A stretch of DNA of 64,000 nucleotides, taken from Pseudomonas phage sp. 30-2. This document shows positions 1-64,000 of this stretch, piece by piece. The notes beneath the pieces were generated by a model, which searched no databases, was not told the DNA's origin, and saw nothing but the letters and a program-made list of their open reading frames with translations. The stretch's first letter is position 1, and each line of letters opens with the position of its first letter. The stretch lies in the sequence record LC727697.1. The stretch is one strand, 5' to 3'. The translations under genes were made by a program, and so were the position numbers.

Positions 1-30
1 ATGCCTGTTGTTATAGTTATTTCTTTTCTA

Positions 31-738
31 TTATATTTGTCGTTCATTTAAAACATCAACTATGTCTACAACATTGTCTTCAGTTTCTACATTTATACCT
101 AATTCTTCTTTTATTGCAGCTTCGAACTTATCGTTAATATCATTTAACACATGTCTTGTACAAACAGACATTTGTACTTCTTCTAATGTACGATTTTCTA
201 AATCAGGAACATAATCAAATGTATCTACATCAACCCTATCCCACCACGGCACGTCCCATATAGGTTTTTCATCTTCATTAGGAAACATATCGTCTATTGT
301 AGGAAGATCATATATTTCATCTACATGTTTTCCGAATGTGTAACTAAAATTACTATCGTCTGATATAATAATGTCACCTATAGATAGCTTACCATCTGTT
401 ATAGATGAAATCTTAGAATGAAAAACCATTGCTAGTGTTTTTAAATCTTTAGGAAAACTAGGAACACCTATTATGTTATTTTCTGCTATATCATACAACA
501 TAGAAATTCTAGTATCGCTCATATCGACGATAATACTGCCTTCTACGTAATTAGAAATCCAGTAATCTATTATATTTTTTTGAACTTCAAAATCAATTAA
601 ATCTTCACCGTTGCTTGCATCCTTTGCAGGAACGAATCCAATTATAATTTCCCATTCAGTTTCTTTCAATACAGAAGTAAGAACGTGTGTTTTAAATTTT
701 CTTTTAAAAGAATAAAACCCTTGTACGTCAGCAAACAT
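31..738 (-). CDS. hypothetical protein (235 aa), acidic C-terminal half
   Basis: Long ORF on the dominant coding strand; no motif recognised. Confidence 0.45.
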   Translation of the reverse strand: MFADVQGFYSFKRKFKTHVLTSVLKETEWEIIIGFVPAKDASNGEDLIDFEVQKNIIDYWISNYVEGSIIVDMSDTRISMLYDIAENNIIGVPSFPKDLKTLAMVFHSKISSITDGKLSIGDIIISDDSNFSYTFGKHVDEIYDLPTIDDMFPNEDEKPIWDVPWWDRVDVDTFDYVPDLENRTLEEVQMSVCTRHVLNDINDKFEAAIKEELGINVETEDNVVDIVDVLNERQI

Positions 739-1035
739 TTATTTGTTCCTTTTTGTTATACGGTCTAATGCAGTTGGGTCACCCGATACTTTACCTAAAT
801 TAATAGGAGCGAGGGGATCTATACCTTTTGCCATATTTTCTTTTGTTAATTGCTCATTACGTGCCTTGGTCATCCTGTATTCGTATTCTTCTTCTAGTTG
901 TGCCAGTGTTATTTCTACACTGTGTATTAAGGTATGATGGCCAGCCATATGTGCTTGATTTAAATATTCCCTTGCTTTCATCAATCTAGACTGTAATTCT
1001 TCATCTGTTAATTTAGACCAATCGCCGTTAATCAT
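739..1035 (-). CDS. hypothetical protein (98 aa)
   Basis: ORF abutting the upstream gene on the minus strand; the overlapping + ORF 743..937 is treated as a shadow. Confidence 0.4.
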   Translation of the reverse strand: MINGDWSKLTDEELQSRLMKAREYLNQAHMAGHHTLIHSVEITLAQLEEEYEYRMTKARNEQLTKENMAKGIDPLAPINLGKVSGDPTALDRITKRNK

Positions 1036-1063
1036 ATAGAAATTCCTTTTCCTATATTATATG

Positions 1064-1098
1064 GCAAAAAAAGGGCACCTGTCAAGTGCCCTTTTACA
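1064..1098 (-). terminator. rho-independent terminator
   Basis: Stem agggcac/gtgccct at 1072..1092 preceded by an A-run on + (a T8 run on the minus transcript); lies just downstream of the stop of 1111..1611. Confidence 0.7.
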
Positions 1099-1110
1099 AC
1101 TATGCAGGTC

Positions 1111-1611
1111 TTAGCTGCGTCCGGAAAAGTGCTTGAGCCAGTCGTCCAACTCATCTTCACTAGCATCGGCAACTGTTTGCCGTTTTGAATCCGAACTACT
1201 AGTACCTACTAGGACTTGTTCTCCGGACTTATATGCTTCCGTCTCTGCTAGCTGTCGCTCTAGGTTCTCTCGGAGCACAGCAGCAGAAACAGCTCGGTAA
1301 GTAGACGGTTTGCCAGTTAGTTCTAACTCAACTAGGCCGAAGGTCATAATCCCTATCAAGCCACGGAGAAAAAATGCAGCGTTGAGCCACATAGTATTTC
1401 GCCAATGAATTAGATGATGCTTAGTAAAACGAATACTGCAAATTTTTTCCTTTAATTCGGCGAAAAAATATTTCAGTCGCAATACTCGCATTTTACGAGC
1501 AATAGCTTTTTTCTCTTTTTCCCCGATTACCTTGCGGTGCGCTAGTGGATCTGCATTTGCATCGGTAGCTTGGGTATTTACAGAAGTATTTTTTTGGTTC
1601 ACAGTTGCCAT
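1111..1611 (-). CDS. hypothetical membrane protein, compositionally GC-richer than flanks
   Basis: 166-aa ORF with one predicted TM segment (WLNAAFFLRGLIGIMTFGLV) and an acidic C-terminus; visibly higher G+C than neighbours; has its own terminator. Confidence 0.5.
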   Translation of the reverse strand: MATVNQKNTSVNTQATDANADPLAHRKVIGEKEKKAIARKMRVLRLKYFFAELKEKICSIRFTKHHLIHWRNTMWLNAAFFLRGLIGIMTFGLVELELTGKPSTYRAVSAAVLRENLERQLAETEAYKSGEQVLVGTSSSDSKRQTVADASEDELDDWLKHFSGRS

Positions 1612-1633
1612 TGCATGTCTCCAGCGGCGGTTA

Positions 1634-1936
1634 TTAAAGTATATGCGTAGTATAAAGCGTATAATGTACGTCGTCTAGTGGCAATTTATATGTACTAATA
1701 TAGGTAATATTTGTAAGTTCTATAATTCTGTTTAGTATGTCTGAGTATGTCGGTTTCGCATCGATCCCGATGGCTTCATAATCTTTAAACCAAGCCATTT
1801 TAGTAAATATTATAGAATCTTCTGTAGAATATAATTCTTGTATTGTTCGTTTTATTTTTGCCACAAGGAAAAATACATTTCCGTCTTCGCCGCCTATATC
1901 TACAGAATACTTTGATAGGTCCCAGTGTTTAGTCAT
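1634..1936 (-). CDS. hypothetical protein (100 aa)
   Basis: ORF on coding strand, tightly packed. Confidence 0.4.
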   Translation of the reverse strand: MTKHWDLSKYSVDIGGEDGNVFFLVAKIKRTIQELYSTEDSIIFTKMAWFKDYEAIGIDAKPTYSDILNRIIELTNITYISTYKLPLDDVHYTLYTTHIL

Positions 1937-2264
1937 TTGTCGTTATATGAAAAAGTAAACCAGTGCGCCATACATATACTCTAGTAAATTCAGATCCAAC
2001 ACTTAGTGTAAAATACACAGCATCGTCATGATTCTTAAAAGCAATATATTTGAAGTCATTGGCGTCTACAGCTACTCCAACAAATTCAGAAGTCCGCCGC
2101 ATATCTTTTATTATATTATCTATTTTTCTTCTATATGAATCTATTTCATCATTAGAGTAATCCTTACAAGCAGGCGACCATCTACTATAATAAACAGGTT
2201 TAGTGCTCATGTACATCAAGGGATTATCTTCGGATACTAAATAATCGGAATATAATTTTTTCAT
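1929..2264 (-). CDS. hypothetical protein (111 aa)
   Basis: ORF on coding strand; 8-nt overlap with neighbour is typical of an operon. Confidence 0.4.
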   Translation of the reverse strand: MKKLYSDYLVSEDNPLMYMSTKPVYYSRWSPACKDYSNDEIDSYRRKIDNIIKDMRRTSEFVGVAVDANDFKYIAFKNHDDAVYFTLSVGSEFTRVYVWRTGLLFHITTND

Positions 2265-2518
2265 GTTCTTTCTGATATTCCATTAATAAATATATATGGA
2301 TATTTTATCCTAGCTATTATTTCAGATTCGGGTGAATTAAAATAAAATACTTCGTATCGTTCACCGTCTTTAAACGTGTCGTGCCACCCTATATCACTTC
2401 TAAATTCAGTAAATAGCCATTTTCTAATTTTTCTTGTATTATTATAATCAGATTTAATTGTAATTTTTAGCATCTTTCTTTTCAAAAAGTTGCCTAAGGT
2501 TTCAGTGACAAAATCCAC
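2261..2518 (-). CDS. hypothetical protein (85 aa)
   Basis: ORF on coding strand with 4-nt overlap. Confidence 0.35.
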   Translation of the reverse strand: MDFVTETLGNFLKRKMLKITIKSDYNNTRKIRKWLFTEFRSDIGWHDTFKDGERYEVFYFNSPESEIIARIKYPYIFINGISERT

Positions 2519-2778
2519 GAATCTAGAAATTTTTTATAAATAATTTCATCACTAGCAGTAGCAAATGATGCATCTATATTTGATTGATCCCTTAAATTTA
2601 CTATATGAGTACGCCCATATTTTGTTAGAATTTCTATTCTAATTTTTCCAGATATAAAAGAAACTACATACTCTTCTGTGGATTTCTGGTACTTAACTTC
2701 AGCAATTGTGTTTAGTGGTATTATTGTTGAGTCTTCCGTGACTAATACTTTCATTCCCTTACCTTTTATTATAAACAA
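2494..2778 (-). CDS. hypothetical protein (94 aa)
   Basis: ORF on coding strand. Confidence 0.35.
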   Translation of the reverse strand: MFIIKGKGMKVLVTEDSTIIPLNTIAEVKYQKSTEEYVVSFISGKIRIEILTKYGRTHIVNLRDQSNIDASFATASDEIIYKKFLDSWILSLKP

Positions 2779-3038
2779 AGTTTTATTAGAACAAGAATAT
2801 GTTCAGCATCCATGTCGGTATTGTACACACGAACCGGAAACGGCTTTTTAGTTCTAACAAACCGGGCAGAACGCTGCGAGAGAATCCGTTTAATAGAATA
2901 CCGCGGCGATCCTGCCGACCAATTTTTTCTGCCATGACCAAACTGACTGTTCATAAAAGAAACAAATTTATTAAACTGCTCAACGTCGTCGAAGTCGATT
3001 TCGAACTTAACATCCTTGGCGTTGCTGTTCGTAGACAT
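2769..3038 (-). CDS. hypothetical protein (89 aa), partly GC-rich
   Basis: ORF on coding strand; a local GC-rich patch sits inside it; the overlapping + ORF 2799..3056 is treated as a shadow. Confidence 0.35.
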   Translation of the reverse strand: MSTNSNAKDVKFEIDFDDVEQFNKFVSFMNSQFGHGRKNWSAGSPRYSIKRILSQRSARFVRTKKPFPVRVYNTDMDAEHILVLIKLCL

Positions 3039-3085
3039 TGCGTTGATACCCGGTAGTTATGTTGATTTGTACTTATAATATATTA

Positions 3086-3523
3086 TTACTGCGCATGTTG
3101 CAACATATATTTTGTCCAAGCCAAGATAATTGCGTGTTTCACTATAGCATAATTTTGAAAATAGAATTCCTCACCTAAACATTCTCTATAATTATCAGGT
3201 GACACATCAACCCCATACCATGCAGTTCCACCCTGTGTTTTGCAATTTATATAAAGCTGTGCTTGGTTATCTGAGATTATATCCACAATTCCTACGTCGC
3301 AATCGACCGTAACCTTTTCAGAAAGTTCTAATATATTGCATAACGGTACAATCCTTCCGCATACTGTTTTGACAAAACATATGTGTTCTGCTACATCAAA
3401 ATGAGTCATTAACGGATTATTATATAATTTAAATAGATCACTAGATACGTCTCTTTGACCACTTATATCTTTATAAATATTGTTATATATCGGATTCTTT
3501 CCGAACTTCGGATTCATAGACAT
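3086..3523 (-). CDS. hypothetical protein (145 aa)
   Basis: ORF on coding strand. Confidence 0.4.
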   Translation of the reverse strand: MSMNPKFGKNPIYNNIYKDISGQRDVSSDLFKLYNNPLMTHFDVAEHICFVKTVCGRIVPLCNILELSEKVTVDCDVGIVDIISDNQAQLYINCKTQGGTAWYGVDVSPDNYRECLGEEFYFQNYAIVKHAIILAWTKYMLQHAQ

Positions 3524-3890
3524 TAAATTTTCCTCCCGGATACCGTGCCTCTAGTTTTTCCACGTTCATGCCGATTATTTCATCTAGGGAAATATCGAGT
3601 GCAATACAAGCCGAAACAACATAGAACATTACGTCGCCTAATTCTCGTTTTAGATGATATACCACATCATCTGTATATTCTTTTCCTTGATATTTAAGTT
3701 TCTTAACAATTTCCCCAAATTCACCCGATTCTGCTAGCATACCCTGGCTTGCAGTATCTAATGTTTCTATCTTACAGCCATTTGCTTTGAGCTTTTTTAG
3801 TGCATCAATATATGCATCGAAATTAGAACTCGGTTCACTAAGTAGTTTCTGTACAAATTTAGTATAATTATTGTTTGTGCTCATTGTCAT
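3483..3890 (-). CDS. mazG: MazG-like nucleoside triphosphate pyrophosphohydrolase
   Basis: EEFGEIVKK ... ELGDVMFYV matches the MazG EExxE/ExxD helices; the size is typical of phage MazG. Confidence 0.65.
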   Translation of the reverse strand: MTMSTNNNYTKFVQKLLSEPSSNFDAYIDALKKLKANGCKIETLDTASQGMLAESGEFGEIVKKLKYQGKEYTDDVVYHLKRELGDVMFYVVSACIALDISLDEIIGMNVEKLEARYPGGKFNVYESEVRKESDI

Positions 3891-4344
3891 CCCCTGACGT
3901 TAATACTGTTACGTTTGCTTGATTAAATAGCCATTTAGATACTTTTAATTCTTCTGTCCATCGGTCATTATATCCAGTGTCTTGTATTAATATAGATTCG
4001 TCTATTATAACATGTGTTATACCGGACTGAATAATAGCCCTTGCACAAGATGCACACGGATGATGAGTTGTATATAAAACACATCCTTTTAATGATACAG
4101 TGGCTTGATATATTGCATTTCGCTCTGCGTGCTCGCACGCTAATAACTTAAACTCTCTATTATTATAAAGAGATTCGTCGTCATCTACTCCCTTCGGAAA
4201 TCCATTAAACCCAAAACTAACAGGTTCTCCGATTTTAGTTACAATTAATGCACCCGTTTTAGTAGATGGATCTTTAGACCAAGACGCTATTAATTTAGTT
4301 AATTCTATTAACCTGGTTTTCCATTTTTTATCTAATATGTTCAT
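3868..4344 (-). CDS. cd: dCMP deaminase (T4 cd-like)
   Basis: CEHAERNAI and HHPCASCARAI zinc-binding motifs (HAE ... PCxxC) of the CDA/dCMP deaminase fold; 158 aa. Confidence 0.85.
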   Translation of the reverse strand: MNILDKKWKTRLIELTKLIASWSKDPSTKTGALIVTKIGEPVSFGFNGFPKGVDDDESLYNNREFKLLACEHAERNAIYQATVSLKGCVLYTTHHPCASCARAIIQSGITHVIIDESILIQDTGYNDRWTEELKVSKWLFNQANVTVLTSGDDNEHKQ

Positions 4345-5378
4345 TATTTAAATTTAATATTCAAATATCCGTGTTCTGTTGTACTTGGCAATGGATTTCT
4401 AGAATTCCATTCTACAGATAATTTATGCGTGCCATCCGGTTTAAATATATAATAATTATAATTGCGTCTACCAAGTGTAAAATGTCCCATTACGTGGTAC
4501 ATTAATTTTATAGAATATGCATGTTCGTCTATATCACTAGATACATTTACATTTTCTATTTCTACTTTTTTGTTAAATGCACCAAAGATATTAAAAGGCA
4601 CAATACAATCGTATTTGTCTAGTTTAGTGTATTGATCTGATGCAATTTTATTAAAATTATCCCTATTTACATCTTTGTCACTAAACTCATCTAATACATT
4701 ACCTACAGTTGCAATCTTATTTGTAGATTCTATAAAATATGTTAATGTATTACTAATATTATCTATTTTTGCAAAGAGCAATTTTTTCTTTGCAGTAGAT
4801 AGTAATTCATATGAATGACTCTTAGTTTGATAATAATATTGTCCGCAAAGTTCTATAAAATTAAATGATCCTAGATATACGCACTCTACTTTAGATTTTA
4901 ATTTCACCCAAGATCCTATAGGAACTTCGGATAATTTAATTTTCGACTCTAATAGTTTAGTATTTTCTCTGGCAGATTTATATAGACTAGACGATTCTGG
5001 TATTAACACGTTTTCGCCAGAATCATATCCCCACACACATTTGTCTTGGATTAATCCTTCTGAGATGCTGCCACAACTTAGAATAGAAGTAATGTTGTTT
5101 GAACTTATCTCTATTGTAAATCCTCTAGGATCACATACAGTCCACAGACTAGTATTTCCTCGCCAAGTTGATGATTTAATTATAGTAAATCCCGGCAAGG
5201 GCTGGTTTGCGTATACAGTAGTGCTATTTTTATAATATCTATTTATAGACTCCATTTTCTGGTGTCTTGTTTTTTCGTAAGGACACATTCCACCTGCAGG
5301 AATTTGGTTAGTTTTTTGTGTTCCTGATGTATTGGGAATTCTAGTTCCTACAAAAATTTCTTCCGGTATTCTAATCAT
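4344..5378 (-). CDS. hypothetical protein (344 aa)
   Basis: Long ORF on coding strand; no motif recognised. Confidence 0.45.
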   Translation of the reverse strand: MIRIPEEIFVGTRIPNTSGTQKTNQIPAGGMCPYEKTRHQKMESINRYYKNSTTVYANQPLPGFTIIKSSTWRGNTSLWTVCDPRGFTIEISSNNITSILSCGSISEGLIQDKCVWGYDSGENVLIPESSSLYKSARENTKLLESKIKLSEVPIGSWVKLKSKVECVYLGSFNFIELCGQYYYQTKSHSYELLSTAKKKLLFAKIDNISNTLTYFIESTNKIATVGNVLDEFSDKDVNRDNFNKIASDQYTKLDKYDCIVPFNIFGAFNKKVEIENVNVSSDIDEHAYSIKLMYHVMGHFTLGRRNYNYYIFKPDGTHKLSVEWNSRNPLPSTTEHGYLNIKFK

Positions 5379-5632
5379 TTATGTATTAATCCAAATGTTA
5401 CTGCTTCTTCTTTATTTCTAAAAGTAAATATATATCTAGTAATTTTACCTGAATTATGTTCTACATCTAATTCCCATTTATATCTACAATTTTCATTACA
5501 CCAGAGTATAAGTTTGTGTAATGTTTCTGCAGTGTGGGGATTAGGATCTATGCGTATTGTTGATGAATTCTCGTGAGATTTGCCTAATACGCTCATTAGT
5601 TGTTGAACAAAGTATTTCAACATCTTTATCAT
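5375..5632 (-). CDS. small protein of the WC(D/N/S)EN paralog family (copy 1)
   Basis: LILWCNENCRYKW and FTFRNKEEAVTFGL are shared with 5757..6014 and 21966..22181; the start may instead be the internal Met. Confidence 0.45.
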   Translation of the reverse strand: MIKMLKYFVQQLMSVLGKSHENSSTIRIDPNPHTAETLHKLILWCNENCRYKWELDVEHNSGKITRYIFTFRNKEEAVTFGLIHK

Positions 5633-5741
5633 AACAATACCTATTATCTTCTAATAGCTTACTGTAAGTTTCTTGGAAAATATACAAATCTTCTAAACTA
5701 GAAGAATTTATAATTTGCAATTTATCGTCTAGGCTCATCAT
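5541..5741 (-). CDS. hypothetical small protein (66 aa)
   Basis: ORF on coding strand, but it overlaps 5375..5632 by about 90 nt, so one of the two starts is probably wrong. Confidence 0.3.
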   Translation of the reverse strand: MMSLDDKLQIINSSSLEDLYIFQETYSKLLEDNRYCYDKDVEILCSTTNERIRQISREFINNTHRS

Positions 5742-5756
5742 TGTTATTAGCTCCTA

Positions 5757-6014
5757 TTAAAGTCCAAACTGTAATTTGAACATTAGCGCTTCCGAGCCAT
5801 CTTCGAACCCAAATTTAGATCCGCCGAGCATGGTCCATTTAGATTCTACGTTTTCATCACACCAAATTACCAAAGATTTATTTACAATATCAGATAAATC
5901 TAGTTCTAGATCTACAAAAGTCCATTCTGTATTTTTATTTTTAAAAATAGTAGTAGCCTGTACATAGTTTCCTGTAGTGGTGTATTGTTTCTTAGGAAGA
6001 TTACTAAAATCCAT
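5757..6014 (-). CDS. small protein of the WC(D/N/S)EN paralog family (copy 2)
   Basis: LVIWCDENVESKW ... EDGSEALMFKLQFGL; paralogous to 5375..5632. Confidence 0.45.
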   Translation of the reverse strand: MDFSNLPKKQYTTTGNYVQATTIFKNKNTEWTFVDLELDLSDIVNKSLVIWCDENVESKWTMLGGSKFGFEDGSEALMFKLQFGL

Positions 6015-6101
6015 TTGACTTACTCCTTTTTATTATGCTAGAATTATAACATAATTTTATACAAAAGCAAGTTGTTTTCGTTTAATATATAGGAAAATAC
6101 A

Positions 6102-6332
6102 ATGTCTGAAGAGCAAAAAACATACAGTGAATCTTATATGCATGCAAAAACATATATTACAAACTGGAATTCTTGGGGAAACAACCAATTACAGTTTAAA
6201 AATATAAAAGATGCTATAGATGTAGTAGCAGAGCTCGGAATAAACAAATGTGTTAGGCTAGGAACCCGTGTAAGATTTAAAGAATATGATGAGTTGGTAT
6301 TTCAACGCATTAAATATTACATAGACGAGTAG
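6102..6332 (+). CDS. hypothetical protein (76 aa), plus strand
   Basis: AGGAAAA upstream of the ATG; followed by a clean terminator at 6391..6418; one of very few + genes. Confidence 0.45.
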   Translation: MSEEQKTYSESYMHAKTYITNWNSWGNNQLQFKNIKDAIDVVAELGINKCVRLGTRVRFKEYDELVFQRIKYYIDE

Positions 6333-6390
6333 CATTTTTAACACAATTTAGCGTATGATGTTTATGTGTTTGCGCTGTAACACAATTACT

Positions 6391-6418
6391 AAAAACCCCG
6401 CATTATGCGGGGTTTTTA
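6391..6418. terminator. bidirectional rho-independent terminator
   Basis: aaaaa-ccccgcat/atgcgggg-ttttt. Confidence 0.7.
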
Positions 6419-6489
6419 ATGCATTTAAAACACTACACACAACATTTATATAGTGTTATTTAATTTACCTTAAACAAATAATGCTCACA

Positions 6490-6516
6490 CAAAAAAAGGG
6501 GACCGAAGTCCCCTTA
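6490..6516 (-). terminator. rho-independent terminator downstream of clpP
   Basis: Stem aggggac/gtcccct, followed by a T7 run on the minus transcript. Confidence 0.7.
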
Positions 6517-6541
6517 AATTATCACCAGCTACAGTGAATAG

Positions 6542-7213
6542 TTACTTCAGGTCAGCTTTAGTGCGGAATACTTTGTCTGCCAACCCGAACTCAACTGCTT
6601 CTTGAGCAGAGAGGAATGTGTCGAATTTCATAATTTCGATAAATTCGTCGAACGTCTTGCCAGCAGTGTTATGATGAACATACAGCTCAGTGAGACGCTT
6701 GTTAATTTTAGATAGTTCTGCCGCATGGCGGACAGCATCTTCAATTCCTAACTCAACTTGTTGAGTTGTGCCGCCGAATCCCCCGAAGCCGCCGCTGGCT
6801 CGATGAATCATAGTGCGGGATTCGCTAGACACGTAACGATGCCCCGGAGTACCTGCTTGTGCTAGGAAAGACCCCATACTGCATGCTTGGCCCAACACGA
6901 TGGTATTAACGGGACACGAAATATATTCCATCGTGTTATAAATAGACAAACCAGCAGTAACGCTGCCGCCCGGAGAGTTAATATACATCGAAACGGGCTG
7001 TTCTGCCGATTCCGATTCGAGGAAAAGAAGCTGGGCAACAATTACGGATGCCATCTCGTCGCGAACTGGACCATTAAGAAAAACAATACGCTCTTTTAGA
7101 AGACGGGAATAAATATCCCAACTACGTTCGCCGTTGCCGTTATTTTCGACAACCATGGGGATCAAACCAGCTTCGGTAGGATATTGTCCTTGTGCTGTAT
7201 AATTGTAGCTCAT
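6542..7213 (-). CDS. clpP: ATP-dependent Clp protease proteolytic subunit ClpP
   Basis: Ser in [14 protein letters not shown], His in TMIHR, Asp in [15 protein letters not shown] give an intact Ser-His-Asp triad; GC-richer than flanks; there is a Gly-rich stretch GGFGGFGG next to the catalytic His. Confidence 0.9.
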
Positions 7214-7294
7214 ATAATAAGTCCTGTGTTTGTTTACGTTGTGTATATAATAGCAATGTTATTATACATCGTCTAGTTATAATTAAAGTTTAGT

Positions 7295-7681
7295 ATGATA
7301 AATATTGTTATGAAAATAAAAGAAATAATACTAGAAAATAAAACACATATAGAATTGTACGGTGCTGCAAACACTGACATTGATGCATTTTACAATCCAG
7401 AATTATATACTAATAATCAAAAACAGATTAAGAGATATGCAGTTTTGGGTATGACAGGTGACGGACCGACTCCTGTATTTAAAACTATTCCGAAAAATCC
7501 TGCCAACAAACCATTTAATAATCATCCAAAAAACGACGATACACAATCTCCTGGTTTTAGAGGTTTACAAATGGCAAAAGAACGTGCAGGATTACCGTTT
7601 GAGCCTTACCAAAAAATAGATCCTAGTTATAAACAATACAACGATATTCCATATGGTCCCGGAAATATTATGGATAGATAA
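7295..7681 (+). CDS. hypothetical protein (128 aa), plus strand
   Basis: Divergent from clpP; ends exactly at the bidirectional terminator at 7681..7706. Confidence 0.45.
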   Translation: MINIVMKIKEIILENKTHIELYGAANTDIDAFYNPELYTNNQKQIKRYAVLGMTGDGPTPVFKTIPKNPANKPFNNHPKNDDTQSPGFRGLQMAKERAGLPFEPYQKIDPSYKQYNDIPYGPGNIMDR

Positions 7682-7706
7682 AAATGCCCCGTACGGGGCA
7701 TTTTTA
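7681..7706. terminator. bidirectional rho-independent terminator
   Basis: aaaa-atgccccg-ta-cggggcat-ttttt between convergent genes. Confidence 0.75.
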
Positions 7707-8477
7707 TATCTTGTCGCTCAAATATTGTTCTAATGTATACGCTAAGTCTCTATTATATTCGGGTTTTGTTTCGTCTAATGCATCTAAATTATTTAATGCC
7801 CAAATCCAATAGTCCATTGGAACTTCATCTAAGGGTTTATCTTTATGTTTGCCAAATGGCATAGACGAAAGCATTAACGGCTTATTAGATATTTCTATAA
7901 GTTGATCTGCATACGGTATATCACTATCTAATTTATTCTTAGACTCTAAATCAGTTACTATTCGTTCCAATAATACACCGCACATATATGCATCTTCTCC
8001 TGCTCTATGCGCTACGAAATCGTCAGGAATATCTAACATTAATTTATATCTTAGATAAGATAATTTAAATTCTTCAAAAGTAGGATCGGTTTGATATGCA
8101 TATCGTGCAAGTTTTAAAGTACACAACCAATTAGTGCTAGATGCTATGTTATATCTCTCTAATACCTTTTTATCATACGGAGCATTGTGTGCAACTATTA
8201 GTTGGCAGCTTGTAATAGATTTGTATTGGTCGACTACATCGGCAAAAGTAGGTTTTCCTTCTACCATACGATCTGTTATGCCAGTTATAGAACTTATTTT
8301 AGGAGTTATTTGCGCATGATTAACTCTGGGTTTAAATAATTCACTACTATAAGTCCATTTGTTAGTATAAGACGCTATACCTAATTCTATTATTTCTGCT
8401 ACACGAGTATCTAAATGTGTAGTTTCTGTATCTAAAATTATAAGTGATTCTAGTAATTCCTTTAAACGTGGTGTCAT
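7704..8477 (-). CDS. dexA: DEDDh 3'-5' exonuclease (T4 DexA-like)
   Basis: Exo I ILDTETT, Exo II HNAPYDKKVL, Exo III HRAGEDAYM. Confidence 0.75.
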   Translation of the reverse strand: MTPRLKELLESLIILDTETTHLDTRVAEIIELGIASYTNKWTYSSELFKPRVNHAQITPKISSITGITDRMVEGKPTFADVVDQYKSITSCQLIVAHNAPYDKKVLERYNIASSTNWLCTLKLARYAYQTDPTFEEFKLSYLRYKLMLDIPDDFVAHRAGEDAYMCGVLLERIVTDLESKNKLDSDIPYADQLIEISNKPLMLSSMPFGKHKDKPLDEVPMDYWIWALNNLDALDETKPEYNRDLAYTLEQYLSDKI

Positions 8478-8545
8478 TATAATATTCTCTTGTTATTGTA
8501 TACATTATAACACCAAATATATAAAATATATACACAATTATGATA

Positions 8546-8575
8546 AAATAAAAGGGCTCAATGCCCTTTTATTTT
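8546..8575. terminator. rho-independent terminator
   Basis: aaaa-aagggc-tcaat-gccctt-tt-atttt just downstream of 8574..9083. Confidence 0.65.
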
Positions 8576-9083
8576 ACACAATTTGCACCATTTGAACCGA
8601 AGATACAGGGAATGGATTTGTACCATTCCAGGTCCATCCGTATACTGTATTACCTCCCAAATCTGAAGTATATTGTGTTGGTGCACCTAAATAACCAGTT
8701 ACAGAACTCCAGAAATTAGTTACTAAGTTGGTTGGTGCATTAGTTTGATCGACACCTATTCCTAGCACTTTATCGTAATCATTCCATGCAACTATAGTTA
8801 AATTGTATCCTTTAAAAACAATATTGTTTATTTTAGAACCTGTTGCAAACACTCTATATCCATATTGGGCATTCGGTGCAGCTTGCAACTGAGCAGAAGT
8901 TAATATATATTGTCCTGTTGGCATTCTACCATATGCGCCAGCAATACTTACTTGCCCTGTAGTTGCTGCACCACATAATATCCTCATTTCGGCAGCGTTT
9001 ACATCTAACCGAGCATCTTGTGGATTTCCTAATTCAACGTTAATTTGCTGTGTAGAAAGAGAACCCGAAGAAGGTAATGTCAT
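8574..9083 (-). CDS. hypothetical Gly/Thr/Asn/Gln-rich protein (169 aa)
   Basis: ORF with beta-rich, lectin- or fibre-like composition; GC-richer than flanks; sits among replication genes. Confidence 0.5.
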   Translation of the reverse strand: MTLPSSGSLSTQQINVELGNPQDARLDVNAAEMRILCGAATTGQVSIAGAYGRMPTGQYILTSAQLQAAPNAQYGYRVFATGSKINNIVFKGYNLTIVAWNDYDKVLGIGVDQTNAPTNLVTNFWSSVTGYLGAPTQYTSDLGGNTVYGWTWNGTNPFPVSSVQMVQIV

Positions 9084-9102
9084 AATAATATATCCTTTTT
9101 TA

Positions 9103-9264
9103 TTATTTATTACTCAACTCTAAGTCGCCTTTGCCTATTTCTATTTCGTTACCGTCTTCTAATTCTACTATAGCAATAGTTTTATTAGATATAAATTTTA
9201 TAACAATGCCGCTTGTCTCGCCAAATTCGGTTTTAATAATAACATCGTCGCCTACATTTATCAT
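9103..9264 (-). CDS. unlisted small ORF (53 aa) MINVGDDVIIKTEFGETSGIVIKF...
   Basis: Fills the 190-nt gap between 8574..9083 and the ligase; GGAT 8 nt upstream of the ATG; below the 60-aa cutoff of the ORF track; KOW/SH3-like small beta composition. Confidence 0.35.
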   Translation of the reverse strand: MINVGDDVIIKTEFGETSGIVIKFISNKTIAIVELEDGNEIEIGKGDLELSNK

Positions 9265-9273
9265 AAAATATCC

Positions 9274-10644
9274 TTATTTTATATCTTTGCTAGAATCTGC
9301 TTCAAATTTATCTGTTCTTATTTCTAAAAATCTAGGAAGAAAAAGAGAATCAACACCTATTCGGTCTACGCTTTTAATTCTTTCATTATACATAACACTC
9401 ACTATGCTATGTTTCCATTTATTTTCAAAATTTGCTGTTGCATCATCGCGTTCGCTGTCAGTTAAACCAGATATGTTGACTATTACCTTACCGTCTGAGC
9501 TTTCACATATTAATGATCCAACTTTATGTTCTGTTTTAGTACCTACTGTTCCGTAATTAAACCCAGTTACAATTAATTCGCATACTTTTTCTGATTTATA
9601 TTTTAATACTAACTTACTTCGTTTATTTTCCCATATACTATCAGGACATTTTACCATTATGCCTTCTTCGTTTCTAGATATTGCTTCGTCGAAGAAGATT
9701 TTTACTTCCTCTTTGCTATAAAGGAGACGAGTTTCTGCTAACCTAATTTGCCCTATATTTCCTAAAATAGTATTATATATTTTACTTTCTATATAATCAT
9801 CATCTACTTGCAATTTATGTATTGCATTTGATAAACTTTCGAATCTACTAGAATAGGGTGTAGTGCATTTATGTTCATTAAAACATCTAAGAGGAATACA
9901 ATCCCAAAGAATTGCTCTTACATTCTTTATTTCATTATCTGTAATGGTATCACTTTGTGCTTTACTTATGATACCGTTTCCTGTCCGTCTGGGGAGTATA
10001 TTATTATTAGAATCTACAACTATTAATTCGCCATCAAAAACCATATCTTCGTCGAAATATTTAATTAGCGAAACAAATGCGTCATCTAAAATATCTTTAA
10101 AATCGTATGATTTACCCGATCTTCCATAAAATGAAACAATTCCGGATTTACTAACATGAATATTAATTCTAGTTCCGTCTGATTTTATCTGAGAATAATA
10201 TGGTAACTTGCATTTACTAAGAAGATTTTCTGTTGCAGGTTCTGCTAGCAAGCACGGATATTTAGGTACTAGATCCTTCCATATTTTATTAACTGTAGCA
10301 TCTTGTATCCCTGCGCGTAAATCCTTTCTAATAATCCGGATAATTACATTTGCATCGTCATCTGTTAAACTAGAAAGAATATATGTTAGATGCAATATTG
10401 CGGCATTACCTGTTTTTATTCTATCAGATAGAACAGATAATTCGGTTAGTGCTTGTTCTAAGGTAAGAATAGTATCTGTTCGCGTGAATTCTGGTATTTT
10501 CTTTATATAAAAGTTAATAAATGGATTTAATGCCAAATGTATTACTTTTTTTAATGTGTCATTATCCTTGTTTCTTTCTAGAATAGCTAATTTAGTAGTT
10601 CGTTTAGTAGTATTTCCGATTTCGTCTAAAATTGTACGAATCAT
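9274..10644 (-). CDS. ATP-dependent DNA ligase (T4 gp30-like)
   Basis: Adenylation motif I QIKSDGTRI (KxDG); 456 aa. Confidence 0.85.
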   Translation of the reverse strand: MIRTILDEIGNTTKRTTKLAILERNKDNDTLKKVIHLALNPFINFYIKKIPEFTRTDTILTLEQALTELSVLSDRIKTGNAAILHLTYILSSLTDDDANVIIRIIRKDLRAGIQDATVNKIWKDLVPKYPCLLAEPATENLLSKCKLPYYSQIKSDGTRINIHVSKSGIVSFYGRSGKSYDFKDILDDAFVSLIKYFDEDMVFDGELIVVDSNNNILPRRTGNGIISKAQSDTITDNEIKNVRAILWDCIPLRCFNEHKCTTPYSSRFESLSNAIHKLQVDDDYIESKIYNTILGNIGQIRLAETRLLYSKEEVKIFFDEAISRNEEGIMVKCPDSIWENKRSKLVLKYKSEKVCELIVTGFNYGTVGTKTEHKVGSLICESSDGKVIVNISGLTDSERDDATANFENKWKHSIVSVMYNERIKSVDRIGVDSLFLPRFLEIRTDKFEADSSKDIK

Positions 10645-10671
10645 AATAGTGCCTTATTTAATTACTTAATA

Positions 10672-12402
10672 TTATGCAAGAACTTGTTCTACTTCTGCAC
10701 AATCTATTGTTTCTTTTTCCATTAACAAGTCTGCTACAAGTTTTAATTCAGCCTTTTTATCCGAAAGTAATGTTATGGCCTTATTGTACGCATCTTTTAC
10801 TAGAATTGCTGCATCTTGTTCTGCACTAGATTGCAAACTAGACAGGGTCGATGTCGCAACCGGTCCTATACTACCGAAACCACACGATGTAGTCATGTAT
10901 ACTGCAAGTTCGGTTGCTCTCTTTATATCTGAACTAGCGCCAGTGGATATTGCAGATTCACCGTATATGAGTTCTTCTGCTGCGCGGCCTGCCATTAACG
11001 TAACTAATTTATTCATGAGCTGCTCTTTGCTAACAGAAGGCTCTTCGTTAGGAAGAAATACAGTTACACCTAGTGCTAGACCTCGAGGAATGATAGATAC
11101 TTTATGCAAGTTATCATTAGATTTGTAAATTACACCCGATATTGCATGACCGGCTTCATGATATGCAGTACGAAGCAATTCTTCTTGGGTATATTTCTTT
11201 GTCGAATTTTCACCCATTAACACCTTATCTTTTGCTCGTTCTACATGCTCCTGGGTAATTACAGTTTGCCCAGACCTTACTGCATAGATTGCAGCCTCAT
11301 TGACTAGTTTAGCTAACTCAGCACCAGAGAATCCCGGAGTTCCTTTTGCTATTACTGAAAAATCTACATTGTCTTCAAATGTTTTTCCATTTGCATTTAT
11401 TTCTAAAATCTTCTGTCTAATCCCCACATCAGGTAAACTTAGTTGAACAATTCTGTCAAATCGTTTAGGACGAATAACAGCCGGGTCTAATATATCTAGT
11501 CTATTAGTAGCTGCAAGAATTGTAATACCATCGTTATCTTGCATTCCATCCATTTCTACTAATAACTGATTGAGTGTTTGGTCTGATCCATTAGATATTT
11601 TAGTAGAACGTTGCTGTGCAAGTGCATCAATTTCGTCTATGAAAATAATGCACGGCGCAGCTTCCTTTGCTTTTTTAAACATATCTGTTACACGGTTTGC
11701 ACCTACACCGACAAATGTATCATTAAACTCAGATCCAGCAACATAGAAAAAATTAACATTTGCCTCTTTTGCCATTGCCTTTGCTAAAAGTGTTTTCCCG
11801 ACGCCCGGACTGCCGTGCATTAGAATTCCACGAGGCACATCTATTCCCATGCTAGAATACTTAGTTCGATGAGCAATAAAATCAACTAACTCTTTTACTT
11901 CATTTATTTCGTGAGTATGGCCAGCTACATCGTTAAACGTTACTTCAATGTCTTTTGGTTCTATCTTGCGAAGTTTGGATTTACTTTTTGCATCTAATGA
12001 AGAACCAGGACCTATTCGCTTCAAAACGAATACCATTAAAATTAAAAATACTAACATTACTATAAGTCCAGACACCAAACTAGTAAGGAATGGACTAGGG
12101 GTAGAAGGTTCTTCGGTTACTACAGGAACACCTGCTTTAAGAAATGATTCTATTAATTTACTGGTATCTCCGGGGAATGTTACTTTTCTTCTGTCTGATG
12201 TATTAGTAACATACTGTAGTGTTTGTCCATCTTCTTTTAATTTAACACTAATTATTTTACCGCTCGTTGCGTCTGATAAAAAGGTGTTTATAGACACACT
12301 AGTCGGCTTGTAATTAATCGTTAACGCAAGTCCAGTTATGCATATTACAAGAAATAAAATAATAAATCTGTTATTTTTTATGAACTTAACAATATGTTGC
12401 AT
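10672..12402 (-). CDS. ftsH: FtsH-family membrane-anchored AAA+ zinc metalloprotease
   Basis: Two TM segments flank an ectodomain; Walker A GSPGVGKTLLAKA, Walker B IIFIDEIDAL, SRH ATNRLDILDPAVIRPKRFDR, M41 zinc site AYHEAGHAI. Confidence 0.9.
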   Translation of the reverse strand: MQHIVKFIKNNRFIILFLVICITGLALTINYKPTSVSINTFLSDATSGKIISVKLKEDGQTLQYVTNTSDRRKVTFPGDTSKLIESFLKAGVPVVTEEPSTPSPFLTSLVSGLIVMLVFLILMVFVLKRIGPGSSLDAKSKSKLRKIEPKDIEVTFNDVAGHTHEINEVKELVDFIAHRTKYSSMGIDVPRGILMHGSPGVGKTLLAKAMAKEANVNFFYVAGSEFNDTFVGVGANRVTDMFKKAKEAAPCIIFIDEIDALAQQRSTKISNGSDQTLNQLLVEMDGMQDNDGITILAATNRLDILDPAVIRPKRFDRIVQLSLPDVGIRQKILEINANGKTFEDNVDFSVIAKGTPGFSGAELAKLVNEAAIYAVRSGQTVITQEHVERAKDKVLMGENSTKKYTQEELLRTAYHEAGHAISGVIYKSNDNLHKVSIIPRGLALGVTVFLPNEEPSVSKEQLMNKLVTLMAGRAAEELIYGESAISTGASSDIKRATELAVYMTTSCGFGSIGPVATSTLSSLQSSAEQDAAILVKDAYNKAITLLSDKKAELKLVADLLMEKETIDCAEVEQVLA

Positions 12403-12442
12403 TATTTGATCCTATAAGGGGTTATGTGTGTAATATAACTGT

Positions 12443-13117
12443 TTACCGCTTATATGTAAATAGTTTTAAAAGTTTCTCTATAGACTCCATTATTGTATCG
12501 TACCAAAATAATACTACAGTTGTAGATAGTTTTTGCATAGATATATTTTCACATTTTTCGTTTATACAATCTTCTAATGTTTTGAGTATTACCACGCAAT
12601 TAATCACGTTTATTATCATACTGCCTATACAATAACTGACTGATAAATCTAATAGTATAGACATTACTATGGTCACAAGCAAAGTCATTGCTATAGAAAC
12701 ATTAAATGACGACGCGAAACTAAAAATGTTTTTTGACATAATTGCGTTTGCACAAAGAAACATATATAAAAACGAACTTATAGTAAACATAACTAAAACT
12801 AATAATGGCGCTACTTCCCCCAGTAACGCAGTTAATCCATTCCCTAATGTTATTCCTTGCCAAAATAATAAAAATACACTCCCTACAATAGACACATACA
12901 CATTTGTTCTAATACAATCTATAATAAACATTATAGCAAAATATGAAAATATACACACAAGTAAATTCATATTAAGAATTGGCATAGTTAATGCTAAATA
13001 TGCGCCGGCGGCTGCAAATATTCTAGTTAACATTAAAGTTGCAAATGTTCCTATTATAGATTTCTGTTCATTTGTTTTAAGTTCCAATTTTATCTCCTTA
13101 TAAAACAATCCCCGCAA
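12443..13117 (-). CDS. polytopic membrane protein (224 aa)
   Basis: Multiple hydrophobic segments; the overlapping + ORFs are treated as shadows. Confidence 0.45.
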   Translation of the reverse strand: MRGLFYKEIKLELKTNEQKSIIGTFATLMLTRIFAAAGAYLALTMPILNMNLLVCIFSYFAIMFIIDCIRTNVYVSIVGSVFLLFWQGITLGNGLTALLGEVAPLLVLVMFTISSFLYMFLCANAIMSKNIFSFASSFNVSIAMTLLVTIVMSILLDLSVSYCIGSMIINVINCVVILKTLEDCINEKCENISMQKLSTTVVLFWYDTIMESIEKLLKLFTYKR

Positions 13118-13134
13118 TTGCGGGGATTGTTTTT
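13102..13134. terminator. rho-independent terminator (long stem)
   Basis: aaaacaatccccgc-aatt-gcggggattgtttt. Confidence 0.7.
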
Positions 13135-13360
13135 ACTCTTCTTCGATTACCACAGGCATTTCTTTTTCTAATTTCTTTAACTGTGCTTCTGTTTGTTTAT
13201 CTAACATTTCTTCAGAAATATTAACATATGCCTTTTTAAAGTGTTCTAAACAATATGCTTTTCCTTCTATAGGTTTTGCTCCGCATTGTGTTTTAGAATT
13301 TCCTTTCCATTCACACTGTTTAGCTCTATATACTCCAAAAGTAAAATCAAATGTTTTCAT
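13133..13360 (-). CDS. small Cys-rich protein (75 aa), putative zinc ribbon
   Basis: CEWKGNSKTQCGAKPIEGKAYCLEH. Confidence 0.4.
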   Translation of the reverse strand: MKTFDFTFGVYRAKQCEWKGNSKTQCGAKPIEGKAYCLEHFKKAYVNISEEMLDKQTEAQLKKLEKEMPVVIEEE

Positions 13361-13427
13361 TTATAATCCTTATTACGTCATGCGTTTGTGTCGATCTTCA
13401 AGCTTCTTGTTGCAAAAGCTATCCATA

Positions 13428-13721
13428 TCAGTCTGTATATAAATCTTGTATTATTAATAATTGTTTATTATTTTGTAATGTTTCTTTTATTAAATGTTCT
13501 AAGTTAATAGTTTCCGAATAATTAGTATGCCAGTGATATGGTTTAGTTGGTTTAATTTGTTCACAAACATAAATTACATATTGGTCTATAGGTTGAGTTA
13601 TAGAATATGGTTTTATATTGCGTAAAATATCTTTATAAAATACCACACTAACTGTTACAGATACACCATTTCTTTTATTGATTACTGTGTAATCTTTTCC
13701 AATAGTGTGTATATCTATCAT
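13428..13721 (-). CDS. hypothetical protein (97 aa)
   Basis: ORF on coding strand. Confidence 0.4.
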   Translation of the reverse strand: MIDIHTIGKDYTVINKRNGVSVTVSVVFYKDILRNIKPYSITQPIDQYVIYVCEQIKPTKPYHWHTNYSETINLEHLIKETLQNNKQLLIIQDLYTD

Positions 13722-13730
13722 TTATTTGCA

Positions 13731-14015
13731 TTACCTGTCATGAAATAGAATTGTGTTACCCTTATAGGTAGATACGTATACTCCTAATAAATCTTTAAAC
13801 AATAACGAATTAGCCCAACACTCTGGACCTTCGCCCCACATAATAGCTGCATCAGCTTTTACATATTTATGAATTTGTTTTTTCGACAATACTTTAATAC
13901 CGTTTGGATTAAATCCTGCTTGCTTGGCAAATTCCTTTAATTCAAATGCCATGTGTTGTGCAGTTTCATAAGATAAAGAAAAGAGGCATTCATCCCAATG
14001 CTTTTTAGTTCTCAT
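13731..14015 (-). CDS. hypothetical protein (94 aa)
   Basis: ORF on coding strand. Confidence 0.4.
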   Translation of the reverse strand: MRTKKHWDECLFSLSYETAQHMAFELKEFAKQAGFNPNGIKVLSKKQIHKYVKADAAIMWGEGPECWANSLLFKDLLGVYVSTYKGNTILFHDR

Positions 14016-14034
14016 AAGTATTCACCGAAGTTAT

Positions 14035-14583
14035 TTATTGAGAATACATACCCTCCAGATATTCCCAATTAAATATATTCCATATATTCTCGTAGTATGA
14101 CTTCTTGTCTGCTTTATAATCGAGCATATATGCATGCTCCCAACAATCAATAAGTAAGAATATATCGTCTCTTACTTCGTGATTTGGGATTTCCTTTATT
14201 ACAAGGGTATTAGAAACATAAATCCATCCAGAACCATGAACATCCATACATGCAGATATAACCTCATTTTTAAATTTAGAAAATGAAGTAAATTTAGATT
14301 TTATATCTTTTAATAATATCCCGGAAGGAGAATATCTTTTTTGAGAATCAGTAAATTGACTAAAATAAATCCCATGCAAGTATGCACCTGCAAATGAAAA
14401 TTTATTACTAGGGTCTTTGTTTACTGAAGATATGTAATTAGAATATAGTGTTCCGTAATGTAGTTCTACTAAATCTTTAGAGAAAGTAGGACTAAGACTA
14501 CTTACGGAATACGGGATAGGAATTTTCTTTACGGACGATGCAGCTTCTGCAATAGATATGTATTTCTTTATGGAATCATTCAT
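14035..14583 (-). CDS. sod: Fe/Mn-family superoxide dismutase
   Basis: LHYG near the N-terminus, the AGAYLHGIYF His region, and the diagnostic DCWEHAYMLDY (DxWEHAYY) motif. Confidence 0.7.
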   Translation of the reverse strand: MNDSIKKYISIAEAASSVKKIPIPYSVSSLSPTFSKDLVELHYGTLYSNYISSVNKDPSNKFSFAGAYLHGIYFSQFTDSQKRYSPSGILLKDIKSKFTSFSKFKNEVISACMDVHGSGWIYVSNTLVIKEIPNHEVRDDIFLLIDCWEHAYMLDYKADKKSYYENIWNIFNWEYLEGMYSQ

Positions 14584-14657
14584 AATTCTTATATCCCTAT
14601 ATGCTTTATTTATTATAATAGGGAAGGGGGCAGGTGTCTACCCCCGTTTTTGCTGTA

Positions 14658-14993
14658 TTACGATTCTTCTACAGTTACTTTAAAATCAGGATAACCGTTG
14701 TTAATGGCAAGTTGAACAGATTTAGACTGTTTCGATTCTGCAATTTCTTTTGTATAGCTGCCTACAATCTTTGCGCCGCGTTCATGCACTTCCATCATTG
14801 TATTGTATGCGCTAGATGCATCGTAGTCATATATATATACTAACAATTGCATAACAAATTCCATAGTGGTTTTGTTATCGTTGTGAAAAACTACATTATA
14901 TTTCTTAGGTTGAAATACAGTAGACGAAGTTTCAACTTTATTAGCTACCTTTACAGTCATTTTTAAATCCCAAGTTGATCGTAATTGATACAC
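14658..14993 (-). CDS. clpS: ClpS-like adaptor
   Basis: YNVVFHNDNKTTMEFVMQLL ... MMEVHERGAKIVGSYTKEIAESK follows the ClpS core. Confidence 0.75.
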   Translation of the reverse strand: MYQLRSTWDLKMTVKVANKVETSSTVFQPKKYNVVFHNDNKTTMEFVMQLLVYIYDYDASSAYNTMMEVHERGAKIVGSYTKEIAESKQSKSVQLAINNGYPDFKVTVEES

Positions 14994-15035
14994 ATTATTA
15001 TATATGTTTAAACAGTGTCGTCAAGTTATATAGCA

Positions 15036-15068
15036 AAAATAAAAAGCTGGAATACCAGCTTTTTATTT
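15036..15068. terminator. rho-independent terminator after hsp20
   Basis: aaaagctgg-aata-ccagctttt flanked by A and T runs. Confidence 0.65.
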
Positions 15069-15075
15069 GTAAACA

Positions 15076-15507
15076 TTATTCTATATCAATTACTTTTCGT
15101 TGTGATTCTGCAGGACTCGGCGGTTGAATTTTTATTGTTAGAATGCCATTTTTCATACCGCACGAAGATATATTTATAAGATCGTCTACAAGCCTGAATT
15201 TGACAGAAAAATCTTTACTAGAAATACCTTTGTGTTCGTATTCTACTTCAGTTTTAAAAATTCGTTCCGGTTTTGTTTCTATTACTAACAGTCGTTCTCT
15301 GCTATCTACATAAACATCTAGCTCGGATTTATCATAACCGGCAAGAGCTAATTCAAGACAATAGCTACCGTCTGCATTCTTTATCAAATTATGGGGAGGA
15401 AACTTCTGGCTACTAAGTTCATTAGTAATAGTATTAAGTAAATCAGTTGCACCTAGTGCATATCTATAATTAGCTAGGTTAGATGACATTATAACATGTT
15501 TTTGCAT
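15076..15507 (-). CDS. small heat-shock protein (Hsp20/alpha-crystallin)
   Basis: About 140 aa with an alpha-crystallin core and a C-terminal GILTIKI motif. Confidence 0.7.
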   Translation of the reverse strand: MQKHVIMSSNLANYRYALGATDLLNTITNELSSQKFPPHNLIKNADGSYCLELALAGYDKSELDVYVDSRERLLVIETKPERIFKTEVEYEHKGISSKDFSVKFRLVDDLINISSCGMKNGILTIKIQPPSPAESQRKVIDIE

Positions 15508-15590
15508 TTTTAATCTCCTTTACGCAAGATATAGTGTGAGCCCAATAAGGCACTCGTTGTATAGTATTCCTCATGGAATACTAATGTTAT

Positions 15591-16061
15591 TTATCTTTTA
15601 AATGTTGACTTATACGTTTCATATATAGCAGAATTGTTTTCGTGTTCCCATATTTCTATACTATGGACCCAACATCTTCCGCCAGAATGTTTTTCTATAA
15701 TGGGATTTAAATAGTCAAACAGATGCTTACATGAACCTTCTATTCCGGGACCATGGCCTTTTTTAACATCCATTATATTTAATTTAACTAGACCTTCTTG
15801 TTCCATTTGTTTAAGGATATTTAACTTGGGATCATCAGATGCAACTAAAACATTATGATCCCATTGTTCTTCCAACCATTTCCTAAAATCTTTCAATCCA
15901 CCAAAATCTACTACCCACATTTTATCATCTAATGTAGTAGCAGAAAAAACAATCTTCACTGTTCTTCCATAGCCGTGTATTCTACTGCAATGACCTGTAT
16001 CTTTCCATTGACGATGGCCAGTGGAAATAGGTCCAAATCTCTTAGTTGAAAAATATGCCAT
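15591..16061 (-). CDS. QueD/6-pyruvoyl-tetrahydropterin synthase-like protein (divergent paralog)
   Basis: CSRIHGYGRTVKIVF resembles the PTPS CxxxHGH site but has HGY in place of HGH. Confidence 0.5.
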   Translation of the reverse strand: MAYFSTKRFGPISTGHRQWKDTGHCSRIHGYGRTVKIVFSATTLDDKMWVVDFGGLKDFRKWLEEQWDHNVLVASDDPKLNILKQMEQEGLVKLNIMDVKKGHGPGIEGSCKHLFDYLNPIIEKHSGGRCWVHSIEIWEHENNSAIYETYKSTFKR

Positions 16062-16062
16062 A

Positions 16063-16398
16063 TTAAATTATTAATCCGCAATAAATGCATTTTTCTGCAT
16101 CTGTATTTGTATGATAATTAGTATTGTGATACACAAACTTATGATTGCAATACCGACGGATATACTGCATAGTTTTATCTATACAGATTATACGTTGTTC
16201 AAGTCTACTGCATTCGGATATAGCATCTTTATACGATTGGAGCTGTTCTATATCCATTTTTATGCTGGAAATAAGTAAAGAATCTGCAGGATCTGCAGGG
16301 ATGTCAACTTTATCCAATTGCCGTAGGCTATAATAGAGTTTATTCCTACGATTTCTGCAAAACATAAGTTCATTATTTAAAATCCTGCAAAGGTCCAT
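16063..16398 (-). CDS. hypothetical protein with C-terminal Cys cluster
   Basis: CNHKF ... EKCIYCG. Confidence 0.4.
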   Translation of the reverse strand: MDLCRILNNELMFCRNRRNKLYYSLRQLDKVDIPADPADSLLISSIKMDIEQLQSYKDAISECSRLEQRIICIDKTMQYIRRYCNHKFVYHNTNYHTNTDAEKCIYCGLII

Positions 16399-16400
16399 TA

Positions 16401-16607
16401 TTATATTTTTTTCTTTTTCTGGCGTTGAATTGCTGCTTTTTTAGCTTTTGTCTTTTTTACAGAAGGCTTTTCATAGAATTCGCGTTCTCGAACTTCTTTT
16501 AATTTTCCTGAATTTTGAACCTTTTTAGTAAAAGTTCTAAGTGCTTGGTTAAAGTTATCGTGTCTTACTTCTACAGTAAGACCAGTAATTATATTAAATG
16601 TCTTCAT
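16401..16607 (-). CDS. rpsU: ribosomal protein bS21 homolog
   Basis: VEVRHDNFNQALRTFTKKVQNSGKLKEVREREFYEKPSVKKTKAKKAAIQRQ aligns with bacterial S21 (VRENEPFDVALRRFKR ... AEVRRREFYEKPT ... RKRAKA); start overlaps the clpX stop by 14 nt. Confidence 0.8.
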   Translation of the reverse strand: MKTFNIITGLTVEVRHDNFNQALRTFTKKVQNSGKLKEVREREFYEKPSVKKTKAKKAAIQRQKKKKI

Positions 16608-17820
16608 TTTGCCCTTTTATGAAATTATGTTTTCCTAGTTCGTGTATAATAATCTTGCTAAACCCTTCTCGTCTTATAGAAGGCAATCTATATGCTATAC
16701 TAGATAGTTCTTTTTCTAAAATAGTTCTTAAACCACGAGCGCCTGTTTTCCTATTAAACGCTGTAGTAGCAACAGATTTTATAAAATCTTCATCGAATTC
16801 TAATTCAATGTTATCTAATTTAAACATAGTTTGATATTGTTTAAGTATAGAACTTTTAGGCTCTACTAGAATTCGACGAAGCATAGTCTCTGTTACATCA
16901 TGAAACGCAATAAGAACAGGAAATCTCCCTACAAATTCTCTTATAAAACCGTATGTATACAAATCTTCCGGTTCTACATAGAATAAACTACCTTCTATGG
17001 GTTTACCAGCTTCTGAACCAAATCCCATTTGAGATTTAGTAGAACTAAGTCTTTTATTTATTACTGCATCCAGTCCTATAAATGCGCCGCCAACTATAAA
17101 CAAAACGTTAGTTGTGTCAAACATAATTTCCTGCCTAGGACTAAACATACTGTTAGAATTTAGTTCTAATTTAATCGTTGTTCCTTCTAACACCCGAAGT
17201 AAAGACTGTTGAACACCCTCGCCGGAAACATCAGATCCTGCAGAATTTGTTCCTTTTTTAGAACGCTTCTTATCTATTTCATCTATAAATACGATTCCAC
17301 GTTGCGCTAGTTCTATGTCACCATTTGCTTCTGCGATTAATCTAGTAAATATAGTCTCTACATGATCGCCGACATATCCTGCCTCTGTTAGCGAAGTAGA
17401 ATCTACAGAAACAAAAGGTATGTTTAACAATTTAGATATACTAGATATTAAAAATGTCTTACCGCTGCCTGAAGGTCCCAGTAGCATTATGTTAGATTTA
17501 GATAACTCTACATCATGTTCAGTAGTGTTATAGTTTACCCGTTTATAATGATTATACACTGCTAGACTTAGTAATTCTTTTGCGTGATCTTGCCCTACAA
17601 TGTCTTTATCTAGCAATTCCTTTAGTTCTTCAGGTGTGTATTTTATTTCTAATTTATTAGATTCCCGATCATTTGTTTCAGCAGTTTCTAAAAAATTGTT
17701 GCACTGAGTTACACACTGGTCACATATATATACATTTGATCCATATTTAGCAGGGCTACGAAACAACTTAGACACATCATCTTTGCCTTTATTGCAATAA
17801 GAGCATGTTTCTTTCGACAT
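16594..17820 (-). CDS. clpX: ClpX ATP-dependent unfoldase
   Basis: N-terminal C4 zinc finger (CSYCNK ... CDQC), Walker A LLGPSGSGKTFL, GYVG pore loop, Walker B IVFIDEIDK. Confidence 0.9.
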   Translation of the reverse strand: MSKETCSYCNKGKDDVSKLFRSPAKYGSNVYICDQCVTQCNNFLETAETNDRESNKLEIKYTPEELKELLDKDIVGQDHAKELLSLAVYNHYKRVNYNTTEHDVELSKSNIMLLGPSGSGKTFLISSISKLLNIPFVSVDSTSLTEAGYVGDHVETIFTRLIAEANGDIELAQRGIVFIDEIDKKRSKKGTNSAGSDVSGEGVQQSLLRVLEGTTIKLELNSNSMFSPRQEIMFDTTNVLFIVGGAFIGLDAVINKRLSSTKSQMGFGSEAGKPIEGSLFYVEPEDLYTYGFIREFVGRFPVLIAFHDVTETMLRRILVEPKSSILKQYQTMFKLDNIELEFDEDFIKSVATTAFNRKTGARGLRTILEKELSSIAYRLPSIRREGFSKIIIHELGKHNFIKGQNEDI

Positions 17821-17837
17821 TTATATCTACCTTTATA

Positions 17838-18356
17838 TTATGCAATATATGTTGCACAAGCTTTATCAGTTTCCCACCATTCTACTTTAGAAACAGTTAT
17901 ACCTTTTTGTTCTAAAATGCTTTCAGCATATTCCCAAATCCATTTAGCTAAATTTTCTGCAGTAGGAACAAAATCTACTATTACAAAACTATCTGCATGT
18001 TCCTTTTCGTGTTCTACTGTCTCTTCAGATGTATCGAATATTCCATAGTGCTCAAAACTTATAGTAGAATATTTAGATGCATTGGTTATCTTACTAAAAT
18101 TAGGATCGTTTGCATCTATAATAAACTTATGGTCGATTACGTCATCTATAAATTTTTTAAGAAAACCTAAATGCTTAAAATCAGTTACCATACCGTTTAC
18201 TAAAGAAGTTCCAGTTAAATGAATAACTATTTTACCTGTATGTCCGTGTAAATGCCTGCATTTGCATTTGGTGTCTTCAACTAAATCTGCATCTAAGTGT
18301 TGATTATGGACTCTGTGAGCATATGCAAAACTGAAACTTTTATTAATCTGCCACAA
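17838..18356 (-). CDS. queD: QueD / 6-carboxytetrahydropterin (6-pyruvoyl-tetrahydropterin) synthase
   Basis: AYAHRVHN ... CRHLHGHTGKIVIHL: the canonical CxxxHGH zinc site. Confidence 0.8.
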   Translation of the reverse strand: MWQINKSFSFAYAHRVHNQHLDADLVEDTKCKCRHLHGHTGKIVIHLTGTSLVNGMVTDFKHLGFLKKFIDDVIDHKFIIDANDPNFSKITNASKYSTISFEHYGIFDTSEETVEHEKEHADSFVIVDFVPTAENLAKWIWEYAESILEQKGITVSKVEWWETDKACATYIA

Positions 18357-18423
18357 TTTTATATTCCTTATTAATATGCTATGTGTAACTACTATGGATA
18401 GGTCCTATCCATAGTAGTTTTTG

Positions 18424-19113
18424 TTATTTTACAAGAGACATAAATTCTGCACGGGTGGCAGGATCGTTGCTAAATGCACCACTTAATTTAGAAGTTATCG
18501 TACTCGAACTTGTATCTTCTACACCCCTAGATTCCACACACAGATGCCTTCCGTTAATTAAAACAGCAACATCGTCTGTTTCCAGAATATACCGTAATGC
18601 ATGAAATATTTGCAATGTGAGTCGTTCTTGAACTTGAGGTCTCTTGCAGAAAAATTCTGCTACTCTATTTAATTTAGAGAGACCTATTACTTTATTTTTA
18701 GGAATATAAGCAACTGATATTCCGCCTCGACCGGAAGATGATCCAGAAATTATTGGTAAAATATGATGTTCGCACTGAGAATATAAATCTATATCTTTTA
18801 CTAAGACCATTTCATTTGCATTAAATTTATTTTCAATAGTGGTGCATTTAGGAAATGCCTCATAATCCAAGCCATAAAATATCTCAGATACATACATTTT
18901 TGCTACTCGACGAGGCGTTTCTGCAAGACTATCGTCGGAAAGATCCAACGCAAGTGCATTCATAATTTCAACAAAATGAGATTCAATTTTATCTATCCGC
19001 TCTTTAACGTTTAGAGTTTGCTCTTGCATAGGAGTTTCTACTCCTTGTTGGATTAAATATTGCTGTACTTTTTTGCCTAGTTCGGCATCAGTTTTAGTTT
19101 TGTTTAACGACAC
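18424..19113 (-). CDS. folE: GTP cyclohydrolase I
   Basis: CEHHILPI motif and the C-terminal KRPQVQERLT signature. Confidence 0.85.
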   Translation of the reverse strand: MSLNKTKTDAELGKKVQQYLIQQGVETPMQEQTLNVKERIDKIESHFVEIMNALALDLSDDSLAETPRRVAKMYVSEIFYGLDYEAFPKCTTIENKFNANEMVLVKDIDLYSQCEHHILPIISGSSSGRGGISVAYIPKNKVIGLSKLNRVAEFFCKRPQVQERLTLQIFHALRYILETDDVAVLINGRHLCVESRGVEDTSSSTITSKLSGAFSNDPATRAEFMSLVK

Positions 19114-19261
19114 GATTTCCTCCTGAAATCATTTTAGTTTGATAAGCAAAGTGCCGCCTGCACTTTGCTTTAATTATTTGTATAGTATACTATACGTTTT
19201 CTTCCGTGTCAACCCAATGACAAAGATATTTAGATACGTTTTAACATCATTAACTACATAG

Positions 19262-19573
19262 TTAAAATAAATGCGGAATATAAGGCAACGGGGTTGTTTT
19301 AGGCATTGATACAATTGCATCTTTAATAGAATTAACTGTATTTTTTATCAATGATATGTCTGTTTGAATTTCATTTATGCGGGCACACATAGTAGTTAGC
19401 ATACTTAGCAAAGACTCAGATGTATATACATGATCTTCGCCTTTTAATTTATCCATTATATTTTCTTTTTCTAAAATGTCTATAATATCTGGCGTAGATA
19501 ATAATTGCTCTACTTTTTTTAAAGTTTCCACTACATCAACGATATCGTATGTTACATTGATCGGAGTTTTCAT
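19262..19573 (-). CDS. hypothetical protein (103 aa)
   Basis: ORF on coding strand. Confidence 0.4.
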   Translation of the reverse strand: MKTPINVTYDIVDVVETLKKVEQLLSTPDIIDILEKENIMDKLKGEDHVYTSESLLSMLTTMCARINEIQTDISLIKNTVNSIKDAIVSMPKTTPLPYIPHLF

Positions 19574-20469
19574 TATATAGCCATCCTAGGTTTATTAGAA
19601 ACATCTGGATTACATTTGTAATTTTCTAGTTCTATATCTTCGAATTCAAGTGACAATATATCATCTAAAGTCTTTAAATCCTTTTTAATTATAAGTTTAG
19701 GTAAGTCATGCCAGGTCCTGGTTATTAATTCTTTTGCCATGTCCATTTGGTTGTTGTAAATATGGACATCCATTCCAGAATAGTATAATATTCCCGGTTC
19801 TATTCCGAGTACATTTGCTATAAAATGATTTAATAGAGAATAAAACATTATATTAGTGGGTGTACCGAAGCATATATCTTGACTTCTTGCAACAAAACTA
19901 CTATTTAATTTTCCATCAAGAATTTGATACTGATGATATAAATGACAACTAGGTAAGGCAGCATCATCTAATTGGGTAGGATTCCAGTGTAAAACAATGT
20001 GTCTTCTAGAGTGTGGATCCTTAGTTAAAGATTCTATTAAATTTTTTATCTGATCTATGCCAGTATTGTCAAGTTTACTGTAATCTGTGATTCCGTTTAC
20101 AGTAGAATAATGACCTCCAAAATTTCTCATCTGGAATCCATATCCTTTACCGATATGGCCTACTGGCAAATAATTTAATTTTCTACTATCTAAAAATTCT
20201 CTAGTAGTATTTCCTTCCCAGATGTTAATGTTTTTATTTTTTAAAATTGTAGAATCTACTTGCCCTCTTAGCATCCACATAAGTTCTTCAAACGCAATTC
20301 TCAATGATGCACGTCGTGAAGTTTGAATAGGAAATCCTTCCGTTAAGTTTATGTGCATATTTGCACCCCAAATGGCCCTGGATCCTATTCCGGTCCTATC
20401 ATCCCTATCTATACCTGTATCTAAAATAGTTTTAATTATGTTTAAATATTGCGGATCGTAATTATTCAT
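19573..20469 (-). CDS. thymidylate synthase family enzyme (ThyA / pyrimidine hydroxymethylase fold)
   Basis: DRTGIGSRAIWG ... FPIQTSRRASL ... active-site Cys in PSCHLYHQYQI ... RSQDICFGTPTN; the specificity position after the Cys aligns to Asn as in dUMP-using enzymes. Confidence 0.8.
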   Translation of the reverse strand: MNNYDPQYLNIIKTILDTGIDRDDRTGIGSRAIWGANMHINLTEGFPIQTSRRASLRIAFEELMWMLRGQVDSTILKNKNINIWEGNTTREFLDSRKLNYLPVGHIGKGYGFQMRNFGGHYSTVNGITDYSKLDNTGIDQIKNLIESLTKDPHSRRHIVLHWNPTQLDDAALPSCHLYHQYQILDGKLNSSFVARSQDICFGTPTNIMFYSLLNHFIANVLGIEPGILYYSGMDVHIYNNQMDMAKELITRTWHDLPKLIIKKDLKTLDDILSLEFEDIELENYKCNPDVSNKPRMAI

Positions 20470-20789
20470 TATTTTTTAAGCTTGTTAAATGTTCTGTATT
20501 TTTGAATATAGTTCGAATTTATTATTTGTTTTGTTATAAAAACCAATACGTGTTGTAATACAATAATTGCCCAGAATGCAGTATATAATAACGGAATAAA
20601 ACAGAATAAAAATTGTCCTATTGCTAGCCAAAACCAATCGAACAGATGTTTGTTTATTTTTTCAGATAAAGTGTCTTCAGTTTCATCGTCAGCTATAATA
20701 TAAATCATCTTAATAAACGATACAATAACCACTATGGCAAAAACAACAAAATTAATTATTTGGCCATAGAACATAAAACTATCATTCAT
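20469..20789 (-). CDS. small membrane protein (106 aa)
   Basis: Two or three hydrophobic segments. Confidence 0.4.
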   Translation of the reverse strand: MNDSFMFYGQIINFVVFAIVVIVSFIKMIYIIADDETEDTLSEKINKHLFDWFWLAIGQFLFCFIPLLYTAFWAIIVLQHVLVFITKQIINSNYIQKYRTFNKLKK

Positions 20790-21150
20790 ACAACTCCTTT
20801 CCTTTAAAAATTATTATATCTTTATTTTGACTTTTAGCTATATAGAAGCTGTGTTTTGTTCCTTTACTGACGCCATCCCAGAATGCAACACCAGAATGTG
20901 CGTTATCCCATATTTCTACATTTCTTTTGAAACCTGCAGATTTACCGTATTGTTTCCAGTCTGGTTTTATTTCTAGTAATGGTATATTATTTAAGTTTGC
21001 GTATATAGCAGCTATTTCATCGGGACTATTTTTACATCCGCCCGATACTATACCTTCGTACATATATTCTGTAAAAAGTGCATCCAATACCAAGAATATA
21101 AAGTCAGAATCTATGTACCCTCTACTGCCAACTACAGCCAAGTATTTCAT
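20782..21150 (-). CDS. SLOG-cluster (DUF2493-like) small protein
   Basis: VVGSRGY ... VSGGCKNSPDEIAAIYA ... the glycine-rich Rossmann-like pattern common to phage SLOG proteins; tentative. Confidence 0.4.
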   Translation of the reverse strand: MKYLAVVGSRGYIDSDFIFLVLDALFTEYMYEGIVSGGCKNSPDEIAAIYANLNNIPLLEIKPDWKQYGKSAGFKRNVEIWDNAHSGVAFWDGVSKGTKHSFYIAKSQNKDIIIFKGKELYE

Positions 21151-21908
21151 ATTGCTATAAATTTCTCTAATCTAATAACAGATTGTATATCCAATATTGC
21201 ACAACTAAGCTTACCTTCCGGTATTTTCCCGCACGACGTGTCCATAAAGATAGTCCTACCTTTATTATTGTTTACATGTATTACGGGGTGTGTTATTTTC
21301 TTTCCGTGAAAAGGTGCTCTATCGTGTCCTACTATACACCATTTACCCGAAGGGACATAATCCGTCCAACTATAAAGTCTAACGGGAAAGCCTGTATTAT
21401 CACGTTGACCATTGGTTTGACCGTACAGTAACATATACCTCTCGTACTTCGATACTGCTACAGGATAATCCCACATTGATTCTGCTACTGCACCGTGAGC
21501 AAATAACCAATTGTTTAAATATGCATAGTAGTATGCATTGCAATTGGTTATAATGTCTGTTATGCAATCGGAAAATTCAGAAATTAAATAATCGCCTATG
21601 CTTTCTAATGTAGATTGCTGTTGGTTACCCAACACAACTTCGTTGCCTTGCGCCCAGCGATAGAATTTGTCATCATGATTTCCTATAATTAATGCACCGC
21701 AGTTACTCTCTATTACCGATTTTACCATTAATAGAGTTTCCATAGGTTTTGCATTAACTACACCGTCGACTAAATCGCCGAGAAATACAACAAACATGTC
21801 ATGTTTAGTTGCATAGTCTAACGCTTGTTTTAGTTTGTCAGCTGCCGAATGAATATCACTAATAACTAGCATTTTCGAATAGCCTGAAGTACAGTGTGCT
21901 AAGTTCAT
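21147..21908 (-). CDS. calcineurin-like metallophosphoesterase
   Basis: DIHSAADKL, GDLVDG, GNHDD motifs of the PPP/ApaH family. Confidence 0.7.
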   Translation of the reverse strand: MNLAHCTSGYSKMLVISDIHSAADKLKQALDYATKHDMFVVFLGDLVDGVVNAKPMETLLMVKSVIESNCGALIIGNHDDKFYRWAQGNEVVLGNQQQSTLESIGDYLISEFSDCITDIITNCNAYYYAYLNNWLFAHGAVAESMWDYPVAVSKYERYMLLYGQTNGQRDNTGFPVRLYSWTDYVPSGKWCIVGHDRAPFHGKKITHPVIHVNNNKGRTIFMDTSCGKIPEGKLSCAILDIQSVIRLEKFIAI

Positions 21909-21965
21909 GTTTATTCATCCAGTTGTACTAATATAGTTACATTATACAACTGTTGTAGTAGAAAG

Positions 21966-22181
21966 TCAATGTCTATAAATATTACTGTCAGGGATAGAAA
22001 AGTATAACATAAACATAAGTGCATCACTTTCTTCAAAGAACGCAAAAGTAATACATATTCTGTAATTTTCACTATCATACGACGACATGATATAATAATC
22101 TGCAGGACTAACGTTCTCAGAACACCACAACATCATGTCGCGTTTATTTTCATCTAGTATAGGTATTTGGATTTTAACCAT
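21966..22181 (-). CDS. small protein of the WC(D/N/S)EN paralog family (copy 3)
   Basis: MMLWCSENVSPADY ... FFEESDALMFMLYF. Confidence 0.4.
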   Translation of the reverse strand: MVKIQIPILDENKRDMMLWCSENVSPADYYIMSSYDSENYRICITFAFFEESDALMFMLYFSIPDSNIYRH

Positions 22182-22398
22182 TTAGTCTCTTTTCAGACGT
22201 AGAAATAAACGAATTAAGCTTTTTTGCTACTTCTATTACTTCATCTGCCGAAATGTCTATACATTCTGTTATGACAACACTTCCAGACGAATGTATGCTT
22301 TTACTTATATAATCTGCTTGTTTTTTATCTCTTACGATTTTATAAGCAAGTTCTAAAATATTAAGTCTAATTTCGTACGGTGTTTTACTAGCAGACAT
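22174..22398 (-). CDS. hypothetical protein (74 aa)
   Basis: ORF on coding strand. Confidence 0.35.
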   Translation of the reverse strand: MSASKTPYEIRLNILELAYKIVRDKKQADYISKSIHSSGSVVITECIDISADEVIEVAKKLNSFISTSEKRLNG

Positions 22399-22439
22399 TT
22401 TTTTCTCCTTGTGTGTTTGTGTCTAGTTAATGTATTTAG

Positions 22440-23462
22440 TTAACGCATTTTCTTTAATCCGGGACTATATTGATTCTGATACATAGTCATTACCCTAGTA
22501 GCAGACGTTTCGCCGGTCCTTGCGTATGCGATGTGTATCCAAGGCATGTTGCCATGCTCCCATATAAGTTGTTTGTACGGGACATTATCTTTTACCCACA
22601 AAACCATTTGCCATAATTGATCATACGACTTTCCTGGCCATTGTAAATCGGCAGCAAAACCCTTTTCGTGATCAGACTTACCGTTTTGTACATTCCTGAA
22701 ACCGGAATTTATTCTAGCTCCCGGATATTGTGCTATAATAGGTTCTAAGCAATGCTCTGCTAAACTTTTAAGATTACATACTATTTCATTTACAGTTAGA
22801 CCACGTTGTGCTTTTATAGCATGAGGAAATGTGGCTTTTATAGATAAATCCCCTATTGTAAAATTAGGACTTAATCTAATAGAATAATCTATGCTACCTG
22901 TTATGACCGGACATTCAGTGGGTATCGGTGGACGTGCCGGGGGAATATTATTATTTTCATCTACAGGAGGTTTAGATATGGGCGGCGGTGGTGTTGTTTG
23001 GGGTAGGGGAGGATAATGTCCTCCCCCTGAATTTGTTTCATATTCGTCTGCAATAGGATCGCCTTCCTGATAATCTAAAGGACCGCAAGGAAGAATTCCT
23101 ACTGCGTTGATATATTCATTCTGGTCTTTAGGTAATATTACATCATCTACTATTATAGGATCAGTGTTGCCGTTATTAATAAAAACGTTAGGACTACCCT
23201 GAGCTGCCAACGAAGTGCAACCGACTAAATCGCCTAGCCTAGCAGCAGGAAGATTATTTACCCAGACGTTAGGGGATCCTACTGCCATCGTACTATTGTG
23301 ACAGGACCCGGCGGGACTGCAATGCACATCCCACTTATCTGTTACTCGGTGTTCTGGCAAATTATTCACGAATACGTTAGGACTACCCTGAACATTCGGG
23401 CGCGGCGGATATCCAATTTGATGACCGCTACATATATCCCCTAATCTTACTGCTTCTGGCAT
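22440..23462 (-). CDS. PAAR-repeat domain fused to peptidase M15 (D-Ala-D-Ala carboxypeptidase/VanY-like) via a proline-rich linker
   Basis: N-terminal 100 aa carry three repeats GSPNVFVNNLPEHRVTD / GSPNVWVNNLPAARLGD / GSPNVFINNGN, including a literal PAAR; Pro-rich linker PPLPQTTPPPPISKPP; C-terminus SDHEKGFAADLQ ... WIHI, typical of M15 zinc peptidases. Confidence 0.75.
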   Translation of the reverse strand: MPEAVRLGDICSGHQIGYPPRPNVQGSPNVFVNNLPEHRVTDKWDVHCSPAGSCHNSTMAVGSPNVWVNNLPAARLGDLVGCTSLAAQGSPNVFINNGNTDPIIVDDVILPKDQNEYINAVGILPCGPLDYQEGDPIADEYETNSGGGHYPPLPQTTPPPPISKPPVDENNNIPPARPPIPTECPVITGSIDYSIRLSPNFTIGDLSIKATFPHAIKAQRGLTVNEIVCNLKSLAEHCLEPIIAQYPGARINSGFRNVQNGKSDHEKGFAADLQWPGKSYDQLWQMVLWVKDNVPYKQLIWEHGNMPWIHIAYARTGETSATRVMTMYQNQYSPGLKKMR

Positions 23463-23486
23463 ATGAACTCCTGTATTTTAATTTAT

Positions 23487-24626
23487 TTAGTCTAAACTAA
23501 ATCCTGTATTATAAATTTCAGAAATATCATTTTTTACTCCGCCCTGAGTATACGAAGTAATTTCCTCTTCTTGCGGCGCTACTTGGGTTGTTTTAGAACC
23601 AATCCAATGCTCTGTCCACGGAAGTGGATTACTAGCATGTTTGTATATTTTTTGCATACCTAATGCATGCAAACGTCTATCTGCAATAAACTCAACATAC
23701 TGTTTTAGTATGGCAGACGATAAACCTACGATAGAACCATCTTTAAACAAATAATCTGCCCATTCACGTTCTTGTTGAACAGCTTCTTCATACATAGCAT
23801 AAACCTCATCTTTGCAATTTTCTGCAATTTGTTTCCATGCTTCGCCTTCTGAGCCATCTGCAAACTTTTTAAGAATAGTAGTAGTAACTGCCAAGTGTAC
23901 GTTTTCGTCTCTGCAAATCATTTTAATTATTTTTGCAGATTTATTCATTAATTTTAACGATTCACTATATGCCCACGTACATGCAAACGAAACATAAAAT
24001 CTGACACCTTCTAGTATGTTTATGGCTACCATCATTTTATAGAATAATGTCATTAATTTTTTCGGATTTATATCTATTTCTTTACCGTTTACAATATGAT
24101 TACCATAACCTAGCATATTGTACCAATTACCATATTCTATAAACTCGTCATAGTATTTTGTAACTGCACTGGCACGTTCGATGATGGGTTCTATTTTTAC
24201 TACATTATCTAACACATCTTTTGGATCATGATACACATTCCTAATTAAGTGAGAATAACTTCTCGAATGTATACTTTCCATAAAAGTCCATGCAAGAATA
24301 AATCCTTCTAACTCCGGAATAGACACAAACGGAGTAAGTGCAATATTAGGTGCTCTACCCTGAACAGAATCTAGCAAAATCTGATAACTGAGATTTGATG
24401 TAAAAATATGTTTGCCGGCTGCGTCTAATTTGCGATGAAAATCATCTTTATCTTGATCCATTGCTATTTCTTCTGGTACCCAGAAGAAACCTATCTGTTT
24501 TCTAGTTTGCTTTTCGAAAAATGAATATTTTTGTCTATCAAACCTAGATACGTTTATTGGCCGACCGAAGAACATAGCTTCTTTAGTAGCATCAAACTGT
24601 TCTGGTTCAAATGTTTTAAATTTCAT
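23487..24626 (-). CDS. nrdB: ribonucleotide reductase class Ia beta subunit
   Basis: About 380 aa with the di-iron four-helix composition; adjacent to nrdA. Confidence 0.85.
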   Translation of the reverse strand: MKFKTFEPEQFDATKEAMFFGRPINVSRFDRQKYSFFEKQTRKQIGFFWVPEEIAMDQDKDDFHRKLDAAGKHIFTSNLSYQILLDSVQGRAPNIALTPFVSIPELEGFILAWTFMESIHSRSYSHLIRNVYHDPKDVLDNVVKIEPIIERASAVTKYYDEFIEYGNWYNMLGYGNHIVNGKEIDINPKKLMTLFYKMMVAINILEGVRFYVSFACTWAYSESLKLMNKSAKIIKMICRDENVHLAVTTTILKKFADGSEGEAWKQIAENCKDEVYAMYEEAVQQEREWADYLFKDGSIVGLSSAILKQYVEFIADRRLHALGMQKIYKHASNPLPWTEHWIGSKTTQVAPQEEEITSYTQGGVKNDISEIYNTGFSLD

Positions 24627-24679
24627 GTATGTTATCCTTATATTGTGTGTAATAAAGGGAACAATGTTCCCTTTTTATA

Positions 24680-26965
24680 TTATATTTTGCAAGAATCGCA
24701 ATCTTCTTCGTCAGCAATAGCAGATGAAATATCAGCCTCTACGTCGTCTGTTTGACCATCGTATGTATTATGGTAATAAAGTGTTTTTAAACCCATTTTA
24801 TATGCATATAGCAGATCTTTGATCATTACTGATTTCGGAATTTCATCATTCTCGTAGTGTTCTGGATTATAAAATGTATTTGTAGAAATTGCCTGATCTA
24901 GATATTTCTGTGCAACTGCTACTAGATTTAAATAACCAGTACAACTCTTCATATCCCATAACAGTTCGTATCTATTCTTTAGTTTAGGGAATCCAGGTAC
25001 CACTTGCTTAAGTCTACCTTCGCCCGATCCTTTTACACTAATAAATGCTCTGGGCGGTTCTATGCCATTAGTTGCATTACTTATTTGCGCAGATGTCTCC
25101 GATGGCATAAAACTAGATAAATTACTATTATACATGCCATATTGTGCTACTTGTTCTCTCAGTTCATCCCATGGCATTCTTTGTACATTTTTAACTAATT
25201 GGTCTACACTTGTTTTATAAGTATCTATAGGGAAAATATTCCTGCTATATTTTATATTATCCCATCCCGGTATTGTAGCATTTTTTTCTTTTGCTATATC
25301 CGAACTAGCTTTAATTAAATAATACTGGAATGCTTCCATTAACTCATCCCATGCTTCTAATCCGCTGTTATCAGTATATTTGAAATTATTTTTAGCTAAC
25401 CAATATGCAAGATTAATAACTCCTATTCCCAACGGACGATATTTAAGTGTAGAATTTTTTGCGGCAGGAATCGGATAATTTTGATAATCTAGTAACTCGT
25501 TTAAACCTCTCACTAATATTTCGGCAGGTCGTTGCAAATCTTCTTTTTTCTTAACTAAACCTAAATTAATTGCTGCAAGTGTACATAACGCTATTTCACC
25601 TTCTTCATCATATACATGTTTAAGAGGTTTAGTTGCAAGTGTAATTTCGGTACACAAATTTGTCATTTTAATCGGTGCAAATTCGGGAATAAATGCACCA
25701 TGATCATTTGCATGATCAATATTCATTAAATATATACGGCCAGTTTCTTTTCGTTCTGTTATAAACTTATCAAATAGTTCTTCAGCACTAATAGTATGCT
25801 TAATAATTCCCTTAGTATTTTCGTATTTTACATAAAGACGTTCAAATTCTTTTTGATCATCATAAAACGCTTTTTGTAAATCAGGCACTTCGTTCGGACT
25901 GAATAATGTTATATTACCATTTTCTAACAATCTAGAATATGCAAATCTGTTAAACAGTATGCAATAATCCATGTGTCTGACCGAATTCTCTTCAGTTCCT
26001 TTATTATTTTTAAGATTAAGAATTGTTTCAATTTCTAGATGCCAGTAGGGAGCAGAAAGTGTAGCGGCGCCGCCTCGTACGCCGCCTTGAGAACAAGATT
26101 TAACAGCAGCCTGGAACATTCTATAAAACGGAGTTACGCCAGTATGTTTTGTATCACCATTTCTTATCTTTGCCCCTAATGCACGTATATGACCGCCGTG
26201 TATGCCTATCCCTGCCTTTTGACTAATATATTTAACAATAGAACTAGTTGTAGCATTTATGGAATCTAAGCTATCATCAGTTTCGATTAATACACATGAA
26301 CTAAATTGTTTTACAGAGGTTCTAAGACCTGCCATAATAGGTGTTGGCAAGGAAATTACACCAGTACTTAATAAATCATAACATTCTTTTACTATAGCAA
26401 CTCGTTCTTTTCCTGTATATTTATGGAACATAGTTGCTGCAACTAAAAGATTTAGGTATTGAGGGGTTTCAAATACTTTCTTAGTAACTCTATCTTGAAC
26501 TAAATATTTTCCACGAAATTGTTCCATACCTGCATAGGCATGGTTAAAATCCCTCGAATGATCTATTACATTATCGAAATGATCCCATTCTTCCTTTGTA
26601 TACCAATCTAACAACTCTTTTGTATAATATCCTAATTTGATATTTCTTTGTACTAAATCATAAACAGGAATGGTATCATACTGACCTAATGCTTCTTTTC
26701 TAATTTGAAACAGTCGAAGCCTTGCTGCAACCCATTGGTAATTAGGACTTTCTTCAGAAATTAATTCATGTGCAGCAGCAATTAAAATTTCATGAATAGT
26801 ATCAGTTGTGATGCCGGGGTATAATTGCAATTGTGCCTTCATTTCTAAATGAGACACAGATACACCTGTTAGACCCTCGGTTGCCCAATATAAAATTTTA
26901 TGAATTTTTTCTGGATCAAATTCTTCTTTGGTACCGTCACGTTTAATAACAAAAATCCCTTTCAT
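24680..26965 (-). CDS. nrdA: ribonucleotide reductase class Ia alpha subunit
   Basis: N-terminal ATP-cone (VIKRDGTKEEFDPEKI), active-site NLCTEI, C-terminal CDSCKI redox pair. Confidence 0.9.
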   Translation of the reverse strand: MKGIFVIKRDGTKEEFDPEKIHKILYWATEGLTGVSVSHLEMKAQLQLYPGITTDTIHEILIAAAHELISEESPNYQWVAARLRLFQIRKEALGQYDTIPVYDLVQRNIKLGYYTKELLDWYTKEEWDHFDNVIDHSRDFNHAYAGMEQFRGKYLVQDRVTKKVFETPQYLNLLVAATMFHKYTGKERVAIVKECYDLLSTGVISLPTPIMAGLRTSVKQFSSCVLIETDDSLDSINATTSSIVKYISQKAGIGIHGGHIRALGAKIRNGDTKHTGVTPFYRMFQAAVKSCSQGGVRGGAATLSAPYWHLEIETILNLKNNKGTEENSVRHMDYCILFNRFAYSRLLENGNITLFSPNEVPDLQKAFYDDQKEFERLYVKYENTKGIIKHTISAEELFDKFITERKETGRIYLMNIDHANDHGAFIPEFAPIKMTNLCTEITLATKPLKHVYDEEGEIALCTLAAINLGLVKKKEDLQRPAEILVRGLNELLDYQNYPIPAAKNSTLKYRPLGIGVINLAYWLAKNNFKYTDNSGLEAWDELMEAFQYYLIKASSDIAKEKNATIPGWDNIKYSRNIFPIDTYKTSVDQLVKNVQRMPWDELREQVAQYGMYNSNLSSFMPSETSAQISNATNGIEPPRAFISVKGSGEGRLKQVVPGFPKLKNRYELLWDMKSCTGYLNLVAVAQKYLDQAISTNTFYNPEHYENDEIPKSVMIKDLLYAYKMGLKTLYYHNTYDGQTDDVEADISSAIADEEDCDSCKI

Positions 26966-26973
26966 ATATTTCC

Positions 26974-27408
26974 TTAGTTTAGTTCTCTTATGTGTTCTTT
27001 ACTGTAAATGTCTATTACAGTTATATTTGTTAGATTATTTAATTCTATTACATCTCTCGGATAATAATTTAATACCATACCATCTACAACAGGTACCATA
27101 AATCTTTGTTCTGTATCATCTATAACATACATTTTAATATTTGCATCAGGGAATACAGAAATAACAGTGTAGTACATCATTAATGATATAGAATTTTCAC
27201 AAAATTTAATATCAGCAAGAATGTCCCACGGATCTGGCCAAGTATTAGGATTATAAAAATCAATGGTTCTAGGTCCTAATGGCATATCTGCAAAAAAGTT
27301 TGCAATTTCTAGTAATGCTTGATTAATGGGTAGAGTTTTTAAGGAGAGTCTATGCTGTCTCCAGGCAGCAATCCGTTTATCTGCCCGGAGATTATTCCAA
27401 TCTGTCAT
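26974..27408 (-). CDS. hypothetical protein (144 aa)
   Basis: ORF on coding strand. Confidence 0.4.
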   Translation of the reverse strand: MTDWNNLRADKRIAAWRQHRLSLKTLPINQALLEIANFFADMPLGPRTIDFYNPNTWPDPWDILADIKFCENSISLMMYYTVISVFPDANIKMYVIDDTEQRFMVPVVDGMVLNYYPRDVIELNNLTNITVIDIYSKEHIRELN

Positions 27409-27424
27409 TTATTATTTCTATTTG

Positions 27425-28624
27425 TTAATTCTGAACTGATTCGTTATCCCACGAAATCCAACGCTTTGTAGTTAATTTAAGAAGTACCCTCGACGGAAAA
27501 TTATGCCTGTATGTTATATTTACTGTGTTAGGTGCTACATATTCTCCACTAAAATCTACATCAGCGTCGTATCCCACCGAAGATCTATGCTCAACAGATG
27601 TGTCTGAAACAACTACAGTTTCTGATCCTTTAGATAAAATAATATTTAATGTTCCGGTTTGAACAAACCTGCCATCGCTGCCCATAACTGGGCCTTGCAT
27701 GTCATCAAAACTTATAGAATAATCTATATTAAATGTATCAGATACCGAACCATCAAACGTCATTGGACTAGTTTCGTAGTTACCGCCGTTTATTATATCT
27801 ATAGTTTTTACTAAAGTAAACGAATTAGAAGGCTCTAATTCGTATGTTATAGGACTATTTACTATTACATCTGTACTACTAGTAGTTTTAAAGTATTCTG
27901 TTAGTATTTCTACGTTTTGTTTTGTAGTTACATATGCTTTGTCACTGTCTGTAGTAATATATTCATTTATTAATACACTTAAACTAGCAGATTCGTATAC
28001 AGTATCAGTAAATAATATCCCTGCGTCCATTACTATACCGTTATTGTATGCAGAGTTTACAGTATTATCTATAATATACGAATTGTTAGCTATAGTTGTC
28101 AGATTAAACGAATCAGGCGGTTGGCATCCTGCAAAAAATTTAAACGTATACTGATCAGAGGAATCAATAGTCCACGAATACATCAATGTATATCTAATAT
28201 CAGAGGCGCTACCTGTTGACTGGAGTACAGACGTCTTAACACTACGAATAATCTCTATATTTCGTTCGTATTCATTAATGCTTTCTCTGTTAGTATCAGA
28301 AACATAATATAGCTGCGGGAATTTAGCCAATTCTGCTAGATTTTGCTTTTCAGCATCAGTTAATGTAGTTGGCTCCGATACAAAAGTAAAAATATTGTGT
28401 AATAACGTTTGGTTAACTAAATCTTGGGATCCAAGAGGTTCTCCCCTAAACAATTCAACGGCTGCTACTGCATCTTCGTCAGACACGCCAATAAATAATT
28501 GCTTAGTATCCATACACCAACCGAGTTCTCCCGGTCTTAGTGGTTGCGGCAAGTTAACACGACGACCTCTTCTGTTTTCTATTCGTGCTACTATTATATC
28601 TTGTGTTAAATACGGATCGGCCAT
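27425..28624 (-). CDS. hypothetical protein (399 aa), Ser/Thr/Asn-rich C-terminal half
   Basis: Long ORF; composition suggests a structural or fibre-like protein. Confidence 0.45.
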   Translation of the reverse strand: MADPYLTQDIIVARIENRRGRRVNLPQPLRPGELGWCMDTKQLFIGVSDEDAVAAVELFRGEPLGSQDLVNQTLLHNIFTFVSEPTTLTDAEKQNLAELAKFPQLYYVSDTNRESINEYERNIEIIRSVKTSVLQSTGSASDIRYTLMYSWTIDSSDQYTFKFFAGCQPPDSFNLTTIANNSYIIDNTVNSAYNNGIVMDAGILFTDTVYESASLSVLINEYITTDSDKAYVTTKQNVEILTEYFKTTSSTDVIVNSPITYELEPSNSFTLVKTIDIINGGNYETSPMTFDGSVSDTFNIDYSISFDDMQGPVMGSDGRFVQTGTLNIILSKGSETVVVSDTSVEHRSSVGYDADVDFSGEYVAPNTVNITYRHNFPSRVLLKLTTKRWISWDNESVQN

Positions 28625-28655
28625 GCTAAAAATTCCATTTTATTTTGTATTATAT

Positions 28656-29321
28656 TTATGCCAATACTACTTCAGTATAATATCTCATAACATCATCAAA
28701 CCACATATTCTTATATTCAGAATATTCATCTGCTTCTATAATAAATTCCTGAAACATTCCTGTTTGTGTTGCCATAAGTATAACACCAGTAGTTATATTA
28801 GTTCCATACATGATGTTGTGAGCTTCTGCATATGCAACTAATTGCTTAAAATAATTTTCAATCCATTCTTTTTTCCTAACATTTCTTGCATTTTTAAAAT
28901 CTATTATTGATTCTCTATCCTTATATACACCAACTAAGTCTGTAGTACCTGCATATAATTCAGGATAATATAATGGGACTTCAGTACCCCATGCTTCTGA
29001 TAGATGTTTCAGTCCGTTCTGTTTAATTAAACCAAACATCATTTTAGCCATAGGATTTCCGTTAATTTCGGAACTACCGTTAAGAAAATTTTCTAAGTTT
29101 TGGTGCAAATGCGTTCCTGTGTATGAAGACGACTCTGTTATTTTAGCTGCGTTTTCTTCACCTTCCCTTTCACGCCAATCAGTTAGAAATGACTTATCGG
29201 TAACAAAATCTAATATAGTAGTAACAGAAGGCAATAATTTTCCGTCTGGTGTTTTGTATTTTCTACCTGCCGGAGAATCTACACGATCGCAAAAAGTATA
29301 ATTGAATTTTTGTATTAACAT
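28656..29321 (-). CDS. putative PD-(D/E)XK family nuclease
   Basis: GTTDLVGVY ... ESIIDFKNAR resembles the D ... (D/E)xK core; tentative. Confidence 0.45.
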   Translation of the reverse strand: MLIQKFNYTFCDRVDSPAGRKYKTPDGKLLPSVTTILDFVTDKSFLTDWREREGEENAAKITESSSYTGTHLHQNLENFLNGSSEINGNPMAKMMFGLIKQNGLKHLSEAWGTEVPLYYPELYAGTTDLVGVYKDRESIIDFKNARNVRKKEWIENYFKQLVAYAEAHNIMYGTNITTGVILMATQTGMFQEFIIEADEYSEYKNMWFDDVMRYYTEVVLA

Positions 29322-29384
29322 AGCCTGTATTATAATATAAGGCTATAAATATGTCAAGAACAGACAATGAAAATTAGTGGTATA

Positions 29385-29720
29385 TTACCAAGTAATATAC
29401 CACTGAAGGCTAGATTGAGTGTTAGGATTTAACTGAAGTTTGATTACATATCCCAAATCAGTAAAGTATTGTGTTATGAATTCGAACTGATCAGTGATGG
29501 CCCTATCTGTTTTTTGTTTCATAAATACTTTATAGTAATCTTTATCGGGTGTGTCATTAGTTATAGGTGTACCCGATTTAACATAGACGCTTAGTTGCTT
29601 CATGTCTATTGCTGTTAGTATTGCTTGCTGAATTCCGCATATTTCTGTAAAGATAGTTTTATTATCTCTACTCATTATCCTTGCATCTTCAGCACGTATA
29701 AATCCAGATCCACAACTCAT
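29385..29720 (-). CDS. hypothetical protein (111 aa)
   Basis: ORF on coding strand. Confidence 0.4.
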   Translation of the reverse strand: MSCGSGFIRAEDARIMSRDNKTIFTEICGIQQAILTAIDMKQLSVYVKSGTPITNDTPDKDYYKVFMKQKTDRAITDQFEFITQYFTDLGYVIKLQLNPNTQSSLQWYITW

Positions 29721-30034
29721 TATTTTAGATCCTGCATAGCTAATTTAGATACTTCTTTAGAAAACTTATCATCTTCTTTGTCAGTAATATCTGTTGTGTT
29801 ACCTATTGTTATGACTTGCCCATTTACACTAGTAATGCCGGGTACATTTTCTAATTGAGAAACAACTTGATCAGGTGTAACAGAATAACCCATAGAAATT
29901 AATTTGTCTGTTACCCTTTTTGTACTAATAGTGGACAAACCGGCAGCTTTTGCTGCCGTTATAATATCAAACAAAGAACTTTCTAGTCTATCTACATATT
30001 CGTCTGATTCGACTAATATATCTTTAATCTTCAC
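29720..30034 (-). CDS. hypothetical protein (104 aa)
   Basis: ORF on coding strand, abutting its neighbours. Confidence 0.4.
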   Translation of the reverse strand: MKIKDILVESDEYVDRLESSLFDIITAAKAAGLSTISTKRVTDKLISMGYSVTPDQVVSQLENVPGITSVNGQVITIGNTTDITDKEDDKFSKEVSKLAMQDLK

Positions 30035-31222
30035 TTATTGTTTCCTAGAAGATTTCAATTTATCTATAGATGCCTGTAATGAAACTAAACTTTCAGATAA
30101 TTTTTTTAGTTTATTACTTCTTGTTGAGTTAGATTCTTTCATGGAACGACCTAACGGTTCTTCAGTGTCGGCTGCACCGAAATTATCCTCTATTCCCAGT
30201 CCTAAATCGTCGCCTATTTCTAGTTGATCATCCATATCGACATCAGTGCCAGCAGTTTCTATTCCATCCATATCGGTATATGTACTTCCAGTAGAAAGCA
30301 TATCTACTGCATTATCGATGCGGTCTTTTGTACTGCGTAAGGTGTCTACTATACTATTGAAATCAGCAAGTAATTCTGACTGGAATCTATTTGCTGTAGC
30401 GGCGCCGTAAGTTTGACGCATTTGATCAGATACTGCACCTAAGTCTTCGTTCATAAGTCTGCCTAACTTTTCTACCATAGTTTGCAGTTCTTGACCGAAA
30501 CCTTTAGCAGCAATAACTACTTCTGCTTGTTCTACTTCGTTTTCATTTAATTTTCTAGATTCTTTCACTGAAATACCTTTAGTTAGGCTGGGATGTTTGT
30601 ATATTTCACGACCATGGCGTTCAAAGTCTGCTCGGTCGCCGTATGGCTCTAATTCTAAATCAGCCAATTTACTTCCTTTTTGTTTCAATAATTCGTTTGC
30701 TGCATCTCGTTGAGATTGCGATACAGTTGACCAATCATACGAATCAGTTAACATAGTATCATCTGAGTTAGAATTTAAATAATGTTCTAATCTAGCTCTT
30801 AAATCTAATGCTATATCGTCATCTTTAAATCTGTATGAACTAGAACGATACGAATTTAATGTGGATCTCATAGCATCGTCTATGTCATCGCCTTGTTTTA
30901 ATAAATTTACTGCATCTTTAAATAGAGTAGATAATACATTATTATATGATGCCGAATCTACCCTACCATCTACTGATCTATGCATTTCTAACAAAGTATC
31001 AATGCCTTCTTTCATTAAAATGCATTTAGCATGCTCGGGTGACGATGCAGAAATATTATTGATTCTATTATTAATAATTGATTTTACAACAGATTCTTTG
31101 AGTTTTTCTAGTTCTTCGACAGACGCCGACTCAGATAATGATACACCGTAACTCGATTTTAACATCGAATTTATTTTCTTAAATTTTTTTGATTCTGTAA
31201 TTTTAACGTCTTTCAAAAACAT
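30035..31222 (-). CDS. hypothetical acidic protein (395 aa), helical or coiled-coil composition
   Basis: Long ORF; candidate scaffold or internal virion protein. Confidence 0.45.
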   Translation of the reverse strand: MFLKDVKITESKKFKKINSMLKSSYGVSLSESASVEELEKLKESVVKSIINNRINNISASSPEHAKCILMKEGIDTLLEMHRSVDGRVDSASYNNVLSTLFKDAVNLLKQGDDIDDAMRSTLNSYRSSSYRFKDDDIALDLRARLEHYLNSNSDDTMLTDSYDWSTVSQSQRDAANELLKQKGSKLADLELEPYGDRADFERHGREIYKHPSLTKGISVKESRKLNENEVEQAEVVIAAKGFGQELQTMVEKLGRLMNEDLGAVSDQMRQTYGAATANRFQSELLADFNSIVDTLRSTKDRIDNAVDMLSTGSTYTDMDGIETAGTDVDMDDQLEIGDDLGLGIEDNFGAADTEEPLGRSMKESNSTRSNKLKKLSESLVSLQASIDKLKSSRKQ

Positions 31223-31258
31223 AGCTAAATTACCTTATAATTTTGTATATATTTATCA

Positions 31259-31714
31259 TTATTTATTAGATAACCTAAAGGATCTAATTGCGCGCTTTAG
31301 CTTAACTATGTTGTGTTTAGCAACAGAAATTCTGTCATCATACATACAAGTATCTTCTAAATTAGCAAATCGTTTAGAATACGAATAATGAACTATATCA
31401 TTTAAATGTTTTGTGTAACTAGATTCCCAATTTAGAACTTTTCTTTTTCCGTTTATTAAATTCTTTTCCATACACATAGCATAGCAGTATGCCGTACTGT
31501 ATAAGTTAAAAGAAATGTTTTCTTTTCTTGCTGTATCGGAATTAACTATTATCCACTTATCATTTTTATATTTAATTACATAACTACCATATACAGATTC
31601 ATTCTTTTTATCTGCTAATAATTCTAACTCATCTTCATTTAATGATAGTATAGTAGATGATATTACTTCATCAAATGTCTCTAATATTTTCTTTTTGTTT
31701 ATTTTTTTAGGCAT
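31259..31714 (-). CDS. hypothetical protein (151 aa)
   Basis: ORF on coding strand. Confidence 0.4.
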   Translation of the reverse strand: MPKKINKKKILETFDEVISSTILSLNEDELELLADKKNESVYGSYVIKYKNDKWIIVNSDTARKENISFNLYSTAYCYAMCMEKNLINGKRKVLNWESSYTKHLNDIVHYSYSKRFANLEDTCMYDDRISVAKHNIVKLKRAIRSFRLSNK

Positions 31715-31715
31715 A

Positions 31716-32342
31716 TTACTTTTTTGGTTTGGGACCGGGCTTTTTAGGTTTCTTATGTCTACGTTTTATTTCACCTAATGGAGTTACTACACCACTTATA
31801 GCAGCAGATGACATAAATGATGATTCATCTACAGCCGAATCATTAGATATACCGGCTAATTTTTTTATACGATCGATTTCTTTTGTTGCATCGTCTGCAG
31901 ACATGTTAGGAGTAACCGGAATTATACTATCGCCCGATTGAACAATCGAACCGCCGTCGGAAGTATTAATAGTAATAGTATTGCCTGCTATTGTTTTATT
32001 TTTTACTGTTACATCTTTAGGATTTCCGGATTCGGGATTGGCAATTGTAAGTTTATCACCAGTTTTTAATTTCTTAAAATTAGGAGTATCTTTTAAATTA
32101 GTTAAATCAGCAGCAGTAATTTTTTGTTGTTGACTTGGTGCAATTGAAGTATCCCTTACAGCAGAATAACTATTATCTAATGATTCTACTATATGTTTTA
32201 TAATGTCAGAATCTATGTGGTCTTGACTCTCAGTTAATGCCACAAAATCCTTAAATGAAATATATTTCATAAATGAACGTAATTCTAGTTCGTTTAAACC
32301 AAATTGTTCTTTTAATATTTGTTCTAATTTTATTTTATTCAT
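31716..32342 (-). CDS. hypothetical protein with basic C-terminal tail (RRHKKPKKPGPKPKK)
   Basis: ORF on coding strand. Confidence 0.45.
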   Translation of the reverse strand: MNKIKLEQILKEQFGLNELELRSFMKYISFKDFVALTESQDHIDSDIIKHIVESLDNSYSAVRDTSIAPSQQQKITAADLTNLKDTPNFKKLKTGDKLTIANPESGNPKDVTVKNKTIAGNTITINTSDGGSIVQSGDSIIPVTPNMSADDATKEIDRIKKLAGISNDSAVDESSFMSSAAISGVVTPLGEIKRRHKKPKKPGPKPKK

Positions 32343-32803
32343 ATTAATGAAGATCTCACAAATTCTATGTTTAAACCCGACCCATATGTTCTTATAATGG
32401 TACCTGACGGCAATATAATACCATCTAGTTCGTCTACTAATAACCCAGTTGTTCCGGGTGTACCATATGGGTTATAATTAGTAAACACTTCCGGCATTTC
32501 ACATGCGAATTTCCATACAAATCCTTCGCCAATTAATGTAGGGGCACCATATGCAGCTAAATTAGCAACAGGAACAGGATTATTCATTATAACTGGCATA
32601 GCTCTGAGACCTATACTTTGAAGAAGTATTTCGAAATTCTTTTGGCTTATATCATGTATATTATTTGTTACTAAGATGTTTATCCCTTCTGCGTTTTCGG
32701 GATCAGTATATGCCTTATCGGATTGCGCATATACTATAAAATAGGGTACATCGGCAGTTAGATTTTGTTGGGCACTACTAGTACCATGAATTTTTTGTGT
32801 CAT
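32339..32803 (-). CDS. hypothetical virion-like protein (154 aa); N-terminus paralogous to 32922..33224
   Basis: MTQKIHGTSSAQQNLTADVPYF versus MVQKVHGGILAGTNLTGHLQYL. Confidence 0.45.
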   Translation of the reverse strand: MTQKIHGTSSAQQNLTADVPYFIVYAQSDKAYTDPENAEGINILVTNNIHDISQKNFEILLQSIGLRAMPVIMNNPVPVANLAAYGAPTLIGEGFVWKFACEMPEVFTNYNPYGTPGTTGLLVDELDGIILPSGTIIRTYGSGLNIEFVRSSLI

Positions 32804-32873
32804 TGCTATTACCTATACACATATTATATAGGTATTTATCGCATATGTAAAGTTTTTTCTACACACTAAGAAC

Positions 32874-32910
32874 AAGAAAGGGCTTAATAAGCCCTTTCAA
32901 GTTTTATTTA
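32874..32910 (-). terminator. rho-independent terminator after 32922..33224
   Basis: gaaagggc-ttaataa-gccctttc with a T-rich tail on the minus transcript. Confidence 0.55.
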
Positions 32911-32921
32911 AGTTAACTATA

Positions 32922-33224
32922 TTAAACTACAGTAAACTTACCTACAGTAACAGTACCAGTCAAACCAGCAGCAGTTAATGCAGCTTCTAGGTCTGCCTTG
33001 GTCCAGCCGTCGCCAGCATTTTCTACAGCAACATGCATTACACCGGCATCGAATTCTATAATAACTAGAGTCGATTTTAAAGAAACAGTGCGATATACTT
33101 GTTCTGCTACGCTGTTAGGTAATTGCGGGTTTACGTCAACGCTAGCAACTTCGATTTTTAGATATTGCAGATGACCAGTTAAGTTAGTACCTGCTAAGAT
33201 GCCGCCATGTACTTTTTGTACCAT
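32922..33224 (-). CDS. small abundant-looking protein (100 aa), GC-richer codon usage
   Basis: Compact ORF with a dedicated terminator and codon composition different from its neighbours. Confidence 0.5.
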   Translation of the reverse strand: MVQKVHGGILAGTNLTGHLQYLKIEVASVDVNPQLPNSVAEQVYRTVSLKSTLVIIEFDAGVMHVAVENAGDGWTKADLEAALTAAGLTGTVTVGKFTVV

Positions 33225-33290
33225 GTTAAATATTCTCCATTAATTAATTTATACAAAGTTTCCTTTGTAGCTATAGTTATTTATCTTTTT

Positions 33291-33764
33291 CTATTGTTTA
33301 TTAGTTTTTTCCGGAAATTTTGTAGAGTATTCTGCCGGAATAAGAGTTATTTCATATGCATTTCCATCCGTTGTACTAACTAACGCAACTATGCCGTTGG
33401 CTGTAGATTTTATAGAAACTATATCTTTTATAAAATCACACTTTCCTATACTAGAAATAAGGTCTATTAATCTAGTAGGTCTACTTTCTTGCAAAGATAC
33501 CCTCTCTTCTAGACCGGGATACGGAAGTGACTTAATTACATTGCCGTGTTTATAGTAAAATTTTCCGCCAAAGTTGTACCCAAATATAACTTCGCCTTTG
33601 TGCTTTCTATGAAATTCTGCTTGAGTTCCATTGTTTTTTATGTCATCCCAGTCTACTTTTATATTAGTTGTATTGTCTATAGACGACATAATTTTGTCAA
33701 AACGTGATTGATAACTAGACATAAAAATCCTAAATATATTTTTGTATTTCTGTAGGAAATACAA
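33291..33764 (-). CDS. hypothetical protein (157 aa)
   Basis: ORF on coding strand. Confidence 0.4.
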   Translation of the reverse strand: MYFLQKYKNIFRIFMSSYQSRFDKIMSSIDNTTNIKVDWDDIKNNGTQAEFHRKHKGEVIFGYNFGGKFYYKHGNVIKSLPYPGLEERVSLQESRPTRLIDLISSIGKCDFIKDIVSIKSTANGIVALVSTTDGNAYEITLIPAEYSTKFPEKTNKQ

Positions 33765-34443
33765 AACCGTCCACTATATTAGCATTTTTAAAATTATTTG
33801 CTATAGCAGAATACGTCGCTTCTGGATCTCCTTCATAATACGGAATAAAATTATATAAATCCTCTAAAGAATTTATATTAGCCCCTAGTACATATTTTAT
33901 TAAAGTAGGATGGGTAGTTTGCGATATAGTAACATCAGGTATAGATGTATCGTAATATCGATTTATTCGTACCATACCCCTAACAGGCGACCATATATAT
34001 CTAGAAACATAATCAGTAGTGGGATCCAAGAATTGTGTTTGGAAAATTCCAGAAATTGCTAAATTTCTATGAGATCCTTTATATGCTGAGTTTTCATCTC
34101 TAAAATAATATAATTTTAGCCAATTAACTTCCCCGTGCATAAAATCTACCTGATAATATTTAGTATCGGTGTGCTGATATTTAACAGAGAAAGATGGCTG
34201 TCCGCCATGTTGGATTACATTTTCTTGACCAAACGAAGATAATAATAAAGATTTAAAATCAGATAACGTTATATAATCTTTATCTATTGCTAAATCTATA
34301 TCACCTGTTACTGGAAATTTTCCAGTAGATCCTAAATAGTTATTCGATAAAGATAAACTAAGAATACTTTCTAACGACAACACTATATCTGGTAATACCG
34401 ATAAGCTCACCGGTTCTAATTGACCAAATGCATTTCCGCTCAT
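33730..34443 (-). CDS. hypothetical protein (237 aa)
   Basis: ORF on coding strand. Confidence 0.4.
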   Translation of the reverse strand: MSGNAFGQLEPVSLSVLPDIVLSLESILSLSLSNNYLGSTGKFPVTGDIDLAIDKDYITLSDFKSLLLSSFGQENVIQHGGQPSFSVKYQHTDTKYYQVDFMHGEVNWLKLYYFRDENSAYKGSHRNLAISGIFQTQFLDPTTDYVSRYIWSPVRGMVRINRYYDTSIPDVTISQTTHPTLIKYVLGANINSLEDLYNFIPYYEGDPEATYSAIANNFKNANIVDGFVFPTEIQKYI

Positions 34444-34688
34444 TATTTTAATACGTCCGATATTGATAGATTTATTTTGCTCAAATCTGCATTATAACCT
34501 TGCGCAATGCGATCGCCTGTTTTCCAACGTTTTATTACAGATCGCTTCGCTGCGCCTGCGCCGAGGTCGCCTAATTTAATTCTCTTATTAATTATTTTAA
34601 TGACCTTTTGATATAAACTCTTATCGAAAGCTATATCCTTAGTAATATCGGATACAGGAGTTTTACTTTGTATTTCATCTAATCGCAT
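34443..34688 (-). CDS. hypothetical protein (81 aa)
   Basis: ORF on coding strand. Confidence 0.35.
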   Translation of the reverse strand: MRLDEIQSKTPVSDITKDIAFDKSLYQKVIKIINKRIKLGDLGAGAAKRSVIKRWKTGDRIAQGYNADLSKINLSISDVLK

Positions 34689-35698
34689 TGTAAACCCTTA
34701 TTAATTATTGTTGCGTTCCTTGGCATTTGGGATTTCTTATAAACTTCTATCCGTCTGTTAGGCTCGGATTGACTAGTAAATAAGCTAGGATATCCAAATG
34801 TATCTACATCAATATATGTTAGTGTCTGGTCATTTGACCGTCGCCTAATCCTAATATATAATTCTTCCGAATTTATTAAATCAGAAACAGTTAAAAATTT
34901 ACCATTAAATGTAATTACATTATCTGTAACAGAATATTTTACATCCATGGGACCTATGTATAGATAATCTATGGGTCCTCCCATTTCTTTTGTACCTTTT
35001 ACTATCTTAGTAGCAACAGAAACTGGAATTTTATAAAATACATCCGCTGGGTCATTTTTAGAAAATTCGTGACCCTGTTTATATCCTTTGTTTTTAAAGT
35101 ATTCTATAGCACATTGCAACGGTTCGTTCATAAATCCGGGTGCTATTACGTTTATGCCTGCTAGGCCACCACCTGCTATAGACGGTGACGTAACACCTTT
35201 CATACTTATATTGTAGCACGCTCCGTTAACTGTATTAAGAACAACATCAGTGTACGGTTCTTTTCCTAAACTGTTTCTCCCACTATATTTATATGCATTT
35301 GTAACATTTTCTATTTTTAAATTAGCATTAATAGTGACAGGGCAACTACTTGTTTCATTATTTATTATAGATACAAAGGAATGCTCTTGCCTTTCTAATA
35401 ACTGTTTACTTCCAGGTTTTCCGCCAAATTCACTAGATTTTAATATTTCAGAAAGGGCTACAGTATCACTACCGGACGGGAATACAATTTTATTCCCATT
35501 TTTTAACGATTCTAGCGACTTCTCTAAACCCGAAGAACGTAAAAATTTAACAAATTTAGAATTAGCTACAGTAGACTTATATCCTAATTTTATTTTACTA
35601 CCATTTACTAGTGTAAAATACTCTCTATTTTCTATTTTATTAAGAAATATATCCCAATTATTTCTTTTTAATAGTTGAGTTTTACTTAAATGTGCCAT
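34679..35698 (-). CDS. hypothetical protein (339 aa)
   Basis: ORF on coding strand. Confidence 0.45.
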   Translation of the reverse strand: MAHLSKTQLLKRNNWDIFLNKIENREYFTLVNGSKIKLGYKSTVANSKFVKFLRSSGLEKSLESLKNGNKIVFPSGSDTVALSEILKSSEFGGKPGSKQLLERQEHSFVSIINNETSSCPVTINANLKIENVTNAYKYSGRNSLGKEPYTDVVLNTVNGACYNISMKGVTSPSIAGGGLAGINVIAPGFMNEPLQCAIEYFKNKGYKQGHEFSKNDPADVFYKIPVSVATKIVKGTKEMGGPIDYLYIGPMDVKYSVTDNVITFNGKFLTVSDLINSEELYIRIRRRSNDQTLTYIDVDTFGYPSLFTSQSEPNRRIEVYKKSQMPRNATIINKGLQCD

Positions 35699-37039
35699 CT
35701 ATATAGACGCCAACTTATTAAATAATTCTTTTACAGAACTAGAATTACTAACTATTTCTTTCGCATTATACAATCTATTCCTAAGATTAGAAATTGCTTC
35801 TAATGTTTTTGTATGAACAGAATCGTTATATCTAAATGTATATTTCATATACGATATATATACTACTTTTTCCATATCTTTATATCTGTTTAAATAAGAT
35901 TTAGTAAAAGTGTCTAGCTCGTTTATAGATTCAGATAGTATTCCTAATATTACATTTTTATCTATATTATTTAGAATTCTATCATCAATGTTTACTTGTT
36001 TGCGCCTAACTGTGCCTAGATTTTTATTGCCGAGGACTTTGCCTACTTTTATAAAAGTTTCACTAAATAGAGAAGTTTGTCCGGAGATATTATCATTCGT
36101 TGCCAATCTACAAAGTGCATTACTGTACATATGATAAAATTCATTTACTTCAGTAAATAAAGTCTTATCTACAATTTTTACTTGCATACTAGGTGTACGT
36201 ATTACATATCCTTCTACAAAAGTAGCACCGAAATTAGATTTTAAAGATATATCATTTAATATACGTTCTTTTAACTTAGAAGAAAACTCTTTTGTTTTGT
36301 TGAAAATATACTCTCTATTATCTTTAATGAGTTGTTTGCTATCTTCAGTAACTTTCTCGCTATTTAACCTACTGGTCACTTTAAGTTCAATTGATTTTAA
36401 ATTAGTCATCCCTTCTATTTTAGAAGGAGAACTAGCAAAGTCTACTATATCTTTTAAAATTGTATCTAATTGAAGATTAACATTAGATAGTTTTATACTT
36501 TCTAATTTAGAAAATTCCCATTCTGTTATACTCGTCTCTTCAGTAAAACCTACACCATTGTCATTTACCACAGGTATAGACAACTCAACACAATCTCTTA
36601 TGTTATTCATTGCTGTAGATACACAATCAAACGAATTGCCGTTTAAATTTCTTAAAAACACAATTCGATTAATGCCGTCATATTCAATTACGTTGGGTAT
36701 CTTCCCGTATAATACTTCAATTTCATATATATCTCCAACTGATAATCCACTTTTAATTAAAATGTCTTTATTTTGTTCTAACAGGGTGTGGGCTATTATA
36801 TGGTATACATTCTTAAATGTCTTTTCTAATGCAGAAATATTATAAATTCTAGTTCCACCCTTACCTTCCCTGGATGTAAATAGACCTATATTATCTAACC
36901 CCATACATAAATAGTAACCGTCTATTTTTTCTGTTATAGTAGCTTCATGCATGGAATTAACAAATGATACTAATTCTGTGAGTGTTAAGTTATCTAAATG
37001 TTTAATCCCTTTGTGTTTTTGTATTTCTGCAATATTCAT
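35699..37039 (-). CDS. RNA ligase-like nucleotidyltransferase (T4 Rnl1-like)
   Basis: Motif I ITEKIDGYYL (KxDG) and a later FVEGYVIRT, resembling T4 RnlA ILTKEDGSL / NIEGYVAV. Confidence 0.55.
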   Translation of the reverse strand: MNIAEIQKHKGIKHLDNLTLTELVSFVNSMHEATITEKIDGYYLCMGLDNIGLFTSREGKGGTRIYNISALEKTFKNVYHIIAHTLLEQNKDILIKSGLSVGDIYEIEVLYGKIPNVIEYDGINRIVFLRNLNGNSFDCVSTAMNNIRDCVELSIPVVNDNGVGFTEETSITEWEFSKLESIKLSNVNLQLDTILKDIVDFASSPSKIEGMTNLKSIELKVTSRLNSEKVTEDSKQLIKDNREYIFNKTKEFSSKLKERILNDISLKSNFGATFVEGYVIRTPSMQVKIVDKTLFTEVNEFYHMYSNALCRLATNDNISGQTSLFSETFIKVGKVLGNKNLGTVRRKQVNIDDRILNNIDKNVILGILSESINELDTFTKSYLNRYKDMEKVVYISYMKYTFRYNDSVHTKTLEAISNLRNRLYNAKEIVSNSSSVKELFNKLASI

Positions 37040-37069
37040 ACTATTACCTTATTATTCGAAGTTATAATA

Positions 37070-37112
37070 GCAAAAATCCCGTTATTGCGTCAAGCAGTAA
37101 CGGGATTTTTAT
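37070..37112. terminator. rho-independent terminator (15-bp stem)
   Basis: aaaatcccgttattgc-gtcaa-gcagtaacgggatttt. Confidence 0.7.
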
Positions 37113-37123
37113 AGAAAATAATA

Positions 37124-38323
37124 TTACCGATGTTTTCTATTTAACCGTTTAGATTCATTATCTGGATCGAGTTCATTGGTATCTCGGTGTTCAGTCTCAG
37201 AAGTTAATTGAGTAATAATATCTAAAACATCTTTGTCAGATAAAGTAGACTTTTCCATTATAGGAGATTCGATACTTTCAGGAAGAAGTTTATACAATCT
37301 AGATTGGTTTCTTTTTAGCCATGATAGTACGGGCGCTCGCAACCCTGCTTTCTTAATAAGAGATGCTACCCTAACCAATTCTTCGTTATAATCTTCTTCT
37401 TTTGTAATTCCTGCTTCTTTGAATATATTTTTGATTTCTCTATCACTAAATTTAAAATCTTTGAGAATTTGCTCTATATCTGCACTATCAGTAGAACCGT
37501 GATATTTATTCTTCCATACTCGTTTTAGTATATCTGCATCAACTTCGCCGCGACCGCCATTTAGACCTAATTGTCCCTTTAATACATCTAGCTTATTAGA
37601 TGCATTTTGTCCTACATTTGAATTGCCGATAGTGTCTGTGACTCTAGACCAAGCCCTCGATAAAAAATCCAATGGTCCTTCGTTTATAATAGATTCATTT
37701 GTAGAGGAAGTATCATCTAATTCTTTATTGACTTTATCTAATGCAAATGATAACATCGCAAATATTTCGTTTGCTACTGTTCCTTTTTTAGCAGATTCTG
37801 CGGCGGCAGATAAAGTAGATGATATAAATGCAGCGGCGGCAGAATTAGATAGCTGTCTCATTAAATAATCTACCATTTTATTAACATCTGCTGCTCGTCT
37901 TTGGCCAGATAATGCAGTCTTTATATCTACTTTATCTTTTATTGCCTGTTTATTAAGTTTACGCTGAGCTTCTTCGGCAGTTTCTTTATCATCTGACTGA
38001 ACTTCATGTGATATTTCAGTTTGTTCTGCCTGATCATATATTTGGTCTATTACGGGCTCTATTCGCTGTTTAACTTGATTGGCAGCATTTGATGCACTTC
38101 TGTTATCAGAGGTAAAGGATCCTAAAAATCCTTTACCAGATCCTCTTTTCTTAGAAGCAATGTTGAATATATTTACTATTTCTCCCGGAGAAATAAATGC
38201 CTCTATGATTGTAGTAAACTCCGAAATATCGTTACGCACAGATTCATAGAGACGGTTTAGATCTTTTAATTCCTGTTTAGATTTTTCTGTAGATAAAAAT
38301 CTTTTAAAAGTTTTATTAGTCAT
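37124..38323 (-). CDS. hypothetical protein (399 aa)
   Basis: ORF on coding strand. Confidence 0.45.
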   Translation of the reverse strand: MTNKTFKRFLSTEKSKQELKDLNRLYESVRNDISEFTTIIEAFISPGEIVNIFNIASKKRGSGKGFLGSFTSDNRSASNAANQVKQRIEPVIDQIYDQAEQTEISHEVQSDDKETAEEAQRKLNKQAIKDKVDIKTALSGQRRAADVNKMVDYLMRQLSNSAAAAFISSTLSAAAESAKKGTVANEIFAMLSFALDKVNKELDDTSSTNESIINEGPLDFLSRAWSRVTDTIGNSNVGQNASNKLDVLKGQLGLNGGRGEVDADILKRVWKNKYHGSTDSADIEQILKDFKFSDREIKNIFKEAGITKEEDYNEELVRVASLIKKAGLRAPVLSWLKRNQSRLYKLLPESIESPIMEKSTLSDKDVLDIITQLTSETEHRDTNELDPDNESKRLNRKHR

Positions 38324-38927
38324 CGTTTTCTAATTCTCGTATTAGCGTAAGAAGTTGTCTTTTATTTAACACACCTGATGTTACAAATCTTTGAATACGC
38401 TCCATGTCTTCCTGTTGTTCTGGAGTCAATTCAAATGTATTAGCTTTAGTGTAGGAGTTAAGTTCGCCTGCTATGTCAGGTCTTGGCTCGGGAGCGCGGG
38501 TGGTCGCTGGTCGTTGTGTTTGTTTAGGTTGTTCAGGTTTTGTTTCTAGTTTTTGTGTATCTGGAATAATTTCAGGTATTTTTGTTTGGACTTTTAATTT
38601 ACCTTGAATTATATCTTGCACCTGCTCTTCCGGATATCCTAAACCTATAAGAAACTGCTTTACATATTCTGGATCAGTTTCTTTTTTTTCTGGACCTACT
38701 TTTGCATTATCTTCACTTGCTTTTTTAACAAATTGTTTAACGACTTCTTTAGTAGTACGTTTAGTAGGCGCTTTTTTATTAGGTTGTTTAGAAGCTATCT
38801 TCTTTTTAGAAGAAGATTCTGCATCAGATACATCCGGTGCTTCATGCATATAGCTGCTCTGTTGTGCTACCGGACTGTTTAACCCAATGAAATCGTCAAA
38901 TGTACTAGCTTCGAATACTTTTTTCAT
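38316..38927 (-). CDS. hypothetical Lys/Pro/Glu-rich protein (203 aa)
   Basis: ORF on coding strand. Confidence 0.45.
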   Translation of the reverse strand: MKKVFEASTFDDFIGLNSPVAQQSSYMHEAPDVSDAESSSKKKIASKQPNKKAPTKRTTKEVVKQFVKKASEDNAKVGPEKKETDPEYVKQFLIGLGYPEEQVQDIIQGKLKVQTKIPEIIPDTQKLETKPEQPKQTQRPATTRAPEPRPDIAGELNSYTKANTFELTPEQQEDMERIQRFVTSGVLNKRQLLTLIRELENDD

Positions 38928-38929
38928 TA

Positions 38930-39169
38930 TTATTCCTTAAGTTTTCTCACTGACTTACTAAATCGTTTAGCATCCTTGTATTTGATACTACTAAGTAATT
39001 TTTTTTCTAATTGCTCTGCGTCTGCATCAGAGTAATTAGATTCGATATACTCAATTAGATGAATTGCAGATTGTATTATATGTTCTGCTCTATATTCTAT
39101 CAATTCTTCTTTGCTCTTAGAAGGAACATAATTATTAAGTTCTTCTAAAATACTACGTCTAGTACTCAC
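38930..39169 (-). CDS. hypothetical protein (79 aa)
   Basis: ORF on coding strand. Confidence 0.4.
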   Translation of the reverse strand: MSTRRSILEELNNYVPSKSKEELIEYRAEHIIQSAIHLIEYIESNYSDADAEQLEKKLLSSIKYKDAKRFSKSVRKLKE

Positions 39170-39209
39170 ATCAGTATCCCCTATTCGTTATATTTATCTA
39201 CTATTACTA

Positions 39210-40649
39210 TTATCTGTTGCCGCTAAGTAGATTACGAAGCCGGGCACTTTTTTCTACCATAGATTCTGCCGGTTTTTGTTCAATAACAGGTGTCTTTTGT
39301 ACATGAGTATCTTTATTATTAGGTGTGTCTAATGACCTATCTGCGCGGAGTTTATCAATAACACTCCTTGTATTCTCGGATAATGCGCTAGCTTGTTCTG
39401 GATCTAAATCAGATAATCTTAGTGTTCTTTGATCAAACGCAAGATCTACTTTCTGCCCGACGCCCGACGACGAACGTGTTTTAAGAAATTGAATTTGATA
39501 TCTTCCATTTTCTCTCATAGCTTGCGTTGTAAAAATAGCTATTACATTATCGGCAGTATTAATCTTAGAAATACCCCCAGAAATGTGTTCATGTCCAAAA
39601 TCTACAGATTCGTGTGAATTTCTGTTTAACTGCGATGCAGTGACTAATAGAATTTGAAGCTCAACTGCTAAGTTCCTTAATTCTTCAGAAACGTATTTGT
39701 CTTTAACAAACAGATCCGATGGACTTACCTTTTTACTTATAGGCATACACAAATCCAAATAGTCTAACATTATTGCATCTACTTTTAATCCTGTTTGAAT
39801 TTCGTATTCTTTTATATAAGAACGTATATCGTTGGCTGTACAACCATTGGGTAATTGCTTAATTCGAAGGGAGCCCTTAGTTTTCTTTTTAGATTCAATA
39901 ACTTTTATAGCTACGTCATCTACCCTGCGTAAAACTTCTTTTGTATCAATACCTGTGTTCATAGAATCTATGCGCATAGAACATAAGTTTTCGCTCAATT
40001 CTAAACTAAGGTAAACTACGTTAAGTCCTGCTATAGCCCAATTTAACCCTATATTTTGTAGGAATATAGATTTGCCAGCGCCCGATTGTCCTGCAAAAAT
40101 ATTTAGAGCGCCGCGCTCAAAACCACCGTACAGTTTTGCATCTAAATCTTTCATGCCAGTTGACACTAACGATTTTCTGTCTTTAATGGCATTAAGTCTA
40201 GACAGTGGATCTCCAAAATAATCAGTACCTAAATCTTTAACTAATGCAATAGAAACTGCATTCTTAACTTTTTGTTCAACTTCTCCGTACCGACCGGTAA
40301 CTAATAAATCAGGAGACTCTAATATCACATTCTCTAGTTGTTTATGCCTAGCAAATGTTTCGTATTCTTCTAAAAACCAATTTTTGTGGCTATCATGTAT
40401 GTTATCTAATAACTCAAATGATTTTCCTGTTATGGCAGATACTTGTTCTACAGTAGGAAGAGTACTATGTTTATCTGCATGTTCATTTAGAAAATCTATA
40501 ACTTTTTGGTTAATCTTATCCGAATAGTGGTCTCGTTGTATTATAGATCGGCATCTAATAAACAATTCTGGGTCAGTTAAGAAAAATTTTATAAACAAAT
40601 CTTCTACGCCAGTATTATAATCCTTTACTACGTCTTTGTTTTGTTTCAC
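39210..40649 (-). CDS. DnaB-family replicative helicase (T4 gp41-like)
   Basis: Walker A NIFAGQSGAGKSIFL and RecA-like C-terminal fold. Confidence 0.85.
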   Translation of the reverse strand: MKQNKDVVKDYNTGVEDLFIKFFLTDPELFIRCRSIIQRDHYSDKINQKVIDFLNEHADKHSTLPTVEQVSAITGKSFELLDNIHDSHKNWFLEEYETFARHKQLENVILESPDLLVTGRYGEVEQKVKNAVSIALVKDLGTDYFGDPLSRLNAIKDRKSLVSTGMKDLDAKLYGGFERGALNIFAGQSGAGKSIFLQNIGLNWAIAGLNVVYLSLELSENLCSMRIDSMNTGIDTKEVLRRVDDVAIKVIESKKKTKGSLRIKQLPNGCTANDIRSYIKEYEIQTGLKVDAIMLDYLDLCMPISKKVSPSDLFVKDKYVSEELRNLAVELQILLVTASQLNRNSHESVDFGHEHISGGISKINTADNVIAIFTTQAMRENGRYQIQFLKTRSSSGVGQKVDLAFDQRTLRLSDLDPEQASALSENTRSVIDKLRADRSLDTPNNKDTHVQKTPVIEQKPAESMVEKSARLRNLLSGNR

Positions 40650-40650
40650 A

Positions 40651-41679
40651 CTATATTCCTTTTATTTTTCTTTTAATTCGTATGGCAGTAGAATTCCGTT
40701 CGATACCGTATATAATACTCTGAACTGTAAGTAATCTTCCATATTTTTGGGATGCTTCACTAGCATCTTTTATATTATTATCCCAATTAGGAAATGATAC
40801 ATACCAGTTATATTCTAAAGCAGAATCTACTAAATGACTGCCGTTACTATCAAAATCAGGCAATACTATTATTTCTTTGCCTAGCGAGTTTATTATATTT
40901 GCTTGATGTTTACTTACAGAACCCATGGTAGATACTCCATCTACCATTATAGCATCTATTACTCCTTCCGTTAGTATAACATATTTTCTATTGTAGGATC
41001 TTTGGGAATCTAACCCATACACAAAATGTTCGGGGAATCTATTTTCATATCTTCTTATTTCTAATTCATTTGGTTGTTCTTCAAAATATCTTCCGCAATA
41101 TCCTACAACTTTTCCATTATATGTGAACGGAAGTATTATTCGTTTATTCCATAAAAATTTCTGAGAGGGTGACCAGTATATATTAGACATATCCGGAAAT
41201 CCTCTAGATAAGGCATACATTGCACATTTAAGAAGATTGGGATCATTAGGAGATATTTCTAACCATTCTAATATAGGTTTAGAATTTTTAGGAAGACTAG
41301 TAGTAGTCCAATTAGTTTTAATACTTAATTCTAGTTCGGGAGTTTTAAATATGTCTCCTGCTTCTTTCTCTCTAAATGCCTGGAATTTAAGTTTACGAAT
41401 ATCATCATCGGATGTACCTATATGTCGTAGAAGGAACTCTATTTTCTCTCCTATCAGAGCCCCCGGAGTCCATTTTGTTACAAATGTACAGTTAAAGCAA
41501 TGGACCCCTATTGTTCCATCCGATTCAAACATAACACCGAACCGTTTTCGCTTATCAGCAGTTGTACCCATAGCGACACACAAAGGACAATTACAAACTA
41601 ACCATCCTTTGTTTCCTGGCTTTAAATACGGAAGTCTAGAAGTTATTTCTTGTTTTAAAAGTTCGCTAATCACGCGCAC
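40651..41679 (-). CDS. DNA primase (T4 gp61-like, zinc ribbon plus TOPRIM)
   Basis: CNCPLC ... CFNC zinc ribbon; TOPRIM ILTEGVIDAIMV and LPDFDSNG. Confidence 0.8.
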   Translation of the reverse strand: MRVISELLKQEITSRLPYLKPGNKGWLVCNCPLCVAMGTTADKRKRFGVMFESDGTIGVHCFNCTFVTKWTPGALIGEKIEFLLRHIGTSDDDIRKLKFQAFREKEAGDIFKTPELELSIKTNWTTTSLPKNSKPILEWLEISPNDPNLLKCAMYALSRGFPDMSNIYWSPSQKFLWNKRIILPFTYNGKVVGYCGRYFEEQPNELEIRRYENRFPEHFVYGLDSQRSYNRKYVILTEGVIDAIMVDGVSTMGSVSKHQANIINSLGKEIIVLPDFDSNGSHLVDSALEYNWYVSFPNWDNNIKDASEASQKYGRLLTVQSIIYGIERNSTAIRIKRKIKGI

Positions 41680-41708
41680 ATTATAGCATGCACGTTTTTC
41701 GTTGTCAA

Positions 41709-42578
41709 TTAACTTCTTAACATTACTTTAGAAATTTCTCCATTGTTTGGGATTGTCGAATCCGGATACCAACGGAATTTTAACCAAAGAACATTTGCTT
41801 GAAAAGTGTATGGCATTATTCCAGTGAAATTATTAAACTGAATATAATCAAACATAGATCTTAAATTAATCGGAAACCAAGAACTAAATTCATCTTCTAG
41901 CGAAGGAATTTGGTCTAATGTACCATATACTTCAAATTTACCTGTGAAATTTTCTGCATATATTGCAATAGTATGCACACCCGATCTATAATTTTTTACT
42001 CTATTAGATGGAAATGGACCTGCATTGTAATAATTAAAAGTATAATCAGTGTTTATTACTTTTCGCCATTCAGTAGCAACTATAGTGTCTATGGGCGCCT
42101 TTTCTAAACTATCTCTAACTTCTGCATACAGTTGTATATCAGATGATGTATTTGTATAAAACGGCGTACTAATTACAGGGAGTCCGTCTATATTAGATAT
42201 GCCGGGAATAAATTCTTCTTGTCCTATTATACTCAAAGTGTAATATCCATTAGGCACATTTATTAGATCTCCTTCTAATATAGACAATATAAAAATTCCA
42301 GGAGACTGCTCATATATATCACACTGTTTTACTAGCACTCGTTCTTTATTTTCTGTATTAATTAAACTAGCAAACACAGAAAGTCCATGAATATTTACTA
42401 ATCGTCTATCAGGATTATAAACCCTAAATTTTACTTGATTATCTACACCTTTGTATAGTTTTATTGTTTGTGAATGCATAGGTCTATTATCCAATAATTT
42501 ACAATTGCAAGAAAGTATACCGTTATCATATAACAGTTCTACAAAATTATCATATTTATATAATGTATGGAATGTCAT
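41709..42578 (-). CDS. hypothetical protein (289 aa)
   Basis: ORF on coding strand. Confidence 0.45.
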   Translation of the reverse strand: MTFHTLYKYDNFVELLYDNGILSCNCKLLDNRPMHSQTIKLYKGVDNQVKFRVYNPDRRLVNIHGLSVFASLINTENKERVLVKQCDIYEQSPGIFILSILEGDLINVPNGYYTLSIIGQEEFIPGISNIDGLPVISTPFYTNTSSDIQLYAEVRDSLEKAPIDTIVATEWRKVINTDYTFNYYNAGPFPSNRVKNYRSGVHTIAIYAENFTGKFEVYGTLDQIPSLEDEFSSWFPINLRSMFDYIQFNNFTGIMPYTFQANVLWLKFRWYPDSTIPNNGEISKVMLRS

Positions 42579-42640
42579 ACACGTATTTATATTAAAACGG
42601 TTAGTGTTAAAGGAATAAATAATACAGAGAGAAGAAAATC

Positions 42641-43039
42641 ATGGACAACACAAATAATAATACAATAGATCAAGAGTTAGCAGAATTATCTGAAAAATTT
42701 CCATTTTTGAGTGGCATACAACACTTAGAAAATTTCTATATAGGAATTATTCAAAATTCGGATGACAAATATATAAGTTTTTATGATTTTAAATCATTAA
42801 AAAACAGTCAACACAAAGATATATTTCTTCAATGCGGTGACTGTTGGTGGTGGGAATCTTCTAGGATATTACCAATAAATATATTCATGCCAAACGAAAT
42901 GGCAGAATTTAGATATTGCCTAAAAACCCTAGTAAACAAAGATATAAAAATAGTTTTCGGACCATGTACTTCTCTTAACAATATGCTCAAAAAGAGAATA
43001 AAAAGACGACAAGTATCTTTAATCAGGAAAATAACTTAA
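42641..43039 (+). CDS. hypothetical protein (132 aa), plus strand
   Basis: Sits in the only sizeable minus-strand gap and converges on 43023..43625. Confidence 0.4.
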   Translation: MDNTNNNTIDQELAELSEKFPFLSGIQHLENFYIGIIQNSDDKYISFYDFKSLKNSQHKDIFLQCGDCWWWESSRILPINIFMPNEMAEFRYCLKTLVNKDIKIVFGPCTSLNNMLKKRIKRRQVSLIRKIT

Positions 43040-43625
43040 ATGGATCGGGTTCTTGTTCTGCTTCTTCTTCTAATAAATTCAACTGAACAACAATTGCAAG
43101 TGCATAACTAATGGCATGTGCTTTTTTAAAATGATATGATCCGTCGCTGGGCTTATCCCACACAGTTTTGGCAATAATATCCCAAGGTTTATATTGTAAA
43201 TGATACTTACTCGGACGTATAACAGCCAGCAACATTGCTAACTGTTCTACACTTTTCGGTTTCATTCCTACTGCTAGATCAGCATAATTTCCTAAATGAA
43301 ATAAATTTTGAACTATCTGTTTATGTTCAAAATAAGACCAGTTAGGTTCTTTATCTATTAATTTCTTTAGATGTTCCTCTGATCTAACTTGTTCGTATAT
43401 ACTTACGTTAAGAAGATCAATCTTCATGTAGCCTAATTCTTCTGCAACTTTATAATCTATGTTGCTCATATTTTGTTCCGGATCAAACGGAATAGGTTGA
43501 AAATATACACCAGATAAATGTTTCTTTCCTACTCCGTCTAATTTAGCAGATATGTGTTGTAGTCCAGACAAAACTGTTAACCTATCTGCTACGTCAATAT
43601 CAACATCAGTAACTACTTTTGCCAT
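43023..43625 (-). CDS. hypothetical protein (200 aa)
   Basis: ORF on coding strand. Confidence 0.45.
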   Translation of the reverse strand: MAKVVTDVDIDVADRLTVLSGLQHISAKLDGVGKKHLSGVYFQPIPFDPEQNMSNIDYKVAEELGYMKIDLLNVSIYEQVRSEEHLKKLIDKEPNWSYFEHKQIVQNLFHLGNYADLAVGMKPKSVEQLAMLLAVIRPSKYHLQYKPWDIIAKTVWDKPSDGSYHFKKAHAISYALAIVVQLNLLEEEAEQEPDPFKLFS

Positions 43626-43626
43626 A

Positions 43627-44334
43627 TTACAACTTAGCCTCTGTCAATACAGACACTATAAAGTCAACATCATCTTTATTTGCAATAAATTTCTTTTGCC
43701 ACCAGTCAAAATCTACAGCAGTTTGAATAAATTTTTCTTGTTCTTCATTTATTCTAACCCACAATTTATCAGAAGAAGATGCCAGATATAATACCCACGG
43801 ACTAAGCTTTCCTGATTTAATAAGATATACTGCCTCTACTGTATTAACTTTTTCAAAAAAATCTACAATATCTACATTATTTTCAGTACACCAAGTGCCC
43901 ATCTCGATTATAGTTCGTTCCAGTGCTTTTTGTGCAGGTTCTTTCTGAGTATATTCTTTAAGATATCTTACATATACATAGTCTTTTTTCCAATCAGACA
44001 GCGGTATAGCGTTCTTTATTATGAAATCTATGTATTCATCTGTGTTAATAGGATTAATATCTATTAGGTGTCTTCCAAATTTAACAAAATCTATATAAAA
44101 TTTACTATCAATAAATTCTCTAAAAGATTTAGGCGTTTTAGAAGAAGTAGTTAGTTCGTAGAATCGCTGAAATACCCTAAATCCCAGTCTAGACCCAACT
44201 GTGTCTTTTTCTGCAAACCTCTTCTTTTTAACACACAAATGAGCAGCTATTGTTCGTTCTGACTTAAATTCTTTACTACAAAACTCGCACTTTGCCATCG
44301 ATGTTGCCTTTTTATTTTTCTTAGATGCTTGCAT
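43627..44334 (-). CDS. hypothetical protein with N-terminal C2H2-like zinc finger
   Basis: CEFCSKEFKSERTIAAHLC. Confidence 0.45.
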   Translation of the reverse strand: MQASKKNKKATSMAKCEFCSKEFKSERTIAAHLCVKKKRFAEKDTVGSRLGFRVFQRFYELTTSSKTPKSFREFIDSKFYIDFVKFGRHLIDINPINTDEYIDFIIKNAIPLSDWKKDYVYVRYLKEYTQKEPAQKALERTIIEMGTWCTENNVDIVDFFEKVNTVEAVYLIKSGKLSPWVLYLASSSDKLWVRINEEQEKFIQTAVDFDWWQKKFIANKDDVDFIVSVLTEAKL

Positions 44335-44347
44335 ATACTTACTAGAA

Positions 44348-44815
44348 TTATTTCTTCTTTAAAATATCTTTTATTTCTTTATCTTCATATCCGTAGGATA
44401 ACATAATATCCTTTAATTCTGCATCAGTGTACAAATCTGCAAGCATATCAATTTCATCATCTTTTGCGTTTGGATGAATTTTAAAAATAAATTCTTTCCT
44501 CGGATTCTTTTTTTTCTTTTTATTCGGGGCAATCCATTTACGTTGTTCTTTTCTTCCAGTTCCACACAACGACAATAGCATCCATTGCAATTTAGGATGC
44601 TTGTACATTAATGAAAAATCCACATTTACAATATCATTGGTCATTATAAGACCCCAATCTGCATTATCACCGATTATATTACTAGAATATCTCATTATAA
44701 TCCACGATGAAAATACTTTCTTCTGTTCATCAGTTAACTTGTCATAAAAATCTCTATCATTATAATCTAATGCTTGCAATTCCATCCAAAGCGGTAAAAT
44801 GCTTTCTTCTGCCAT
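44348..44815 (-). CDS. hypothetical protein (155 aa)
   Basis: ORF on coding strand. Confidence 0.4.
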   Translation of the reverse strand: MAEESILPLWMELQALDYNDRDFYDKLTDEQKKVFSSWIIMRYSSNIIGDNADWGLIMTNDIVNVDFSLMYKHPKLQWMLLSLCGTGRKEQRKWIAPNKKKKKNPRKEFIFKIHPNAKDDEIDMLADLYTDAELKDIMLSYGYEDKEIKDILKKK

Positions 44816-45318
44816 TATTTAAATAACTCTGCGATATCTATAGGATCAGGAATTTTATTCCCTTCTTTTACAAACAATGCACAATTCGGATTAGGTCCGT
44901 CTTCTAAAGGAATAACTAGGACAGCACCACTTTTTAATTTAGGGAAATACCACTTTACTTCAGTAAATACACTAGTTATTGTTATTTCAGAAGGAACAGG
45001 CACCATGTGTTTTAGTGGATTAAATACTATTGTATGAAACCCCCTGTCATTTAGACTAGTAAGAGGTACTACTTCCAAATCAGAATATTCTTCGTCGCAT
45101 ACTAGTATAGACCAATCTAACGGCATTTGTATACTGTACTTTCCTATCTTGAGTACAACTGCGGGAGAATAAAAACTTTCTAAAAATATAAGAGGCAAAA
45201 AGTAAAAATCTACATTAGATTTATCATTACAATCTAATATACAATACCGTATATCCTCTATGTCGTCTGGGACTCTATCTAATTCGTATGATTCATTTTC
45301 GGTTAATAAAATTTTCAA
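44815..45318 (-). CDS. hypothetical protein (167 aa)
   Basis: ORF on coding strand. Confidence 0.4.
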   Translation of the reverse strand: MKILLTENESYELDRVPDDIEDIRYCILDCNDKSNVDFYFLPLIFLESFYSPAVVLKIGKYSIQMPLDWSILVCDEEYSDLEVVPLTSLNDRGFHTIVFNPLKHMVPVPSEITITSVFTEVKWYFPKLKSGAVLVIPLEDGPNPNCALFVKEGNKIPDPIDIAELFK

Positions 45319-45328
45319 AATTACACCT

Positions 45329-45580
45329 TTATTTGTATTTTTCTATTATAGCACAAAATTTTTCTTTGTCAAAGTCTCCGCTAATAATATTAAGAAATAC
45401 AGTTTCTAATGAACCGACATATACTACCCCTAACATGGTTTTACCATTTTTGATATATCTATAAAAATCAGGGGTAGGATACGAATGTACATATAATTCT
45501 GATTTTAATTTAAATAAGTTCGATTGTTCATTTAAATCTGCATCTAATTTTATATAAATTCCGTCTTGATAAAAATTCAT
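45329..45580 (-). CDS. hypothetical protein (83 aa), positioned like T4 uvsW.1
   Basis: Small ORF immediately downstream of the UvsW helicase. Confidence 0.35.
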   Translation of the reverse strand: MNFYQDGIYIKLDADLNEQSNLFKLKSELYVHSYPTPDFYRYIKNGKTMLGVVYVGSLETVFLNIISGDFDKEKFCAIIEKYK

Positions 45581-45581
45581 A

Positions 45582-47033
45582 TTAATAATCTATTTTTTTC
45601 ACAGAAAATGGATATTCTGCTTCTTTATAGAATTTTTTCCTTTTAGTTAAATGCCTTGCAGAATATTTTGCAACAGAAGTAATATCAAATACAGATACAT
45701 AGTCTTTTCCGGGTGCCTTGCGTAGACCGCGACCGATAGACTGAATTACCCTAATAAAAGACTTTCCTGGTTCTAATAAATATACATTATGTATGTATGG
45801 TATATCAATACCAGTAGATGCAACCCCAAAGGTTGCTATAATAATTTTATCTGTATCTGATGTAACTGATTTATATTCAGTTCTTCTGTCTTTACTTTTT
45901 AAATCACCTTTAACAAAAGCAGCATTGGGTATATGCTTAAGAAGTTCTTCTCCGCTCGACAGCCTATCAACTAATACTAACGTATTACCTTCTTGAGATT
46001 TTATATGTTCGGCTAGCCATTTTAAACGAGTAGGGTCTGTAGTAAGAAATTTTAATTCGGCTGCATAGTTCGGATGCGAAGTATGATAATCGTTTAATTG
46101 TAGGACTTCTATGTGCAATTCACTAAGTATTCCTGCTTCTTGCAATTCTTTTGCTTTCACAGTTTTTGTAACAGGACCTATGCATGCAATAAGGGCAGCA
46201 GCGGCATGTTCCTCTTCCGGTATGGTTCCTGTCATAGCCCATCGAATGGGAACATTAGCAAATGTAGAAGTTAAATGTTCTTTTAATGATTGACCCTTAA
46301 TAGTATGTGCTTCATCGACTACTACTGCTACTACCCCTTCAATGAATTCTTCTAATGTTAATGCATTTTCGTCTGCTTTACTTTGTTTATAAATAGCTTC
46401 AATACTTTGCCAGGTAACTATAGTGTGAGTTTTGCCTAATTCTTTTCTATCTCCGAAATAAACGCCAGTATCTAATCCGAAGTTTTTAAAATCCCGTTCT
46501 GTTTGGGTAACTAAGTCTTTAGATGGAACAATTGTTATTGTTCTTCCATACTTTTCTACTTTATGTGCTAATGCAGCAGTAACTAATGTTTTTCCAAAAC
46601 CAGTAGGCAATGTTGCTATACTCTGTGTATTAGCTAAGTAATTATTCACTGCCTCTACTTGATAATCCCGTAGAACAATATTCTGCCCTTCATATTGATG
46701 TCCTACAGGCCAAGTAATATGAGAATATGAGTTAGCATCTATTGGTTCAAAATTACACGAAAACGGTTGTCTATTATCTTCTATGGTTATATAATAACCA
46801 CTATTTTCTACAATAGGAATAAGTATATCTAAAAAATTAAGATACGAACGTCCGGCTATATCACAATATCTAATACATCCATCCCATCTACCTAACTTGT
46901 ATGCAGGTTGGTGTCTTGCATGAGGTAAAAAGAATTTTAACGAATCAGATAGTTTTCTACGAGTGTTTATATCAAGTCCAGTAAATGCAATATTTACTTC
47001 ATCTTTTATTACTAATTTGCAATCCTTTGCCAT
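45582..47033 (-). CDS. uvsW: SF2 DEAH helicase (T4 UvsW-like)
   Basis: Motif I LPTGFGKT, motif II VVDEAH, conserved order with uvsY. Confidence 0.85.
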   Translation of the reverse strand: MAKDCKLVIKDEVNIAFTGLDINTRRKLSDSLKFFLPHARHQPAYKLGRWDGCIRYCDIAGRSYLNFLDILIPIVENSGYYITIEDNRQPFSCNFEPIDANSYSHITWPVGHQYEGQNIVLRDYQVEAVNNYLANTQSIATLPTGFGKTLVTAALAHKVEKYGRTITIVPSKDLVTQTERDFKNFGLDTGVYFGDRKELGKTHTIVTWQSIEAIYKQSKADENALTLEEFIEGVVAVVVDEAHTIKGQSLKEHLTSTFANVPIRWAMTGTIPEEEHAAAALIACIGPVTKTVKAKELQEAGILSELHIEVLQLNDYHTSHPNYAAELKFLTTDPTRLKWLAEHIKSQEGNTLVLVDRLSSGEELLKHIPNAAFVKGDLKSKDRRTEYKSVTSDTDKIIIATFGVASTGIDIPYIHNVYLLEPGKSFIRVIQSIGRGLRKAPGKDYVSVFDITSVAKYSARHLTKRKKFYKEAEYPFSVKKIDY

Positions 47034-47045
47034 TACGAATCCTAT

Positions 47046-47531
47046 TTAAATTTGTGCGTCGTCTAGTCCTGCACAACGAAGTTTAACTATGTGGCCTACC
47101 ATCCAATTCTTAGAATCTAAACCCTTCATTAGCGAAAGATATTTGTTTCTTAGCAATGCAACTTCATTAACTAATATTGCCCTGTTTACTACAAGTGGAT
47201 CTCCTTCTGCATATTTCTCTGCATCCCTAGAAGAAAGTGCTTTAGGAAACTGCTGTAGATAAAATTTGAATCTGTCGCTTTTTTCTTGTTTATACTGAAT
47301 ATTAAGTAATTCTAGTACAGCTTCAATTTCTTGAAGCTGTGCAAATCTATTCTCTACTATACCCGGCAACTCTGCGCAATGTTTCTCTAACGTTTTACCC
47401 TTTAAAGACATTTCTGTAGACTTAGAAATATCTATTTCCTTTTCGAAAAAAGAAATGAAATCGGGTATCTTAGATAAATCTGCATAGACAATGTTATACC
47501 AATTGTTCATTTTCTTTTCCAGCAAGTGCAA
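47046..47531 (-). CDS. uvsY: recombination mediator UvsY-like protein
   Basis: Helical protein next to uvsW as in T4; weak similarity to UvsY C-terminal region; mainly a synteny call. Confidence 0.5.
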   Translation of the reverse strand: MHLLEKKMNNWYNIVYADLSKIPDFISFFEKEIDISKSTEMSLKGKTLEKHCAELPGIVENRFAQLQEIEAVLELLNIQYKQEKSDRFKFYLQQFPKALSSRDAEKYAEGDPLVVNRAILVNEVALLRNKYLSLMKGLDSKNWMVGHIVKLRCAGLDDAQI

Positions 47532-47829
47532 TCCTAATTACTTTTAAAAATAAATGAGCTCGTTGAGATTTTGACGGTATTCTTCGTTTTAGTCTAAATT
47601 GACTAATAGGAATATTAAATGAATCGGAACATAGTATATGTAGGTTATTAATATTTTCAGGTTGTATTACCCATATAACCGCATTCATATCTTTTGTTAC
47701 CATATCTAACAATTTGTCTAATTGTTCTATGACAGCATCTTTATTTTTGGATGTTATATTGGCTTTCAACGACGATACAGTTGATAGAAATTCGTCACTA
47801 AATTCTAAATTAGTCGTCATCTGCTTCAC
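47494..47829 (-). CDS. hypothetical protein (111 aa)
   Basis: ORF on coding strand. Confidence 0.35.
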   Translation of the reverse strand: MKQMTTNLEFSDEFLSTVSSLKANITSKNKDAVIEQLDKLLDMVTKDMNAVIWVIQPENINNLHILCSDSFNIPISQFRLKRRIPSKSQRAHLFLKVIRIALAGKENEQLV

Positions 47830-48010
47830 CTAAATGTGTTTTTGCTGCTATTTTAAGTTCTTTTTCAAACATTTGAATATCTACATCAAGCATTCCGTAT
47901 TCATCTAAAACTTCTATAAACGCATCCGCTGCATGAATGCGCTCAGATGACTTAATATATGGTCGCACGGCAGCCCAAATTTCATTTATTGCTTCAACAT
48001 CTGTAATCAT
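47810..48010 (-). CDS. hypothetical protein (66 aa)
   Basis: ORF on coding strand. Confidence 0.35.
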   Translation of the reverse strand: MITDVEAINEIWAAVRPYIKSSERIHAADAFIEVLDEYGMLDVDIQMFEKELKIAAKTHLGEADDD

Positions 48011-57215: not shown

Positions 57216-58770
57216 CGACGACTTCTATACTTGCACTGATTGCACCATTTGTATTATCATCCCATAATGCAATAAACTGAGTCATCCTTAGTGTTAATAT
57301 AAGTGCAGACACTAAATCGTCTGTAGTTCCTGGTCGAGCTTCAAACGTAGATCCTCTGTGTACATAATTCTTTAATTCACTAATCAATGCAGAAGATGAT
57401 ATTTTTATTTTATTATTTTCTATTAAGGATTTCAATCTAGAACATGCTTCTATTTTTGTCCGATTAGTAGTAAGAAAACCTTGTCTTTTACGACTATTCG
57501 CCCCTGCTTGTTTTACAGGATCATGCAAAAATGTTCCAGGAAAATATTCTTCTCCTGTATCACGTATTACCACTAATGCAGCTTCTCCTAAATTATTAGA
57601 TTCCAACGACCAGTATAATTCTACTACACCTGCGTTTTGTATTTCTGTAAGTATTTCATTTAACAACCTAACTTGACCCTCAACTGGTGTTCTGTTGTGC
57701 TGCCACTCAGCTACTTGTTTCATTGTAGGTAATTCTAACACTTGTATTGCAGCATTGTCGCCGCCTGCTCCCATAGATGGATCTAATCCAACAACATATG
57801 TATTTGTCGGCTTTATTTCTTCATACCAACGGACTTGGCCTGTTTTTCTTATAGGAGTTTTAGATTCTAATTGATTTAATTTTATAGAATTTATAAGAGT
57901 TTCTTCAAAAGAAATAAACTCCACTTCGTGTTCTCTACGAAATCTTTCTTCCCCTATCTTTTCACGCTCTATCGTTGCCCAATTTTCATCTCTGTCAGGA
58001 TGATCTTTCCAAGTAGCTTTAAACGGCTTAAATCCATTAGCACCTATTTTTCGTTCATTTCCGTATTCGTCAGTTAATTTGTTTGCATTATGCCATATAT
58101 CGGCAAACAAATCCTCGTCGGTATTAGGCGTAGAAGTTATTATACATTTACCGCCAGTGGATAATGTGGGTGATAGAGAAGTCCACATTTCTATAGCCAC
58201 ATTGTACGGCACGAATGCCATTTCATCTAAATATACTAGCGAAATGGACATTCCCCTACCTGTATTTTCGGTAGTAGTAGTTGATTTAATCTTAGATCCG
58301 TTATCAAATTCTATACTATGTTTATTATAAGTAATTGCACCTGCCCTAATGTGATCTGGCAAACTTTCATATGCAAATCGAATTCGACCCATAATCTCTT
58401 TGGCGTCGCCGCCTGTTTTAGATGCAACTAAAATAAAACTATCAGGTACGAACATTGCGTACCATAGTAAATAAGATCCAGCTACAGTAGATTTACCTAG
58501 CTGCCTTCCTAGCATAGCTATAGAATATCTATAATTGTGAAATGCTTCTAATAAACCTACTTGGTATGGAAACGGTTTAAATAACAGACGACCTTTTGTA
58601 GGATGCTGAATGTAGACAAAATTTGTCATAAAATACATAGGACCATTTATAGGATCCATGCATTTTTTTAATTCTTCTATCTGTTTGTCTGTGTATAGGA
58701 CCTTTTTAAAAGCCTTTTTAATTAAATAATCTTCTGCTGCCATATCTAAATAAAAAATAAAAGGGTGCAT
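57175..58770 (-). CDS. terminase large subunit (T4 gp17-like)
   Basis: MLGRQLGKSTVAGSYLLWYAMF Walker A region and LVYLDEMAFVP Walker B align to gp17 SRQLGKTTVVAIFLAHF / MIYIEDCAFIP; the Met at 58770 sits in a terminator loop, so Met10 at 58743 may be the true start. Confidence 0.85.
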   Translation of the reverse strand: MHPFIFYLDMAAEDYLIKKAFKKVLYTDKQIEELKKCMDPINGPMYFMTNFVYIQHPTKGRLLFKPFPYQVGLLEAFHNYRYSIAMLGRQLGKSTVAGSYLLWYAMFVPDSFILVASKTGGDAKEIMGRIRFAYESLPDHIRAGAITYNKHSIEFDNGSKIKSTTTTENTGRGMSISLVYLDEMAFVPYNVAIEMWTSLSPTLSTGGKCIITSTPNTDEDLFADIWHNANKLTDEYGNERKIGANGFKPFKATWKDHPDRDENWATIEREKIGEERFRREHEVEFISFEETLINSIKLNQLESKTPIRKTGQVRWYEEIKPTNTYVVGLDPSMGAGGDNAAIQVLELPTMKQVAEWQHNRTPVEGQVRLLNEILTEIQNAGVVELYWSLESNNLGEAALVVIRDTGEEYFPGTFLHDPVKQAGANSRKRQGFLTTNRTKIEACSRLKSLIENNKIKISSSALISELKNYVHRGSTFEARPGTTDDLVSALILTLRMTQFIALWDDNTNGAISASIEVVDEDDDSMPMPFLF

Positions 58771-58781
58771 AACACCCTTTT
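58760..58781 (-). terminator. hairpin plus T-run between the acidic protein gene and the terminase gene
   Basis: aaagggtg-cataa-caccctttt; the loop contains the first in-frame ATG of the terminase ORF. Confidence 0.55.
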
Positions 58782-58798
58782 ATTTCCTTAACATAATA

Positions 58799-60304
58799 TT
58801 AACCTTTAAATTTATTAAGGGCTTCATGCAACGACGCTCTTATATCATCTATACTCTCGGATGCAAATGCTTTTTGTAAAGCATTATCGCCAGATTTTGC
58901 ACTAGACGGTCCTGCCGCGCCTACTACATTTCCATCATATCCGTTAGGGAAATAGTCGTTAGCATCTACGGTATTAGTATTTATTGAAGTGACTGCACCT
59001 TCATCCATTAACGATTTATGTATAGCACGGAGTCTCTGAACTGGCATATTGACTAATTCTTGCTCGCTATTATACTTGTTACTAGTCATCAATATATCTG
59101 CTATAATTTCTGCAATATCATCTACTGAATTAGCAACTTCGCTTCCGACTGTTCCGGGTCCAAGATCTATATCGAAATCTACAGGTATATCTTCAAAATC
59201 TTCCGAATTTTCTAAATCATTTAGGTCTTCGTCGTCTTCATCGTCTTCGTCGTCGTTATCGAAGTCGCCGAAATTTTTTAAAGTATAATCACTAGCTGCT
59301 TTATCTAAATTGGGCGATGCTTCTGACACATTTTTTCTTCTATCTATTACTGTTTTTATTTCTTCTGCAGATACATTAAGACCTGCGTTTTTAAGAATTC
59401 TATATGCATTCTCTAATTCTTCTAAAGAAACAGCTTTGTAATCATCATCTAATGTGGGGTCTTTTTTAGGATCATTAAATGCATATCCAGTCTTAGGAAT
59501 ATCCATATCATGCACACTTTCTTCTACATTAGATATTCCAGCCAATTTAGATATTTCATCTAAAGTAGATTCAAATGTTTCACCCATAACTTTATCGTGA
59601 ATTCGCTTTATAACTGCATATGGTAAAGTTTCTAGTTTTGCCTGATCCCTATATATATCACTATATGCAAGTATATCTTGTATCATATCATCGACATCAG
59701 TTACTTCAAAGTTATTTCTGTAATGTGTAACGTCATCGTTATCATCTATGCCAAACGAAATATCATCAGAATAATCATCTGCAGTTCCTGCTAATTCATC
59801 AAACGCAGAATCTTCATTAACTGAATTATCCCATTTAGTAGGATACGGAGCATCTTTAGAAATATATCCGGTTTCTCCATCCCATTCGCCGCAGCCGAAT
59901 GCCTGACATATGTCTTCGTCGCCCTCGAATCTAACACCGGGTTTTAATGCTTTACATGCGCGGACCCAAGATTTAAATGTGTGGAAAATTCTATTTCCAT
60001 CTTCATCCTTTTCTTCATCTAATTTACTGACCTCATCAAATTCAAATTCGCCTGGGCGATATTGACGAGAACGACGTTGTTGGGCTGCCAACCAATCATA
60101 ATTATCGTCGTCATCTTCAGTAAATGGTTTTGCAACAGAAGCTATTCCTCCTGCCGATGATGCGCCTGCAGATGCAGTTTCTTCTACTTTGTCTTTGCCA
60201 TGCACAGGGCATTCGGCATCAGTGCAGTCTTTATCATCGCATATTTCTGATTCTTTAACTGCCTGAACTCCTGCTAGACGCAGAATGTCATTAATATTAA
60301 ACAT
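58799..60304 (-). CDS. highly acidic hypothetical protein (501 aa)
   Basis: Asp/Glu-rich with a DDEDDEDDED run; it occupies the position taken by the small terminase in T4 but is far too large and acidic to be one. Confidence 0.45.
   Translation of the reverse strand: MFNINDILRLAGVQAVKESEICDDKDCTDAECPVHGKDKVEETASAGASSAGGIASVAKPFTEDDDDNYDWLAAQQRRSRQYRPGEFEFDEVSKLDEEKDEDGNRIFHTFKSWVRACKALKPGVRFEGDEDICQAFGCGEWDGETGYISKDAPYPTKWDNSVNEDSAFDELAGTADDYSDDISFGIDDNDDVTHYRNNFEVTDVDDMIQDILAYSDIYRDQAKLETLPYAVIKRIHDKVMGETFESTLDEISKLAGISNVEESVHDMDIPKTGYAFNDPKKDPTLDDDYKAVSLEELENAYRILKNAGLNVSAEEIKTVIDRRKNVSEASPNLDKAASDYTLKNFGDFDNDDEDDEDDEDLNDLENSEDFEDIPVDFDIDLGPGTVGSEVANSVDDIAEIIADILMTSNKYNSEQELVNMPVQRLRAIHKSLMDEGAVTSINTNTVDANDYFPNGYDGNVVGAAGPSSAKSGDNALQKAFASESIDDIRASLHEALNKFKG
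59225..59266 (-). repeat. low-complexity GAC/GAA codon run encoding poly-Asp/Glu
   Basis: gtcttcgtcgtcttcatcgtcttcgtcgtcg on the + strand. Confidence 0.6.
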
Positions 60305-60333
60305 GATTTCTCCTATCTAGGACCCTGGGCCCT

Positions 60334-60936
60334 TTATCTTTTATTTCTATAATCATTAGTACCTATAACAGCATTGTTATTAGGAACTACAACTTCTTTA
60401 TTGTTTATTTTATCTAGTTTTTGCGCCGGAATTAGATTGTTAGTTACATAACTATCTTCTTTTGCAGGAGCTGCCGCTAGTGCTTCTTTAACTGATTCGT
60501 CGCCATATGGTGCTTCAGTTTTCCATATTTCTTCCGAACCTAATACTGGTTTATAATTATCTTTATATTCTTTACTTTGTCTGTACACGAATTCTTTTGC
60601 GTCTTCTAATCTAGGATCTTCAGAAGTAAATACCAGAACATTGCTTTCTTTTATACAGAGTGCTTTAGATATATAATTTCTTAATAAATCCGGTGTAGCT
60701 GGATATACCATCTCTATTTCTGCTATGAATACTTTAGAACAAGGTATATTAGGAAAATCTAACGGATTTAATTGATAAGGAGTTTCTTTAAAATTAGAAA
60801 ACGAAAGTATATCATATTTTACTAAACTAGATTCTAATACAGATTTTTGTTCAGAATTTATTTCGTCTGTAGCTATTTTAATTACAAACGAATATTTGCG
60901 TTTTGACGCATCGTAATAATCTCTGAAAGATTTCAT
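60334..60936 (-). CDS. hypothetical protein (200 aa)
   Basis: ORF on coding strand. Confidence 0.45.
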   Translation of the reverse strand: MKSFRDYYDASKRKYSFVIKIATDEINSEQKSVLESSLVKYDILSFSNFKETPYQLNPLDFPNIPCSKVFIAEIEMVYPATPDLLRNYISKALCIKESNVLVFTSEDPRLEDAKEFVYRQSKEYKDNYKPVLGSEEIWKTEAPYGDESVKEALAAAPAKEDSYVTNNLIPAQKLDKINNKEVVVPNNNAVIGTNDYRNKR

Positions 60937-60960
60937 TTATATCTTCCTTTATAGTTTATT

Positions 60961-61467
60961 TTATTTATCTGCAGAGTTATCATTATCTTTATTTAAAAGA
61001 AGACCTATTAGCTCATTTCTATCAAAATATACACCATTAGATCCGGCAGGGGCATCAGTGGACGTTTTTTTATGAGTCATTTCCCAATCCAATCTTGCTT
61101 TTTTAATTTGTAACTCTACCATTTTTAATTTTCTATAATTTTTTGCTTCCTTGGCGTCCTGGGCAGTTTTAAGCATATTATGTGCCACTTCTAACACTTT
61201 ACCTACCTGGGCATCATGTATGTTTTGACTTATATCCCACAAATCGCGGTATGCATCCATTGCAGTTTTTGCAATTTCATCCATATCTCTGTCATGACTA
61301 TCTAATTGAGTTACACCAACTAATGCTGCATCAATTTTATCCGATTGAGAATTTATGTCTACTATTTGGCCAGAAACATCCTCTTCGTTAGCAGTTTCTA
61401 TAATTTCTGCTGGCGCTTCTTCGTCAAACGAAGCAAAATCAAATACTTCTTCTAATCTTTTAGTCAT
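60961..61467 (-). CDS. hypothetical protein (168 aa)
   Basis: ORF on coding strand. Confidence 0.45.
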   Translation of the reverse strand: MTKRLEEVFDFASFDEEAPAEIIETANEEDVSGQIVDINSQSDKIDAALVGVTQLDSHDRDMDEIAKTAMDAYRDLWDISQNIHDAQVGKVLEVAHNMLKTAQDAKEAKNYRKLKMVELQIKKARLDWEMTHKKTSTDAPAGSNGVYFDRNELIGLLLNKDNDNSADK

Positions 61468-61468
61468 G

Positions 61469-61897
61469 TTATTTAGGATTCCTATAAATATGGTCTTCGT
61501 TAATTACTCTAAATCTTATACCCCGTGCAGAGCAAAACTTGGCGGCCGCTTGCCATTTTGCTGCATTCATTGCTAACCGATATTTATCTTGTTTAGTTTT
61601 AGCATGTTCTAAAAATGTTTCTTTTCTCGGTTTTATTTCGACTATTTCGGTGTGTTTGTTGCCCTTACTATCAACGTATACCATTAAAAAATCTGGCACA
61701 TATAACGATTGTTTGTTTGTAACTGGATTAAAATAAGGAATAGAAATGGGTTCGCTGGCCCATTCAATTACAGCCATATTTTCGTCAACTGTCTGCATAA
61801 ATTTATATTCCCATGCAGATCTATAGTATGGTAATTTTTTTCCTATATATTTTCCAGGATTCTTCGGAATATACGTTCCTTGCTTGTAACTACCCAT
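61469..61897 (-). CDS. hypothetical protein (142 aa)
   Basis: ORF on coding strand. Confidence 0.45.
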   Translation of the reverse strand: MGSYKQGTYIPKNPGKYIGKKLPYYRSAWEYKFMQTVDENMAVIEWASEPISIPYFNPVTNKQSLYVPDFLMVYVDSKGNKHTEIVEIKPRKETFLEHAKTKQDKYRLAMNAAKWQAAAKFCSARGIRFRVINEDHIYRNPK

Positions 61898-62352
61898 TAT
61901 AATTTGACGTTCCTTCCTCTGAATTTCCCAGAATTATCGTTTATTATTAATAGATTTTGCTTTTCGCCGGCAGGTCTTAAAAAATTTAATACAGTATATG
62001 TGTCATTTCCTAACATTAATTGTCCCGTACTTGCCACTTCTTCTGCTAATGTCATCGGTGGTTTATTTAGTAACTTGGCTGCATCTAACATCATCAATGC
62101 TAGGGTTTCTGCGTTAGGTAAAGAAGTATGTTTACTTACAAAGAATGATCGTAGAGCAAAAAACATATTCGAATTAACGGCGCCGACTGAAGAATTTCCG
62201 TAATTGTCTAGAATAAGACTAGTAGCATCCAAAGCATTATCAAAGCCAGATCCATTTTCAAATGTGTTAACTAAAGACGAACCCGTTTGTATTACTTTCT
62301 TAGAAGCTCCTCTACGCTTCAACATGTCTATACTAAATCTATCAAGTGCCAT
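61897..62352 (-). CDS. hypothetical protein (151 aa)
   Basis: ORF on coding strand. Confidence 0.45.
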   Translation of the reverse strand: MALDRFSIDMLKRRGASKKVIQTGSSLVNTFENGSGFDNALDATSLILDNYGNSSVGAVNSNMFFALRSFFVSKHTSLPNAETLALMMLDAAKLLNKPPMTLAEEVASTGQLMLGNDTYTVLNFLRPAGEKQNLLIINDNSGKFRGRNVKL

Positions 62353-63860
62353 TATAATCCAACACTCCTGTTAGATACGTTTGTATTTCTAGATCCCCTA
62401 GGATTATCTATAATTTTTCCTGCGCCATTTAAAACACCAGTTATAGCAGTATTTACACCAGTTTCAAATGTTCTTCGTATAGTTCCAGTAGTTTCTGATT
62501 TTGCTTGATCTAATATTTTTCTCATAGAACCTTTCGGATCTACCGGGAATTCTACTTCTCCTGTAAATATACTTTCACCTACTGCCCTGGCTGCATTTTC
62601 AGGAAAAGTAGTAACATAGTCTGTTACATTTCGCTCAATATTTCCTAATACGCTATTAGCAGCGCTTCCTAATACTGCGCCTACTCCTATATTATCTAAC
62701 ACACCATTTACACCAGTTGCATCTAAAACTGTAGATACACCAGACCGAATTCCGCCGAATATATCCCCCGTAATATCACCCAATACATTACCTAATCCAG
62801 ACGAAGATCTGCCGAAACCGCCCTCAGTACTGTCGTTTCTTACCCTAACACTAACTGGCGGACGGGCAGGTTGATAATCTAATTCTAAATTATTAGCATT
62901 ATCATAAAATTCAAGTTCAGTTTCAGCCAATGGCCTAACAAAGTTATCATACACTACATCTTCGTATTCAAATGTAAATGTTAATTCCATTAAATCGCTA
63001 GAATTGTCATATGCTAATGCATCATGTCTAAAATCTGTTATTCTGGGATTTACTAATCTTGCTCTAGAATATGATTGTCCGTGAACCTGATATATATCAA
63101 TAGAGTCAAACAAATATCTACTATATTTTCCTATAAACGAAGTTGTATTAAACACTTGAGTATCTAACCTAAATCCAAAATCTCGTTTAAAAACACCTTC
63201 TTTAGAGATAATATCATTATAAAACTCAGATACGTTTAACTCGCCCCTTCTTAATGTATTTCTAATGGGATCAAAATTACTTATAGAATCTGATGTTTTC
63301 TTGGCGTAAACACCATCATTAAAATAATATTCATAATACATTTCCCAAAAACGTAATGTTTTTCCATCTACTACATCGTGTAACACCATTGTAATAGGCT
63401 GGAATTTTATCTTTGTTTGAGAAATACGCCATTTATTATATTGATTTAATTTTTCTGTATCTATTTGCATAGATGGCATATCGATACGTTTTATTAGAGG
63501 AACTATCATATCTTGTTCATCTCTATTTAAATAAGTATCAACAAACGATTTTACCGGATCTATAGTATTATAGTTTATTTTTACAAGATATTGAAACTTA
63601 GACCTAGGATAGTTCTGTTGTATATACGAACCCCTAAGACCAAAATTATATGTTGCATGTCTACCATCTCTTAGATATGCGCCATGCCCGTCGCCAATTA
63701 AACCGCCTAAAAATTTCTTAGCAGACCGGGTAGCAACAGAAGACAAAATATTTCCTGCTTCTCCCACTGTTGCCCCAAATATATCACCAGCAGCGCCGGC
63801 TATTGTACCGAATATATCATCAAATGCCATATATAAATCCAATAAAAAGAATAACTGCAA
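62352..63860 (-). CDS. hypothetical protein with Gly-rich termini (about 492 to 502 aa), virion-like
   Basis: The first 10 codons lie inside the 63855..63881 terminator stem, so Met11 at 63830 is the likelier start. Confidence 0.45.
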   Translation of the reverse strand: MQLFFLLDLYMAFDDIFGTIAGAAGDIFGATVGEAGNILSSVATRSAKKFLGGLIGDGHGAYLRDGRHATYNFGLRGSYIQQNYPRSKFQYLVKINYNTIDPVKSFVDTYLNRDEQDMIVPLIKRIDMPSMQIDTEKLNQYNKWRISQTKIKFQPITMVLHDVVDGKTLRFWEMYYEYYFNDGVYAKKTSDSISNFDPIRNTLRRGELNVSEFYNDIISKEGVFKRDFGFRLDTQVFNTTSFIGKYSRYLFDSIDIYQVHGQSYSRARLVNPRITDFRHDALAYDNSSDLMELTFTFEYEDVVYDNFVRPLAETELEFYDNANNLELDYQPARPPVSVRVRNDSTEGGFGRSSSGLGNVLGDITGDIFGGIRSGVSTVLDATGVNGVLDNIGVGAVLGSAANSVLGNIERNVTDYVTTFPENAARAVGESIFTGEVEFPVDPKGSMRKILDQAKSETTGTIRRTFETGVNTAITGVLNGAGKIIDNPRGSRNTNVSNRSVGL

Positions 63861-63881
63861 GCTAAGTAAAATAGCTTGCAG
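63855..63881 (-). terminator. rho-independent terminator after the partial upstream gene
   Basis: ctgcaagct-agtaaaat-agcttgcag followed by a T-rich tail on the minus transcript. Confidence 0.6.
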
Positions 63882-63889
63882 ATTTCTTA

Positions 63890-64000
63890 TTAGTTTACAC
63901 GAGCACCAGGTGCACCGCGTAATCCGGCATCGTCGTCAGTAAACGGATCGCCGCCGAGTGCAACTTCGTTGCCGCCTGCATGATGAGTATAGTTATCTGC
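63890..64000 (-). CDS. 3' end of a GC-rich gene running off the window; Gly-X-Y collagen-like C-terminus (...GLRGAPGARVN)
   Basis: Frame with stop at 63890..63892 translates to ADNYTHHAGGNEVALGGDPFTDDDAGLRGAPGARVN; G+C is much higher than the surroundings; fibre-like. Confidence 0.35.
   Translation of the reverse strand, partial: ADNYTHHAGGNEVALGGDPFTDDDAGLRGAPGARVN

Follow-up and report, generated by a model that had tools for sequence, protein, structure and literature searches.

A proposed protein-turnover and stress gene block in Pseudomonas phage sp. 30-2 and its jumbo-phage relatives

The Agrobacterium jumbo phage Atu_ph07 encodes described Clp, Hsp20 and DnaJ sets (ClpX, ClpA, ClpP, ClpS, Hsp20 and DnaJ), which its authors proposed to aid host survival of infection stress or to regulate replication (PMC6102473), and comparable sets are found in a review of jumbo phages (PMC7824862). 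The Atu_ph07 genes are scattered (gp2, gp292, gp676 and gp708), whereas Pseudomonas phage sp. 30-2 carries most of them in one conserved block. When compared to the window, i.e. the whole 64,000-nucleotide stretch analysed here (LC727697.1), the proteins of Atu_ph07 and the Sinorhizobium phage Phosso were 55–57% (ClpP), 43–44% (ClpX) and about 34% (ClpS) identical; among the matches listed in searches of phage collections, none from these two phages was to the FtsH or the Fe/Mn superoxide dismutase (SOD) of the window. A phage FtsH was published as an oddity in 2019 (PMC6892783).

The ClpXP and ClpAPS machines of E. coli and P. aeruginosa have the same domain architecture and catalytic residues as the phage versions, sharing the ClpX zinc domain, GYVG, the (I/M)GF docking loop, the Ser-His-Asp triad and the ClpS pocket. 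They differ in that bacterial clpP and clpX lie in one operon, whereas the phage genes are 9 kb apart, in that phage ClpX has no RKH loop, and in the divergence of all the phage proteins (42–58% identity).

A preliminary description had reported genes for ClpP, FtsH, SOD, ClpS, Hsp20 and ClpX with intact catalytic motifs. Pfam matches placed all six on the minus strand at the coordinates given. All of the genes are full length, and the catalytic and metal-binding motifs checked were intact without exception, as read from alignments to solved structures and from residue positions. The features of the region are:

6496..6515, minus strand: predicted terminator-like hairpin, AAGGGGACTTCGGTCCCCTT then TTTTT, just 3' of clpP (consensus scan)
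6542..7213, minus strand: clpP, ClpP serine protease subunit, 223 aa (Pfam CLP_protease, E 8e-60)
7704..8477, minus strand: RNase T/DnaQ-like exonuclease, not a proteostasis gene (Pfam RNase_T, E 3e-17)
9274..10644, minus strand: ATP-dependent DNA ligase, in the conserved order (Pfam DNA_ligase_A_M)
10672..12402, minus strand: ftsH, membrane AAA+ zinc metalloprotease, 576 aa (Pfam FtsH_ext, AAA, AAA_lid_3 and Peptidase_M41)
12443..13087, minus strand: BI-1/YccA-like polytopic membrane protein, 214 aa (Pfam Bax1-I, E 2.4e-4, below cut-off)
13102..13133, unstranded: perfect palindromic hairpin with a 14-bp stem, AAAACAATCCCCGC AATT GCGGGGATTGTTTT (terminator-like scan)
13731..14015, minus strand: small conserved ORF, 94 aa, adjoining sod (weak Pfam Tox-MPTase3, E 3.5e-4)
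14035..14583, minus strand: sod, Fe/Mn superoxide dismutase, short form, 182 aa (Pfam Sod_Fe_C, E 1e-21, and weak Sod_Fe_N)
14658..14960, minus strand: clpS, N-degron adaptor, 100 aa (Pfam ClpS, E 1e-21)
14997..15024, minus strand: sigma-70-like promoter match between hsp20 and clpS, TTGACG-16-TATAAT (consensus scan, 11/12 positions)
15076..15507, minus strand: hsp20, alpha-crystallin small heat-shock protein, 143 aa (Pfam HSP20, E 3e-10)
15591..16061, minus strand: PTPS/QueD-like paralog (Pfam PTPS, E 9e-22)
16401..16607, minus strand: ribosomal protein S21 homolog (Pfam Ribosomal_S21, E 1e-15)
16594..17820, minus strand: clpX, AAA+ unfoldase, 408 aa (Pfam zf-C4_ClpX, AAA_2 and ClpB_D2-small)
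17838..19113, minus strand: queD-like PTPS (17838-18356) and folE, GTP cyclohydrolase I (18424-19113) (Pfam)

Over positions 6000-19500, the window shares 98.8–99.2% nucleotide identity with ten jumbo phages of Pseudomonas aeruginosa already published, the Wroclawvirus genomes compared including PA5oct (MK797984), MIJ3 (LR588166), Paride (OR805295), Callisto, PAC2 and sp. 30-3. At the protein level, ClpP (in phage sp. 30-3, PA5oct and others), SOD and Hsp20 are 100%, ClpX 99.8–100%, ClpS 99.1% and FtsH 99.0–99.8% identical. There is no substantive difference from the published genomes, and the window represents one more isolate or copy of the same phage group; by its sequence, the stretch is assigned to a Wroclawvirus (PA5oct/Paride group) jumbo phage infecting P. 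aeruginosa. The host is thus not a marine low-GC bacterium, as had been suggested. That the region is phage-borne is borne out by its presence in ten independently isolated phage genomes, and this recurrence at near-identity ruled out host contamination or a chimera.

For each of the six genes, one or more GenBank records already give a name. Names used in Wroclawvirus are ClpP, ClpX, ClpS, heat shock protein, FtsH, "FtsH-interacting integral membrane protein" and S21, while sodB is named for MIJ3 and Callisto and "hypothetical" in other records. The literature searched on Wroclawvirus treats only FtsH and TilS and does not discuss the ensemble. Also absent from the literature searched were the conserved FolE-to-ClpP order in uncultured aquatic phage contigs, the conserved cassette of FtsH and a BI-1/YccA-like membrane protein, a phage ClpX without the RKH loop, and the phage ClpA just outside the window with DnaJ, a Cpn10-like protein and oligopeptidase A. 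The ensemble had been called unusual; its members do occur together, but given the GenBank annotations, the Atu_ph07 analogue and a gene order common to uncultured phages it is not a one-off.

The order FolE-QueD-ClpX-S21-Hsp20-ClpS-SOD-ligase-exonuclease-ClpP, of which the queD-like PTPS and folE form the upstream end, recurs in uncultured aquatic phage contigs of 120–385 kb. It is common to 207-kb and 331-kb marine contigs, with proteins 30–68% identical, and is also found in IMG/VR contigs of 119–385 kb; the IMG/VR loci L104-L106 and L120 have the order FolE-PTPS-ClpX-S21-Hsp20-ClpS. Judged from these comparisons, most of the block is an inherited gene order common to many uncultured aquatic jumbo phages, and a shared order at 30–68% protein identity counts for long-term selection on the block.

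Phage ClpX scored 456 bits on the NCBIfam ClpX equivalog (cut-off 359) and contains the zinc-binding cysteines C6, C9, C33 and C36, GPSGSGKT (115-122), the GYVG pore loop (148-151), Walker B FIDEIDK and GARGLR. As the ClpP-docking tripeptide is kept (MGF, 265-267), pairing with ClpP is plausible. In E. coli, the RKH loop is needed for ssrA-tag recognition. A multiple alignment of phage ClpX showed this loop to be absent here and deleted in most relatives, and phage and host ClpX therefore probably differ in substrate choice. The mechanical ORF of clpS runs to 14993, but the true start is probably 14960, the 100-aa length agreeing with the PA5oct annotation and marine homologs. An alignment to the E. 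coli ClpS structure showed the N-degron pocket to be conserved (N-D-x-x-T-x-M and H). Where ClpS has been characterised in bacteria, it serves ClpA/ClpC as an adaptor, and not ClpX. About 6-8 kb past the left edge of the window lies the gene for a ClpA (PA5oct gp298) that combines Clp_N and two AAA modules with an IGF loop, and the predicted machines are thus ClpXP plus ClpAPS; the ClpXP machine proposed earlier stands as a plausible pairing, but the account was incomplete. DnaJ (gp297), a Cpn10-like protein (gp290) and oligopeptidase A (gp188; PA5oct numbering) are encoded by the same genome.

The ClpP triad (S112/H137/D198) was read from an alignment to solved structures (E 5e-59), in which, compared to bacterial ClpP, the catalytic His region of the phage protein is followed by an insertion of 10 residues. 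The GC richness noted for clpP was confirmed: with 46.7% GC and 44% GC3 it is the highest of the 57 window ORFs (means 33.9% and 23.7%; z = 3.6 and 4.2, respectively). Separate acquisition as a lone insertion, on the other hand, is unsupported, since the position of clpP and its exonuclease/ligase neighbourhood are shared with 43%-GC marine relatives. The anomaly is common to clpP and clpA, and no close donor was found for either (best matches 68% for ClpP, 54% for ClpA).

Aligned to E. coli FtsH structures, the phage FtsH is 42% identical over its entire length, and it scored 548 bits on NCBIfam FtsH_fam (cut-off 600). It comprises two N-terminal hydrophobic helices, GSPGVGKT (197-204), the pore residue F230, SRH, HEAGH (415-419) and AAEE (474-477), and is short, 576 aa against about 640 aa for E. 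coli-type FtsH, the bacterial C-terminal tail being absent. E. coli FtsH is paired with YccA, a BI-1 family modulator/substrate, and the phage likewise pairs FtsH with a polytopic protein weakly similar to Bax1-I, although below the Pfam cut-off. The gene for this protein has a TTG start and an AAGGAG Shine-Dalgarno, and the palindromic hairpin at 13102..13133 stands immediately upstream of the pair. Its sole homolog among 1.8 billion representatives, P0242 (28% identical), matches Bax1-I at E 7e-8, and its gene directly precedes that of a 575-aa FtsH with 51% identity to the phage sp. 30-2 enzyme. The pair is thus kept in a second lineage and forms a conserved two-gene cassette; in bacteria, yccA and ftsH are not known to be neighbours. 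The BI-1/YccA-like protein, with seven predicted helices, probably modulates phage FtsH. Transcription of FtsH has been reported throughout infection (PMC7318152).

The SOD ligands H42, H70, D146 and H150 are invariant in four phage homologs, and the N-terminal hairpin is shortened relative to the P. gingivalis structure. The family is found in at least 469 IMG/VR contigs. Viral SODs have precedents, e.g. in Megavirus chilensis, and SOD is present in virion proteomes (PMC9405923); the Megavirus enzyme is of the Cu,Zn type, whereas the phage SOD is a short Fe/Mn type from a phage-specific subfamily. Hsp20 has a C-terminal I-D-I motif and IbpB/IbpA-like NCBIfam matches. Its family comprises 492 phage records, including T4-like cyanophages and pelagiphages (30–36% identity), and is widespread in marine myophages, but the cyanophage genes are not reported inside a ClpX-S21-Hsp20-ClpS-SOD array, unlike that of phage sp. 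30-2.

Taken together, we give somewhat better than even credence to a conserved protein-turnover/stress block encoding working enzymes made during infection and serving quality control and amino-acid recycling. ESI-MS/MS notes in the PA5oct record establish the existence of the ClpP, FtsH and SOD products. As to docking partners, substrates and benefit to the phage, we infer that ClpP would form a proteolytic barrel capped by ClpX through its zinc-binding domain and M-G-F docking loop, or by ClpA with its N-domain and I-G-F loop, with ClpS passing N-degron substrates to ClpA. FtsH, with the BI-1/YccA-like partner as its probable modulator, would handle membrane proteins, Hsp20 would hold unfolding proteins and the SOD would remove superoxide; together with DnaJ, the Cpn10-like protein and oligopeptidase A, this would allow quality control and amino-acid recycling independent of continued host gene expression. 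The phage may, as the preliminary description suggested, rewire host proteolysis. Late in infection, phage transcripts make up 93% of cell mRNA (PMC7318152), and host supply of these factors should therefore fall. Since ClpXP, ClpAPS and FtsH are already present in the host, a simple argument from supply is not compelling by itself. To our knowledge, most jumbo phages do without these genes, which also counts against the proposed role, as do the below-cut-off BI-1 assignment and its uninformative, low-confidence AF2 model. If the role is true, it would pay off when infections are long or the host is starved or not growing. Of most interest as a lead is the ability of this phage group to replicate in dormant cells, relatives of phage sp. 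30-2 being reported to do so in deep-dormant cells (PMC10761892; PMC12814882).

A less likely but serious alternative is targeted takeover or counter-defence, in which the proteases mainly destroy particular host or competitor proteins (e.g. defence proteins, regulators like RpoS or antitoxin-controlled systems), with ClpX and ClpS redirecting specificity. The missing RKH loop points to changed substrate recognition and the phage supplies its own adaptor, ClpS; the jumbo-phage review proposes that the patchily distributed ClpP and ClpS act against host proteins (PMC7824862), and Paride requires RpoS and (p)ppGpp signalling of its host to grow on dormant cells (PMC10761892). However, the co-occurring Hsp20, SOD, DnaJ, Cpn10-like protein and oligopeptidase A better fit maintenance, and conservation of the block in phages whose mostly unknown hosts differ widely argues against host-specific targets.

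A role in virion assembly, in which ClpP would serve as head-maturation protease, and AAA+ proteins together with chaperones would fold, translocate or process structural proteins of the very large virion, is improbable. Several GenBank records do term ClpP a "head maturation protease", mass spectrometry detected ClpP, FtsH and SOD in virion preparations, and phage ClpA and ClpX have been suggested to help virion assembly (PMC7824862). Yet ClpP scored 236 bits on the NCBIfam cellular ClpP subfamily model (cut-off 249) against 89 on the ClpP-like head-maturation model (cut-off 120), in PA5oct another gene, adjoining the portal and capsid genes, encodes a prohead scaffold/protease (gp152), the PA5oct authors class some of the detected proteins as "virion-unrelated enzymes", and the block sits among nucleotide-metabolism genes, away from structural genes. 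An artefact or dead cargo (host contamination, chimeric assembly or decaying captured genes without function), at which only the atypical clpP GC might hint, is effectively refuted by the ten independent isolates, the phage-like low GC of all other genes in the window, the mere 42–58% identity to bacterial homologs, the intact active sites, the detected proteins, the gene order kept by distant phages and the phage FtsH proteins forming long branches outside the bacterial cluster in a tree.

It also counts against the preferred quality-control reading that the block may be a group of neighbouring middle genes and not one functional unit, as the six genes are interspersed with the DNA ligase, exonuclease, S21 and queuosine-type genes and are split by promoter-like and terminator-like sites in the consensus scan. 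The total of sigma-70-like matches was not above shuffled expectation, and the candidate at 14997..15024 is thus a lead only; PA5oct relies on host RNA polymerase (PMC7318152). Related phages, though, are aquatic or marine. In one marine contig (L014), the syntenic exonuclease and ligase are each 36% identical to those of the window, and a 110-aa ORF at the matching post-SOD position is 45% identical to the 94-aa ORF. The PTPS/QueD-like paralog at 15591..16061 does not lie between S21 and Hsp20 in L014 or a second marine contig (L018), and in both the S21 gene overlaps the clpX 3' end by 14 nt, exactly as in phage sp. 30-2.

Comparison of window positions 6000-19500 with GenBank returned ten phage genomes with 98.8-99.2% nucleotide identity over the full length, among them Pseudomonas phages sp. 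30-3, PAC2, Deifobo, Cassandra, PA5oct, MIJ3, Paride, Ettore and Callisto. The matching phages have genomes of ~285-288 kb, belong to the genus Wroclawvirus (family Arenbergviridae) and infect P. aeruginosa. The host is thus a high-GC gammaproteobacterium, and the marine low-GC bacteria named as hosts in the preliminary description proved to be wrong; the GC mismatch between phage and host has been remarked on for MIJ3 (PMC6892783). By coordinate mapping, the window corresponds to approximately 187.6-123.6 kb of PA5oct in reverse orientation.

Six open reading frames, each matching its Pfam family, were found at the positions where a phage-borne set of proteostasis genes had been described:

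6542-7213, minus strand: ClpP (Pfam match)
10672-12402, minus strand: FtsH (Pfam match)
14035-14583, minus strand: Fe/Mn SOD (Pfam match)
14658-14993, minus strand: ClpS, true start probably 14960 (Pfam match)
15076-15507, minus strand: Hsp20 (Pfam match)
16594-17820, minus strand: ClpX (Pfam match)

Alignments to solved structures and inspection of residue positions revealed zero catalytic substitutions, so that the motifs are intact as claimed; the original observation is confirmed, and its interpretation is partly supported. In ClpP (peptidase family S14), the triad S112, H137 and D198 aligned to that of solved ClpPs, and the protein scored 202 bits on the Pfam model (cut-off 20) and just below the cut-off of 249 on the NCBIfam ClpP subfamily model. 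FtsH (peptidase family M41) comprises FtsH_ext at residues 15-98, hydrophobic stretches at ~13-28 and ~107-127 (two N-terminal helices), a Walker A motif (197-204), pore residue F230, the SRH motif TNRLDILD...RPKRFDR, HEAGH (415-419) and the downstream glutamates in AAEE (474-477). It shares 42% identity with E. coli FtsH in a full-length alignment and scored 548 bits against an NCBIfam cut-off of 600. The scores of FtsH and ClpP just under the NCBIfam cut-offs fit divergent but genuine family members. ClpX has a C4 zinc-binding domain (C6, C9, C33, C36; Pfam zf-C4_ClpX, E 2e-10) and a single AAA+ module with Walker A GPSGSGKT, Walker B FIDEIDK, pore-1 GYVG and sensor-2 GARGLR, and exceeded the NCBIfam equivalog cut-off (456 bits, cut-off 359). 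At the position aligned with the IGF of the ClpP-docking loop it carries M265-G-F267, where relatives have IGF, IGI or IGL. The pocket residues N27, D28, T31, M33 and H59 of the 100-aa ClpS correspond to E. coli N34, D35, T38, M40 and H66, and E. coli D36 is replaced by N.

The SOD ligands H42, H70, D146 and H150 aligned to those of PDB 1ues and 1qnn and are invariant in four phage homologs. The Sod_Fe_N match is limited to residues 22-56 (26.9 bits, cut-off 27), the N-terminal hairpin is ~14 residues shorter than in solved SODs, a shortening common to the phage subfamily, and the protein fell under the NCBIfam equivalog cut-offs for SOD. Hsp20 scored 40.6 bits on the Pfam HSP20 model (cut-off 20.8) and ends in ...RKVIDIE with an I-x-I motif. 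Beside sod lies a small ORF of 94 aa (window 13731-14015, minus strand) with a weak Pfam match to the metallopeptidase toxin family Tox-MPTase3 (E 3.5e-4); it is 45% identical to a 110-aa ORF situated immediately downstream of SOD on the contig of a marine relative (L014 3457-3789). The alpha and beta subunits of a class Ia (aerobic, di-iron) ribonucleotide reductase are encoded ~9-13 kb from the SOD gene (window 23487-26965, minus strand), and it is conceivable that SOD protects oxygen-sensitive radical enzymes such as this one.

In E. coli ClpX, RKH loops help to recognise ssrA-tagged proteins and certain other substrates. When the phage ClpX was aligned with a proteobacterial ClpX structure, this loop, which is a proteobacterial feature and does not define the whole ClpX family, was missing from the window protein, which has S-M-F in its place. 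Five out of six phage ClpX homologs have lost the loop by deletion, and the docking tripeptide, the ATPase motifs and the zinc-binding domain are retained. Judged from these alignments, substrate selection by the phage ClpX probably differs from that of the host enzyme. In characterised bacterial systems, ClpS hands N-degron substrates to ClpA or ClpC and not to ClpX. A ClpA is encoded ~6-8 kb past the left edge of the window (PA5oct gp298, 739 aa), with Clp_N, two Walker A motifs and an IGF docking loop (791 bits on the NCBIfam ClpA model, cut-off 993); its gene is adjoined by that of a DnaJ (gp297), and a Cpn10-like gene (gp290) is also nearby. The phage thus has the parts for both ClpXP and ClpAPS. 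Outside the window, PA5oct encodes an oligopeptidase A homolog (gp188, 673 aa; PA5oct 113008-115029, L103 39509-41530 in the PA5oct locus used here) that is annotated and undiscussed in the searchable literature; such an enzyme would process peptides from ATP-dependent proteases. The predicted parts list would then comprise ClpXP, ClpAPS and an enzyme for the peptides that those proteases release.

Protein searches against 50,697 phage records were used to assess how rare the ensemble is. Among credible large phage genomes, FtsH was found beyond the genus only in the 274-kb Microcystis phage MaAM05, the remaining matches in phage records being short, host-like fragments. SOD was detected in Vibrio phage 2.275.O and, more weakly at 24-32% identity, in a few others, one of them a freshwater phage of 103 kb, ClpX in Atu_ph07, Phosso, Bacillus phage G and Lak phages, and ClpS in Atu_ph07 and Phosso. 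ClpP occurs in the latter two phages (55-57% identity) and, as weaker matches, in Salicola phage SCTP-2 and phage G, while Hsp20 is a member of a common cyanophage/pelagiphage family. The full combination is thus confined to Wroclawvirus among cultured phages, in contrast to uncultured metagenome phages, in which the gene order recurs.

The nearest ClpP relatives were hundreds of metagenome proteins of 205-206 aa (67-69% identity), one of which is located on a 207-kb contig (L014) as well as on Tara Oceans contigs. The 207-kb contig encodes, in order, ClpX, S21, Hsp20, ClpS, SOD, two small ORFs, DNA ligase, three ORFs, an RNase T-like exonuclease, a small opposite-strand ORF and ClpP, and past ClpP a metallophosphoesterase, RtcB, GroEL and NAD-salvage genes; the gene order of a 331-kb contig (L018) is identical. 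Between window and marine contig, protein identity is 68% for ClpP, 42% for ClpX and 31-38% for the others; the marine contigs have 43% GC. At least 469 viral contigs in IMG/VR matched a profile of the short phage SOD; of the 80 best loci, six had ClpS and five had ClpX, in the same order and on contigs of up to 385 kb, and 32 had a PTPS gene upstream, 3.5-4 kb from SOD. A ClpS profile gave 29 loci, several with the order FolE-PTPS-ClpX-S21-Hsp20-ClpS. The presence of this order in many large uncultured aquatic phages suggests an old, widespread protein-turnover trait of one jumbo-phage lineage, and a virus-encoded module of this kind is not a curiosity of a single isolate. Downstream of ClpP, both marine contigs (L014 13611-20621, L018 13583-20621) encode an RtcB RNA ligase, a full GroEL (Cpn60), a NadR-like cytidylyltransferase/NUDIX protein and NAMPT, which extend this neighbourhood by functions in RNA repair and NAD salvage and by a chaperonin. 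In a different large phage, represented by a 125-kb contig (L019 6738-19797), SOD, a UvrD helicase and ClpP are close together, and the contig also encodes the starvation-associated trio PrkA, DUF444 and SpoVR, a PTH2 peptidyl-tRNA hydrolase and a Band_7 protein.

Interleaved with the six genes in the window are those for an RNase T-like exonuclease, an ATP-dependent DNA ligase, two PTPS/QueD paralogs, FolE, S21 and several small ORFs. The S21 gene and the 3' end of clpX have exactly 14 nt in common (window 16594-16607), and the identical overlap is found in the two marine relatives (L014 1718-1731, L018 1927-1940) despite only ~40% protein identity, which suggests a conserved translational coupling of an unfoldase with a ribosomal protein. 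The block's only sizeable opposite-strand ORF (window 7295-7681, plus strand, 128 aa) lies between the exonuclease and clpP; its counterpart in the marine contigs (L014 9613-9897, minus strand) is 30% identical and has the same position and relative orientation, so it is probably a real gene. A scan for sigma-70 promoters gave 70 sites against 72.8 expected in shuffled sequence; since the sites are no commoner than this expectation, individual promoter calls are only leads.

Directly upstream of ftsH is a gene for a 214-aa polytopic membrane protein, with a TTG start and a good Shine-Dalgarno sequence, right after a perfect 14-bp hairpin. The protein is a candidate member of the BI-1/YccA family; its match to Pfam Bax1-I (PF01027) is weak (21.4 bits, E 2.4e-4, cut-off 34.1). 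It had no match in PDB, NCBIfam or PHROGs, and an exhaustive search of 1.8 billion representative proteins returned a single true homolog (P0242, 28% identity), which scored 32.9 bits on Bax1-I (E 7e-8) with nearly the whole profile covered. The gene of this homolog lies immediately upstream of one encoding a 575-aa FtsH with 51% identity to the window FtsH, and the pair is thus a conserved two-gene cassette, in agreement with the PA5oct GenBank label "FtsH-interacting integral membrane protein". An AF2 model of the membrane protein, built from a two-sequence alignment, has seven helices and a mean pLDDT of 44, too low for a fold search.

A 119-kb viral contig encodes a full FtsH (596 aa, M41 and AAA) 1.4 kb downstream of ClpS; FtsH thus also occurs beyond the PA5oct group, and within the same block. 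At the corresponding positions, the marine contigs L014 and L018 have neither FtsH nor the BI-1-like gene nor the second PTPS; these three genes were either inserted in some lineages or lost from others. A quick distance tree paired the window FtsH with the FtsH adjacent to P0242 and gave that of the 119-kb contig a separate long branch. All three sequences fell outside the tight gammaproteobacterial cluster (~44% identity, against 71% inside the cluster), which fits long residence in phage genomes. A single-protein FtsH pattern search of IMG/VR yielded only two contigs, both grouping with bacterial FtsH, and the closest FtsH match beyond Wroclawvirus (P0122) lies in a bacterial context (ExbB/ExbD/TonB and S20).

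As had been remarked, clpP is richer in GC than the phage backbone; its GC of 46.7% and GC3 of 44% rank top among the 57 ORFs of the window, which average 33.9% and 23.7%, respectively. Separate acquisition of the gene as a lone insertion, however, is not supported, since its position beside the exonuclease and ligase is common to relatives. In the marine contig of 43% GC, clpP has the same composition (GC 46.5%, GC3 44%), and an identity of only 68% at the protein and 65% at the nucleotide level led us to reject a recent transfer from the sampled marine relatives. A pattern scan covering one genome per species gave six scattered matches (53-71% identity) with no clear donor, and the names of the ClpP cluster offered no clue to one. 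Expression-linked codon bias was not supported either, the major capsid gene having a GC3 of only 30%. The clpA gene (gp298; PA5oct locus L016 10624-12843) is a similar outlier among ~148 PA5oct ORFs, with GC 45% and GC3 42% against genome averages of 33% and 24%; both ClpAP subunits thus share one compositional signature, unlike clpX, clpS and ftsH, which are fully AT-adapted. The nearest ClpA relatives are only 48-54% identical. One of them and the marine ClpP are both listed with a longest contig of 335 kb, which suggests that the marine ClpP-bearing relatives also encode ClpA. The signature may have arisen by replacement in situ from a relative of higher GC outside those sampled, or by selection acting on codon choice. 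The PA5oct gp335 "ATPase" gene (PA5oct locus L017 1079-2194) is more extreme than clpA, with a GC3 of 67%.

The gene list itself is already known, since the phage has been published and all six genes carry their names in one or more public records: PA5oct GenBank entries include ClpP, ClpX, ClpS, "heat shock protein", FtsH, the FtsH-interacting membrane protein and S21, and SOD is named sodB in the MIJ3 and Callisto records. FtsH (with TilS) was presented as new for phages by Imam et al. in 2019, who speculated on a role in keeping the host viable (PMC6892783), and Lood et al. reported ftsH transcription throughout infection in 2020 (PMC7318152). Similarly, Atu_ph07 has seven Clp-family genes and DnaJ, proposed to help the host survive infection stress (PMC6102473), and its Hsp20 was noted in a comparative review of 224 jumbo phages that covers ClpP, ClpS, ClpA, ClpX and Hsp20 (PMC7824862). 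In the searchable literature, including the Paride paper, the Callisto paper and a 2026 review, the ensemble of the PA5oct group is undiscussed, and a marine jumbo-phage survey (PMC9123017) and a 2026 jumbo-phage review (PMC13282480) do not mention the block genes. Also absent from that literature are the aquatic gene order, the BI-1-like/FtsH cassette, ClpA as the predicted ClpS partner, the loss of the RKH loop and the joint clpP/clpA GC anomaly, which together represent a modest added value and a testable hypothesis.

Going by gene content, the block may constitute a virus-encoded module for protein turnover and stress, and a role in maintenance and recycling is the reading towards which we lean, with guarded confidence. 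Targeted takeover or counter-defence by the predicted phage proteases appears unlikely, if still worth weighing, and the two readings are not mutually exclusive. Quite improbable is a role in virion assembly. According to GenBank notes, MS peptides of ClpP, FtsH, SOD, ligase, QueD and FolE were obtained from virion preparations; ClpP as the prohead protease was rejected on model scores (236 bits for ClpP against 89 bits for head maturation, the latter with a cut-off of 120) and on the presence of a separate prohead protease in the phage. An artefact has next to no probability, host contamination or a chimera being rejected by the ten matching genomes and an FtsH outside the bacterial cluster.

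Direct replication on deep-dormant P. aeruginosa has been found for no phages other than Paride and its close relatives, which are of the same genus as the window. Such replication requires host RpoS and (p)ppGpp signalling, and the authors suggested that the phage mobilises stored resources (PMC10761892). A paper of January 2026 describes the mechanism of replication in dormant cells as still little known (PMC12814882), and no paper in the searchable literature links the block genes to it. We put forward, as a long shot, that the conserved ClpXP/ClpAPS/FtsH/Hsp20/SOD block together with oligopeptidase A enables Paride-type replication in deep-dormant, antibiotic-tolerant P. aeruginosa. Phage AAA+ proteases would break down aggregates and the stored or hibernating proteins of the host and thereby release amino acids, translation would be re-awakened with the help of the phage S21, and the stationary-phase proteome, oxidised and prone to aggregation, would be dealt with by Hsp20 and SOD. 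If this is true, the same module in many uncultured jumbo phages of aquatic origin would represent adaptation to natural hosts that are starved and grow slowly. PA5oct/Paride-type phages are therapy candidates, and the block offers a short, concrete list of knock-out candidates for dormant-cell replication.

FolE and the two PTPS/QueD paralogs (window 17838-19113 and 15591-16061), with a 7-carboxy-7-deazaguanine synthase elsewhere in the genome (PA5oct gp322, L016 44442-45314), point to a putative 7-deazaguanine (queuosine-type) pathway, and PA5oct features in a preprint on hypermodified phage genomes (PMC12191111). Finally, several large "Hef-like" homing endonuclease genes (window 48007-49842, minus strand; PA5oct gp155, gp196, gp211, gp312 and gp339) interrupt regions of structural and replication genes, and one homing endonuclease splits the DNA polymerase (gp311/gp313) according to the MIJ3 paper (PMC6892783).

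Follow-up and report, generated by a model that had tools for sequence, protein, structure and literature searches.

A bS21 homolog encoded tightly behind clpX in PA5oct-like jumbo phages of Pseudomonas aeruginosa

Immediately following clpX, Pseudomonas phage sp. 30-2 carries a 68-codon open reading frame (ORF) that, on the evidence of profile matches and alignments, is a real and intact bacterial-type bS21 homolog. Viral bS21 proteins are an already described class (PMC6375957, PMC9723584, PMC7162821), known since 2019, and the finding as such is ordinary. The part that appears to be new, judging from the literature searched, is comparative: related phage ClpX proteins are almost always followed by bS21, and sometimes by IF3, an arrangement that was absent at bacterial rpsU. 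Such a pattern hints that proteostasis genes and translation initiation are functionally tied in these phages. The stretch analyzed, hereafter the window, comprises 64,000 nt of the phage sequence (LC727697.1).

Genomic setting of the S21 gene

Ten records of PA5oct-like P. aeruginosa jumbo phages match the window at 98.3-99.2% identity over the 6 kb around S21; among them are Deifobo, PAC2, 30-3, Paride, PA5oct, Cassandra, MIJ3, Callisto, and Ettore. The PA5oct-like phages belong to the genus Wroclawvirus, family Arenbergviridae. GC content in the window is 31-36%, which the S21 gene matches (~33%), nearly all genes lie on the minus strand, and virion structural genes are present in the same window as S21. 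An initial reading made from the letters alone (the sequence-only reading) had considered S21 to be virus-encoded, with reference to marine phages. The ten genomes, which are complete and come from isolated jumbo phages, bear out the viral origin of the sequence, while the marine setting does not apply to this phage, which comes from sewage/compost. The features relevant here are as follows.

19184-19212, minus strand: candidate promoter of sigma-70 type (TTGACA-17-TATACT) preceding folE, matched by consensus only
18424-19113, minus strand: folE, GTP cyclohydrolase I (PF01227, 200.9 bits)
17838-18356, minus strand: QueD/PTPS gene (PF01242, 104.3 bits), 17 nt upstream of clpX
16594-17820, minus strand: clpX, 408 aa, with an N-terminal C4 zinc finger, an AAA+ module, and a GYVG pore loop
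16612-16618, minus strand: SD-like AAAAGGG inside clpX, 4 nt (CAAA) before the S21 ATG
16594-16607, minus strand: clpX/S21 overlap of 14 nt, read as …AAT GAA GAC ATT TAA in clpX and as ATG AAG ACA TTT AA in S21
16401-16607, minus strand: S21 (rpsU-like), the phage bS21 homolog, with an ATG start, 68 aa, and a pI of 10.6
16063-16398, minus strand: 111-aa gene, starting 2 nt after the S21 stop as the third tightly packed cistron
15591-16061, minus strand: second PTPS/QueD-like paralog (PF01242, 77.7 bits), starting 1 nt after the 111-aa gene
15076-15507, minus strand: Hsp20 small heat-shock protein (PF00011, 40.6 bits)
14658-14993, minus strand: ClpS adaptor (PF02617, 76.8 bits), given as the longest ORF
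10672-12402, minus strand: FtsH protease homolog (Peptidase_M41, AAA, and FtsH_ext domains)
6542-7213, minus strand: ClpP proteolytic subunit (PF00574, 202.2 bits), corresponding to PA5oct EST35_0272

The order within the block is folE, queD, clpX, S21, the 111-aa gene, PTPS, hsp20, clpS, an SOD-like gene, a gene for a Bax1-I-like membrane protein, and ftsH, with gaps of -14, +2, and +1 nt along the series clpX, S21, 111-aa gene, and PTPS. The first gene of this same-strand block is probably folE. Promoter-like matches were not enriched over shuffles (50 vs 64.7), and intergenic hairpins had T-runs on the antisense strand only, so the operon limits are ones that we infer. TTGAC/TATAATA promoters are reported in the PA5oct paper (10.1101/406421), and a further sigma-70-like sequence inside clpX, at 17120-17093, is a consensus match only. 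The phage ClpP is likely the partner of the phage ClpX. The 111-aa gene had no Pfam or PHROG match and is hypervariable among close relatives, with 20 nonsynonymous and 8 synonymous variable sites. For clpS, GenBank records annotate a shorter, 303-nt form.

At the level of annotation, S21 is already known from several GenBank genomes. The same gene in PA5oct (EST35_0256, QCG76137.1) is annotated '30S ribosomal protein S21' and overlaps its clpX (EST35_0255) in the same manner; the MIJ3 counterpart is named rpsU (MIJ3_00097), those of Paride (Paride_0054), Deifobo (Deiofobo_0054), and Ettore are annotated 'ribosomal protein S21', and the records of Callisto and phage 30-3 label it 'hypothetical protein'. 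The gene is nowhere discussed in the PA5oct, MIJ3, or Paride papers, and the PA5oct main texts give no value for its expression. It is also absent among the ESI-MS/MS-flagged proteins of the PA5oct record, a dataset that represents the virion proteome.

The S21 proteins of PA5oct, MIJ3, Paride, and Deifobo are 98.5-100% identical to that of the window, and their genes share the same 14-nt overlap and the same neighbors. Across seven Wroclawvirus genomes, S21 has two variable sites in 207 nt (one synonymous, one causing T8S), compared with 3.1% variable columns over the 6-kb region; clpX has 31 synonymous and 3 nonsynonymous variable sites in the same genomes. The S21 ORF is intact in all ten Wroclawvirus records. 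Among phages more broadly, the ORF is intact throughout and the core of the protein is retained at 40-67% identity, a pattern that is consistent with constraint.

The S21 protein and its lineage

The ORF lies exactly where it had been read, on the minus strand, and its translation is MKTFNIITGLTVEVRHDNFNQALRTFTKKVQNSGKLKEVREREFYEKPSVKKTKAKKAAIQRQKKKKI. The sequence-only reading proposed Pfam PF01165 (Ribosomal_S21) as the check on family membership, and this profile matched at 57.5 bits (E 1.1e-15), against a curated gathering cut-off of 27 bits, over profile positions 1-54 of 55. The NCBIfam equivalog model TIGR00030 (S21p) gave 52.6 bits over positions 2-58 of 58 (cut-off 28.95 bits), and PHROG 21469, 'ribosomal protein S21', matched at E 9.3e-16. 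In phmmer searches of the PDB, the best matches were bS21 chains from S. aureus, E. coli, P. aeruginosa, and others, with E-values of ~1e-10 to 1e-8. The S21 motifs VEVRHDNFNQALRTF, EVREREFYEKPS, and TKAKKA are present, and ALRTF and REFYEKPS align with the E. coli, S. aureus, and P. aeruginosa proteins. The core alignment proposed earlier was therefore sound in its motifs but not 'residue-for-residue', because the phage protein has one 1-residue deletion relative to the VRENEPF loop of E. coli.

An AF2 model built on a four-sequence alignment had a moderate pLDDT of 67.7 and placed helices at residues 19-33, 35-44, and 48-67. All seven Foldseek PDB matches to the model came from mitoribosome entries, with non-significant E-values of 0.38-1.7, and four of the matched chains are bS21m by sequence search.

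The bS21 of the P. aeruginosa host (RpsU, 71 aa, PDB 7UNR chain u) is 43% identical to the phage protein over 51 aligned residues; the host sequence used for the comparison is identical to PDB chain 7unr_u over 71 residues. The two are alike in family, size, and charge (net charge of the phage protein +14; pI 10.6 in the phage vs 10.8 in the host) and share the conserved core ALRxF…(E/S)REFYEKP. They differ at both ends, in that the phage protein has ~10 extra N-terminal residues and a Lys-rich rather than Arg-rich C-terminal tail, and lacks the last ~10 residues of host bS21 (…RRRERLY, terminal RLY). The 1-residue loop deletion also sets it apart from the host protein.

Identity to E. coli bS21 is 45%. 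Higher values were found among phage and metagenomic sequences, specifically 67% to the metagenomic protein P0002, 63% and 57% to the IMG/VR contigs L009 and L008, respectively, and 55% to the S21 of a marine contig family. Overall, the S21 proteins of other large phages are 51-67% identical to that of the window, above the 43% of the host. We rejected recent capture from the host on these grounds, and the window S21 is, by these comparisons, a member of a phage-borne S21 lineage rather than a recent acquisition from Pseudomonas. The annotated start is supported by an N-terminal M-K-x-[F/Y] that the 57-67% identical relatives have conserved.

A word-indexed protein search with the window S21 returned only four relatives, too few to place where the gene came from. 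Alphaproteobacteria appeared as the closest cellular relatives (46-54%) in a scan of bacterial genomes; this was not relied on because the scan started from exact peptide matches (YEKPSVKK, for example), which biases it. The shared 1-residue loop deletion is the sole hint toward an alphaproteobacterial-type S21.

The clpX-S21 junction and its counterparts in other phages

The stop codon of clpX is at 16594-16596 and the ATG of S21 at 16605-16607, so that the 14-nt overlap noticed earlier is exact. The upstream protein matched the ClpX models NF003745 (455.7 bits, cut-off 359) and TIGR00382 (415.9 bits), comprises the Pfam domains zf-C4_ClpX, AAA_2, and ClpB_D2-small, and has, as read from its translation, an MGF variant of the IGF ClpP-docking loop. 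Both the S21 AUG and its modest SD fall within the last 25 nt of clpX. The predicted duplex of this SD with the 16S 3′ tail has an energy of -4.4 kcal/mol, compared with medians of -4.0 for genes of the window and -1.5 for random positions. No minus-strand terminator-like site was found between clpX and S21, and the junction is 100% identical in seven Wroclawvirus genomes. Overlaps are common in this genome, with 28 of the 85 same-strand junctions in the window overlapping and 49 having gaps of ≤20 nt, so an overlap taken alone is weak evidence. RNA structure masking the S21 start was unsupported as a coupling mechanism, the folding of the junction being not significant (z = -1.15).

Among 56 viral loci from IMG/VR that were seeded with S21, ClpX was directly upstream in three (L008, L009, and L019), with ClpX proteins 44-50% identical to that of the window. 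The two genes overlap by 4 nt in L008 (ATGA) and L009 (GTGA), in the latter case followed by Hsp20, ClpS, and FtsH, and they are separated by 3 nt in L019. An Hsp20 gene downstream of S21 is found in L002, L030, and Pelagibacter phage HTVC008M as well as L009. Other AAA+ ATPases precede S21 in L018 and L023. The marine contig L002 has a 132-aa gene with a 14-nt overlap onto S21; this gene was considered as a ClpX remnant and rejected.

Scanning IMG/VR with the window ClpX gave 75 loci at 36-50% identity, on contigs of up to 578 kb, a sample restricted to ClpX proteins having exact 8-residue peptides in common with the query. An S21 ORF, as recognized by an S21 profile, was located downstream on the same strand in 67 of these loci, and the remaining eight had no S21 downstream. 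Six sampled downstream ORFs pass the Pfam cut-off, and four sampled upstream genes show ClpX architecture. The association is asymmetric, at 3/56 when approached from S21 and 67/75 when approached from ClpX. In 57 of the 75 loci the S21 start was within -14 to +3 nt of the clpX stop, where the start taken was the codon nearest that stop, a choice that favors tight junctions if several starts exist. The individual distances were -8 (25 loci), -4 (14), -11 (10), -14 (3), +1 or +3 (5), 27-89 (6), and >500 nt (4). Clustering the loci at 90% ClpX identity gave 57 clusters, of which 41 had the tight junction; at 70% there were 31 clusters (17 with it), and at 60% there were 22 (10 with it). Moreover, pairwise identities of ClpX and S21 co-vary (Spearman 0.76, over pairs that are non-independent). 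A PTPS-like gene was upstream of ClpX in 38 of the 75 loci. None of 80 bacterial rpsU loci had ClpX, Hsp20, or ClpS within 3 kb. Not all phages show the pairing, as the clpX loci of Lak megaphage and Bacillus phage G had neither S21 nor IF3 downstream.

Co-expression of S21 with clpX, which had been put forward from the overlap, is well supported as a prediction from gene arrangement. The genes overlap on the same strand, no terminator-like site intervenes, and the tight junction is conserved in distant phages; the last of these supports co-expression more strongly than does the overlap alone.

The position after clpX is in some phages occupied by IF3. We found IF3, with both of its Pfam domains, immediately after ClpX in four IMG/VR loci, all from among those in which S21 is missing or displaced. 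In L183 the two genes overlap by 8 nt and are followed by Hsp20 and ClpS, which is the same module as in the window with IF3 replacing S21. Only IF3, and no S21, follows ClpX in L162, while in L176 the order is ClpX, IF3, and then S21, and in L156 S21 lies 1.9 kb further downstream of ClpX and IF3. In two cultured jumbo phages, Atu_ph07 and Phosso, IF3 likewise comes directly after ClpX, bringing the phages sampled with IF3 directly behind clpX to six, and the same order has been reported for AP-J-162 (PMC11242549). A protein of the 30S initiation machinery thus follows ClpX in 69 of the 75 sampled viral loci. No description of a conserved arrangement of ClpX followed by bS21 or IF3 was found in the literature searched.

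That S21 recurs beside ClpX, and that IF3 can take its place there, suggests on comparative grounds a functional link of the phage Clp system with initiation. A stronger proposal is that, in a broad group of large phages, clpX has long been inherited together with a 30S initiation component, usually bS21 and sometimes IF3, as a tightly joined module that connects phage ClpX(P) to ribosome reprogramming, which we offer tentatively and consider rather doubtful as it stands. If true, ClpXP might, for example, clear host bS21 or hibernation factors from the 30S subunit, with the phage protein taking their place, and the clpX-S21 module could aid replication in dormant P. aeruginosa by Wroclawviruses such as Paride.

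Proposed role, alternatives, and known systems

The reading that we favor, and hold to be probable, is that S21 is a selectively maintained phage bS21 that is made together with ClpX, binds the host 30S subunit, and tunes initiation. Under this reading, S21 would most likely be produced from the same polycistronic mRNA as ClpX. Its translation may also be linked to that of clpX, a step in which we have less confidence than in co-transcription; with junction overlaps common and no significant RNA structure, S21 may initiate independently of clpX translation. The protein would most likely bind the bS21 site on the platform of the host 30S subunit, beside the 3′ end of 16S rRNA and its anti-SD, where it would stand in for host bS21 or add to it, thereby tuning initiation in the infected cell. 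Entry into the host subunit is plausible because bS21 is loosely bound and exchangeable and because a pelagiphage bS21 enters E. coli 70S ribosomes. On the other hand, the missing C-terminal ~10 residues of the host protein, together with the 43% identity, mean that binding to the P. aeruginosa 30S subunit is not assured.

That initiation would be altered to the advantage of the phage is the step we hold with least confidence, and the effect could equally be inhibitory. Ribosomes with pelagiphage bS21 were ~5% active in vitro, so an inhibitory role fits as well as a supportive one, and the genes of the window use ordinary SDs, leaving no evident SD-based way to favor phage mRNAs. A bias toward phage mRNAs, incorporation into the ribosome, and strict coupling to clpX, all of which featured in the sequence-only reading, are hypotheses that come from the literature (PMC6375957, PMC9723584, PMC7162821).

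Several other explanations bear on parts of the favored reading. The overlap could reflect genome compaction only, such that S21 is co-transcribed and initiates at its own SD with no true coupling, and we regard this as a substantial possibility, albeit not the one we would choose. Overlapping and closely spaced junctions are frequent in the window (28/85 and 49/85, as above), the SD of S21 is of average strength, no stable structure masks its start, and the gap between the genes is 27-89 nt in several related phages. Nevertheless, the S21 start falls at -14 to +3 nt in 57/75 loci, and distances of -4, -8, -11, and -14 recur in phages with ClpX as low as 36-50% identical, which argues that the junction is maintained rather than incidental. 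The same conservation could be taken to mean that S21 acts outside the ribosome, as an adaptor, cofactor, substrate, or RNA-binding partner of phage ClpXP. Adjacency of clpX and S21 is indeed far more conserved than the surrounding synteny (67/75; correlation 0.76; none in bacteria), and AAA+ ATPases also precede S21 in L018 and L023, as does CobS in HTVC008M. We know of no ClpX adaptor with the S21 fold, however, and find such a role unlikely given that the part of S21 which in bacteria touches 16S rRNA has kept its core motifs well (ALRxF, REFYEKPS) and that IF3, another 30S initiation protein, occupies the slot after clpX in some phages; the latter points to a function in translation rather than to a ClpX-specific cofactor.

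Ribosomal protein genes are occasionally mis-binned or transferred, and S21 matches in Staphylococcus, Listeria, and Enterococcus records of INPHARED look like bacterial contamination. The corresponding explanation for the window, that S21 is a decaying or neutral passenger recently taken from a bacterium, is effectively refuted: the ORF is intact in 10/10 Wroclawvirus records with a single, conservative substitution (T8S), the protein is just 43% identical to that of the host, the GC content of ~33% is that of the phage, and phages with a ClpX only 36-50% identical carry this pair of genes as well. Alternatively, S21 might poison the ribosome as a shut-off factor, filling the bS21 site and disabling or narrowing initiation, for example on host mRNAs. 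This would accord with the ~5% in-vitro translation retained by E. coli ribosomes containing pelagiphage bS21 (PMC6375957), and with a phage protein that lacks the C-terminal tail of the host version and has a foreign N-terminus. We nonetheless judge it improbable, because the 5% result came from a heterologous combination of host and phage, the phage itself has ~460 genes to express on those ribosomes, and the ordinary SDs of its genes (-4.0 vs -1.5 kcal/mol at random positions) offer no obvious discrimination between phage and host mRNAs.

Almost all work on viral bS21 has concerned uncultivated phages or hosts that are hard to handle (Pelagibacter and freshwater Bacteroidota, for instance). 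In the present case, the gene is in isolated phages that are candidates for therapy (PA5oct, MIJ3, and Paride) and that infect PAO1, which is genetically tractable and has a solved 70S structure, so that entry of the phage bS21 into ribosomes, and its effect, are directly testable.

The bS21 of the Pelagibacter phage HTVC008M (AGE60443) is the only viral bS21 experimentally shown to enter ribosomes (Mizuno et al. 2019, PMC6375957). In that work the protein was incorporated into E. coli 70S ribosomes, and affinity-purified E. coli ribosomes containing it had ~5% in-vitro translation activity (PMC6375957). It is 43% identical to the window S21, and the two share PF01165, an N-terminal extension, a shorter V(K/R)-NNN loop, and a large phage genome context, HTVC008M being a large lytic myovirus in which Hsp20 is encoded two genes after bS21. 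In contrast to the window, the gene upstream is CobS and not ClpX, the phage is marine with an alphaproteobacterial host, and its bS21 appears host-derived. The 111-aa gene after the window S21 had no homology to the equally long gene after the HTVC008M S21 (E 0.028).

S21 proteins of huge phages, with N-terminal extensions, have been predicted to act in place of the host protein (Al-Shayeb et al. 2020, PMC7162821), and those of Bacteroidota phages from freshwater (Chen et al. 2022, PMC9723584) and huge phages (PMC7162821) belong to the same family as the window protein and have the same proposed role. Hsp20 and Clp pVOGs are among the frequent neighbors of bS21 within 10 genes (PMC9723584, PMC7162821). 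In the Bacteroidota and huge phages, bS21 lies among late structural genes and has a Tyr54 feature tuned to SD-less Bacteroidota hosts, whereas the window S21 is in a proteostasis and queuosine-precursor block directly behind clpX, in a phage with an SD-using gammaproteobacterial host.

Among cellular systems, the alternative bS21 paralogs of Francisella tularensis serve as a working analogy only, being cellular and not viral. Exchanging these homologs is described as altering which mRNAs are translated (PMC9578407). A cultured viral counterpart is provided by the Salicola phage SCTP-2, whose gene 193 (ASV44208.1) matched PF01165 at 53.3 bits, is annotated 'hypothetical protein', and is unrecognized as S21 in its record. 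SCTP-2 is a 440-kb saltern phage of a different lineage, and its S21 is longer at both termini (86 aa). This protein is 51% identical to the window S21, and the genes run, on one strand, ClpX, a 16-nt gap, S21, and then ClpS.

Gene content around clpX-S21 in the window

We found a near-complete phage proteostasis set within 12 kb, comprising ClpP, FtsH, a Bax1-I/YccA-like membrane protein, an Fe/Mn-SOD-like protein, ClpS, Hsp20 and ClpX. The Bax1-I/YccA-like protein was a weak match, and the PA5oct annotation describes it as FtsH-interacting. Moreover, the pair formed by clpX and the phage bS21 gene (S21) was flanked by two PTPS/QueD paralogues, with GTP cyclohydrolase I (folE) adjoining.

Features of the window
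6542-7213, 10672-13117, 14035-15507 and 16594-17820, minus strand: proteostasis genes (the last is clpX)
15591-16061 and 17838-18356, minus strand: PTPS/QueD paralogues
16063-16398, minus strand: 111-aa gene, starting 2 nt past the S21 stop
18424-19113, minus strand: folE (GTP cyclohydrolase I)
15562-15583: hairpin, PTPS/hsp20 gap
18387-18419: hairpin, folE/queD gap
19144-19170: hairpin, upstream of folE

Among the 75 viral ClpX loci recovered from IMG/VR with the window ClpX as query, a PTPS-like gene was located upstream of ClpX in 38 and FolE in 13; genes for 7-deazaguanine/pterin precursors therefore also co-travel with the clpX-S21 module. The three intergenic hairpins were perfect or near-perfect and had T-runs on the plus strand only, which for these genes is the antisense strand. 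Possible roles are termination of antisense transcription, or a contribution to RNA processing or stability.

Two features stood out around residues ~215-270 of the window ClpX. Its ClpP-docking loop carried the tripeptide MGF instead of IGF, the latter being present in ClpX from three related loci (L008, L009 and L019), and its pore-2 region, read from the sequence, had no RKH motif. Because RKH contributes to ssrA tag recognition in E. coli ClpX, the substrate choice of the window protein may differ.

Variation in the gene following S21

The product of the 111-aa gene had a C-terminus rich in Cys/His and returned no match in Pfam or PHROG. Across seven near-identical Wroclawvirus genomes this gene was hypervariable: 28 of its 336 nt varied (20 nonsynonymous and 8 synonymous sites), while its neighbors were strongly constrained (synonymous/nonsynonymous: ClpX 31/3, Hsp20 9/0, ClpS 6/0, SOD-like 13/0). 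This difference suggests diversifying selection on the 111-aa gene or else relaxed constraint.

Counterparts in other viral lineages

In six viral loci, including those of Atu_ph07 and Phosso, a gene for IF3 (IF3_N and IF3_C domains) was positioned directly 3′ of clpX, the slot that S21 occupies in the window.

IF3 genes following clpX
L183, 4202-4783: gene order ClpX-IF3-Hsp20-ClpS
L162, 4314-4853
L176, 4223-4780: gene order ClpX-IF3-S21
L156, 4276-4800
Atu_ph07 (L230), 3293-3796
Phosso (L231), 3299-3820

The S21 locus of a marine metagenome contig (L002, ERZ23491676; 3061-9421) encoded a 98-aa S21 with a basic N-terminal extension of 30 residues, which overlapped an uncharacterized 132-aa upstream gene by 14 nt, the same length as the clpX-S21 overlap in the window. 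The genes downstream encoded an IMPDH-like protein, Hsp20, ClpS, heme oxygenase and ferredoxin-dependent bilin reductase, and this gene context is cyanophage-like.

Gene 193 of Salicola phage SCTP-2 (L144, 4965-5225) was a clear S21 homologue (PF01165, 53.3 bits) recorded as 'hypothetical protein', and S21 was likewise unnamed in the Callisto and phage 30-3 records. Additionally, S21 or ClpX was matched at ~45-52% identity in several short, unannotated 'phage' records (H32-H38, H52-H57, H60-H61) sourced from Staphylococcus, Listeria, Enterococcus and E. coli; these look like bacterial chromosomal fragments, not phage genes.

An AAA+ ATPase upstream of S21 recurred in several lineages. In three huge-phage contigs (115-435 kb), the genes ahead of S21 encoded a topoisomerase of type IA and an AAA ATPase of 433-439 aa other than ClpX; S21 followed with either 4 nt of overlap or a gap of 2 nt.

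Topoisomerase, AAA ATPase and S21
L018, 2731-6219
L023, 2476-6282
L010, 3803-6309

In SCTP-2 the order was topoisomerase II, a hypothetical gene, ClpX and S21, and in Pelagibacter phage HTVC008M the upstream ATPase was CobS.
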